The notes under the pieces: generated by a model
The model's input: only the letters and a program-made list of their open reading frames with translations
Told to the model about the DNA's origin: nothing
Databases searched by the model: none
Shown: positions 1-32,000 of the stretch, piece after piece
Layout of the letters: every line of letters starts with the position of its first letter
Numbering within the stretch: the first letter of the stretch is position 1
Position numbers and translations under genes: made by a program
Assembly: GCF_001644705.1 (NCBI RefSeq)
Contig: NZ_CP015137.1
Location: 1,530,001-1,562,000 of the forward strand
Source of the DNA: Dickeya solani IPO 2222
Lineage (GTDB): Bacteria; Pseudomonadota; Gammaproteobacteria; Enterobacterales; Enterobacteriaceae
Reading direction: 5' to 3'
Length of the DNA stretch: 32,000 nucleotides

Positions 1-507
1 GATGTCCATCGCCGTATAGGCGCGATAACATGCCGAGCTGTCCAGGCTTCTGGTGGTACACTGGGTCTGCAAAGCGCGGATATCGACCGGTAATGGTGTT
101 GCCGGAGTAGAAACTGACTCCCCGTCATCAGGCAACGCTGTTACTCGGGCCTGCCCCCGACAATGTGTGATTCTGCCGGCCCCTCCAACAGCAGAATCCT
201 CGCTGTAGATCTCAAAACTGATGTGGTCGTTATCTTCAGGACACAGATCGATAGACACGGTCAATCCCGCCGCCTGAACGCTCATCGGTCTCACCCAACT
301 GATATTTTTCAGCATTATCTGGCTGGCATGACCTGCAGCATCAGTGATTGCGGCTCTGGCTAATTCCAGATAGGCAACCCCCGGCAGAACGTTCTGTCCT
401 TTAACAACATGGTCAGCCAGAAAAAATTCGTGCCCGGTAAAAAAACTGCGGTAACGCTGGGTAGCGAAATCTGACGTGTTTTGCTGCACAAGCGGGTGTA
501 TTTCTCG
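1..507 (-). other. DH domain, N-terminal part (cut by window edge)
   Basis: HPLVQQNTS...FFLADHVVKGQNVLPGVAYLE matches the HxxxGxxxxP dehydratase motif; catalytic His codon at 411..409. Confidence 0.8.
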
Positions 508-2469
508 CAGCATCCGATCTCCACGAGAGTCCGGGGGCGATATCGCCGCGGTATCTGCCTTACTCCAGTAATGTTCAAGGTGGAAAGGATACCGAGGCAG
601 AGAGCGTTTACTAAAACCAGACGTACCGAAGATCTGGGTCAGTGGGAAATCAACGCCTCTGACCCAGAGTTCCATCAGAAAACCTTTGTCATTCTCCCAG
701 TCCAGCGTTTTCAGCAACTCAGACAGCCGGTTATGGCGGGTAAATATATCAAGCGCCTTATTTTCATCTTGCTGTCCGGTTTTCAGGTAGTAAGACTTCT
801 GCCCATTGGCAGCAATAAACTGGGTCAGCTTATCCTGTAAATTGTCGATGCTGGTGTAACGGAAGACCGCCCGCTGATCAAACTTGTTTCTTGCCGTCAG
901 ATAGAAATATTCCAATGCTCCGGGGTGAATGTCATGGGATTGCTGCAAAAAGGCCAGAATAGATTCAGCATAGTGAATCCACTGCCATTCATGCATCGTT
1001 GACAGCGCCAGAAAATACACATCACCCTGCGGCTCATCACCGACGGCTTTTCTATGCGCGTGGAGATCGGCGGAGCGGGGATATTCCTCCAGCAGCAAAT
1101 GGGCGTTAACACCGCCGGCGCCGAAGTTATTAATCGCGGCCCTGCGGGGAATTTCTTTGCCGTTATCATCCAGCAGAGGCGGCCACTCTTCTGTCATGTT
1201 ATCGATATAAAAGCGTGAGCCTTCCAGGCTGATTTTGTCGCTACAGGCTGAAAAATCTTTGATTCCTGGCTTTTTCCGCGTTTTAAATGCATGCAGTACG
1301 CGAACCAGCGAAACCATCCCGGAAGCCGAATTGGCGTGACCCATATTAGGTTTGAGCGTACTGACTTTACACGGGCTGCGCGTTGACGGTTCCACACTCG
1401 CGTTTAACTGAGCATCGGCACGCTTGAACCCTTTAATTTCTTCAGCATCGGCCAGAAGCGATGAGGCGCCGTGAGCTTCCACATAGGTAACGGTGTCCGT
1501 ATCAATACCGGCCTGACGGTATGCATTAACAATCACGCTCGCCTGTGATTCCGCCGACGGCATCGTCAGGCTGCCATAGCCTCCGGTATGGTTCACATCA
1601 GAGCCTAAAATCACCCCATGAATGTTGTCCCGATCGGCAATAGCCTGCGATAGGCGCTTGAGCAAAACCGTCGCCGTAGCCTCCGCAGGCAAGAAACCTT
1701 TAGCATCGGCCTGAAAAGGAGAACAGACTGTTGCTCCCCCGAGAATGCCTAAAGACTCCTGCCCCAAATACGATCCGGCCAGAGCATCGCCAAATAACAG
1801 ATTGGCGGCGCCAACCAGTGCATAATCGGCTTCCCCGCGCAGTAACGCTTCTTTCGCCTGATGCAGAGCAACACTGGCACCGGAACAGGCGGTATCGATA
1901 TAGAAGCTTTTACCGTTGAAACGAAAAGCATGGGAGAGGTAATTCGGCAGAGACCAGGACATCATGCCCAATATGGAATAACTCGTAAGCTCAGCTTTGG
2001 CGAGAAAAGGCGTATAAGCAGCACCTTCCGAGGCAATATAAACATCGACTTTCGCCTCTCGTAACTGTTGAGGCAGATAACAAGCATCCTCCAGCGTATG
2101 CCATGCGGACATCAAAAGCAGGCGGGTTCTGGGGTCCATATATTCGGCTTCCATCGGACCTATATTGAACAGGTCAGGATCGAATCCGGCGATATCATTC
2201 AGAAATGCCCCATACCTGTTTTGCATCTCTGGCCCCGGAAAATGATTCTCCGGCACGAGAGAAAACAGAGACTCCTGTTGATCAAGTTTATGGCAAAAAT
2301 CTTCGATAGAATCAGCACCTGGGAAAAAACCTCCCACGCCGATAATGGCAACGGCTTCTTTTTTATGCACCGAAAAAAGATCATCAGGCCAGGAAAGGTT
2401 GCTACCTGCATCGCTCTGTATATCCGTTAATACCGTGGCATCTTTACTGTCGTTATTCTGCTTCGTCAC
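1..2469 (-). CDS. trans-AT polyketide synthase, N-terminal part (KS - flanking linker - DH...); 3' end runs off the window
   Basis: Absent from the ORF track (no stop in window). Hand translation of the minus strand from GTG 2469..2467 to position 1 gives 823 codons without a stop. GGAGG lies 7 nt upstream, and an in-frame TAA at 2535..2533 limits the N-terminus. Motifs: AVAIIGVGG, IDTACSGAS, YVEAHGASS, LKPNMGHANSASG, FGAGGVNAHLLLEEY, LPRYPFHLEHYW, then HPLVQQN...FFLADHVVKGQNVLPG. Confidence 0.9.
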   Translation of the reverse strand, partial: MTKQNNDSKDATVLTDIQSDAGSNLSWPDDLFSVHKKEAVAIIGVGGFFPGADSIEDFCHKLDQQESLFSLVPENHFPGPEMQNRYGAFLNDIAGFDPDLFNIGPMEAEYMDPRTRLLLMSAWHTLEDACYLPQQLREAKVDVYIASEGAAYTPFLAKAELTSYSILGMMSWSLPNYLSHAFRFNGKSFYIDTACSGASVALHQAKEALLRGEADYALVGAANLLFGDALAGSYLGQESLGILGGATVCSPFQADAKGFLPAEATATVLLKRLSQAIADRDNIHGVILGSDVNHTGGYGSLTMPSAESQASVIVNAYRQAGIDTDTVTYVEAHGASSLLADAEEIKGFKRADAQLNASVEPSTRSPCKVSTLKPNMGHANSASGMVSLVRVLHAFKTRKKPGIKDFSACSDKISLEGSRFYIDNMTEEWPPLLDDNGKEIPRRAAINNFGAGGVNAHLLLEEYPRSADLHAHRKAVGDEPQGDVYFLALSTMHEWQWIHYAESILAFLQQSHDIHPGALEYFYLTARNKFDQRAVFRYTSIDNLQDKLTQFIAANGQKSYYLKTGQQDENKALDIFTRHNRLSELLKTLDWENDKGFLMELWVRGVDFPLTQIFGTSGFSKRSLPRYPFHLEHYWSKADTAAISPPDSRGDRMLREIHPLVQQNTSDFATQRYRSFFTGHEFFLADHVVKGQNVLPGVAYLELARAAITDAAGHASQIMLKNISWVRPMSVQAAGLTVSIDLCPEDNDHISFEIYSEDSAVGGAGRITHCRGQARVTALPDDGESVSTPATPLPVDIRALQTQCTTRSLDSSACYRAYTAMDI
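1084..2361 (-). other. KS domain (Cys/His/His present; HGTGT motif reads HGASS)
   Basis: Cys codon 1887..1885 in DTACSGAS. EAHGASS replaces EAHGTGT. NMGH is present, and the domain ends FGAGGVNAHLLLEEY. Confidence 0.9.
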
Positions 2470-2476
2470 GTTAAAG

Positions 2477-2481
2477 CCTCC
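2477..2481 (-). promoter_or_regulatory. Shine-Dalgarno (GGAGG) for the PKS starting at 2469
   Basis: The minus strand reads AATTGGAGGCTTTAACGTG, with 7-nt spacing to the GTG. Confidence 0.6.
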
Positions 2482-2508
2482 AATTGCCTTACCTGCCACC
2501 GTTCCCCG

Positions 2509-2545
2509 GTCGCCGCACGCCCACTTTTGCGTTTAGTGCGGCGAC
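2509..2545. repeat. GC-rich inverted repeat (10-bp stem, 17-nt loop) in the 128-nt intergenic gap
   Basis: gtcgccgcac (2509-2518) is the exact reverse complement of gtgcggcgac (2536-2545). No U/T tract follows on either strand. Confidence 0.6.
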
Positions 2546-2597
2546 GGGAAATCAAAAGAGGGCGGTGCATTCCTTTTTTCTTCAGACGAACTGCTTA

Positions 2598-2960
2598 CTA
2601 ACTCGCTGACAGTTGTAACTTGTCCCGCTTAAATACCTTGACGGTACCGGTCTGGGAATCCCTGACCGCCACCAGACTGCCGAAGTTAAACTTCTTCAAT
2701 ACAAAATGATCGATCAGTTCCGCTTCAGAAAGCTCTTCTCCCAGGCGGTATTCTTTTTTATCGAAATCCTGCCATGATTCATCGGCCCGATACCGAAACC
2801 AAAGAGGCTTGAGCCGGTTATATTGCACGTTACCGCCCGCCAGAAATTCCTGGAGCGTATCTGCCGATGCCTGATCATCATTCAGAATGTAGTACGCTTT
2901 GTCCGTCGGACAAATAATCATATTGAACAGGCCGGAATTTATCAGATATTCCTTCATCAT
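2598..2960 (-). CDS. 120-aa protein of unknown family; candidate accessory subunit of the adjacent cupin enzyme (OocQ-like by position)
   Basis: ORF-track ORF. ATG 2960..2958 overlaps the upstream TGA 2959..2957 (ATGA); a second ATG follows directly. AAGGGAG lies just upstream. I can recognise no catalytic motif in MMKEYLINSGLFNMIICPTDKAYYILNDD... Confidence 0.7.
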   Translation of the reverse strand: MMKEYLINSGLFNMIICPTDKAYYILNDDQASADTLQEFLAGGNVQYNRLKPLWFRYRADESWQDFDKKEYRLGEELSEAELIDHFVLKKFNFGSLVAVRDSQTGTVKVFKRDKLQLSAS

Positions 2961-4123
2961 TTATCTCCCTTACTCAGGACGTCACTGGTGGTGGTGTAGG
3001 CAGAAAAATAATTCTCATCTCCGATAGTTTTGGATTTTTTACCTAAACTGTTGAAAATATCGAATTTGAATTTGATAAAAGACGGATCTGAATTCAGGAT
3101 ATTGTCATATACCGGCATAAGTGTTGGAACATCTTTTCCTTTCGTCATCGTATCCAGATTCACTTCCGTCATCCGCATATTAGCCATGATCTGCAATGGC
3201 GTAGTATTGATAACAGCGTGAGGCCAGTATTTCGTGAAAAAGAGGACATCGCCCGGTTCCAGATCGACATAGAATTTCGGCGCATAGGCATAAAGCGGGT
3301 TATGAATTTTATGGAAGTTAATATCGAGGCGAGCATCCATCTTGGCTGACATACCGTTTGCACCATCAAGAAACGGGCGCAAAATATATCCCAAACGGGG
3401 ATCGACAAAGTACCAGCGTTTTACTCCGCTGATCATCAGCGCGCAGGAAATATCATTACCCTGATGCCAGTTAGTTCCCCAGGTGCGAAGATTACCGACA
3501 AATAGCTGGCTGAAACTATTCGCTGAGTGGCCATGAAAAAGATCGAGAATTTTTCCGGCGCCGACTTCATCGATCAAATCAGGATAGTCATTAAAAATTT
3601 CCGCAGAGTTATTAATGTAGTAACTCACCTTGGAATCTTTATCCAATTGAGAACGGAGTATTTTTTCCAGCTTGAGTTTTTTCAAACTGTTTCCCTTCTC
3701 ATCATAGCCGACCGCAATAATCTCCGTATCTTTATAGTGCTCAATTAGATAATCATGGGTCCATTCCTGAACGGCCTTCGTGTCATTAAGAAAACCTTTG
3801 GCAATGATCGGCGGGTTGCTGGCGTCATTGATCATCTTCTGAAAAGTCGTCCGATCCATATCTGAAAAATCGTAGGATTTCATTTTGATGAAAGTGTCGG
3901 CACAGTCCGTCGCGGCTAAATCAGGATACGCCGCTTGCAGATCCGCTAATTTTTTCTCAAATAAATCACGTTCGAAACTCTCCATGAAATCGGGAGATTT
4001 CAACACCAGTCGCATATGCATCATAAAGTGGAAATTTGCCTGTTCTTCCTGATCCAGAAAGAAAGAGGGCATCATTTCAAACACTTTCCGCTGTGTTTCG
4101 CTTTGAATATCATATTTTTCCAT
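2957..4123 (-). CDS. JmjC/cupin-fold Fe(II)/2-oxoglutarate-dependent enzyme with H-x-G...H metal site (predicted halogenase; OocP-like by context)
   Basis: The longest ORF starts at TTG 4168 (403 codons, overlaps the ACP gene by 20 nt, no SD). The first ATG is 4123..4121 (Met16 of the track protein), preceded by AAGGGA about 8 nt upstream, so I prefer the 388-aa model. Core: GTNWHQGND (His235 codon 3466..3464, Gly237 3460..3458), ISGVKRWYFVDP, GDVLFFTKYWPHAVINT (His317 3220..3218). Residues are numbered on the 403-aa track ORF. Confidence 0.85.
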   Translation of the reverse strand: MEKYDIQSETQRKVFEMMPSFFLDQEEQANFHFMMHMRLVLKSPDFMESFERDLFEKKLADLQAAYPDLAATDCADTFIKMKSYDFSDMDRTTFQKMINDASNPPIIAKGFLNDTKAVQEWTHDYLIEHYKDTEIIAVGYDEKGNSLKKLKLEKILRSQLDKDSKVSYYINNSAEIFNDYPDLIDEVGAGKILDLFHGHSANSFSQLFVGNLRTWGTNWHQGNDISCALMISGVKRWYFVDPRLGYILRPFLDGANGMSAKMDARLDINFHKIHNPLYAYAPKFYVDLEPGDVLFFTKYWPHAVINTTPLQIMANMRMTEVNLDTMTKGKDVPTLMPVYDNILNSDPSFIKFKFDIFNSLGKKSKTIGDENYFSAYTTTSDVLSKGDK

Positions 4124-4148
4124 AAATATATTCCCTTGGGGTTCAGGC

Positions 4149-4418
4149 TCAGAGAAGAACCATTTCAAGGCGATTGAAATGATGTTTTTTCAAATATTCA
4201 CTCAATCCCTGAAGCGAATTGACTTCCAGAAACACAACTGGAGTCAGCTTGATAGAGAAAAACTTGTTCAGATCCGCGCAATATTGATTAACCTCCATCG
4301 ACTCAAATCCATATTCATCAATGTCGCTTTCCCACTCTATATCCGCTGGTTCACATTTCAGTATTTTTGCTGCTAGCGCAACAAGATAACCTGACAAAGC
4401 TTCGTCTAACTCACCCAT
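4149..4418 (-). CDS. free-standing acyl carrier protein (PKS-type, 89 aa)
   Basis: ATG 4418..4416 is preceded by GAGGTG (4428..4423). The sequence IDEYGFESMEVNQYCADLNKFF...LTPVVFLEVNSLQGLSEYL has the PP-binding helix II pattern, with Ser40 (codon 4301..4299) in GFES instead of G(F/L)DS. Confidence 0.85.
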   Translation of the reverse strand: MGELDEALSGYLVALAAKILKCEPADIEWESDIDEYGFESMEVNQYCADLNKFFSIKLTPVVFLEVNSLQGLSEYLKKHHFNRLEMVLL

Positions 4419-4422
4419 TATT

Positions 4423-4428
4423 CACCTC
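4423..4428 (-). promoter_or_regulatory. Shine-Dalgarno (GAGGTG) for the free-standing ACP
   Basis: The minus strand reads AATAGAGGTGAATAATG. Confidence 0.55.
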
Positions 4429-4481
4429 TATTTCATCCAGAAATCACAACACTAACTCCGTGTTTACTCCACGACAGAGCG

Positions 4482-7400
4482 CTATTCCGCTCCTGTCAAT
4501 ACCGAACTATTTTCATCAGCTGCCTTGATATCGTCGAAACCTTCGTGCCAGCAAAAGACCTTCTGCAATGGATTGACCGGTAGATGGAGTTTTTGTATCA
4601 ATTCACCCCGTCCTTCAGCCAGGCGCAACGGCGTCCAATCCACAGCATGACCCGCCAGCCAATCCATCACAGCGTGCCGAATGTCATCACTGAAATGGGA
4701 CAGCCCCCCCGCGATACCCGGCGACACGTGACGGCTGTCATAAATGTCAGTTTGATTACCCGCACGGGATCGCCAGCGCTGCAAACACTCCTGCAACTGC
4801 GCAATACTTGCCGCGCTGACAGCCAACCGTACGGTCCGATGTTCCCTGCCCTGTTGCAGGGTATATTCGAGTTGCTCCAGATAGACCGATTCAGTCGTAG
4901 GTTGCTTTTCTGCCGCCGGCGCCCCCGTAATAAACTTGCCCGCGGCAATATCTGCCTGAACGCGCGGCAAAAAATCCAGGTAATCACTCACCAGCATGGT
5001 TAATCTGGCTTCATCCGCTTCAGAAAACAGGAAAATAAAAGACCGGTTTGTCTGCCTGGCGGAAGACTTGAATAACTCGGCTCGTCGATCAGCGTCATAT
5101 TCCTCAAGCAGCAGGTGTGCATTCACTCCCCCAATACTCATGGAGTGGATAGCGCCTCGCCGGGGTACATGGCCATGCTTCTCCCAGGCCCGATCTTCTC
5201 TGAGTAGCTCAAAGCCATCGGTCAGGGTGATCCCTTCGTTCAGTTCTCCCAGCCCCTCGATTTTTGCCAGACGACGGTGGTACATCGACAACACCATTTT
5301 CACCAATACCGGAAAAGTCGATGCCGTTTCGGCATGACCGGCCAGCGGCTTGAGAGAACCAATGGCAATCGAAGACGCGCGACTTTCTGCTGAGGTATTG
5401 TTCACCCGGTCAGGGCTCTCCTGTTCTTTGCTCTCCTGTTCTTTGCTCCCCTGTTCTTTGCTCTCCTGCAGATAGGGGCCATATACCGCCTGAATAGCAA
5501 CCAATTCAGAAGCATCCCCCAACTGGGAACCGTTGGCTTCCGGTTCGATATACGAGATGGTCGCTGGGTCAATGCCAGCCTCGGTGAAAGCGGCTACGAT
5601 GGCCGACTTCTGCCCTTCAATATTCGGGCTATACCACTTCAGAGGGGCTTTACCGCCATGACTGATGCCGACTCCTTTTACATTGGCATAGATGGCATCC
5701 CCTTGCGCCAACGCCTCCGCCTCTGCTTTCAGAATAATGGCTCCGACGACTTCACTTTTCACATAGCCATCAGAGTCATGGGCAAAGCTTTTCGTCACTG
5801 GATGAGAGCTATACAGGGCTTGATCATCCGTGCGGTTCTGCATGAAGGGAGAAAGCCCCAGTTCCACCGTGGCAACAATAGCCTGCTGGCAACGCCCTTC
5901 ATTAATGGCGCTCATGGCATGCCTAATCGCCACCAGAAAGCTGGCACATCCGGTTTCAACAATTTCACTCAGCCCGGATAGGTTCAGAATATTTGAGATG
6001 CGATTGGCATAAGCTGATATTTGTTCCGCCTGAAAACGCCACTGTGCCGCCTGTGCCGGATCCATCCTGGCAGGAATATCCTGATAGCCTGAATGACCAC
6101 GCGTCGCCACAAAGAGTCCGGTTCGTTTTTCACGGAACTGACTCAGGGTATATCCGGCATCCGTCACGGATTGCCAGATGACTTCGAGTAACTTTCGTAT
6201 CTGGGGATCCAGCTTTTGAGCTTCCTTGTGGGGGACTTTGAACAGCTTGTGATCGAAATACTCGACCCCGTCGAGATAACCGCCGATTCTACTGCTACCA
6301 CTATCTCGCTCATCCAGAGCCATCAGGTATCTGCGCTTGTCGCTTAAGGCAGAAAGCGTCGTGCGGCCCGCACTCAGGTTTTCCCAGAATCTGGAGATAT
6401 GCTCCGCCTGAGGGAAAATGCCTGCCATACCGATAATACTGACATTCTGCTTCTGCCCTTTTCCGGTTACCGCTATCTTCTCATCCGCCTGCTGCTTCTC
6501 ATCCACCCGCTTTTGGGTATCCGCTTGCTTTTTGGGATCCCATTGTTCTTCGGGCAAGGTTTGGCTGCCAAGCTTTGCCAACTGCTCGCCAAAATGACTG
6601 CGCAGGTATTGCTGAATTTCCCCTATGGTGCGGTATTCCATAAACAGCGAGCGAGACACATCCGGGAATTTTCCCCGGATTTTGTTTAACAGGTCGACGG
6701 ACACCACCGAATCCATCCCCAGCTCTTCCAGAGCACGATCCGGGCTAATGATCTCTTCGGATACTTTGAGTTGCCGGCTGATCAGCCGTATCAGATAAGT
6801 CTCCAGATTAAAGTGTGAGTTGACCCCCTCTGGTGCGATGTCTTCCGATAACGGCGAAGGTACATCAGCTGATTTTTCCGGCACCGGGTGAACGCCATTT
6901 TCATCGGATAAGCGTTCAGCGACACGGCTTTCCCCCTGACCTTCTGGAAGCCAGAACCGCTGACGCTCGAATGGATAGGTCGGCAAGCTGAGACGACGTG
7001 GGCGTTGCCCCCGGTACAGACCAGACCAGTCAAACGCCAGTCCCTGACACCACAGGTTCAGCAACCTGGCGTATTTCCCACGCTCAGCCCATTTTGCAAT
7101 GGCTTCACTCAACTCTTCATCCGCAGAAAACTGAGCCAGCAGGGCTTTATTACTGCCGCGTTGACCCCGGTATGTGTCATCGGGGTTCCCGGCGTCATGC
7201 AGAAAACCGTCAATCTTCGCTATCAGCTCATCGAATGACTTCACGATCCATCCCAGCCGCGCATCCATCGCATCACGCCCGACTTGCAGCGTATAGGCCA
7301 GATTAGTCAACGTCAGAGAAGCGTCTTGACGATGCTGTTCCAGATAGTGCCTGAGATTCTGGGCGACCTGCCGTAAACGCACATCGTCTTTGGCCGACAG

Positions 7401-10400
7401 CAAAATCACATAACGATCCTGCACTGCCTGTAAGGCCGGGCGGGTATCCCGATATTCCTCTATCACCACATGCGCATTGGCCCCACCAAAACCAAAAGAA
7501 CTGACACCGGCCCGCCGCGGCAATGCTTCTCCACGAGCGTTTTTCAACGCATGCCAGGGACGATTCTCACCAACGATATAAAAAGGCGTCCCCGTGAAAT
7601 CGATGTAGGGATTCGGTTCTTCACAATGCAGGCTCTTCACCAAGGTTTGATGCTTCATTTGCAGCAGAACTTTAATGACGCCAGCAATCCCTGCCGCCAT
7701 CTCCAGATGCCCGATATTGGTTTTCACCGATCCGATGCCGCACTCTGTGTTGGTATATTCCTCACCAGAATAATCGGCTTTCATGGTGTTAAATGCTGCT
7801 TTCAGGCTATTGATTTCAATCGGATCGCCGAGTTTCGTACCCGTACCGTGAGCCTCGATGTAACTGATACTCCTGGGATCAATGCCGGCATTCCGGTAAG
7901 CACTTTCCAGCAATGCAACCTGAGCCTTGGGATTCGGCGCCGTCAGAGAGCTGGCCCGACCGCCGTGATTCTGCGCACTGCCGCGGATCACTCCATAAAT
8001 GTGATCACCGTCAGCTTCTGCCGCCTGTAAGCGTTTCAGCAGCAACATCCCAACGCCTTCTCCCCGAACATAACCGTCAGCCTGGTTGGAGAAGGTTTTG
8101 CAACGACCGTCGGAGGCAAGCATGCCAGCTTTGCAGAAGCTGACAAACGTATCCGGCGTAACAAGCGTATTGATCCCACCGACAATCACCATATCGCAGC
8201 CTTCATGGCGCAAGGCCGATACCCCACGATGGATAGCAATCAAAGAGGATGAACACGCCGTTTCAATCGGCTCGCTCGGACCGTGGACATTGAGAAAATA
8301 ACTCATCCGGTTCGGCCCGACTGAAGGAACAATTCCCGTTGCGGTGAAGCCTTCTGCCGGCAGCTTCGCATCAACAATCAGGCCGGAATAACCGGTGTTC
8401 CCCGTTCCGATATAGATGCCCAGAGCGCTGCCGGACAGAGAACTGGCCGAATAACCCGCATCTTCAATGACTTTCCAGGCATGGGTCATCAACAAACGTT
8501 GTTGCGGATCCATTAATTCAGCTTCACGGGGGGATATGCCGAAAAACAGCGGATCGAACTCCGCCATATCCTGGATAAACCCTCCCCAGCGAATGCTGTC
8601 CTTGTTTTCAGCGCCATGCACATCTTGCAGGTAATCCCGCCAATTCCAGCGGATTGGCGGAACTTCACTGATACAGTCTTTCCCCTGAAGCAGATTTTCC
8701 CAGTAGGTCTCCAGATCCGGAGCCATCGGGAAGCTACCGCTCATTCCCACAATCGCAATCGCTTCCTGTTCATCACGCTTGCTGCCTGACGCTTGCGATG
8801 ATTGCCGCCCTGCCAGGTGTGAGTTATCCGCCGAATTCGCCGCCGGCACGCTGTTGCGCTCATTTCCCTTCACAGCCAGGACGTCATTCGCCGGTGATAT
8901 TTCATCTGTCGGTTTACAACCGCGCGTTGGCGATGGCGCCATCACTTTTTCTGCAAAGAGATGACTGAAGCGATCCTGATAGTTATCGGCCAGATAGTTG
9001 GTCAACCCGGCGACGGTCGGATATTCAAAAAACACGGTCGGGAGCAGATCCAACGTATATTGCCGGTTCAGCTTATTAGAAAAACCGGTCGTCAGAATTG
9101 AGTCAAAACCCAGCTCATTCAGCTCAATATCGATATCGATGTCTGCAACGTTCACTTGTAACAGCGTCGAGACTTCCTGCAACAGAAGCGACTGAATCGC
9201 CTCATGCAACGCCTGAATATCCAGTTCGGTATGACGGGCTCCGGTCTGTTCCTCGGCTGGCACAGGTTGCCAGAAGTCAGCCGCAGCCTGATCTGAATGC
9301 TCCGCCAGAGACGGATTGGCTGTCTCATGATGGGCGGACGTTTCATAGACGTCCTCTTTATGCGAAAAATCCGTAAATTTTGCAGCAAATACCGTCTGAT
9401 AGGTTTCCGTCAGATAGCGGCTTAATGCCGAAATGGTCGGATACTCAAAAAAGACGGTCGGCAACAGGTCAAGCTCGTACTGGCGATTCAACTTGTTGGC
9501 AAACCCAGTGGTCAGAATTGAGTCAAAGCCCAGCTCGGTCAATTCAAGCTCCAAATCGATCTCAGCCCTGTCCACATCAAGTAACGCGGATACATCACGG
9601 ATCAAAAGTTGCTGAACCGCGCCTTCCAGACCCTGTAAATCAATCCGTGTTGTTGACATATGACCAGCCCCTGGTGCCTGACCTGCCAATACCGGATCTT
9701 CGCTGCGCTTTTCATCTACTTTTACTGGCTGAAATGCCGTTATTGATGGACGTGTCGTTATTGATGGAATCGCCGTTATTGATGGAAGCGCGCTGAGCGT
9801 CTGGCGCAATTTTTCAAGGTCGCCGGCAATCACCAGCACTTGGTTTTCTTCCCGCGCAATCGCCCGATAGAAAGCCTGAAGACCGGCATCCGTCGGCATC
9901 GCTATCATGCCGGTGCTTTGGTACATCATGGTCTCGAATGCGTCATCCACTTTCATCCCGCCCTCTTTCCAGAGCGGCCAATTGATCGCAAGGGTTCTTC
10001 CCATTCGCGACTGAGCAACCACCCGTTGCTGACGATAGTGAGCATAGGCATCCATGAAACTATTAGCGGTAACATAATCAGCCTGTCCCGGATTACCTAA
10101 GCCAGCCGCCGTTGAAGAAAACAGAATAAAGAAATCCAGCGGATGCTGTGCTAAAGCCAGATCCAGATTCACTACCCCCTGAACTTTGGGGGCCAGCACC
10201 GCCTGAAAGTCCGCTGCAGACTTTTTCAGAATGTAGCTGTCACGCAGTACGCCGGCACAATGCAGAACACCGTTGATCGTTCCGTACTGAGCGGTCACGG
10301 TAGCGATCAGCGCCTCAACACCCGGCCGATCACAAACATCAAGCATTCGGTAATCGACCTGTGCTCCCAGCGCCTCCAACTGGCTGATCGACGTCTGAAT

Positions 10401-13400
10401 TCGGGGGGTCATAGCGGAGCGCCCGGTTAAAATCAACCTTGTATTTCGGGTCTGACGGGCGATTTCCGTGGCGAAAATAAGCCCCAGCCCACCGGCTCCG
10501 CCAGTAATGAGATAAACGCCCTGCTCCTTCCACGGCATGCGAGTGAGCCCGGACAGCGCTGATCCGTTGGGAACAGCCGCCCCGCCATTCATAGCGCACA
10601 CTTCCTGCCAGGACAGAACCTGACGCCCTTCCCGGTCATAGCGAATGTGAATATCTTCCGGCATCAGGCTACTTTCCCGCAGCTTCTCACCCACATCATC
10701 GGCACTGACCGCCACATCCAGCTCAATCAGTTGACCGATAAAGTTGGGGTTCTCTAAACGTGCGGTTTTTAACAATCCATTGAGAGCGGTTGATAGCCGG
10801 GTCGGGAAATCTCCGGCAACCACCAGTTGCAGTAACATCGCCTGTTTGGGCTTTCTGGCTAAAATCGTTTGCACCTGTGCAAACAGTGCCAACGCACTCT
10901 GATGAAAGTTCAGCGCGATATCGTCCGTGTCCTGCACCGGCAAAACGACGTCATCCGTCAGGCCAATATCTTTTGCGACAGAACGATCTCCGCAAAATAA
11001 GATTTGGCGACTCGCGTATGCATGCGGAACAGCGGTATTGACCCGCGCATTTTTGCGCAGCCACTGCGGCACAAGCAGTAAAGTACCGTTTCTCTGAGTC
11101 GTGACCTGCTCGGGCGTGCGGGCGCTAAAGCCATGCAGAGCAACGCAAAGCTGCCCCGCGTCGTCATATAACTTGACGGTAAGTTTCTGTACCTTTGCCT
11201 GAGGATTGGGCTCGGTTCCGTGGTCATAGGTCACACAAGCCCACATCGTAGAAGTGCATCGATGAAGAATATCCATCGACTCCATATCAAAAGGTAAACC
11301 CAGCCGATGCTCTCGGGACAACCCCAGCGTCGCCTGCAATGCCGAATCCATCATGCTGGGATGTAATACATAATCACCGAGCGTTTCACTGAGTGTTTCA
11401 GGCAAAGTTAACCGCGCCAGAACACGCCCCTTCGCCAGATACAGATTCTCAACGCCCTGATGCCCAGGGCCGTAGACGATCCCAAGCTTACGAAAAGCCT
11501 GGTAACACTCAGGCTTCTCAATGGTTCCTTCCTGATGTTCAGCCAGAGCAACAGACAGATCGAGTCTTTCCCTGTCATCTGGATGCCGGTCGATGACGAG
11601 CACTTTACCCTGACAATGAGTCTGCGTTTGACCATCCGGCATCAGAGAACAGATTTCAAACCGAATCACCTTAGCCGACTGCGGCAACAGTTTCACGGTT
11701 AGCGGGTAGGTTCCGGCTGCGGTTGCAGAGGCGTCCCGGTGTTCGGCAATGAATGGGCGAACCCACACAATCTGCGTCAATTGCAAATGAAATCCAGCGC
11801 CAACAACCTGCTCAACCGCGGCCCGAGCCATTTCCAGATAGGCCACGCCAGGTAACAGTTTTTGTCCCATCACCAGATGGTCAGCCAGGAAAAATTCGCG
11901 ACCATCAAACCAGGAGGTAAAACAGAGCGCGGTAATATCAGAAGTATTGCGATGCACCAGAGGATGCAAACGATATGGACTTATTTTTACAGGGGATTCC
12001 GTCTTTCCTTGTCCATCGCTCCCACTTTCTGACGTCTTCACCTTCAGCCAGAAACGATCCCGTGCAAACGGATAGGTCGGCAAACCGATTCGGCGGGGCT
12101 TTACTGCCGTCGGGTACAGTGGCTTCCAGTCAACCTGACCGCCCTTCACCCAAACATCGAGCAGTTTGTTGTAGTTGCCTGTTTGCAGCCATGTTCCGAC
12201 CATCGTTTGCCACGTATCTTCATCCGCCAGCATCGACAGCGATTCTTTACCGGCTTTAACATTCCCGCGATAAACCCCTTCTGGTATTTCTGCATCAGAG
12301 AGATAAGCGGCCAATGTTTGTTTCAATGTCTGCACGGAACGGGTTACAAAGGCCAGACGTTCATCCATCGCTTCACGCCCCACTTGCAGGGTATAGGCGA
12401 TTTCAGTCAGGCTGGGCTGCTGGGCAGCACACTCGGCAGAATCCAGAAAGGCCGCCAGGCCTTGCACCACCGCGTCTAAACGCCCGGTCTTTTTGGCCGA
12501 CAACACAATTGCCACCGGCACGGCAGAAGAAGACGAAGCCTCCACGACTTCGGCTGTCGGCGCATACTCCTCAAGAACAATATGCGCATTAGCCCCACCG
12601 ATACCGAAGCTACTGACACCGGCCCTTCTCGGCATTGGCTGACCGGCAGCATCTTCTATTGCAGGCCACGCTTGTGTCTCCTGGACCAGATAGAACGGGC
12701 TATCGGCTAAATCCAGATAAGGGTTTGCCGTCTTAAGATGCACATTGCCCGGAATTTTCCGGTGGCGGAACATCAGCAAAATTTTCAGGACACCGGAAAT
12801 GCCGGCGGCCGCTTCCAGATGCCCGATATTAGTTTTCACCGACCCTAATCCACAATACGCCTTTCGGGTCATCGCTTTATTCTGTTCCCGGTACAGGGTT
12901 TCAAACGCCTTCTTCAACCCATTGATTTCAATCGGGTCTCCCAGTTTAGTTCCCGTACCGTGGGTTTCGATATAGCCCACCATCTCTGGATCAATGCCGC
13001 TACGGCGATAGGCCTGAACCAGCAGTTCTTGCTGCGCAACCGGATTCGGCGCCGTCGGAGAGGTGGCTTTGCCGCCATGATTCTCGGCACTACCACGGAT
13101 CAGACCGTGAATGCGATCGCCATCGGCTTTCGCCTGAGTGAGGGGTTTGAGCATAATGACGCCGACACCTTCACCACGACCATAGCCATCGGCACTGATA
13201 TCAAACGTTTTACAACGACCGTCTTCACTAAGAATACCGGCCTCCCCGGCGGTAATGGTGATCCCCGGATTGACGATAACGTTGACACCACCGACAATCG
13301 CCACGTCACAACTACCGGAGCGAATCGCCTCTATCGCCCGGTGGATGGCGACCAGTGAACTGGAGCATGCGGTATCGATAGGCTCGCTGGGGCCGTGCAG

Positions 13401-16400
13401 ATTCAATATATAAGAAACACGGTTTGCCAGCGCAAAATGAGAAAGCCAGGGTGGATCGCCGATACCGAATTTATCGTGGGAATACTTCAGCCAGGCGTCT
13501 TTATACTCAGAGGTTGACACCCCGACAAAAACCCCGGTATTGCTGCCCGATAAATCACTGGCGCAATAGCCGGCATCCTCAATCGTGGCCCAGACAGTTT
13601 CCAGAAAAACCCTGAATTGCGGATCCAGCGATTGGGCTTCACGGGGAGAGATCCCGAAAAACAGCGGGTCGAAACAGTCGACATCCTGCATGAATCCCCC
13701 ATAATTCACTTTGGTTTTTCCGGGGGTTTCATGTGGATCGCCATAATATTCCTGCCAGTTCCAGCGATCTGCCGGAACCTGGCCGATCAAATCAGAATTC
13801 GCTTCCAGCTGTTGCCAGAACTCATCCAGATTGCGGGACTGAGGAAATCGGCCACTCATACCGATAATCGCTATCGCTTCTGGTGCTTGTGATATTTTTG
13901 GTGTTAATGGCGTGCCCACCTCCGGCGCAGTCGCTTTTGAAATGCCTGAAGCGGCCACGTCAGCAACGGCGGCTTCTGATGGCGTAACCTCTGGTGTTGG
14001 CTGTGACTGGATTTGCGGTGCAGCCCGCCAGGCAAATGCTTTTCTTCCTTCCTCAGTATTCGCGGTTCTGGTGACCATAATCTGAGGTTGCCCGCTAGCC
14101 GCTCCCTTTGCTGAGATAGCCCCAGCGCTGACAGATGTCGCAGCAGCGTTATCAGCAAAAGCCTCGGGGTAAGTGTTAGCCAGATAGTTCCCCATCGCCC
14201 TCAGGGTCGAATGCTCAAAGAAAACCGTCGGCATCAGTGCTAATCCATAGGTTTTATTGAGACGACTGGCGAACTCGGTGAAATCGATAGAATTGAAGCC
14301 ATATTTAGACAGCTCCATATCCAGCTCTATCTTTTTTTCATCAAGCTTTTGCAGTTGCGCGACCATACTGACAAGCAATGCACAAACCTGCCCGACCCGA
14401 ACCGTGCCGTTGACCTCTGTTGTCAAACCTGCCGCATCTTTTATATCCGATTGATGCACGGGCGCCGGATGGGTGGACGTTGGCCCCTCAGAGAGTCTGG
14501 CCTGAATTTTTTCTGCCTCACCATAGATGACGGCAAGCTGAGATTCCTGACTTTGCAGCCCCAGAATCAATGCCCGAATTCCCGCATCAGTGGGCATCGG
14601 AATCAAACCGGTCTGCTGTCTGAGCAGTTCAGCATCGGGTGCGGAAATACCCATACCGCCATCACGCCATAGCGGCCAGTTTAACGCCAGGGTTTTTCCC
14701 CGGCGCAGACCATTGGCGACCTGCTGGTTACGCCAGAGGGCAAATCCATCCATAAATCCATTGGCGCAGGCATAATCGGCCTGGCCGGCATTACCAAACG
14801 CACTGCTCAATGAAGAAAACAACACCATAAAATCCAGGTTGCAATCCTGGGTCGCGTTGTCCAGAGCCAAGGTTCCTGCCACTTTCGGCGCCAGAACGTC
14901 GAGCAGTTCCGCTTCAGTTTTATTGGCAATGAAAGCATCACGGATGACGCCTGCACTATGGATGATGCCATTCAGTTGACCTTCATCTTGCAGAATCTGC
15001 TGTACCAGATTGCGGGTTTGCGCCGGATCGGCCACATCCCCCTGCAGGTAAGTCACCTGAATCCCCTGATGCCGCAAATCCAAAAGGCGTTGCTCACTGC
15101 GTTCATTCAGGGCAGAGCGACCGCTGAGTACCAACCGAGCCTGATATTGAGTCCCCAGTTCACGGGCAATCTGATAACCAATCCCCCCCAAACCGCCGGT
15201 TATCCAGATGACACTGCCAGAAGAAACCGGCAGTTCATCAGTCATGTCTGCCAGAGTGCTCCGGCGCCACGCCTTCACCCTCCGGTTTCCGGTTTCATCG
15301 TAACGAATCTCTGTGGCGTCATTTGCGCCATGCATTTCAGACTGTAACTGTGTTAGCAGCGGTGGGATGGCTTCCGGTGAAGCGTGGTATCGGATCACTT
15401 TGCCATTGAAGCCGGATTGTTCTTGCCGGGCTGTTTTGAACAGTCCCGAACTGGCTGATAACCACGATTCATTAACCGGTTCTGATGCCAGTATAAATAC
15501 GGCTTGCCGCTGAGATTGCTCCCGGCAAGCAAGCGTCCTTTCTTTTATTTGGGCAAATAACTGTTGCAGGCAATACGTAAATTGTTGCGGTTCGTGGTCG
15601 TGACCCACAGGCAGGTTCACCACCTGGCAATCGGGCCAGCTATTTTGCAACGCGGTTTGCAGCGCCGCGTTCTCATCGGCCAGAATAAAACAAGGCGGCA
15701 GTGCATCGGGATCACCGTCATGCACCTGAGCAGACCCACTATGCTGGATGACCCACTGAGGCCGGGCAAAAACCAGCGACTCGGCTTGCGAAACCTGAGC
15801 ACTTATCATGCTCAGTCCTTTTATCTCAACCAAAATATGCCCGTGATGATCGGTAAACCAGATATCACAACGCACGACCCGATGTTCTGAACCCGCATCA
15901 GACTGCGTTTGGCGAATATAAGCCAAGACGCTTGCTGGTAACGGCTGGTAGATCCTCAGCGTATCCATGCTAAACGGCATCAGCGGATGAGTACCTTGCC
16001 GCTCACCGCCGACGGCCAGCATAATGCCGGCCAAAACGGCCCCATTCATCAGTGCCGGATGCAACACCGGCTCCTCACCCACACCGACAATATCCTGGTG
16101 AACTTCCAGCGTCACCAGCGCTTCATTATTCCCCTGCTGATACCGGGTAATCCCAAGCAATCTGGGCCCGATGGCGGTGCCGAAAAATTCAGCACAGGCA
16201 TGATGGGAGCGACGCTGCCGGCAGCGATGCTCGATTTCTGTAAGCGGCAAAGGCTGACGTTCTGTTCCACCGACAAGCCCAGTCATCACGCGCCCCTGCG
16301 CATGAACCTGTCCCTGTCTACTGATAACACAGTGATAGCCTTGTGCGTCTCGATTCAGGGCCAGATCGATATCCGTACCCTGTTCTCCCACCATCACGGG

Positions 16401-19400
16401 CTGGTGCCAGATAACCTCCTTGAGACCCACGACGACTTCGGAATCCCCTGTTGAAACGTGTGATACAGCCAGTTCTCTCATCCATTCCAGAGACAGCATT
16501 CCGGGAAGCAACCCACCGTGATCCTGCAAAAAATACTCTGTGCCGCTTAACGCTTTGCCCTTTATGCTAACGGTCATCTCTGCGCTGACCGTCGTATCTA
16601 CAGACGTCACCGTTCCCGGGGAAACAGATTGCTCAGAGGTGTGAGATACCGGCAAAACCCGCGTCGAGAAGCCACGCATACTCACACAGATACGACCATG
16701 ATCATCGCAGAGGTCGATATCCATTTTCCGTACTTGCTCGTTTGCCGAGTTTTCTGTTGATACCAGCCGTAGCCAGACCCAAAGACGAGCATCAACCTCT
16801 GCGAATACATCCAATTGCTCCAGAGCAAAAGGAACATAGGCGGCGCCAGACGGTAGGTCTGAGTGATTCAGCCCCAGACTGGTTTGCAAGGCCGCATCCA
16901 TCAGGCTCGGATGCAGGCCGAACGCGGAGGATGTCACCGTATCCGGCACAGCAATCCGAGCCAGTACCTGACGCTCTCCGGTCAGTAGCTGTTCAATGCC
17001 CTGAAATGTCTCGCCATAACTCAGCCCCATATCGCGAAACTTCTGATAACAGTGCGCCGCCTCATATTCAGGGCCAGTCATCTGTTTCTTCAGTTGGTGC
17101 AGATCCAGCGTGTTCCTTTCTAAGGCGTTATTTCCCGTGATGGCGTCATTCGGACGGGGATCAATGATTCCCTGACCATGAATCGTGCGCTGCTGAATGT
17201 CGCTTTCCGAATAAATCTGGTAGTCAATGAGACCGCTTTCCTGTTCGTAGAGACCCAGATAGATTGTGGTTGTCTGTTGCGTTGCGATCACCGGCTGAAG
17301 CCAGAGTACCTGCTTCAAACTGAAATGCAGCAGTTGCGATTTGGAAAAGAGGGGAGAGGCAGCATAGGTATAAGCCGCCCGAGCCATTTCCAGATAGCTG
17401 ACGCCCGGCAGCACCTTCTGACCATGAATCTGGTGATCCGCGAGGAAAAACTCCTCGCCGCTGAACTCAGAGCGAAAGCGAAGTTCAGCCAGCGTTGAAG
17501 CATTTTCCTTCAACAGCGGATGTAATAGCCCCGGTCTGGCCGCGACAATAGGGCCTGGCGATGAAGATAACGCGCGGGTCTCTAGCCAGTGATGCTCTCT
17601 GGCAAAGGGGTAAGTCGGTAAGACGACACATCTGGATACGTCCGGAAACAGCGCCGCGCCGTCCAGTTCGTATCCTTGACAATAATAGTCTGCCAGTGCG
17701 GACAGGATTTCCTGATATTCCTGCCCCTCACTATGTTGTGGCTGGCGTAATAGTTGTGGCTGGCCTGATAAAACGTCGACCTGCTGGCGAATGATCTTTT
17801 GTCCGGCGAAGCCCAACGGTACTTTACCGCGAAACAGATTGGGACGTTGCGCATGCTCTGCCTGCTGCAAACTGATGATGACGCTTTCCCGATCTTCAAC
17901 CACCACGGCCAGACGGTATTGAAAATGACTCCGCCCCCGCAGCAATGTATAACCGATCGCTGCCAGTCCCTGACCGCTGGTTTGCGGTTTTTGCAAATGC
18001 AAAATCAGATCGTCGACCTTACGGTATAACGCCTCCTCGGTCTTGGCCGACAAACAGAGAAGATAATGGCTGCGCTTTGGCTCTGGGGACGAAACCGGCT
18101 GAGGGTATTCCTGCATGATAAGATGAGCGTTGGTTCCGCTCATGCCGAAAGCACTCACGGCCCCCATTCTCTGCTTACCCTGCTGTACCGGCCAGGCCCT
18201 GGCCGTTTTATTCACATAAAAAGGACTCTCTGCCCAGGTAATGTAGTCATTTTCCTGCTGACAGTGCAGACTTGCGGGAATGACTTGCTGATTCATCGAC
18301 TGAAGCAGACTCACGGCGCTAAGGAGCCCCGAAGCGGCAAACGTATGGCCGAAATTCGTTTTTGTCGACGTCAGGGCGCAAAAAGCCTGTTTATCGGTGT
18401 ACGCTTTAAACGCATCATTCAACGCATTAATCTCGACCGGGTCGCCAAGCCGGGTACCCGTTCCGTGCGTCACGATATAGTCAATCTGCGCAGGATCGAT
18501 GTGAGCGCGTTTATACACGGTTTTGAGCAAGTCGGTCTGCGCCACACCGTTCGGCGCAGTGATCCCGTTAGTTTTGCCGTCATAATTGATACCGCTGGCC
18601 CGAATCAAACCGTGGATCGGATCACCATCGGCTTCGGCCTGCGACAAGCGTTTTAGCACCAGCACCACCACCGCTTCGCCAGGCACCATGCCGTTAGCAC
18701 GCCGATCAAAGGTGTAGCAGATCCCATCCTCAGAAGTCATGCCTGAACGCTTCATGATATCGAAGCCTTCCGTCGAGAGTTGCAAACTCACGCCGGCTGC
18801 CAGCGCGGTGTCGCATTCTCGGTTACGCAGACTGGCGCATGCCAGATGCGCAGCGACTAAACCGGATGAGCAGGCCGTATTGATCGCCAGCACCGGTCCG
18901 TGCAGATCGAGAAAATAGGCCAGCCGTGAAGCCAGAATGCCATTGTGATTGGCAGTAATTTCAACGTGTTCAGCACCAGAGAAACGTCCGTATGTTCCCT
19001 CTTCCACACCGACAAAAGTGCCGATGTTATGCTGCCGCAACTGTTGCGCGCCGTAACCGGCATGTTCCAGCGCTTTCCATGCTTCCTGTAAGAGCTGGCG
19101 CTGGCCGGGATCCATGTTTTGAGCTTCTCGGGGCGAGATTTCAAAAAACAGCGGGTCAAATTCAGCCGCACCGGGTATGACACCACACCACAAGCCCTGT
19201 TCTGCCGAAGAACCACGATCATCTAACGTAGCACTACCATCACGGTAAGACTCGTCCCGACTACGCAGGTATTCTGCACTCACGCGGCTTACAGACGATT
19301 TTCCCTCTGCCAGATACTGCCACATTTCATCAACATCACGGGCATCGGGAAAACGGCCGCTCATACCGATAATCGCGATCGGCTCTTCTGCTTCGAAAGG

Positions 19401-22400
19401 AGAGTTCTTAGCATCGTGGAGGCCGTCTTCCCCGATAGTCGGCCTATTCACAGGCCGGATGTCAGGGTGGGCGTTTGAATGTACCGATTCGACACGGTGA
19501 CCAGACGCCTCGCTATCCCCGGCCGATCCGCCGTAATACATCTGCATCAACGCGCCGTGTGTCAGCATAAAGTACTGACAGAGTTGCGAAAGGGTTGCAT
19601 TGCCGAAAAACAGGGCTGGTGAAACCGCAACGTTCCAGTTCCGGCTGAGGCAGGAGGCAAACTCAGCAAGGCTTATCGAGTCAAAACCGAAATCGGCCAG
19701 ATTTACGTCATGATGCAAACGGTGCCGTTCAATACTTAAAATATCGCTTATCGCCTGCTGCAATTCCCACAGTACACACTGCTCAACCGTCAGCCCCTTC
19801 ATTTCCGGGCGACGGGCAGTGGTCGTCGCCGGCTGGCGTTGCGGCCGCTCCTGACGGTTGCCGGATTCATTCTGTAACCCATTCCCCAACAAGCGTTGAA
19901 TCTTATCGGGCTGTCCGACCATCACCAGCGACGAGCCGGCTTCACCGGCCAGCAACTGTTCGAACACCCTCAATCCTTCTTCACTTCGCAATGCACGTTG
20001 TCCGCTGGTTTTCAAATAAAGGGACGTTGCCTGCACTCGCTCAGCCGAGCTTTGCGTCATTCCCCCGTCCTGCCAGACAGGCCAACTGATTGCGATAGTC
20101 TTTCCTATCAGAGATTGAGTCTTTCCTTCGGGAGATTCCTGTCTATTGCGGTTGTTGGCATAGGCCATTTGAAAACGATTCGCCACGGCATAATCGCCGG
20201 CGCCGAAATCACCCAAAACCGCGGCACTGGAAGAGAAATAAACGATAAAGTCTAACGCTTCTTCAGCACCGAATACGGTTTGCCAGGCCTTATCAAGAAC
20301 CAGAGTCCCCTGAATTTTCGGCGCCAGTACCTGACGAACGCCGGTAAGATCTTTTTCTGCCAGTATCTGTGTCGTTTGAACGCCAGCGGTATGTAATATG
20401 CCGTTGATCTTAATCCCCTGACGCTGACAATCAGCGAACAGGGATTGCATCTGAGACAATTCACTCACATCCGCCTGCAGATAAGTAACCTGACCGCCGC
20501 GCTGTTCAATTGCCCGTAAATTCGCCTGTTTTTCCAGATCAAGGGGAGAGCGGCCAACCAGAAGAACTTTCGCCATAAAGTTCTCACACAGATAGCGTGC
20601 AAATACCGTCCCTAATCCCCCGAGCCCTCCGGTAATCAGATAACATCCGCCAATTTTTAAATAACTATCGGTTTTTAAAACATCATCGGGTTTTAAACCA
20701 TCACCAGTTTTTAAACCATCATCAGTTTTTAAACCGCTATTACCGTTTTCCATCCGGGTCGGTTCGAGGGTCAACACATGACGCTTGCCCTGGATATACA
20801 GCACGCTTTGAGCAAGTTCGGTCTGCAATTCAGCCCAGATTTCGGAAATATATCCGGCGATCGACAGCCATTGATCAGTATCGGTAGCTTCTGTAATGTC
20901 AAACCCGGCAAACGTGACTCGTGTTTCCGGTAGAACAAAACGTAAGGATGCGCCGAAAGCCACCAACGCATCGGCATAACAACGCTCCAGACTGCTGGTA
21001 AACGCACTTACTACCAAAATACGGCCAACATCCAGTCCGCTGGACAACAGCCCCTGAAACAGGGGAACCAATTGATTCATCCCCGATTCAGGTTCAACAA
21101 AACACAGTAAAGCCTCTACCGTTCCCTGCCCGTTCTCCTTTTGAGAGACCGTCTTCAACTGAGAAAAATAGCGGTGATAGGTACTTGCCTCTGCTACCGA
21201 CAGATCGTCAGGCGCGAAAAATTCAGTCGATACATTCGCGGCCATTTGATTCATACCGAGACGCATCGTGGTTTGACCTGCAGCCGGGATGACGCAAAGC
21301 AAGCGCTGTATCCGGCGCTCAGCGCAACTCAGCACGTCAGGCAGCGATTGCTCTTGCCACCGCTCACGATAGACCAGAACAGCATCATCCTGCTCTGACG
21401 TCATTGCTTCATCAGGTTCAATCAGAACGTCCGATTCAATCAAAACATCCGATTCAATCAAAACATTAAGTAAGTCGGGCTCAGCCTTCTGGCTCTGCGG
21501 AGTCGGTGCGGATAGCGTTGCAACAGAGCTGGTCGTTGCGGGGCTGTTCGTTACAGGGCTATCCACCGTAGCAATCCAATAGCTTTCCTGTTCAAACGGA
21601 TAAGTCGGCAGGTGCATCCTGCGCGGTGTCGGTCCTTGATACAAAACACCCCAATCTGCCGGTTCGCCCCGCAGCCAAGATGCCAACTGTCTGGAAACAA
21701 GAGGAGAGATTCCGTCATGCCGGGCGTCGGGTACAGAATGTGATATTCCATCACCGGAAAGTAACGCTTCGGCGGCACGGGAACGGGCAGTTCCCGACAC
21801 ATCGGCATAATACAGACTGAGACCTGATCTCGCCCCTTCTTCAGCAGCAAGATACCGGCCCACTTTCTCCTGCAAGGTATGCCAGCCATCGGCAATCAAC
21901 GCCAGACGGTGAGGCATCGCCGTTCGTCCGAATTGTAGGGTATAAGCAAGATCCCGCATGCTTTGCGGCTCATTACCGGCGATCAGGTTTGCGGCTATCT
22001 GCTTTAACTGCGGTTCACTTTTTGCAGATAACACTATCAGGTACGAATCATCCTCACCTGGCGCCCCTGGGCATCGCTCTTCAGCCCCCGCGTTCTGTAA
22101 CACCAGATGAGCATTGGTTCCCGAATGTCCGAAAGAGCTGACTGCCGCAAAACGCTGCTCCTGCTCCCAGTTTTTGAGCGCGGTATTCACATAAAAAGGG
22201 CTATCGGCAAAATTAATATCTTCATTTGGCTGGACATAATTGAGCGACGGCGGGATTTCTCGATTTTTCAGCGCCAGCGCCGCCGTAATTAAATTCACAA
22301 TGCCGGAGGCGGCTTGAGTATGGCCAATATTGGTCTTCGGCGAGGTCAAGGCACAGTACTGCTTTTTATCTGCACCCGTGCTATGAAACGCATCAATTAA

Positions 22401-25175
22401 TGCATTGCATTCAACGGGATCCCCTAACATGGTGCCTGTACCGTGGCTGACGATATAGCCTATCTGTTCGGGAGAAACACCGCTTTGCCGGTAAATCTGC
22501 GTGTAAAGTTCACTCTGCCGGGCGCCATTGGGAGCGGTCAGGCCATTGGTTTTACCATCATAGTTAATTCCGCTGCCTTTGATGATGGCATAAATATCAT
22601 CGCCATCTCGCAGTGCGTCGGTGTGGCGCTTTAGTACAACCGTCGCACACCCTTCACCGACAACCATACCGTTAGCCCGATAATCAAAGGCGTAGCAGGT
22701 GCCGTCTGGAGAGAGCATATCGCCCATCCGGGATAAGGCATGTAACATCCGCTCAGGCTGGCAGATCAGATTACAACCGCCAGCAAGTGCTAATTCGCTT
22801 TCACCGTTTAAAATACTCTGACATGCGTAATGTACGGCAACCAGAGATGAGGAACAGGCGGTTCCGATAGCAAGCAAAGGTCCTTTGGTATCAAGGAAAT
22901 AACCAATGCGAGCCGGTGCGGTTCCCGTATGTACGGAGGTAATCGCAGAATTTTCGGTCAGTGGATAATCAGATTCTTCCATGCCGACAAAAATGCCGTG
23001 CTTTTGCCCGTACCACCCATGCGGGTCATAGCCCGCATCTTCAATCGCCCGCCATGCAGATTGCAGTAGCACGCGATGGTGGGGATCCATGTTGCGTGCT
23101 TCCCGGGGAGAAATTTTAAAAAACAGGGGATCAAAGTGGTCGATATGCGTCATAAAACCACCCCGGATGGTTTTCATCTGCAGATCATCCCGGAGCCGCC
23201 GACTGTCAGGAACCGGACCGATACTACACCGACCTTCCCGCAACAGTTGCCAGAATTCCGCCGCGTTATCGGCACCGGCAACATTAATATCGATACCAAT
23301 AATGGCAATATCGTCAGTGCGATTATCATCATTACCGCTTCGCGCCGGTTGCGGCGAAGCATGGCCGTGACGGCGCTCTTTTCCCGAACCGTTGGTCTGC
23401 ATTCGTTCTGTGATCATGCAGGCTAAGGCCATCGGCGTCGTGTAACTGAATAAATCCGAACGCCTTAATTTAACCGGATAGGCCGCTTCCAGCCGATTGA
23501 CGAAAGCCGCAACAGAGACAGAGTCCAGACCAAGCTCGGTAAATGCCTGATGATATATTTCTTCATCTGGGCCATTCAGCCCCAGCAGACGGGCTATCGT
23601 CGCCAGTACATCCGGTTCAACAGCCGCAACCGAATGTTTTTCCTCTATTTTGTCATGGACGAACGGCCTATCATAAACAGGCAGCTGTTGGGGGTGTGAA
23701 GGTTGGAACCAGCAATATTCACGGGCAAAACAATAGCGGGCCGACGCCGATGGAAAATCGGCTCCCGCAACGTTAACGCCCTGATATTCTTCGATCAATA
23801 TATGGGCGTTATTGCCGCCTGAACCATAACTGTGAATAGCCGCAAGCCTGGGATGCTCACCGACCGGCCACGCCTGCGTTTCTGTCGCAAAACAACAAGG
23901 CGTATCTTGCGTATCGCAATAGTCGTTCGCTTGTTCAAAATCCAGAATTTTATGAATTTTACCGGTCTGAAGACTTCGGATGACTTTTAATAAAGCCCCC
24001 AGAGAAGACGCTGAGTGCATGTGCCCTAACAGTGGTTTTAGGCTACTCACCCGGCAGTAACCCGGTTCGAATGCCACCCCCTGTTCCTCACATAGCTGGC
24101 TCAGCGCCCGGTTCATCGCTGTCCATTCGGCAATATCCGCAACAGGCAGCCCCATTCCCTGAGCCTCAATATAAGAAACCCGACGCGGATCGATCCCCGC
24201 TTCACGATAACAATCTTTGATCAGTTCACAATGCGCATCCGTATTCGGAGAAGCCATTGAGACACCACCCTGACCATTGAAGTTAACCCGGGTGTGTTTG
24301 ATAACGGCATAGACCCGGCGTCCAGCGTCCTCAGCATCAACCAGGCGCTCCAGAAGAATAGTGCCTACCCCTTCTGAACGAATGAATCCATCGCCATGTT
24401 TACCGAAAGAACGTACCGTTTTCCCGTGGGTCAATTGATTAGAATCGTTCAGTCGGTTGGTCACATCCGGCACAAGAATCACATTAGCGGCACCGACAAT
24501 GGCACGGTCAATCACACCGGCTCTGAGCGCCAGCGTCGCTCTGTGCAGCGCCACGGCAAACCCGGCGCACGTCGCATTGATTAATTCACTCGGCCCCGCT
24601 AAATCAAACTGGTAAGAAATCCGGTTTGCAATCATGCTGTCGGCCTGCGCCAGACCGAACTCAGGCCGATAACCGTGGCGTGCCATCAGGGCCGCATACT
24701 CATTGGACTCACAGCCGATAAAGACACCGGTATGCGTTTTTCGCAGCGACTCGGGGGAGATACCGGCATCTTCCAGCATGTGGTAGGTTGACATCAGCAA
24801 CAGGCGCTGTCTGGGATCCATCTCTTCAGCCTCTATCGGTAAAATACCGAACTTCGCCGAGTCAAAAGAGGCGATATCAGGAATAAATCCACCCGAAAGC
24901 ACAGACCACAGTTCTTCTCCGCCAGTCTCCCCTTGCCGATACCACGCTTTGCGTTGCTGCGATAGCTCGGTGATTAAGGCATCGTCAGCATCCAGATGCC
25001 GCCATAATTCAGCAACACTCATACACTGCGGGAAATATCCGGCCAGACCCGTAATCGCCAGCGGTTCGGTATTTCCGTGCGTCGCCGATACATTCAATGC
25101 CGAATCTGATGACGTGGTTTTATGGTTTTGAATCCACTGCTCAATGAAAGACAGCGGTGCTGATTGATCACTCAT
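4482..25175 (-). CDS. trans-AT PKS megasynthase (6 KS, 6 ACP, 3 KR, 2 DH, 1 DH-like; no AT)
   Basis: Single uninterrupted frame, stop TAG 4484..4482. The track start 25208 is a TTG. The first ATG, 25175..25173 (Met12), has GGGAGAAGG 6 nt upstream and overlaps the monooxygenase stop (ATGAGTGA), giving 6,897 aa. My chunk count of the track protein (6,908 aa) was used to place all domains. Confidence 0.95.
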   Translation of the reverse strand: MSDQSAPLSFIEQWIQNHKTTSSDSALNVSATHGNTEPLAITGLAGYFPQCMSVAELWRHLDADDALITELSQQRKAWYRQGETGGEELWSVLSGGFIPDIASFDSAKFGILPIEAEEMDPRQRLLLMSTYHMLEDAGISPESLRKTHTGVFIGCESNEYAALMARHGYRPEFGLAQADSMIANRISYQFDLAGPSELINATCAGFAVALHRATLALRAGVIDRAIVGAANVILVPDVTNRLNDSNQLTHGKTVRSFGKHGDGFIRSEGVGTILLERLVDAEDAGRRVYAVIKHTRVNFNGQGGVSMASPNTDAHCELIKDCYREAGIDPRRVSYIEAQGMGLPVADIAEWTAMNRALSQLCEEQGVAFEPGYCRVSSLKPLLGHMHSASSLGALLKVIRSLQTGKIHKILDFEQANDYCDTQDTPCCFATETQAWPVGEHPRLAAIHSYGSGGNNAHILIEEYQGVNVAGADFPSASARYCFAREYCWFQPSHPQQLPVYDRPFVHDKIEEKHSVAAVEPDVLATIARLLGLNGPDEEIYHQAFTELGLDSVSVAAFVNRLEAAYPVKLRRSDLFSYTTPMALACMITERMQTNGSGKERRHGHASPQPARSGNDDNRTDDIAIIGIDINVAGADNAAEFWQLLREGRCSIGPVPDSRRLRDDLQMKTIRGGFMTHIDHFDPLFFKISPREARNMDPHHRVLLQSAWRAIEDAGYDPHGWYGQKHGIFVGMEESDYPLTENSAITSVHTGTAPARIGYFLDTKGPLLAIGTACSSSLVAVHYACQSILNGESELALAGGCNLICQPERMLHALSRMGDMLSPDGTCYAFDYRANGMVVGEGCATVVLKRHTDALRDGDDIYAIIKGSGINYDGKTNGLTAPNGARQSELYTQIYRQSGVSPEQIGYIVSHGTGTMLGDPVECNALIDAFHSTGADKKQYCALTSPKTNIGHTQAASGIVNLITAALALKNREIPPSLNYVQPNEDINFADSPFYVNTALKNWEQEQRFAAVSSFGHSGTNAHLVLQNAGAEERCPGAPGEDDSYLIVLSAKSEPQLKQIAANLIAGNEPQSMRDLAYTLQFGRTAMPHRLALIADGWHTLQEKVGRYLAAEEGARSGLSLYYADVSGTARSRAAEALLSGDGISHSVPDARHDGISPLVSRQLASWLRGEPADWGVLYQGPTPRRMHLPTYPFEQESYWIATVDSPVTNSPATTSSVATLSAPTPQSQKAEPDLLNVLIESDVLIESDVLIEPDEAMTSEQDDAVLVYRERWQEQSLPDVLSCAERRIQRLLCVIPAAGQTTMRLGMNQMAANVSTEFFAPDDLSVAEASTYHRYFSQLKTVSQKENGQGTVEALLCFVEPESGMNQLVPLFQGLLSSGLDVGRILVVSAFTSSLERCYADALVAFGASLRFVLPETRVTFAGFDITEATDTDQWLSIAGYISEIWAELQTELAQSVLYIQGKRHVLTLEPTRMENGNSGLKTDDGLKTGDGLKPDDVLKTDSYLKIGGCYLITGGLGGLGTVFARYLCENFMAKVLLVGRSPLDLEKQANLRAIEQRGGQVTYLQADVSELSQMQSLFADCQRQGIKINGILHTAGVQTTQILAEKDLTGVRQVLAPKIQGTLVLDKAWQTVFGAEEALDFIVYFSSSAAVLGDFGAGDYAVANRFQMAYANNRNRQESPEGKTQSLIGKTIAISWPVWQDGGMTQSSAERVQATSLYLKTSGQRALRSEEGLRVFEQLLAGEAGSSLVMVGQPDKIQRLLGNGLQNESGNRQERPQRQPATTTARRPEMKGLTVEQCVLWELQQAISDILSIERHRLHHDVNLADFGFDSISLAEFASCLSRNWNVAVSPALFFGNATLSQLCQYFMLTHGALMQMYYGGSAGDSEASGHRVESVHSNAHPDIRPVNRPTIGEDGLHDAKNSPFEAEEPIAIIGMSGRFPDARDVDEMWQYLAEGKSSVSRVSAEYLRSRDESYRDGSATLDDRGSSAEQGLWCGVIPGAAEFDPLFFEISPREAQNMDPGQRQLLQEAWKALEHAGYGAQQLRQHNIGTFVGVEEGTYGRFSGAEHVEITANHNGILASRLAYFLDLHGPVLAINTACSSGLVAAHLACASLRNRECDTALAAGVSLQLSTEGFDIMKRSGMTSEDGICYTFDRRANGMVPGEAVVVLVLKRLSQAEADGDPIHGLIRASGINYDGKTNGITAPNGVAQTDLLKTVYKRAHIDPAQIDYIVTHGTGTRLGDPVEINALNDAFKAYTDKQAFCALTSTKTNFGHTFAASGLLSAVSLLQSMNQQVIPASLHCQQENDYITWAESPFYVNKTARAWPVQQGKQRMGAVSAFGMSGTNAHLIMQEYPQPVSSPEPKRSHYLLCLSAKTEEALYRKVDDLILHLQKPQTSGQGLAAIGYTLLRGRSHFQYRLAVVVEDRESVIISLQQAEHAQRPNLFRGKVPLGFAGQKIIRQQVDVLSGQPQLLRQPQHSEGQEYQEILSALADYYCQGYELDGAALFPDVSRCVVLPTYPFAREHHWLETRALSSSPGPIVAARPGLLHPLLKENASTLAELRFRSEFSGEEFFLADHQIHGQKVLPGVSYLEMARAAYTYAASPLFSKSQLLHFSLKQVLWLQPVIATQQTTTIYLGLYEQESGLIDYQIYSESDIQQRTIHGQGIIDPRPNDAITGNNALERNTLDLHQLKKQMTGPEYEAAHCYQKFRDMGLSYGETFQGIEQLLTGERQVLARIAVPDTVTSSAFGLHPSLMDAALQTSLGLNHSDLPSGAAYVPFALEQLDVFAEVDARLWVWLRLVSTENSANEQVRKMDIDLCDDHGRICVSMRGFSTRVLPVSHTSEQSVSPGTVTSVDTTVSAEMTVSIKGKALSGTEYFLQDHGGLLPGMLSLEWMRELAVSHVSTGDSEVVVGLKEVIWHQPVMVGEQGTDIDLALNRDAQGYHCVISRQGQVHAQGRVMTGLVGGTERQPLPLTEIEHRCRQRRSHHACAEFFGTAIGPRLLGITRYQQGNNEALVTLEVHQDIVGVGEEPVLHPALMNGAVLAGIMLAVGGERQGTHPLMPFSMDTLRIYQPLPASVLAYIRQTQSDAGSEHRVVRCDIWFTDHHGHILVEIKGLSMISAQVSQAESLVFARPQWVIQHSGSAQVHDGDPDALPPCFILADENAALQTALQNSWPDCQVVNLPVGHDHEPQQFTYCLQQLFAQIKERTLACREQSQRQAVFILASEPVNESWLSASSGLFKTARQEQSGFNGKVIRYHASPEAIPPLLTQLQSEMHGANDATEIRYDETGNRRVKAWRRSTLADMTDELPVSSGSVIWITGGLGGIGYQIARELGTQYQARLVLSGRSALNERSEQRLLDLRHQGIQVTYLQGDVADPAQTRNLVQQILQDEGQLNGIIHSAGVIRDAFIANKTEAELLDVLAPKVAGTLALDNATQDCNLDFMVLFSSLSSAFGNAGQADYACANGFMDGFALWRNQQVANGLRRGKTLALNWPLWRDGGMGISAPDAELLRQQTGLIPMPTDAGIRALILGLQSQESQLAVIYGEAEKIQARLSEGPTSTHPAPVHQSDIKDAAGLTTEVNGTVRVGQVCALLVSMVAQLQKLDEKKIELDMELSKYGFNSIDFTEFASRLNKTYGLALMPTVFFEHSTLRAMGNYLANTYPEAFADNAAATSVSAGAISAKGAASGQPQIMVTRTANTEEGRKAFAWRAAPQIQSQPTPEVTPSEAAVADVAASGISKATAPEVGTPLTPKISQAPEAIAIIGMSGRFPQSRNLDEFWQQLEANSDLIGQVPADRWNWQEYYGDPHETPGKTKVNYGGFMQDVDCFDPLFFGISPREAQSLDPQFRVFLETVWATIEDAGYCASDLSGSNTGVFVGVSTSEYKDAWLKYSHDKFGIGDPPWLSHFALANRVSYILNLHGPSEPIDTACSSSLVAIHRAIEAIRSGSCDVAIVGGVNVIVNPGITITAGEAGILSEDGRCKTFDISADGYGRGEGVGVIMLKPLTQAKADGDRIHGLIRGSAENHGGKATSPTAPNPVAQQELLVQAYRRSGIDPEMVGYIETHGTGTKLGDPIEINGLKKAFETLYREQNKAMTRKAYCGLGSVKTNIGHLEAAAGISGVLKILLMFRHRKIPGNVHLKTANPYLDLADSPFYLVQETQAWPAIEDAAGQPMPRRAGVSSFGIGGANAHIVLEEYAPTAEVVEASSSSAVPVAIVLSAKKTGRLDAVVQGLAAFLDSAECAAQQPSLTEIAYTLQVGREAMDERLAFVTRSVQTLKQTLAAYLSDAEIPEGVYRGNVKAGKESLSMLADEDTWQTMVGTWLQTGNYNKLLDVWVKGGQVDWKPLYPTAVKPRRIGLPTYPFARDRFWLKVKTSESGSDGQGKTESPVKISPYRLHPLVHRNTSDITALCFTSWFDGREFFLADHLVMGQKLLPGVAYLEMARAAVEQVVGAGFHLQLTQIVWVRPFIAEHRDASATAAGTYPLTVKLLPQSAKVIRFEICSLMPDGQTQTHCQGKVLVIDRHPDDRERLDLSVALAEHQEGTIEKPECYQAFRKLGIVYGPGHQGVENLYLAKGRVLARLTLPETLSETLGDYVLHPSMMDSALQATLGLSREHRLGLPFDMESMDILHRCTSTMWACVTYDHGTEPNPQAKVQKLTVKLYDDAGQLCVALHGFSARTPEQVTTQRNGTLLLVPQWLRKNARVNTAVPHAYASRQILFCGDRSVAKDIGLTDDVVLPVQDTDDIALNFHQSALALFAQVQTILARKPKQAMLLQLVVAGDFPTRLSTALNGLLKTARLENPNFIGQLIELDVAVSADDVGEKLRESSLMPEDIHIRYDREGRQVLSWQEVCAMNGGAAVPNGSALSGLTRMPWKEQGVYLITGGAGGLGLIFATEIARQTRNTRLILTGRSAMTPRIQTSISQLEALGAQVDYRMLDVCDRPGVEALIATVTAQYGTINGVLHCAGVLRDSYILKKSAADFQAVLAPKVQGVVNLDLALAQHPLDFFILFSSTAAGLGNPGQADYVTANSFMDAYAHYRQQRVVAQSRMGRTLAINWPLWKEGGMKVDDAFETMMYQSTGMIAMPTDAGLQAFYRAIAREENQVLVIAGDLEKLRQTLSALPSITAIPSITTRPSITAFQPVKVDEKRSEDPVLAGQAPGAGHMSTTRIDLQGLEGAVQQLLIRDVSALLDVDRAEIDLELELTELGFDSILTTGFANKLNRQYELDLLPTVFFEYPTISALSRYLTETYQTVFAAKFTDFSHKEDVYETSAHHETANPSLAEHSDQAAADFWQPVPAEEQTGARHTELDIQALHEAIQSLLLQEVSTLLQVNVADIDIDIELNELGFDSILTTGFSNKLNRQYTLDLLPTVFFEYPTVAGLTNYLADNYQDRFSHLFAEKVMAPSPTRGCKPTDEISPANDVLAVKGNERNSVPAANSADNSHLAGRQSSQASGSKRDEQEAIAIVGMSGSFPMAPDLETYWENLLQGKDCISEVPPIRWNWRDYLQDVHGAENKDSIRWGGFIQDMAEFDPLFFGISPREAELMDPQQRLLMTHAWKVIEDAGYSASSLSGSALGIYIGTGNTGYSGLIVDAKLPAEGFTATGIVPSVGPNRMSYFLNVHGPSEPIETACSSSLIAIHRGVSALRHEGCDMVIVGGINTLVTPDTFVSFCKAGMLASDGRCKTFSNQADGYVRGEGVGMLLLKRLQAAEADGDHIYGVIRGSAQNHGGRASSLTAPNPKAQVALLESAYRNAGIDPRSISYIEAHGTGTKLGDPIEINSLKAAFNTMKADYSGEEYTNTECGIGSVKTNIGHLEMAAGIAGVIKVLLQMKHQTLVKSLHCEEPNPYIDFTGTPFYIVGENRPWHALKNARGEALPRRAGVSSFGFGGANAHVVIEEYRDTRPALQAVQDRYVILLSAKDDVRLRQVAQNLRHYLEQHRQDASLTLTNLAYTLQVGRDAMDARLGWIVKSFDELIAKIDGFLHDAGNPDDTYRGQRGSNKALLAQFSADEELSEAIAKWAERGKYARLLNLWCQGLAFDWSGLYRGQRPRRLSLPTYPFERQRFWLPEGQGESRVAERLSDENGVHPVPEKSADVPSPLSEDIAPEGVNSHFNLETYLIRLISRQLKVSEEIISPDRALEELGMDSVVSVDLLNKIRGKFPDVSRSLFMEYRTIGEIQQYLRSHFGEQLAKLGSQTLPEEQWDPKKQADTQKRVDEKQQADEKIAVTGKGQKQNVSIIGMAGIFPQAEHISRFWENLSAGRTTLSALSDKRRYLMALDERDSGSSRIGGYLDGVEYFDHKLFKVPHKEAQKLDPQIRKLLEVIWQSVTDAGYTLSQFREKRTGLFVATRGHSGYQDIPARMDPAQAAQWRFQAEQISAYANRISNILNLSGLSEIVETGCASFLVAIRHAMSAINEGRCQQAIVATVELGLSPFMQNRTDDQALYSSHPVTKSFAHDSDGYVKSEVVGAIILKAEAEALAQGDAIYANVKGVGISHGGKAPLKWYSPNIEGQKSAIVAAFTEAGIDPATISYIEPEANGSQLGDASELVAIQAVYGPYLQESKEQGSKEQESKEQESPDRVNNTSAESRASSIAIGSLKPLAGHAETASTFPVLVKMVLSMYHRRLAKIEGLGELNEGITLTDGFELLREDRAWEKHGHVPRRGAIHSMSIGGVNAHLLLEEYDADRRAELFKSSARQTNRSFIFLFSEADEARLTMLVSDYLDFLPRVQADIAAGKFITGAPAAEKQPTTESVYLEQLEYTLQQGREHRTVRLAVSAASIAQLQECLQRWRSRAGNQTDIYDSRHVSPGIAGGLSHFSDDIRHAVMDWLAGHAVDWTPLRLAEGRGELIQKLHLPVNPLQKVFCWHEGFDDIKAADENSSVLTGAE
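5097..6446 (-). other. KS0 (non-elongating KS), last domain-bearing module of the megasynthase
   Basis: Cys is retained (VETGCASF, codon 5948..5946), but the HGTGT motif reads YIEPEANGSQLGD (His replaced by Glu, codon 5540..5538). The second His is kept (KPLAGH). A C-terminal flanking region follows, ending ...LHLPVNPLQKVFCW. Confidence 0.85.
5416..5468. repeat. 15-bp in-frame tandem repeat x3.5 inside KS0
   Basis: ctctcctgttctttg / ctctcctgttctttg / ctcccctgttctttg / ctctcctg; encodes QESKEQGSKEQESKEQES. Confidence 0.9.
6594..6827 (-). other. ACP domain (ACP5)
   Basis: LEELGMDSVVSVDLLNKI; Ser codon 6710..6708. Confidence 0.85.
7452..8765 (-). other. KS domain (KS5, condensation-competent motifs)
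   Basis: EAIAIVGMSG, ETACSSS (Cys 8255..8253), EAHGTGT, TNIGH, FGFGGANAHVVIEEY. No reductive domain occurs before the next ACP. Confidence 0.9.
8979..9221 (-). other. ACP domain (ACP4b, second of a tandem pair)
   Basis: LNELGFDSILTTGFSNKLNRQYTLDLLPTVFFEYPT; Ser codon 9101..9099. Confidence 0.85.
9399..9641 (-). other. ACP domain (ACP4a, first of a tandem pair)
   Basis: LTELGFDSILTTGFANKLNRQYELDLLPTVFFEYPT; Ser codon 9521..9519. It is a 140-aa (420-nt) register copy of ACP4b. Confidence 0.85.
9736..9789. repeat. 18-bp in-frame tandem repeat x3 in the KR-ACP linker
   Basis: gccgttattgatggacgt / gtcgttattgatggaatc / gccgttattgatggaagc; encodes LPSITAIPSITTRPSITA. Confidence 0.9.
9804..11096 (-). 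other. KR domain (KR3, structural + catalytic subdomains; B-type fingerprint)
   Basis: HIRYDREGRQVLSW, VYLITGGAGGLG, HCAGVLRD (Asp of the LDD motif present), LAPKVQG, FSSTAAGLGNPGQADYVTAN. Confidence 0.8.
11109..11981 (-). other. DH domain (DH2)
   Basis: LHPLVHRN...FFLADHLVMGQKLLPG (His codon 11879..11877), GIVYGPGHQG, HPSMMDSALQ. Confidence 0.85.
12564..13880 (-). other. KS domain (KS4, condensation-competent motifs)
   Basis: EAIAIIGMSG, DTACSSS (Cys 13367..13365), ETHGTGT, TNIGH, FGIGGANAHIVLEEY. Confidence 0.9.
14163..14396 (-). other. ACP domain (ACP3)
   Basis: LSKYGFNSIDFTEFASRLNKTYGLALMPTVFFEHSTL; Ser codon 14291..14289 (GFNS variant). Confidence 0.8.
14484..15761 (-). other. KR domain (KR2; B-type fingerprint)
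   Basis: EIRYDETGNRRVKAW, VIWITGGLGGIG, HSAGVIRD, LAPKVAG, FSSLSSAFGNAGQADYACAN. Confidence 0.8.
15789..16577 (-). other. second DH-fold domain (DH*), pyran/furan-synthase-like or enoyl-isomerase-like
   Basis: YFLQDHGGLLPG: His kept (codon 16520..16518), but the H-to-P spacing is 4 residues shorter than in DH1/DH2. The HPxxxDxxxQ motif reads HPALMNGAVLA (Asp replaced by Asn, codon 16046..16044; Gln replaced by Leu). Confidence 0.6.
16644..17537 (-). other. DH domain (DH1)
   Basis: LLHPLLKEN...FFLADHQIHGQKVLPG (His codon 17435..17433), GLSYGETFQG, HPSLMDAALQ. Confidence 0.85.
18105..19385 (-). other. KS domain (KS3, condensation-competent motifs)
   Basis: EPIAIIGMSG, NTACSSG (Cys 18872..18870), THGTGT, TNFGH, FGMSGTNAHLIMQEY. 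Confidence 0.9.
19554..19796 (-). other. ACP domain (ACP2)
   Basis: LADFGFDSISLAEFASCLSRNWNVAVSPALFF; Ser codon 19679..19677. Confidence 0.85.
19884..21386 (-). other. KR domain (KR1; lacks the LDD Asp, so not B-type by fingerprint)
   Basis: LYIQGKRHVLTL, CYLITGGLGGLG, HTAGVQTT (Thr at the Asp position), LAPKIQG, FSSSAAVLGDFGAGDYAVAN. Confidence 0.8.
20669..20740. repeat. 18-bp in-frame tandem repeat x4 between the KR1 structural and catalytic subdomains
   Basis: cggtttttaaaacatcat / cgggttttaaaccatcac / cagtttttaaaccatcat / cagtttttaaaccgctat; encodes GLKTDDGLKTGDGLKPDDVLKTD. Confidence 0.9.
21417..21470. repeat. 18-bp in-frame tandem repeat x3 in the KS2-KR1 linker
   Basis: ttcaatcagaacgtccga / ttcaatcaaaacatccga / ttcaatcaaaacattaag; encodes VLIESDVLIESDVLIEPD. 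Confidence 0.9.
22095..23315 (-). other. KS domain (KS2, condensation-competent motifs)
   Basis: DDIAIIGIDINVAG, GTACSSS (Cys 22856..22854), SHGTGT, TNIGH, FGHSGTNAHLVLQ. Confidence 0.9.
23403..23627 (-). other. ACP domain (ACP1)
   Basis: FTELGLDSVSVAAFVNRLEAAYPVKLRRSDLF; Ser codon 23522..23520. Confidence 0.85.
23781..25067 (-). other. KS0 (non-elongating KS) at the N-terminus of the megasynthase
   Basis: Cys retained (INATCAGF, codon 24569..24567). The HGTGT motif reads YIEAQGMGLPVAD (His replaced by Gln, codon 24161..24159). The second His is kept (KPLLGH). No full flanking subdomain precedes the ACP. Confidence 0.85.
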
Positions 25176-26301
25176 AAGCAACCTTCTCCCGCTTGAGATT
25201 GAATTCAACTAATTGCTGTAAATAACCAAAAGCATTGCTGACTGCGGTGTAGTCCATGCCAAAATCCTGAAGGAATGCAATTTCATTGACCCCAGATGCG
25301 ACGGCCAAATCAATCTGTTTCTGGCATTCCTCGGGCGGGCCAAATATTCCTCCGGTTTTGAAATAACGGGCATAGGCATAATCGAGAATTTGATCAATCT
25401 GACTATTATCGAAATGCTTATCTCTGGCTTTCATCTGCGGAATAATGCTACTGCGGATATACGCCTTAAACGGTTCACGAACTACCTGCTGTACCCACTC
25501 CATATCCGGGTGGACGAAGGTGTGCATCATCAGTGTGACCCGACCGCTACGAGGTTCCAGCCCTGCTTCGGCGCGGGCAGCGCGGTAGATGTCCACGTAT
25601 TTTCTGAATTCGTGGAGATCGATCCCATGCAGCATGCCGAATACGTTATAACCATGCAGGCCCGCATGCCGAAAGCCCTGTTCAGAAATGCTGAAATACC
25701 AGATATTTATTTCTTGCTGAATAGGACGCGGATAAACCACCGTCGGGAAAATCTCCCCGCCTGGACCGGGAAAATCCACCGTTTCCCCCCGCCATAGTTT
25801 CTGTATCACCGGAATACGCTGATCACGTATTTTTGCACGATCCTCATAGGTGTCCGGTGACAGGATAAAGTCCGCTTTGTTCCAGCCACTCCCCACCCCC
25901 AAGTCAACCCGACCATCAGAGAGGATATCCACCATCGCCCAGTTTTCGACGATTTCTACTGGATGGTGCAGCGTGTTGGTCACGGCGGCTGAACGCAGAC
26001 GCACGTTTTTGGTTAGTGGTGCAAAGTAAGCCGCAGCAATGCTGTTATTGGCGTAAATAGAGCCAAACTCATAAAAATGGCGTTCAGGAAAACAAACCGA
26101 TTCAAAACCAGCCTGATCGGCAAACTCGACCAGCTCACGGGCAAAACGATATTTATCCCGGTCTGAGACATCTTTACGGACATCCGAAAAAAACAGATAG
26201 CTAAAAGAAATATCTGCCCCAGGCCCACTGATCTTAACCTCAGAATCTACGGTGCGATTTCCAGAGAAAAAATCTTCCAGTTTTTGATTTACGGTAGTCA
26301 T
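25168..26301 (-). CDS. luciferase-like (LLM family) flavin-dependent monooxygenase, PKS-associated (OocM-like by context)
   Basis: 377 aa. ATG 26301..26299 overlaps the upstream TGA (ATGA); AGGAGA lies 9 nt upstream. LLM hallmarks: FSYLFFSD..., FADQAGFESVCFPERHF, LSDGRVDLGVGSGW. Stop TGA 25170..25168. Confidence 0.9.
   Translation of the reverse strand: MTTVNQKLEDFFSGNRTVDSEVKISGPGADISFSYLFFSDVRKDVSDRDKYRFARELVEFADQAGFESVCFPERHFYEFGSIYANNSIAAAYFAPLTKNVRLRSAAVTNTLHHPVEIVENWAMVDILSDGRVDLGVGSGWNKADFILSPDTYEDRAKIRDQRIPVIQKLWRGETVDFPGPGGEIFPTVVYPRPIQQEINIWYFSISEQGFRHAGLHGYNVFGMLHGIDLHEFRKYVDIYRAARAEAGLEPRSGRVTLMMHTFVHPDMEWVQQVVREPFKAYIRSSIIPQMKARDKHFDNSQIDQILDYAYARYFKTGGIFGPPEECQKQIDLAVASGVNEIAFLQDFGMDYTAVSNAFGYLQQLVEFNLKREKVAYE
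25182..25190 (-). promoter_or_regulatory. Shine-Dalgarno (GGGAGAAGG) for the megasynthase ATG at 25175
   Basis: The minus strand reads GCGGGAGAAGGTTGCTTATGAGTGA, with 6-nt spacing. It lies inside the 3' end of the monooxygenase gene. Confidence 0.6.
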
Positions 26302-29300
26302 AGCCGGATTTCTCCTGTTCCAACCTGTTTACGCAATTTTTTCATCAGTAGATTGGGGGTCGGGTATTCGATCAGCCAGTTCGGCTGTACTGGAAATTTC
26401 ATATGCTTTTCCAGCGTGGTACTCAATTGCATAGCAATAATCGAGTCCATCCCGTAGTCCTGCAGGGGTTTGTCCCAGTCAAGGTCGCTGCCTAGTTTCA
26501 TGACTTTTTCGATCCCGAAAGCCAGGTCGCTATGAAGCTTGTTTTCGTATTCAGCCGGTTTTATATCGTCGGTATCTCCTGGCGTTTCAGGTCTGGCTTT
26601 TTGGGGATCGGGCAGTTGGGTATTCACGGTCTTAGGAGCAGACTGGGCCGCCGTAATCACAGCTCCGACCTCTTGTTGCAGATCTGCGGGTAACTCTGCC
26701 AATGACAGGGAAGAGAGATAATCCGCAAATTCTGTCGGCGATAACTGCCCCAACCTGAAATGACGAATTTTTCGGCGAACCGCGTCTACGATGTGATGCT
26801 CGGGGCGAGCGGCCACCGACGCCGTCTGATTATCACTGAGCCCCAGTAGCGTTCTGGCTTTATGCCTATCAGTGACGGCAACCAACGCAGTGACGCTGTC
26901 GGTAAACCCAGTTTGCATCTGCTGCACCGCTGCAACCGCATTGATACTTCCCATGCCCTGTTGCGCTAAAGACGCTAACCGACCAGCCAGTCGTGTGCTG
27001 TCAACTGCGCCGTCAACGTCCCATTGCCCCCAACAAACGGAGGAAACCAGCCCTTGTCTTTGTTTGAGAGAGACCAGCCGTTGCCGGTATCGTGCAAAAG
27101 CATTCTGGAAAGCAGCGGAATAGGCATAATCAGGAGAACCCTGAATGCCAAAAGCGGCGACGGAAGAAAACATCAGGAAAAATTCCAGCGGTTCGCCGGC
27201 GGTTACTGCATCAATGTTCAGGGTTCCTGAGACTTTCGCCGCCATCATTTGCCGGAACGCATCCCAGGACTTATTCAGAATAGAACCATCACTCACCTGC
27301 CGGGCCATATGTAAGACCCCATGAAGGGTGATCCCCTCGGATTTCAGGGACTGCATTGCCTGATTAACAAGCTCAATGTCAAGAATATCGACGGCACGGT
27401 AAAGCACTCGGGCCCCGGACGCCCTGATACGCGCCAAAATCGGGGCGACCTGATGTTCTGGACGGCGAGAAAAAATAACCAACCGAGCCTGATAGTTCTG
27501 ACCTAAAACCTGACAAACCTGTTCCCCCGTCTCTCCCAGGGCGCCGACCATTAAATAGGTCGCTCCGGTACGAAAGAGCCCCCCTGATACCTCATGTTCA
27601 TCCGTTTCGCTGACACGTAACTCGTATCGGCGACCGCCACTGAAACGGATCGTCGGCGTCCTGACTGCCTGAGCATTTTTTCCCGGTTCATGTGCCGGCA
27701 TTTCATCGCACAGCCAGGTTTGCATCAATTGCAGAGCCACCTCCTGACCCGTAGAACGGGGGTCAACGATGAGGCTCCGATAGCGGTGGCCTACGGTTTC
27801 AAGAATCGCAGAACGGAACAGCCCGGAGAGCGCTTCATGTTGTACATCTGTCACTGTCAGGCCTTGTTCATAGTCCGCCCGGTGACAACAATAGAACTGT
27901 ACCGGGTTCAACCGGGCAACCGCCTGTACGGCCTGAACACAAAGATAGGCAAGCCCGGTTTGCGCCTCTGTTCCATAAGGTAAGATCAGAAAAACCACCA
28001 GCGGTTTGCCCGGATCGGGAATCGCCGCCGCTAGTCCGACTTTCAGGGTATTGATACCCGTCTGATCCTGTAGCGAACTGCCCTGTAAAGTAATATGCCG
28101 CACATCCCAAATCGGCTGTGGCATATCAGCGAGTTGTTGAACCTGCTGGCAAACCTGCTCAATGTCACGGTAATCCGAAGCAGTCTCACTGAGCACCAGA
28201 ATTTGCCGATCGCTGCTGGCCTTAATGCGTTCAACCCATTGGCTGTCTTCATTTGCCTTCACTTCAACCCACGTTTCCTTAGCTCGGATCCATTGGGTTT
28301 CTCTGACCATCGGCTGTGCATTTGCGCCGGTTTCAGTTGCTTCTGATATCCTGGCTTTTTCAGCGTCTTCTGACAAAAAAGGCCCGACATCCGCGGTTGT
28401 AAGCGACGTTGGCTTTGCTTTTTCTTCAAACCAGCACGATTGTCTGAAAAATGGATAAGTGGGTAGGCTTATTCTTCCTGGGAAACGACGACCTGTGGAT
28501 TGCCCCGCCGGTCCGGACTCGGAATAGAGTAAATCCCACGAAATATCCAGACCTGTCACCCATAACCCTGCAAGCTGACTCAGGTTTTGCTGACGGGTCC
28601 ATTGTTCGATAACAGCGCTGAATTCAGGTGTGTCGACAAAGGCCTTATAAGATGGCGCATTGTAATCCACCCGACCTCTAAACAGCGATGGAGCGGAAAT
28701 ATCGCCGTTAAGGCATTGGGTCAATTTCTCTTGCAGTTCACTGACTGAGCCCGCAACAAAAGCGAGACGCTCCTCCATGACCTGGCGTCCCCGCTGTAAG
28801 GTATAAGCCAGTTGCCTTAAATCAACGTAGCGCCCATCGGCCTGTTCCCGCTGGAGCCAGGCCAGCAGATTTTCCGCCATGAGTGGCAAACGATCGGCCC
28901 GCATTGCCGACAGTACGATCAAAACCGGTTGGGTAACAGGGGCCGTTTCAACCGACGGCGACAGATACTCCTCAATCACCAAATGGGCATTGGTGCCGCT
29001 ATAACCAAAGGAGCTCACCGCCGCTCTTCGCGGTTGTCTTTCATCATGTCGCCACGGCTTAAGCTGGGTATTGACATAGAAAGGCGAGTCATCGAAACCA
29101 ACGTGTTGATTCGGCGTACGAAAGTGCAGAGAAGGCACGAGTTGCCGGTGTTTCATAGACAGCAACACTTTCTGCACACTTGCCATCCCTGATGCTGCCG
29201 ACGTATGGCCAATGTTGCTTTTCACCGATCCCAAACCACAGAAGTTTTTGCGTGGGGTCCATTCTCTGAACACAGACGCCAGGGCTTCAAGCTCAATAGG

Positions 29301-32000
29301 ATCACCCAGTTTGGTCCCGGTTCCGTGTGTTTCAATATAACTTATCGAATCCGGGTTAATCTGATGTTTCCGGTAAACCTCTCTTTCCAGTTCGATCTGA
29401 CTGTTCACGCTAGGTGCAGTGATACCATTCGTTTTGCCATCTTGATTAATGCCCGAACCAAGGATGACACCGTAAATATGGTCTCCATCAATTTCAGCCT
29501 GCGACAGGCGTTTCAGTACCAGACAGCCCGCCCCTTCGCCGGGTACAAATCCATCAGCCGTGTTATCAAAAGCTTTACACTGACCTTCGGGAGACAACAT
29601 ACCGGCAGAACACATTCCGATATACGTCTCCGGCATGAGATACAGGCTAACGCCGCCGACCAAAGCCAGATCGATTTCACCATTTTGTAGTGCCTGAACA
29701 GCCAGATGGGTCGTCACCAGAGACGATGAACACGCCGTATCGACAGGAATTGCAGGCCCTTTAAGGTTCAGAAAATACGGAATTCGCGCCGCACCAATCG
29801 CAAAACTGTTACCGGTACCGGACAGAGGACTGGCGGAATTCAGCATCATATGAGCATATTCATAACTCATAATCCCCATATAGACGCCGCATTTCTTATG
29901 ACTCAGTTCTTCAGGGCTGTAACCTGCATCTTCAAAGGCTTTATACCCTTCCTGTAGGAATATGCGATGCTGAGGATCCATACCCTCGGCCTCTGCGGGA
30001 GAAATCGAGAAAAATAGCGGGTCAAAGCTATCGATATCACTTAATGCCCCCAGCCACTTACAATATATCTTGCCGTCTTTGCTACGGTCAGTATCGAAAT
30101 AGTGGTCGACGTCCCAACGCGCCTTAGGGACTTCACGAACGGCGTTGCGTCCATCCGCTAAGTTGTCCCAGTATTGATCCAGGTTTTCCGCATCGGGATA
30201 GCGGCCCGACATGCCGATGATGGCAATTTTCTCGACCTGCCGGTTAATAACCCTGGCATCGTCTGGCATCGCCGCAGATACCGGGGCGGCCAACTTTTGT
30301 GTATCCCGGGATAAATCCTCATGCTCCGGAACACAAGTTGAAGTGGCCGCGACCGGCTTTGGGGACAGCGTTACTCCATCAGGCTGGGTCGCAATATATT
30401 CAGCCAAAACATGAACATTCGGATAATCGTACAAACGGGTGGCAGAAAGATGAGTTCCCAGCTGCTTGTTAATCTCATTGATCCATTCAGCGCCGATAAT
30501 TGAATCCAGCCCCAACTCCGAGAATGTTCGATTGTGCAGGATTGCTTCTGGCGCAATGTAAAGCGCATCGGCCAGGCTGGTTTTCAGTAGCTGAGTTATC
30601 TCTGTTACCAGCTCATTCTGAGCTGCTGATATAGGGGCAGCTTGTGGAGAATGGGTAGTTTTTGACGAATGGTTCGCTTGTGACGCATGGATTGCCTGTG
30701 GCGTATGGTTCGCCTGTGGCGCATAGAAAGTTGCGCTGCTCTGTTCAGCGGCTATCTTCTTATCTTCATGCTGGAACGCAGCCCCGGTATTGTATGTTTC
30801 CGGCAAGTGTTCATCCGCTGCTTCACTCTGCCCCCCATTGAGTACAACAAACTGTGCCAGCTGGCGAACACTGGAGTAATCATATAAACGAGTGGCAGAC
30901 AACGAGCTTCCCAGTTGTCGATTGATTTCATGAACCCATTCAGCTCCGACAATCGAGTCCAGCCCCATCTCGGCGAAGGAGCGATCAACATGAATATCCG
31001 ACTCTGGAGAGCACAGCGCCTGGGCCAAACTCACCCGTAATTTTTCGATAACACTCGCCAGAGAAACGCCGCCATTCCTTTGTTCTGGGTGAAGGGCGCC
31101 ATTACCGTTTGTTGCTTTGACTCCGTTTATTCCCCTGGCGCTACGTGTAATCTGGGTATCCACCGCACCGCCATTTATGTCATGGCTTCGGTGAATATCA
31201 GCCTTCTTGCCGTTCCACCGTTCCGCTGCTGATACCGGCGTCTCGCTCGGCCCAGCTGACGGGCTAGCCTCTCTCTTCAGCTCCAGCGGCTGCAAAGTCA
31301 CTTTTCCAGAATCATTAACTTTTACAGAACGATCAGCTTTTACAGAATCGGGCGTTGGCTGTTCAACAGCCATTTCCAGTTCTGGTTTATGCCGGGTCTC
31401 TTTGATCCAGTAACGCTTACGGTCAAACGGATAGGTTGGCAGCGCCAAACGTGAGTAACGCTGACCTGCGTATAATTGCAGCCAGTCAACCGATCTCGTC
31501 TCAACCCATACCTGGGCAATTTTTGTCCACTGCCGGGTCTGCCACCAGCGCTCAATATCCAGAATATCAATGCCTGGTAAACGGCCAGATTCATCACAAT
31601 TGACAAAAATAGTCCCCTCACTGGCTGCAGCCTGCGGATCCCTGGAAATTACGGCCAGTTGACGCAAAAGCGATGCAACATCTTCGGCAACGAACGCGAC
31701 TCTGGCATCCATCGCATCCCGTCCGGTTTGCAGCGTGTAGGCAAATTGTCTGAAGTGGCTTTCTACATGAGCTGAATTTTCAGTGACATAGTGCATCAGA
31801 TGTTGCGCATAGACCCGCAACCTTTCGCTGTTTTTTGCCGATAGAACGATAATCTCCGGCTCATGCTCACGCGACGGAACCTTGTCAGGTTCCTGACGGT
31901 ATTCTTCAATGACCAGATGAACATTCGATCCGCCAGCGCCGAAAGAACTCACGCCGGCGCGTAAAGGCTGCTCAGCATATCCGATTGTCGGACGTTGCCA
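26298..32000 (-). CDS. trans-AT polyketide synthase, C-terminal part (...KS]-ACP-ACP-KS-KR-ACP); 5' end lies beyond the window
   Basis: The track ORF begins at an internal GTG (31952). The same frame stays open for 16 more codons to 32000 (WQRPTIGYAEQPLRAG), and the first residues (VSSFGAGGSNVHLVIEEY) are the end of a KS. Stop TGA 26300..26298. Confidence 0.95.
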   Translation of the reverse strand, partial: WQRPTIGYAEQPLRAGVSSFGAGGSNVHLVIEEYRQEPDKVPSREHEPEIIVLSAKNSERLRVYAQHLMHYVTENSAHVESHFRQFAYTLQTGRDAMDARVAFVAEDVASLLRQLAVISRDPQAAASEGTIFVNCDESGRLPGIDILDIERWWQTRQWTKIAQVWVETRSVDWLQLYAGQRYSRLALPTYPFDRKRYWIKETRHKPELEMAVEQPTPDSVKADRSVKVNDSGKVTLQPLELKREASPSAGPSETPVSAAERWNGKKADIHRSHDINGGAVDTQITRSARGINGVKATNGNGALHPEQRNGGVSLASVIEKLRVSLAQALCSPESDIHVDRSFAEMGLDSIVGAEWVHEINRQLGSSLSATRLYDYSSVRQLAQFVVLNGGQSEAADEHLPETYNTGAAFQHEDKKIAAEQSSATFYAPQANHTPQAIHASQANHSSKTTHSPQAAPISAAQNELVTEITQLLKTSLADALYIAPEAILHNRTFSELGLDSIIGAEWINEINKQLGTHLSATRLYDYPNVHVLAEYIATQPDGVTLSPKPVAATSTCVPEHEDLSRDTQKLAAPVSAAMPDDARVINRQVEKIAIIGMSGRYPDAENLDQYWDNLADGRNAVREVPKARWDVDHYFDTDRSKDGKIYCKWLGALSDIDSFDPLFFSISPAEAEGMDPQHRIFLQEGYKAFEDAGYSPEELSHKKCGVYMGIMSYEYAHMMLNSASPLSGTGNSFAIGAARIPYFLNLKGPAIPVDTACSSSLVTTHLAVQALQNGEIDLALVGGVSLYLMPETYIGMCSAGMLSPEGQCKAFDNTADGFVPGEGAGCLVLKRLSQAEIDGDHIYGVILGSGINQDGKTNGITAPSVNSQIELEREVYRKHQINPDSISYIETHGTGTKLGDPIELEALASVFREWTPRKNFCGLGSVKSNIGHTSAASGMASVQKVLLSMKHRQLVPSLHFRTPNQHVGFDDSPFYVNTQLKPWRHDERQPRRAAVSSFGYSGTNAHLVIEEYLSPSVETAPVTQPVLIVLSAMRADRLPLMAENLLAWLQREQADGRYVDLRQLAYTLQRGRQVMEERLAFVAGSVSELQEKLTQCLNGDISAPSLFRGRVDYNAPSYKAFVDTPEFSAVIEQWTRQQNLSQLAGLWVTGLDISWDLLYSESGPAGQSTGRRFPGRISLPTYPFFRQSCWFEEKAKPTSLTTADVGPFLSEDAEKARISEATETGANAQPMVRETQWIRAKETWVEVKANEDSQWVERIKASSDRQILVLSETASDYRDIEQVCQQVQQLADMPQPIWDVRHITLQGSSLQDQTGINTLKVGLAAAIPDPGKPLVVFLILPYGTEAQTGLAYLCVQAVQAVARLNPVQFYCCHRADYEQGLTVTDVQHEALSGLFRSAILETVGHRYRSLIVDPRSTGQEVALQLMQTWLCDEMPAHEPGKNAQAVRTPTIRFSGGRRYELRVSETDEHEVSGGLFRTGATYLMVGALGETGEQVCQVLGQNYQARLVIFSRRPEHQVAPILARIRASGARVLYRAVDILDIELVNQAMQSLKSEGITLHGVLHMARQVSDGSILNKSWDAFRQMMAAKVSGTLNIDAVTAGEPLEFFLMFSSVAAFGIQGSPDYAYSAAFQNAFARYRQRLVSLKQRQGLVSSVCWGQWDVDGAVDSTRLAGRLASLAQQGMGSINAVAAVQQMQTGFTDSVTALVAVTDRHKARTLLGLSDNQTASVAARPEHHIVDAVRRKIRHFRLGQLSPTEFADYLSSLSLAELPADLQQEVGAVITAAQSAPKTVNTQLPDPQKARPETPGDTDDIKPAEYENKLHSDLAFGIEKVMKLGSDLDWDKPLQDYGMDSIIAMQLSTTLEKHMKFPVQPNWLIEYPTPNLLMKKLRKQVGTGEIRL
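26311..26316 (-). promoter_or_regulatory. Shine-Dalgarno (AGGAGA) for the monooxygenase
   Basis: The minus strand reads GAACAGGAGAAATCCGGCTATGA. Confidence 0.55.
26319..26546 (-). other. ACP domain (C-terminal ACP of the upstream PKS)
   Basis: LQDYGMDSIIAMQLSTTLEKHMKFPVQPNWLIEYPT; Ser1837 of the track ORF. Confidence 0.85.
26853..28310 (-). other. KR domain with atypical cofactor and active-site motifs
   Basis: TIRFSGGRRYELRV, then TYLMVGALGETG instead of TGGxGxLG, HMARQVSD instead of HxAGVxxD, MAAKVSG, FSSVAAFGIQGSPDYAYSAAF (Tyr present, but the usual Asn four residues later is absent). Confidence 0.65.
28965..30233 (-). other. KS domain (condensation-competent motifs)
   Basis: EKIAIIGMSG, DTACSSS (Cys codon 29732..29730), ETHGTGT, SNIGH, FGYSGTNAHLVIEEY. 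Confidence 0.9.
30384..30620 (-). other. ACP domain, beta-branching type (second of doublet)
   Basis: FSELGLDSIIGAEWINEINKQLGTHLSATRLYDYPN; Trp at Ser+6. Confidence 0.8.
30638..30722. repeat. 18-bp in-frame tandem repeat (3 good + ~1.5 degenerate units) in the ACP-ACP linker
   Basis: atggttcgcttgtgacgc (30668-30685) / atggattgcctgtggcgt / atggttcgcctgtggcgc (to 30721); encodes PQANHTPQAIHASQANHSSKTTHSPQA. Confidence 0.8.
30837..31064 (-). other. ACP domain, beta-branching type (first of doublet)
   Basis: FAEMGLDSIVGAEWVHEINRQLGSSLSATRLYDYSS; Ser codon 30956..30954, Trp codon 30938..30936 (Ser+6). Confidence 0.8.
31899..32000 (-). other. C-terminal end of a KS domain (rest lies outside the window)
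   Basis: ...PLRAGVSSFGAGGSNVHLVIEEY. Confidence 0.8.

Follow-up and report, generated by a model that had tools for sequence, protein, structure and literature searches.

Does an enzyme with the fold of a JmjC-type hydroxylase but a halogenase-type iron site chlorinate a polyketide on its assembly line, and is such an enzyme new? The question was raised by an earlier note that described, from the letters alone, an open reading frame (ORF) on the minus strand of the window, by which we mean the whole stretch of 32,000 nucleotides analysed here. This ORF, at 2957-4168, is confirmed in the ORF listing, where it measures 403 aa if counted from TTG. We hold it to be highly probable that the window carries a cluster for the antifungal polyketide oocydin, in which OocP and OocQ act together as an Fe(II)/2-oxoglutarate (2OG) halogenase on an intermediate bound to an acyl carrier protein (ACP), and nothing in the sequence speaks against this explanation.

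The oocP gene, its partner and their setting

The translated ORF was compared with the PDB using phmmer and matched chain A of entry 8A82, titled "Fe(II)/aKG-dependent halogenase OocPQ", over its full length (E 1.5e-247, ~92% identity), with ORF residues 16-403 aligned to residues 1-388 of the chain and collinear over all 388. The ORF that follows it (2598..2960) matched chain B, 'OocQ', with an E-value of 2.9e-63. The OocP/OocQ pair of the oocydin polyketide synthase (PKS) had been named in the earlier note as the only known counterpart; by these two matches the gene pair is oocP/oocQ itself, and the flagged ORF is the Dickeya copy of OocP rather than a mere counterpart. The same note had placed the ORF between a free ACP and an orphan ORF: the ACP stands, with a Pfam PP-binding match, and the 120-aa orphan is OocQ. 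The enzyme pair is already known, and the function that had been proposed for it is essentially correct but not new. The genes and domains concerned are the following.

oocN, 4482..25208, minus strand: trans-AT PKS of 6908 aa with KS, ACP and linker domains, upstream of the predicted halogenation cassette
OocN C-terminal KS0, 5097..6443, minus strand: predicted non-elongating ketosynthase (Pfam and motif check)
oocO, 4149..4418, minus strand: free-standing ACP of 89 aa, with Ser39 in GFES (Pfam PP-binding, E 5.2e-13)
oocP, 2957..4123, minus strand: predicted Cupin_8/JmjC-fold Fe(II)/2-oxoglutarate halogenase of 388 aa (8A82_A, Pfam, Foldseek, ribosome-binding site)
oocQ, 2598..2960, minus strand: auxiliary partner of 120 aa (or 119 aa) in the OocP heterocomplex (8A82_B)
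oocR, 5' part, 1..2469, minus strand: begins with GTG at 2469, ribosome-binding site GGAGG; runs off the window

The start of oocP differs from the one first assumed. TTG 4168 was rejected on two grounds: the ATG at 4123 is preceded, at a distance of 8 nt, by an AAGGGA ribosome-binding site, and the crystallised OocP (8A82_A) begins with MEKYDIQ. Translation thus very probably starts at ATG 4123, which encodes Met16 of the ORF as listed, and the first reading began 45 nt too far upstream. It follows that the protein has 388 aa, that its gene does not overlap the ACP gene and that the residue numbers given earlier were 15 too high; we use OocP numbering from here on (H220, G222, D224, H302). 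At the other end of the gene, the junction read directly shows the start of oocQ overlapping the stop of oocP (ATGA), which suggests translational coupling of the two. OocQ matched no Pfam family, and NCBIfam has no model matching OocP, OocQ or OocO. The OocPQ structure paper is reportedly that of Fraley et al., from 2023 (Structure 31:565), in which the heterocomplex was crystallised; any role of OocQ beyond complex formation is putative.

As had been proposed, the cassette sits at a PKS gene junction, with oocN on one side and oocR on the other, and the minus-strand gene order is oocL'-oocM-oocN-oocO-oocP-oocQ-oocR'. Absence of a PKS gene downstream, in 1..2598, is ruled out by a frame that is open from 2532 to 1 and encodes a KS and then a DH (Pfam KS, PKS_DH_N). 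Upstream, the final 1500 aa of OocN contain an ACP and two KS stretches by Pfam, and the C-terminus of the protein reads KS-ACP-KS0; the KS0 keeps its active-site Cys (5946..5948) and has Asn instead of His in its HGTGT motif (5532..5534). A PKS ending in a KS0 and a free ACP thus precede the pair and the next PKS follows it, and the C-terminal KS of OocN has been proposed to hand the chain to OocO (PMC4552970). At the level of the locus, identity to Dickeya oryzae ZYY5 is 98% for protein and ~91% for DNA, protein identity to Serratia marcescens MSU97, which produces oocydin, is 92%, and Serratia loci show ~78% DNA identity. We assign the window to part of the oocydin (haterumalide-type) trans-AT PKS cluster of an enterobacterium resembling Dickeya, a genus in which ooc clusters occur commonly (PMC4552970). 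Relative to the OocP of Serratia plymuthica 4Rx13 (8A82), the protein of this Dickeya-like host carries ~33 scattered substitutions, none at invariant positions, while the H-x-G...H site, the neighbours (OocN KS0, OocO, OocR) and the cluster type are the same.

A two-histidine iron site on a JmjC-like fold

The peptides and codons on which the halogenase proposal had been built (His235 at 3466..3464, Gly237 at 3460..3458, Asp239 at 3454..3452 and His317 at 3220..3218, in the old numbering) were verified. In OocP numbering, the residues of interest are these.

Thr217, 3473..3475, minus strand: second predicted 2-oxoglutarate contact
His220-Gln221-Gly222 (formerly His235 to Gly237), 3458..3466, minus strand: predicted proximal iron His, with Gly where hydroxylases have Asp/Glu
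Asp224 (formerly Asp239), 3452..3454, minus strand: candidate alternative carboxylate, probably no metal ligand
Lys235, 3419..3421, minus strand: predicted contact to the 2-oxoglutarate C5 carboxylate
His302 (formerly His317), 3218..3220, minus strand: predicted distal iron ligand, in a KYWPH motif

A HMMER alignment to JMJD5 sets the first His of the OocP H-Q-G opposite the His of H-Q-D and the Gly opposite that Asp, and Lys235, 15 residues past the first His, aligns with the 2OG-binding Lys; it agrees with the JmjC-type ligand alignment drawn earlier, with Gly at the carboxylate position. OocP therefore has a two-His site, H-x-G...H, with a 2OG-binding Lys (H220, G222, H302, K235), and departs from the H-x-D/E...H facial triad of JmjC/FIH-type hydroxylases by carrying Gly222 at the Asp/Glu position. 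The H-x-G-N motif, Lys235 and the distal His do not vary across the homologue set (39-44 sequences): H220 and G222 are the same in all 44 homologues, which reach down to 50% identity, and K235 and H302 in an alignment of 39 sequences in which T217 is at least 90% conserved.

The scaffold that carries this site is JmjC-like, not SyrB2-like, by Pfam and by Foldseek comparison of an AlphaFold model. OocP scored 57 bits with Pfam Cupin_8 (E 3.3e-15; cut-off 27.4 bits) and matched JmjC as a weaker second, in line with what the earlier note had expected; the only other matches at E <= 1 were Cupin_2 and a chance one to Cas9_C_2, and no PhyH-family model matched at that threshold. The AlphaFold model (pLDDT 77) matched 8a82_A best (TM 0.84/0.91, E 1e-57), followed by JMJD7, JMJD5, FIH and TYW5; the best 50 Foldseek matches consisted of OocP and JmjC proteins only, with no SyrB2-type chain among them. 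Among JmjC proteins in the PDB, a profile of seven OocP sequences found only JMJD7, in part, and gave no better JmjC alignment than the single sequence.

OocP is thus related to the JmjC hydroxylases in structure but falls outside the hydroxylase class. With JMJD5, JMJD7, FIH and TYW5 it has a double-stranded beta-helix in common (Foldseek E ~1e-13, target TM up to 0.8), and with JMJD5-type hydroxylases also the first His, the distal His, the 2OG-binding Lys and the Cupin_8 match, but sequence identity to the four is 14-20% and their carboxylate ligand is Gly in OocP. Unlike the JmjC hydroxylases, which act on protein or tRNA, OocP has an additional N-terminal helical region of ~100 aa, an obligate small partner protein and, presumably, an ACP-bound polyketide as substrate. 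Among the halogenases SyrB2, CmaB, CurA-Hal, WelO5 and BesD, an H-x-G/A...H two-His iron site leaves room for chloride, and several of the group act on carrier-protein-bound substrates. OocP resembles them in its two-His site and, by analogy, presumably in radical chlorination; it differs in belonging to another branch of the cupin superfamily, outside the PhyH-like/SyrB2 branch as judged from Pfam matches at E <= 1 and the best 50 Foldseek matches, in its presumed halogenation of the backbone within a PKS module and in needing OocQ.

Halogenation weighed against other readings

An absent carboxylate alone does not make a halogenase. Structures of FIH D201G/A variants exist in the Foldseek match list, and these variants are not known to be halogenases. 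OocP could accordingly be a two-His hydroxylase like AspH, which PMC13168262 presents as an enzyme of that kind, or a desaturase, with the chlorine added by another enzyme such as flavin-dependent OocM or OocK; Matilla et al. did first assign halogenation to OocK or OocM, but dechloro-oocydin was not observed in mutants of either enzyme (PMC4552970). The depositors of 8A82 and the authors of PMC11260071 name OocP as the halogenase, a trans-acting Fe(II)/aKG enzyme with OocQ as its auxiliary protein (PMC11260071). Chlorination of intermediates was lost in a delta-oocQR strain and restored by a plasmid with oocQ and a truncated oocR (PMC11260071), a rescue in which the share of oocQ is not isolated and oocP is not directly tested. 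The Gly at the carboxylate position, invariant over the 44 homologues, is what would be expected of a functional open site. OocM in this window is a luciferase-like monooxygenase by Pfam; enzymes of that type are not known to act as halogenases, which counts against OocM as the source of the chlorine. Given this evidence, we consider it very unlikely that OocP is a hydroxylase or desaturase of this sort.

Even less likely is the reading of OocP as an ordinary hydroxylase of the JmjC type whose facial triad has shifted, with Asp224 of H-Q-G-N-D, two residues past the Gly, supplying the carboxylate in place of residue 222; the earlier note had itself named this Asp on the iron as an outcome that would undo its proposal. 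We addressed the question through variation across the homologue family. Copies from enterobacteria and Lysobacterales keep Asp224, but over the 44 homologues, which retain H-x-G-N and the distal His, its position holds Ala in 11 and Gly in one, while G222 never varies. Since Asp224 varies in 12 of the 44, it is unlikely to be an obligatory metal ligand, and it is Gly222, not Asp224, that stands opposite the ligand Asp in the JMJD5 alignment. Judged from the homologues, Asp224 is dispensable and probably not a metal ligand. Least credible of all is a decayed or non-functional oocP, with an unchlorinated cluster product, given an intact frame collinear with 8A82_A that keeps all conserved residues, intact oocO, oocQ, oocN and start of oocR with ribosome-binding sites and coupled start/stop codons, and the expected antifungal activity of Dickeya strains with ooc clusters (PMC4552970).

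The preferred reading, OocPQ as the halogenase of the oocydin cluster, agrees with the function assigned by the 8A82 depositors and by PMC11260071 to an orthologue of ~92% identity, and this is also the function first proposed from the letters: an Fe/2OG halogenase acting on a carrier-bound polyketide with a small partner. In-frame deletion of oocP, oocQ or oocO abolishes or strongly reduces oocydin bioactivity, and without oocO oocydin is lost altogether (PMC4552970). A literature search found no further paper on OocPQ chemistry, and PMC6174933 makes no mention of chlorination.

Under this halogenase reading, the last KS of OocN (KS0, which lacks the decarboxylation His) would pass the chain unextended to the free ACP OocO, the presumed substrate carrier. 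The iron of OocP would be held by His220 and His302 only, with Gly222 in place of the hydroxylase carboxylate leaving a free coordination site for chloride. Working as a heterocomplex with OocQ, the enzyme would bind Fe(II), 2OG, chloride and O2 to form a Cl-Fe(IV)=O species; one backbone carbon of the intermediate on the ACP would lose a hydrogen to it and gain a chlorine atom in exchange. OocR would then take over the chlorinated chain, and later processing would yield the vinyl chloride of oocydin A. We infer the radical-rebound chemistry from SyrB2-type halogenases; the carbon attacked and the seating of the substrate on OocO are likewise putative.

The cassette in other clusters

The company that OocP keeps is constant, an OocP-type enzyme always having OocQ and a free ACP beside it. 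In other clusters an ACP of 89-90 aa comes before the OocP homologue, OocQ homologues with 47-57% identity follow OocP homologues in distant loci, and the PKS-ACP-P-Q-PKS order is retained in clusters in which the P protein is only 60% identical.

Several side observations were made in these loci. ACP-OocP-OocQ cassettes lie between PKS genes in uncharacterised Lysobacterales clusters (Tahibacter harae and two MAGs) and also occur in many metagenome contigs, at identities of 50-66%. In every host examined, the cassette is 8-14 points lower in G+C than the PKS genes on either side of it. One OocP subclade has Ala in place of Asp224.

The window itself only extends the natural sequence diversity of an enzyme pair that is already known. 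What it adds is comparative: an invariant site, a dispensable Asp224 as judged across the family, the constant company of OocQ and an ACP, and cassettes outside the Enterobacterales. Modular PKSs rarely halogenate the backbone, and the step is of practical use: chlorine can be followed by mass spectrometry and offers a handle for synthesis, purposes for which PKS engineering already employs the OocPQ module (PMC11260071). We suggest, tentatively and with more doubt than confidence, that in the wider family the ACP-OocP-OocQ cassette is a portable, plug-in halogenation module. The products of some of these clusters may be chlorinated polyketides other than haterumalides, or the site may serve differently there.

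Identity of the oocPQ gene pair and its neighbours

The PDB sequence search settles the gene pair in the window as oocP and oocQ. OocP matched chain A of PDB 8A82 over its full length (E 1.5e-247, approximately 92% identity), an entry entitled "Fe(II)/aKG-dependent halogenase OocPQ" and released in March 2023. An earlier note on this DNA had described the genes as a counterpart of OocP/OocQ and the downstream 120-aa ORF as an orphan; since chains A and B were both matched, they are oocP and oocQ themselves. The features discussed here are as follows:

GTG 2469 to the window edge, minus strand: 5' part of oocR, downstream of oocQ, with a GGAGG ribosome-binding site and KS and DH domains
2598..2960, minus strand: oocQ, 120 aa, matching 8A82 chain B, named OocQ (E 2.9e-63)
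2957..4123, minus strand: oocP (listed ORF 2957..4168, 403 aa from TTG)
4149..4418, minus strand: oocO, upstream of oocP, a free-standing ACP of 89 aa whose phosphopantetheine site reads GFES
4482..25208, minus strand: oocN, upstream of oocO, a trans-AT PKS of 6908 aa
5097..6443, minus strand: C-terminal KS0 of OocN, with the Cys kept and the HGTGT His changed to Asn
25168..26301, minus strand: luciferase-like monooxygenase in the oocM position, 377 aa (Bac_luciferase, E 3e-44)

The ORF at 2957..4168 and the peptides quoted from it were present as noted earlier, and the codon positions given for His235, Gly237, Asp239 and His317 proved exact when read from the sequence. The TTG start at 4168 did not hold up: oocP very probably begins at ATG 4123 (Met16 of the listed ORF), because this codon is preceded, at 8 nt, by an AAGGGA ribosome-binding site and the crystallised orthologue has the N-terminus MEKYDIQ. 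From ATG 4123, oocP does not overlap the ACP gene, and the four residues become H220, G222, D224 and H302.

The last 1500 residues of OocN have the Pfam order KS-ACP-KS. In the terminal KS the ETGCAS (active-site Cys) and AGHAE (second His) motifs are intact and EANGSQ replaces the HGTGT His, a single missing His; with Asn in this position, the domain is therefore a non-elongating KS0. The same KS in the Serratia cluster is described as non-elongating, with a proposed hand-over of the chain to OocO (Matilla et al., PMC4552970). The inter-domain linkers of OocN carry short tandem peptide repeats (DVLIES x3, GLKTDD-type x4, SKEQE x3 and PSIT(A/T) x3), and these low-complexity linkers may vary from strain to strain. 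The stop of the oocM-position gene overlaps the listed oocN TTG start by 41 nt; with an in-frame ATG at 25175 this overlap would shrink to 8 nt. OocM was formerly proposed as the halogenase of the oocydin pathway (PMC4552970).

The nearest genome locus found was that of Dickeya oryzae ZYY5 (98% protein identity, approximately 91% DNA identity over 10 kb), and the locus of the oocydin producer Serratia marcescens MSU97 showed 92% protein and approximately 78% DNA identity. About half of sequenced Dickeya strains carry ooc clusters (PMC4552970).

A halogenase-type iron site on a JmjC-type scaffold

Judged by Pfam, OocP is a clear member of Cupin_8 (E 3.3e-15; 57 bits, with the cut-off at 27.4), with JmjC a weak second match, and no PhyH-type family was matched at E <= 1. 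In JMJD5, a His and an Asp are metal ligands and a Lys binds 2OG. The HMMER alignment with human JMJD5 sets W-H-Q-G-N-D of OocP opposite L-H-Q-D-P-Q, so that the first His of OocP falls on the ligand His, its Gly on the ligand Asp, and a Lys 15 residues past the first His on the 2OG-binding Lys. An AlphaFold model built from 39 family sequences (mean pLDDT 77, pTM 0.79) superposed on 8a82_A with TM scores of 0.84/0.91; its next structural matches were JMJD7, JMJD5, FIH and TYW5 (E about 1e-13), and SyrB2-, WelO5- or BesD-type chains were absent among the top 50. The earlier note was right in placing a halogenase-type site on a scaffold of JmjC type. All OocP-type features that can be tested in silico were found; the facial triad sets the protein apart from the JmjC hydroxylase class, and both sequence and fold set it apart from the SyrB2 branch.

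Among 5.8 billion proteins searched, 44 OocP homologues were found, none of them below 50% identity. H-x-G-N occurs in all 44, the distal His in every full-length homologue, and Lys235 does not vary across the alignment of 39 sequences. It had been noted that a carboxylate from Asp224 (then Asp239) on the iron would speak against a halogenase; family variation disfavours this assignment, because a quarter of the family has Ala (Ala in 11 and Gly in one of the 44) and an essential ligand would not vary so. H-L-G-N-A is found in P0009-P0012, P0014, P0018, P0019, P0025, P0042 and P0044 (our handles for homologues) and H-A-G-N-G in P0040. This Ala/Gly224 subclade has its distal His in KFWPH, not KYWPH, which is possibly a second-sphere difference.

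The ACP-P-Q cassette in other clusters

The order PKS-ACP-P-Q-PKS is kept where the P protein is only 52-60% identical to OocP, and the OocQ homologues in these distant clusters share 47-57% identity. Such clusters were found in Tahibacter harae (locus L004), two Lysobacterales MAGs (L005, L006), GCA_021772675.1 (a 43% G+C assembly) and a Logan contig (L007/L008), and the contig encoding homologue P0008; a 114-kb metagenome contig is also among them. The hosts of these homologues are far from Enterobacterales. Upstream in the P0008 cluster is a PKS of 9092 aa, and the downstream side encodes a protein of 1102 aa, a trans-ER/AT pair and another PKS, of 3504 aa.

In each of the four hosts checked, the cassette lies 8-14 points of G+C below the flanking PKS genes, a difference for which amino-acid composition or a shared foreign source of the cassette may account.

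G+C of the cassette and of its flanks
Window, 2598..4418: cassette 0.43, flanks 0.51-0.53
Serratia marcescens, L002 6001-7164: cassette 0.46, flanks 0.59-0.61
Lysobacteraceae MAG, L006 5694-7515: cassette 0.56, flanks 0.64-0.65
Low-GC assembly, L007 9706-11556: cassette 0.36, flanks 0.43

Proposed halogenation by OocO-OocP-OocQ

In the most likely mechanism, the OocN KS0 would pass the chain to OocO, and an OocP-OocQ heterocomplex would hold Fe(II) by His220 and His302 and 2OG by Lys235 and Thr217, with chloride occupying the site vacated through Gly222. A chloro-ferryl species would take hydrogen from a backbone carbon and give back chlorine, and OocR (KS-DH...) would extend the chain further, the outcome being the vinyl chloride of oocydin A. 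The attacked carbon, OocO as carrier and the radical-rebound chemistry are what we infer.

The experimental evidence comes from work by others on the orthologues. Oocydin bioactivity disappears on in-frame deletion of oocP or oocO and is almost lost when oocQ is deleted (PMC4552970). Pathway intermediates are no longer chlorinated in a mutant without oocQ and oocR, a plasmid with oocQ and a truncated oocR brings chlorination back, and the module is described as a heterodimer in which OocP is the halogenase and OocQ the auxiliary protein (PMC11260071). There is a small chance that OocP is instead a two-His hydroxylase: the missing carboxylate alone is no proof of halogenase activity, because AspH is such a hydroxylase (PMC13168262), and the published rescue is no test of oocP by itself.

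For OocP as halogenase, everything from the gene, its partner and its context to the structure and the in vivo role has already been published. No NCBIfam model matched OocP, OocQ or OocO, and Pfam held nothing for OocQ; genome annotation will therefore go on labelling these proteins cupin-like or hypothetical, and automated annotation is unable to name the published OocO-OocP-OocQ halogenation module.

Follow-up and report, generated by a model that had tools for sequence, protein, structure and literature searches.

The window, the whole stretch of 32,000 nucleotides of Dickeya solani IPO 2222 analysed here, raises the question of what a 120-aa protein with no recognisable motif does when its gene starts inside the end of a cupin gene within a PKS cluster. 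The original prediction held that the protein is a dedicated partner of a cupin halogenase, a kind of pairing described for OocP/OocQ, and that it would found a new accessory family if it were no OocQ homologue. Such a partner, it suggested, would either stand in for a homodimer interface or act as an adaptor to the KS0/ACP pair. It also described an ATGA overlap between the two genes and a 128-nt gap behind the smaller one. Both are read in the sequence: the gap spans 2470..2597, and the GTG at 2469 with which the next gene, oocR, begins is conserved in relatives, where it is followed by the same N-terminus (VTKQNND, in Dickeya oryzae and Serratia). The gene proves to be oocQ, and its product is very probably the non-catalytic heterodimer partner of OocP in the D. 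solani ooc halogenation module, a stabiliser made by coupled translation.

The window holds oocL(?)-M-N-O-P-Q-R of the D. solani trans-AT PKS cluster for the antibiotic oocydin, on the minus strand; the cluster is that of PMC4552970, and the region is colinear with the ooc loci of Serratia and Dickeya. Its genes are as follows:

26298..31952, minus strand: PKS gene
25168..26301, minus strand: oocM, luciferase-like monooxygenase
4482..25208, minus strand: oocN, giant trans-AT PKS of 6908 aa in the ORF list
4149..4418, minus strand: oocO, free-standing ACP of the halogenation module, 89 aa (PP-binding, 5e-13; PMC4552970)
2957..4123, minus strand: oocP, Cupin_8/JmjC-type Fe(II)/2-oxoglutarate halogenase, 388 aa (match to 8A82_A, Pfam Cupin_8 at 3e-15, motif positions)
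2598..2960, minus strand: oocQ, auxiliary subunit of the OocPQ halogenase (ORF list, match to 8A82_B, AF2 model, exact match to Dickeya solani AUC42341.1)
1..2469, minus strand: 5' part of oocR, a PKS that begins KS-DH and runs off the window (Pfam ketoacyl-synt, Ketoacyl-synt_C, PKS_DH_N)

The C-terminal KS encoded by oocN keeps its Cys and lacks the first catalytic His (EPEANGSQLGD vs EAHGTGTxLGD). To judge from these residues it is the non-elongating KS0 that precedes OocO, which agrees with the published account of the last OocN KS as a domain without catalytic triad (PMC4552970).

The identity of the small protein is given by both alignment and structure comparison. Searched against PDB sequences with phmmer, it matches chain B of 8A82 ('OocQ') with an E-value of 2.9e-63, residues 2-118 falling onto 1-117 at ~82-83% identity, and this is its sole significant match there; weak matches to complement C3 (E 1.6) were set aside as chance. 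The entry, released on 2023-03-08 according to the Foldseek listing, is entitled 'Fe(II)/aKG-dependent halogenase OocPQ'. An AF2 model built with 26 homologues (pLDDT 84.3) superposes on the same chain with TM 0.80/0.83 (Foldseek E 2e-16), and a Foldseek search of the model against the PDB returned no other fold relative, the next hit having an E-value of 0.9. By alignment and by model, then, the 120-aa protein is an OocQ orthologue and the feature is already known: it shares with OocQ the full-length homology, the fold, the place beside a Cupin_8 gene with an H-x-G...H site, and the position within a KS0-ACP-OocP-OocQ-PKS module. The proposal of a dedicated partner thus holds, its cupin being OocP (E 1e-247), and the conditional suggestion of a new accessory family falls away. 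That no motif could be assigned is borne out by Pfam and NCBIfam scans, in which no model matched. Since 8A82_B is the only PDB relative, the fold itself does not reveal a function.

The residue pattern is what would be expected of a structural or interface protein and not of an enzyme. The family has 25 invariant columns among 26 aligned sequences, mostly aromatic or hydrophobic (F12, Y23, F39, W54, F55, Y57, W63, F93, F110), together with the polar residues N8, N13, E61, E79, R100 and K111. OocQ therefore reads as a structural subunit, given its hydrophobic invariant residues and the lack of any other family or fold match in these searches.

The apparent orphan status of the gene results from a gap in annotation, the protein being labelled 'hypothetical' and having no Pfam or NCBIfam model. 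The exact OocQ and OocP sequences occur in Dickeya solani genomes as 'hypothetical protein' and 'cupin-like domain-containing protein', respectively. Every Dickeya and Serratia record seen still names OocQ 'hypothetical protein', despite a crystal structure since 2023, and some D. solani records of OocP carry the name 'Phospholipase'.

The length of the reading frame alone is no proof that oocQ is a gene, because a chance ORF of the same 120 aa lies antisense to oocR at 2068..2430. A chance origin for oocQ itself is excluded by its homology to a crystallised protein (E 2.9e-63) and by the breadth of its family, for which 5.8 billion proteins yielded 32 homologue clusters when grouped at 90% identity, and 1.84 billion yielded 19 representatives at 50% identity. 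With the ATG at 2960-2958 as its start and the TAG at 2600-2598 as its stop, the listed frame gives a protein of 120 aa with the N-terminus MMKEYLINSGLFNMIICPTDKAYYILNDDQASADTLQEF. At the junction, the minus strand reads ...GGA GAT AAA TGA, with the oocP TGA at 2959-2957 and the ATGA common to both genes. Two further features bear on where translation begins:

2955..2957, minus strand: second in-frame ATG, the probable true oocQ start (alignment of homologues, 119-aa annotation)
2965..2968, minus strand: GGAG Shine-Dalgarno core within the 3' end of oocP (read from the sequence; context AAGGGAGA, 2971-2964)

The ATG at 2957-2955 is the aligned start position of all non-Dickeya homologues (M[KSNT]EYL), and at the Serratia junction (caaTGAgcg) the ATG lies at the site equivalent to 2957. 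The GGAG core is 7 nt from this codon and 4 nt from the ATG at 2960, and GGAG- or GGGA-like motifs are present at the junctions of loci L001 and L003-L007. Because the non-Dickeya homologues start there, the GGAG stands 7 nt away and a 119-aa version has been annotated in D. solani IPO 2222, the true product is probably a protein of 119 aa that begins at ATG 2957, with a 1-nt TGATG overlap. Either start overlaps the oocP stop.

On the other side of oocQ lies a non-coding interval:

2470..2597, minus strand: 128-nt spacer between oocQ and oocR, containing a GC-rich hairpin (arms GTCGCCGCAC at 2545-2536 and GTGCGGCGAC at 2518-2509)

The inverted repeat GTCGCCGCAC...GTGCGGCGAC is perfect over 10 bp and extends to ~16 pairs in the MFE fold. 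The stem is kept in the D. oryzae spacer, with one compensatory change from C-G to U-A and one G-U pair. The stability of the hairpin does not stand out significantly from that of shuffled sequences (z -1.8), the stem is not followed by a T-run, no terminator was called in the oocQ-oocR gap, and a promoter and terminator scan of 2300..4600 found sites no more numerous than in shuffled sequence. The hairpin may be an element of mRNA stability or processing, or one that controls translation of oocR. The gap was also considered as an operon boundary, a reading that was rejected because oocJ-W have been placed in a single transcription unit (PMC4552970).

The upstream gene encodes OocP. The protein matches chain A of 8A82 over residues 1-388 (E 1e-247; about 92-93% identity), and its start is the ATG at 4123, colinear with 8A82_A from residue 1, not the TTG at 4168 of the mechanical call. 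That TTG call would overlap the end of oocO (stop 4149-4151), and the ATG at 4123 lies 25 nt past the oocO stop. The iron site consists of H220-Q-G222 and H302, and HxD/E is absent from the whole protein; H220 and H302 are invariant among the OocP homologues, and G222 is kept in the PKS-embedded ones except in the branch formed by loci L012 and L022. By this motif the site is of the 2-His, carboxylate-free type of Fe(II)/2OG halogenases. OocP itself is taken to halogenate by analogy, on the strength of the title of 8A82 and of PMC11260071. An NCBIfam match to mannose-6-phosphate isomerase (E 0.06) is far below the cut-off and reflects only the generic cupin fold, and a PDB search at E <= 0.01 gave no sequence match of OocP to SyrB2, CytC3, CmaB, BarB1/B2 or CurA Hal.

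What the pair does is best known from Serratia. OocP and OocQ form a heterodimer in which OocQ is termed 'auxiliary', and chlorination, lost in a delta-oocQR strain, is regained when oocQ is supplied (PMC11260071, which cites Fraley et al., 2023 (Structure 31:565, doi 10.1016/j.str.2023.02.010) and Hemmerling et al., 2022). In-frame deletion of oocP leaves no bioactivity, and deletion of oocQ leaves very low bioactivity (PMC4552970). By analogy with these orthologues, OocP and OocQ of D. solani would likewise form a complex, and chlorination would require OocQ. OocP may keep some residual function without its partner, since the bioactivity of the Serratia delta-oocQ strain was 'very low' and not nil. 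Entry 8A82 is the crystal structure of the OocPQ heterocomplex of Fraley et al. in Structure, 2023.

These observations suggest the following course of events. The iron site of OocP, having no carboxylate ligand, would leave a coordination site for chloride, and OocPQ would act in trans on an intermediate held by the halogenation module, that is, by OocN's KS0 together with OocO, a free-standing ACP; the module would thereby install the oocydin chlorine during chain elongation. The most likely role of OocQ would be to stabilise OocP, sitting on the face through which related halogenases form homodimers. The 2023 work of Fraley and colleagues reportedly describes just such a heterodimer, which takes the place of the homodimer conserved among related halogenases and makes OocP stable. 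The ATGA or TGATG overlap and the Shine-Dalgarno sequence inside oocP would couple translation of the two genes in a manner suited to a 1:1 complex. We infer both the role of OocQ as stabiliser and dimer surrogate and the stoichiometric coupling, the former partly from the title of 8A82.

If OocQ is a dedicated partner, its relatives should be found beside such cupins, and homologues that occur independently of a cupin gene had been named in advance as an outcome that would speak against the partnership. The survey covered loci L001-L017, from Dickeya, Serratia, a Lysobacterales MAG, a Verrucomicrobia MAG and metagenome contigs, and L018-L023, which were fetched with the cupin profile. Co-occurrence is strict: a Cupin_8 gene lies immediately upstream of the OocQ relative in 22/22 loci. 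Approached from the cupin side, OocQ follows directly on a single cupin gene in four of the six loci retrieved with that profile, the others being L019 and L021. An ACP gene lies directly upstream of the cupin gene in L001-L012 (tblastn among the methods used), and every PKS-embedded single-cupin locus with enough upstream flank has the order ACP, cupin, OocQ and then a PKS that starts with a KS. Start and stop codons of cupin and OocQ genes overlap at 8 of the 12 tabulated junctions, and 4-nt overlaps are also seen in the gene calls of L014, L015 and L016 and, from the ORF list, between P1 and Q of L019. At the remaining tabulated junctions the genes are separated by 11 nt (L008), 18 nt (L011), 48 nt (L009) and 230 nt (L010), and the system can therefore do without coupling by overlap.

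The same cassette, an ACP, a cupin with HxG and OocQ between PKS genes, occurs far from the Enterobacterales, in a Lysobacterales MAG (L006, JBBQZR010000080.1), a Verrucomicrobia MAG (L007, JAJFLO010000188.1) and loci L001, L002 and L008-L011. Downstream, L002 differs from ooc in carrying FMO, ACP-hydrolase and carbamoyltransferase genes.

Two kinds of PKS-embedded locus depart from the common arrangement. On the metagenome contig Ga0208397_100036 (L019, 1011-4140) the order is KR...-P1(HAG)-OocQ-ACP-P2(HQG), then a non-coding gap of ~390 nt and a KS-DH PKS. Here one OocQ accompanies a pair of OocP-like cupins that share 49% identity, and a search for a decayed second OocQ copy in the 390-nt gap found none. 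A strict rule of one OocQ per cupin gene is therefore not absolute, and the locus raises the question of whether both cupins share its single OocQ or P2 functions alone. The L021 contig is truncated, and its partial cupin is identical to P2 of L019 over the part that aligns. The other departure is a low-GC (31-32%) branch (L012:6755-7984 and L022:2944-4179) in which the cupins are 37-39% identical to OocP, H-F-N or H-I-N replaces H-x-G and the OocQ-like gene is kept. With Asn in the ligand position, the chemistry could be a different one. Both loci also have, in the interval from the upstream PKS to the ACP, an additional ORF (442-463 aa) that no Pfam model matches.

More distant still is a rare branch of OocQ-like proteins made up of nine clusters, all metagenomic, of 103-128 aa, whose aligned members are 21-30% identical to the OocQ of the window. 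Among its members, P0043, P0044 and P0045 are the weakest matches to the OocQ profile (E 1e-5 to 2e-4, for the whole library). The genes of this remote branch lie directly 3' of Cupin_8 genes of ~370 aa in all four contexts available, three of them with a 4-nt overlap:

L014:1276-2735: remote pair, with an MFS transporter gene upstream
L015:5356-6812: remote pair, with a MurB-like gene upstream and unrelated genes downstream
L016:633-2050: remote pair, with a GTP cyclohydrolase I gene upstream
L017:8871-10387: remote pair, with an AmiA-like gene downstream

An alignment that took in three of the four cupins, L014 and L015 among them, shows H-C-A in each of the three. Those of L014 and L015 are 28-30% identical to OocP, keep both His and have no carboxylate ligand. 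No PKS or ACP gene was found in the available flanks of L014-L017 (roughly 5-10 kb for L015 and L017), and for this reason the pairing of OocP and OocQ seems older or more general than docking to a PKS. The four pairs are candidate stand-alone two-subunit halogenases. A tentative extension, which we put forward as possible but doubtful, is that the cupin and OocQ form an autonomous two-subunit 2-His oxygenase unit of halogenase type that is independent of PKSs and was later recruited into the halogenation modules of trans-AT PKSs.

The same survey bears on whether OocQ might mainly be a docking adaptor, one that recruits OocP to the KS0 and the OocO ACP, or that forms part of the surface on which substrate or carrier protein binds, and so gives the enzyme its specificity for the module. 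A trans-acting enzyme faced with the many ACPs of a megasynthase needs some determinant of specificity, and the position and order of the cassette are constant in every single-cupin PKS-embedded locus (ACP, cupin, OocQ, KS-first PKS). The remote pairs of L015 and L017, however, have no ACP or PKS in their available flanks, the invariant residues of OocQ are largely aromatics of the kind that is buried, and the PDB sequence search returned only 8A82, with no structure of a complex that contains an ACP. On balance we regard docking as the main role of OocQ as unlikely, and prefer that of a stabilising subunit.

A stabilising role could also be a passing one, OocQ acting as a folding chaperone for OocP and being absent from the working enzyme. 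Auxiliary proteins that aid expression do occur in biosynthetic clusters, TlxI having been discussed as one (PMC13311259), and the very low residual activity of the delta-oocQ strain (PMC4552970) would fit such a helper. A transient association is nevertheless hard to square with a heterocomplex stable enough to be crystallised (8A82) and described as a heterodimer (PMC11260071), and coupled, roughly equimolar translation suits a stoichiometric subunit better than a chaperone that acts catalytically; we consider this reading very unlikely. We give scarcely any credence to the idea that OocQ is an enzyme or regulator in its own right, for instance one that helps to turn a chlorinated intermediate into the vinyl chloride. 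The few invariant polar residues could be seen in that light, as could a fold that has no PDB relative besides 8A82_B and so does not disclose its function, but no enzyme-annotated relative appeared in Pfam, NCBIfam or the PDB, proteins of the family have only ~115-125 aa and no cofactor motif, a DH domain is supplied by the downstream OocR (PKS_DH_N match), and the term used for OocQ in the literature is 'auxiliary' (PMC11260071). The reading of OocQ as non-catalytic heterodimer partner of OocP is thus the one we retain.

Compared with known systems, the D. solani pair is closest to that of Serratia plymuthica, whose ooc cluster has the same order oocN-O-P-Q-R. The Serratia OocQ (8A82_B) is an orthologue ~83% identical over its full length, with the same predicted fold and the same position after oocP with a start/stop overlap. 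The D. solani gene differs in one extra N-terminal Met codon, its overlap being ATGATG in place of ATGA, and OocP has 388 aa in D. solani and 389 aa in Serratia plymuthica, with no functional difference indicated.

The halogenases SyrB2, CytC3, CmaB, BarB1/B2 and CurA Hal resemble OocP in having a 2-His site without carboxylate (HxG/A...H) and a substrate tethered to a carrier protein, and several are homodimeric or occur as embedded domains. To our knowledge, all of them work without a dedicated small subunit. OocP, in contrast, is of the Cupin_8/JmjC type and, if it behaves as its Serratia orthologue does, requires OocQ. A nearer parallel to the partnership is offered by TlxI-TlxJ and KS-CLF, in which auxiliary or 'silent' partner subunits are encoded in biosynthetic clusters (PMC13311259). 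As in OocPQ, the non-catalytic partner is encoded beside the enzyme, forms a heterocomplex with it and is needed for expression or activity, but the partners in TlxI-TlxJ and KS-CLF are structural homologues of their enzymes, whereas the fold of OocQ is unrelated to the cupin.

As a gene, oocQ is already known, and it belongs to a known cluster of a well-sequenced plant pathogen. What is new here is the Cupin_8 gene upstream of OocQ in 22/22 loci, the remote branch with H-x-A cupins outside any PKS cluster seen, and the locus with two cupins and one OocQ (L019). The practical value lies in annotation, for a protein that goes under 'hypothetical' and is covered by neither Pfam nor NCBIfam will keep being flagged as an orphan in genome scans. 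The ACP-cupin-OocQ cassette can serve as a portable marker of backbone-chlorinating modules in uncharacterised trans-AT PKS clusters, and would be useful, for example, for those of the Lysobacterales and Verrucomicrobia MAGs. Should the tentative view of an autonomous two-subunit unit be right, OocQ would be a general obligate subunit of a distinct clade of Cupin_8 halogenases with a role that is not purely one of PKS docking, and the pairs outside PKS clusters would be candidates for the halogenation of as yet unknown non-PKS substrates. These cupin and OocQ-like pairs point to halogenases that may still be undiscovered.

Follow-up and report, generated by a model that had tools for sequence, protein, structure and literature searches.

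The locus of Dickeya solani IPO 2222 described here raises the question of whether a megasynthase that ends in a ketosynthase (KS), a separate acyl carrier protein (ACP) gene and a neighboring pair of halogenase genes work as one modification module, and in what form the growing chain reaches the halogenase. We analyzed a window of 32,000 nucleotides (NZ_CP015137.1, positions 1,530,001 to 1,562,000; positions below are those of the window). Sequence comparison showed that the whole window is the ooc cluster (oocydin, trans-AT PKS) of D. solani, with 100% identity to Logan contig L007 and 99.98% identity to CP051459 (D. solani IFB0417). The domain order matched that of the ooc PKS, down to the OocM monooxygenase with KS0-ACP next to it, and the architectures of OocL, OocM, OocN and OocR were all recognized. 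All genes discussed here are on the minus strand. It is very probable that the terminal KS0 of OocN together with OocO, OocP and OocQ constitutes the oocydin (haterumalide) halogenation module in this organism. This module has already been characterized and the Dickeya copy is not new; its genetics and product structures were published for the Serratia orthologues. The identities of the parts, the KS0 signature, the free ACP and the conserved cassette are directly supported by our data, and every feature placed by a first-pass annotation of the raw sequence was found at its position.

The OocN megasynthase ORF (4482..25208, 6908 aa) has a KS as its C-terminal domain. Upstream of this domain we found KS9 (7623..8765; Pfam ketoacyl-synt, 3.9e-89), whose motifs are canonical for elongation (ETACSSS, EAHGTGT and NIGH), and ACP9 (6603..6797; PP-binding, 1.5e-12) with an LGMDSV motif. 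The Pfam domain scan detected no KR or DH between the two, which agrees with the minimal KS-ACP module that had been proposed for this region. The terminal KS, KS10, and its flanking subdomain (4485..6449) were assigned by motifs and Pfam (ketoacyl-synt, 3.4e-53). In KS10 the active-site Cys is present (Cys6421, codon TGT at 5948..5946, within ETGCASF), the His of the HGTGT motif is replaced by Glu (E6557, codon 5540..5538, within YIEPEANGS), and the second His is present (H6625, codon 5336..5334, within AGHAETAS). Thus, as the first-pass annotation had read, the domain retains the Cys and has lost the decarboxylation His, the pattern that defines a KS0. OocN ends with the KS flanking subdomain (…LPVNPLQKVFCWHEG…AE*), without an ACP, and its stop codon is at 4482..4484. 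In the proposal of Matilla 2015 (PMC4552970), the last OocN KS does not extend the chain and passes it to OocO, which is the model that the raw sequence had also suggested, a split non-elongating module (a KS0 plus a discrete ACP).

The carbon count of the product bears on whether KS10 elongates. According to the published NMR data for shunt product 2, the chlorinated double bond, with =CH at 121.0 ppm and =C(Cl) at 139.6 ppm, is two carbons away from the carbon bound as thioester to the OocR ACP. From C3 to C6, compound 2 (C23H29ClO8) reads ketone, CH2, =CH, =C(Cl). Because of this C3-C6 structure, KS9, KS10 and KS11 must jointly add two carbons, and colinearity likewise gives only one C2 unit from KS8 to KS12. 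A condensing KS10, which would make the module an elongating one, could draw on the retained Cys and second His. However, with only one elongation to be shared among the three KSs and KS9 fully canonical, and with E.EANGS common to all orthologues as would fit a selected non-decarboxylating role, we regard condensation by KS10 as very improbable. The His to Glu change, colinearity and the NMR data together predict that KS10 is non-elongating.

KS11 belongs to the N-terminus of OocR (1..2469), which comprises KS11 (1267..2358) and a DH truncated at the edge of the window (1..498) with an intact HxxxGxxxxP motif; the full OocR architecture, taken from locus L006, is KS-DH-ACP-KS-KR-MT-ACP-ACP-KS-DH. 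The earlier reading that the next PKS resumes with KS-DH was right as to the domains, which the scan recovered, and missed that KS11 is non-elongating. This status is based on colinearity and the published product structures rather than on sequence, as KS11 retains Cys/His/His and reads EAHGASS. We considered and rejected an elongating KS11 on these retained residues: the MT is located in module 12 and the methyl of oocydin is at C4, and further evidence against it comes from the formulae of compounds 2-5 and from the published name of the first OocR module, KS0-DH-ACP. The same name and the NMR data of compound 2 support the suggestion that the downstream DH helps to form the vinyl chloride.

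The ACP that OocN lacks is encoded by a separate gene, oocO (4149..4418, 89 aa; PP-binding, 5.2e-13), with its ATG at 4418, exactly 63 nt past the OocN stop (4484..4482). The intergenic gap (4419..4481) contains an SD-like GAGGTG (4423..4428) and five in-frame stops, which excludes a read-through OocN-OocO fusion. OocO is an ORF of its own in every related locus. These data uphold the description of a discrete 89-aa ACP with its own SD. The phosphopantetheine-attachment residue is Ser40 (codon 4299..4301), located in DEYGFESME / DIDEYGFESMEVN. The GFES motif had been called unusual; this did not hold, as the orthologous free ACPs have GFES, GFTS, GFGS or GFDS, and the variable residue before Ser (E/T/G/D) rules out GFES as a functional signature.

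OocP (2957..4123, 388 aa) is a Cupin_8/JmjC-like Fe(II)/α-ketoglutarate halogenase (PDB 8A82_A, E 1.5e-247; Cupin_8, 3.3e-15). Its start was set at ATG 4123, matching residue 1 of 8A82_A, which replaced a mechanical TTG start at 4168 that overlapped the ACP gene. The iron ligands are H220-x-G222 (H220-Q-G222; 3458..3466) and H302 (3218..3220), an HxG…H site with Gly where the carboxylate ligand would be, and W-H-x-G-N and W-P-H were invariant across 22 OocP homologues. OocQ (2598..2957, 119 aa) is the auxiliary partner of OocP (PDB 8A82_B, annotated as OocQ, E 2.9e-63); no Pfam or NCBIfam family matched it, and no NCBIfam models were found for OocO, OocP or OocQ. The start of OocQ overlaps the stop of OocP (ATGATGA), and this overlap suggests translational coupling of the two genes. 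OocP was not placed in the SyrB2/CurA-Hal (PhyH/TauD-like) family, as Cupin_8 was its only Pfam match and 8A82 its sole PDB match; it works like the carrier-protein-dependent Fe(II)/αKG halogenases and lies outside their sequence family. The chlorination has been described as taking place at the γ-position.

The published halogenation module consists of the OocP halogenase plus OocQ, and in S. plymuthica OocPQ was reported to halogenate an OocO-bound intermediate, with chlorinated intermediates present in ΔoocR and absent in ΔoocQR. The first-pass idea that a cupin and its partner halogenate the chain on the free ACP therefore matches the published model. Deletion of oocO or oocP abolished bioactivity in Serratia (Matilla 2015, PMC4552970). 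The same study raised the alternative that OocO is a post-assembly-line carrier, onto which the finished chain is off-loaded from OocS for tailoring, and the ΔoocO result by itself fits either role. However, chlorinated intermediates build up in ΔoocR, ahead of any OocS step, truncated lines yield chlorinated compounds 1-5, which effectively refutes this reading, and a free ACP lies between KS0 and OocP in 10 of 10 related loci with an upstream PKS; we therefore give it almost no probability. An equally remote reading is that OocO has no tie to the halogenase and serves as the donor ACP in starter or β-branching chemistry. In its favor are the HCS β-branching cassette of the cluster and the tandem ACPs of OocL. 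Against this role, OocO stays strictly syntenic with OocP/OocQ across phyla even where the rest of the cluster is built differently, it carries a family-specific DIDE[YF]GFxS…QP.LFLEV with only ~30% identity to the in-cis ACPs, and the published legend puts the halogenated intermediate on OocO.

Comparison of related loci showed a conserved order: ACP-KS0[E.EANGS]-(KR), free ACP, OocP, OocQ, KS[EAHGASS]. Besides Dickeya and Serratia, one Verrucomicrobia MAG, two from Lysobacterales and five distinct metagenome loci carry the cassette. Y[IV]E.EANGS was present in all ten other loci examined that had a PKS upstream of the halogenase genes, and in each a discrete ACP came after the PKS that carries the KS0. 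KS0 orthologues shared 40-47% identity across loci and KS11 orthologues 48-64%, compared with about 30% for other KSs in the same PKS. The OocO/P/Q genes show a dip in GC content (0.40-0.47 vs 0.53 for the PKS). Recent horizontal insertion was rejected as its explanation, as the same dip occurs in low- and high-GC relatives; in these relatives GC3 of the three genes is similar to that of the flanking PKS, and the dip is mostly amino-acid composition.

The Serratia plymuthica 4Rx13/A153 oocydin module (PDB 8A82; Matilla 2015, Hemmerling 2022, Fraley 2023, Mabesoone 2024) has the same genes, order and flanking domain architecture as the window. For S. marcescens MSU97 (locus L009), identities to the window were ~92% for OocP, ~82% for OocQ, ~88% for OocO and ~73% for KS0; the Serratia module differs only in host and by ordinary orthologue divergence, with no apparent functional difference. 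Among other systems, the Hal domain of CurA/JamE in the curacin and jamaicamide pathways is an Fe(II)/αKG halogenase whose target, during assembly, is the γ-carbon of an intermediate held on an ACP, and in jamaicamide later dehydration and decarboxylation give a vinyl chloride. OocP resembles it in chlorinating a γ-carbon on an ACP-tethered chain. In contrast to OocP, CurA/JamE Hal is a domain in cis, belongs to a different fold subfamily, depends on ECH1/ECH2 and has an HMG β-branch as its substrate, and it has no partner protein, dedicated KS0 or free ACP. A modification-only logic is also shared with the OocM luciferase-like monooxygenase and KS0-ACP of the same PKS and with the mupirocin α-hydroxylation bimodule: a non-elongating KS0 plus ACP, with an adjoining gene for a trans-acting oxidative enzyme. 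The α-hydroxylation module differs in its flavin monooxygenase, its in-cis ACP, and a KS0 with His replaced by Gln that falls in a different clade.

A further comparison, with the type-B dehydrating bimodule (KS-KR-ACP-KS0-DH-ACP), bears on how the chain is reduced. In six relatives (the MAGs from Verrucomicrobia and Lysobacterales plus three metagenome loci) KS0 is fused to a KR, apparently active as judged from its motifs, and these relatives resemble the type-B bimodule in that reduction on one ACP is followed by dehydration on the next, with a non-elongating KS in between. The halogenation cassette differs from that bimodule in that its first KS is non-elongating, its ACP is a separate protein and the halogenase pair is inserted. 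The enterobacterial type is without KR: no KR preceding KS0-DH-ACP was found from KS9 to the OocR ACP in D. solani. The KR-less form, marked by YIEPEANGS and GFES, occurs in Enterobacterales and in the metagenomic lineage L014.

The domain maps showed that no KR is encoded in KS9-ACP, KS0/OocO or KS11-DH-ACP (modules 9-11); the final C7H=C8Cl requires ketoreduction at C7, which no domain of these modules provides. The first-pass annotation had predicted that the chain handed to KS0 and the free ACP is an unreduced β-ketoacyl thioester. This prediction follows from colinearity; on the other hand, C7 must be reduced, and six relatives have the KS0-fused KR. It is possible, if somewhat less than likely, that ketoreduction comes first and OocPQ chlorinates a β-hydroxyacyl-OocO formed by a cross-module KR (OocN KR8 or OocS). 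Such a substrate would be consistent with the KS0-KR fusion, with NADPH and catalytic motifs, that stands before the free ACP in the six non-enterobacterial relatives, and with the complete vinyl chloride formed in a strain that is missing the only KR of OocR. However, no KR is present in the module of the window, of three other Enterobacterales loci or of L014, where KR was also lacking within 10 kb upstream; colinearity predicts a β-keto chain, and sequence does not show which of KR and halogenase would act first on one and the same ACP. A "backward" reduction of C7 by KR12 (OocR module 12) was rejected, since the vinyl chloride of compound 2 forms with OocR truncated before KR12.

With the β-keto chain as the predicted substrate, the following route is proposed. 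KS9-ACP would add one malonyl unit, after which oocydin C5 is the thioester carbon, C7 bears the β-keto group and C8 is the γ-methylene. KS10 at the end of OocN, with Cys and with Glu for His, would perform no extension and would act as a transacylase or gatekeeper that transfers the chain to OocO. The OocP/OocQ heterodimer would then chlorinate the γ-carbon (C8) of the OocO-bound chain, with OocQ probably serving as a small stabilizing partner. The chain would move to KS-DH-ACP of OocR, again with a non-elongating KS, where, once the C7 keto group is reduced, the DH would remove water to give the C7H=C8Cl vinyl chloride, and elongation would restart at KS12-KR-MT. Two parts of this model are inferred: whether chlorination precedes ketoreduction, and which KR acts.

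Few PKS reactions chlorinate the backbone on the assembly line to give a vinyl chloride, which is of use in synthesis, and an isotope-tagging engineering platform has already been built on the oocydin module; the missing KR bears on the portability of the module for engineering. The locus also has calibration value, as a real module of four proteins that experiments have validated was recognized from the raw sequence. Three small points are new: the E.EANGS signature, the wide spread of the cassette beyond Enterobacterales and the question of the missing KR. The E.EANGS KS0 signature, known here from OocP contexts, could serve to mine halogenation modules. Tentatively, and with a rather low likelihood in our view, OocPQ cassettes fall into two subfamilies, KR-less and KS0-KR, which either differ by a borrowed ketoreductase or use different substrates (β-keto vs β-hydroxy). 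Among the ~40 non-enterobacterial OocP clusters, one locus has two halogenase paralogues and some loci have no DH after the halogenase. If the division into two subfamilies is true and has no published explanation, the oocydin line must borrow a KR from another module or protein, unless the two forms chlorinate different substrates, and the products of these ~40 clusters would be unknown polyketides, chlorinated or chlorine-activated.

All long ORFs of the window lie on the minus strand, in the order OocL (cut by the window edge; domains ...KS-ACP-ACP-KS-KR-ACP), OocM, OocN, OocO, OocP, OocQ and the start of OocR. The 388-aa cupin OocP, whose start was corrected from the mechanical TTG 4168 to ATG 4123, matched chain A of PDB 8A82 (E 1.5e-247; its only PDB sequence match), and the 119-aa OocQ matched chain B, deposited as “OocQ” (E 2.9e-63). 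The window was 100% identical to Logan contig L007 across 12,957 nt, and 99.98% and 99.95% identical to CP051459.1 and JABAOP010000001.1, which a comparative-genomics listing assigns to Dickeya solani IFB0417 and IFB0487, respectively (PMC7325237). Because of the 8A82 matches and the near-identity to these two strain records, the window is the D. solani trans-AT PKS cluster for oocydin (ooc). Against window 1..12962, the two records (L005/L006) showed only 3-6 single-base indels in 13 kb, which fragment OocN and OocR into numerous gene calls; since the reading frames were intact in the window and in L007, these indels are probably assembly errors.

We found that the OocN megasynthase (4482..25208, -; 6908 aa) ends with a KS, KS10, which retains the active-site Cys (Cys6421, TGT codon 5948..5946) and the second histidine (H6625, AGHAETAS) and has Glu in place of the HGTGT decarboxylation histidine (E6557, codon 5540..5538, YIEPEANGS). 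The protein stops directly beyond the KS10 flanking subdomain, and a gap of 63 nt, which holds five stops in frame and a Shine-Dalgarno-like sequence (GAGGTG), separates it from OocO, an 89-aa ORF (4418..4149, -; PP-binding E 5.2e-13) whose Ser40 sits in DEYGFESME. The module just upstream of KS10 is a KS-ACP with no reductive domain, and OocR (2469..1, -) opens with KS-DH. Every feature described in the first-pass annotation was confirmed by codons, coordinates and domain search; its view of GFES as an unusual motif did not hold, since the residue preceding the ACP serine was E, T, G or D among relatives and GFES is therefore not diagnostic. Besides, the OocP stop and OocQ start overlap (ATGATGA, window 2955..2960, -), as do the KR stop and free-ACP start in three related loci (L012, L013 and L017); such overlaps suggest translational coupling of halogenation-module parts.

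The proposal that this KS0, the free ACP, the cupin and its partner form one halogenation module was supported by experiments on Serratia orthologues. Activity was lost upon in-frame deletion of oocO or oocP and was very low in ΔoocQ, and the last OocN KS was reported to have a defective catalytic triad, with non-extending transfer to OocO proposed (Matilla 2015, PMC4552970). A chlorinated congener was present in ΔoocR but absent in ΔoocQR. The four-part module was already known and the earlier interpretation is supported; the window module belongs to the oocydin halogenation module family and shows all of the defining features that sequence can test. Compound 2 (C23H29ClO8), obtained when OocR was truncated beyond its second KS, was solved by NMR as C1 lactone, C2 CH2, C3 ketone (202.6 ppm), C4 CH2, C5 =CH (121.0) and C6 =C(Cl) (139.6). 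The vinyl chloride is therefore complete at the first OocR module, published as “KS0-DH-ACP”, without the module 12 KR, in agreement with the suggested role of the downstream DH (HxxxGxxxxP motif intact) in completing it.

OocN is organized as KS0-ACP / KS-KR-ACP / KS-DH-(second DH-like)-KR-ACP / KS-DH-KR-ACP-ACP / KS-ACP / KS0, and OocR, taken from the near-identical locus L006, as KS-DH-ACP-KS-KR-MT-ACP-ACP-KS-DH... The oocydin A skeleton was used as the frame for assigning modules to carbons, and is corroborated by a description of C19 as the carboxylate derived from OocK and by the compound 2 NMR table. By colinearity, KS7 gives the C9 thioester, with the tetrahydrofuran formed at C11, KS8 gives C7 and KS9 gives C5, leaving a C7 β-keto and a C8 γ-CH2; C8 is the chlorine-bearing carbon. 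The second DH-like domain (15759..16553, -), which follows the DH in its module, is probably a pyran-synthase-type cyclase forming the tetrahydrofuran ring. Given the MT in module 12 and the methyl at C4, KS12 must create the C3 thioester, and KS9, KS10 and KS11 together therefore add one C2 unit only. The published m/z of compounds 3, 4 and 5 (511.1729, 530.2151 and 512.2046) fit C25H31ClO9, C25H33ClO9 and C25H31ClO8, the formulae that we had derived for this model. KS9 is fully canonical in its catalytic motifs and KS10 lacks the decarboxylation His. KS11 (1267..2358, -) keeps Cys/His/His and a normal overall score, with EAHGASS in place of EAHGTGT, and is non-elongating by colinearity and by its published KS0 label. 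A KS0 of this type escapes the missing-His rule and could mislead automated module calling.

In the proposed mechanism, KS9-ACP would build the β-keto chain, KS10 would transfer it to holo-OocO as a Cys-only transacylase, and OocPQ would chlorinate the γ-carbon, C8. C7 would be reduced by a KR encoded outside the module, the non-elongating KS11 would hand the chain to the OocR ACP, and the OocR DH would eliminate water to give C7H=C8Cl. We are highly confident of the module identity and of this overall flow.

Since C7 ends as =CH, dehydration has to be preceded by reduction of the β-keto group. Domain search of the window and of L006 OocR found no KR in modules 9, 10 or 11, and KR12 was excluded as the C7 reductase by compound 2. 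An unreduced β-ketoacyl chain had been predicted at KS10; the colinear reading and the KR-free KS-ACP module favor it, with either order of chlorination and reduction compatible with the sequence. Six non-enterobacterial relatives carry a KS0-fused KR directly before the free ACP (L001/L011, 8485..9471; L003, 8963..9943; L012, 2762..3742; L013, 8696..9649; L015, 8651..9637; L017, 8739..9662). The NADPH-binding, LDD-region and Lys motifs were present in 6/6 fused KRs and the Ser/Tyr/Asn pattern was matched in 3/6. The KR-less form was seen in the window and in three other Enterobacterales loci (Dickeya oryzae and two Serratia), as well as in L014, a locus which has YIEPEANGS and GFES in common with the window and no KR in the 10 kb upstream. 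Chlorination before ketoreduction appears somewhat the likelier order.

OocP homologues formed 44 clusters (50-92% identity), with W-H-x-G-N and W-P-H invariant in 22 aligned sequences. Among species-representative genomes, just six loci were found: one in Dickeya oryzae (98%), two in Serratia (91-92%), one in a Verrucomicrobia MAG (60%) and one in each of two Lysobacterales MAGs (52-55%). The comparison called for by the first-pass annotation, with other clusters for KS0-terminated proteins and discrete ACPs, gave the order ACP-KS0 / free ACP / OocP / OocQ / KS in all 10 related genomic and metagenomic loci with an upstream PKS. The free ACP was a separate ORF and the KS0 signature Y[IV]E.EANGS was constant throughout these 10 loci; the KS0 Cys motif was detected in 6 of 7 loci scanned for it. 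In the KS following OocQ, EAHGASS was found in 5 of 7 scanned loci, and also in L016; L012 had EAHGSCS, and no motif of this type was found in L013 in the seven-locus scan. Cross-locus identity was 40-47% for KS0s and 48-64% for KS11-type KSs, against ~30% for other KSs of the same proteins, which argues that both are dedicated clades and not decayed copies.

Several loci departed from this arrangement. For example, a metagenomic locus (L003/L004 10001..13130, JGI 3300004161) was ordered PKS(KS0-KR) / OocP / OocQ / free ACP / second OocP paralogue (387 aa, WHQGN) / PKS, with no second OocQ; chlorination could happen twice here, or a single partner could serve both halogenases. In L016 (10001..21185), OocP-OocQ lie at the cluster edge, with unrelated genes and no PKS, KS0 or free ACP upstream; next come a stand-alone methyltransferase and then a PKS opening with the KS11-type KS and DH, so that the KS0 and ACP of L016 must lie in another place or be missing. 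In L015 (11567..16153), L017 (11538..16895) and L013 (11786..), the KS that follows OocQ leads to an ACP and a DH is absent; these lines may keep a chlorohydrin, or use chloride as a leaving group, instead of forming a vinyl chloride. The GC content of OocO, OocP and OocQ (0.40, 0.42 and 0.47; window 2598..4418) was below that of the flanking PKS (~0.53). This does not point to transfer, since the same relative dip recurs in low-GC and high-GC distant relatives; there, GC3 of the three genes stays near that of the flanking PKS, and the dip is therefore mostly due to amino-acid composition, not recent transfer.

OocP works in the manner of the carrier-protein-dependent CurA/JamE Hal and SyrB2-type halogenases, but its sequence falls outside their family (Cupin_8 was the sole Pfam assignment and 8A82 the sole PDB hit), and no NCBIfam models were found for OocO, OocP or OocQ. 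A parallel, with the same logic of KS0, ACP and trans-enzyme, lies within the same PKS: OocM, a luciferase-like monooxygenase (25168..26301, -), and the first OocN module, with its KS0 (23937..25067, -; ATCAG / EAQGMG, His to Gln) and ACP (23421..23609, -), constitute the known α-hydroxylation module (23421..26301, -), a second modification-only module. What remains novel is the division into KR-less and KS0-KR subfamilies, together with the uncharacterised non-enterobacterial cassettes.
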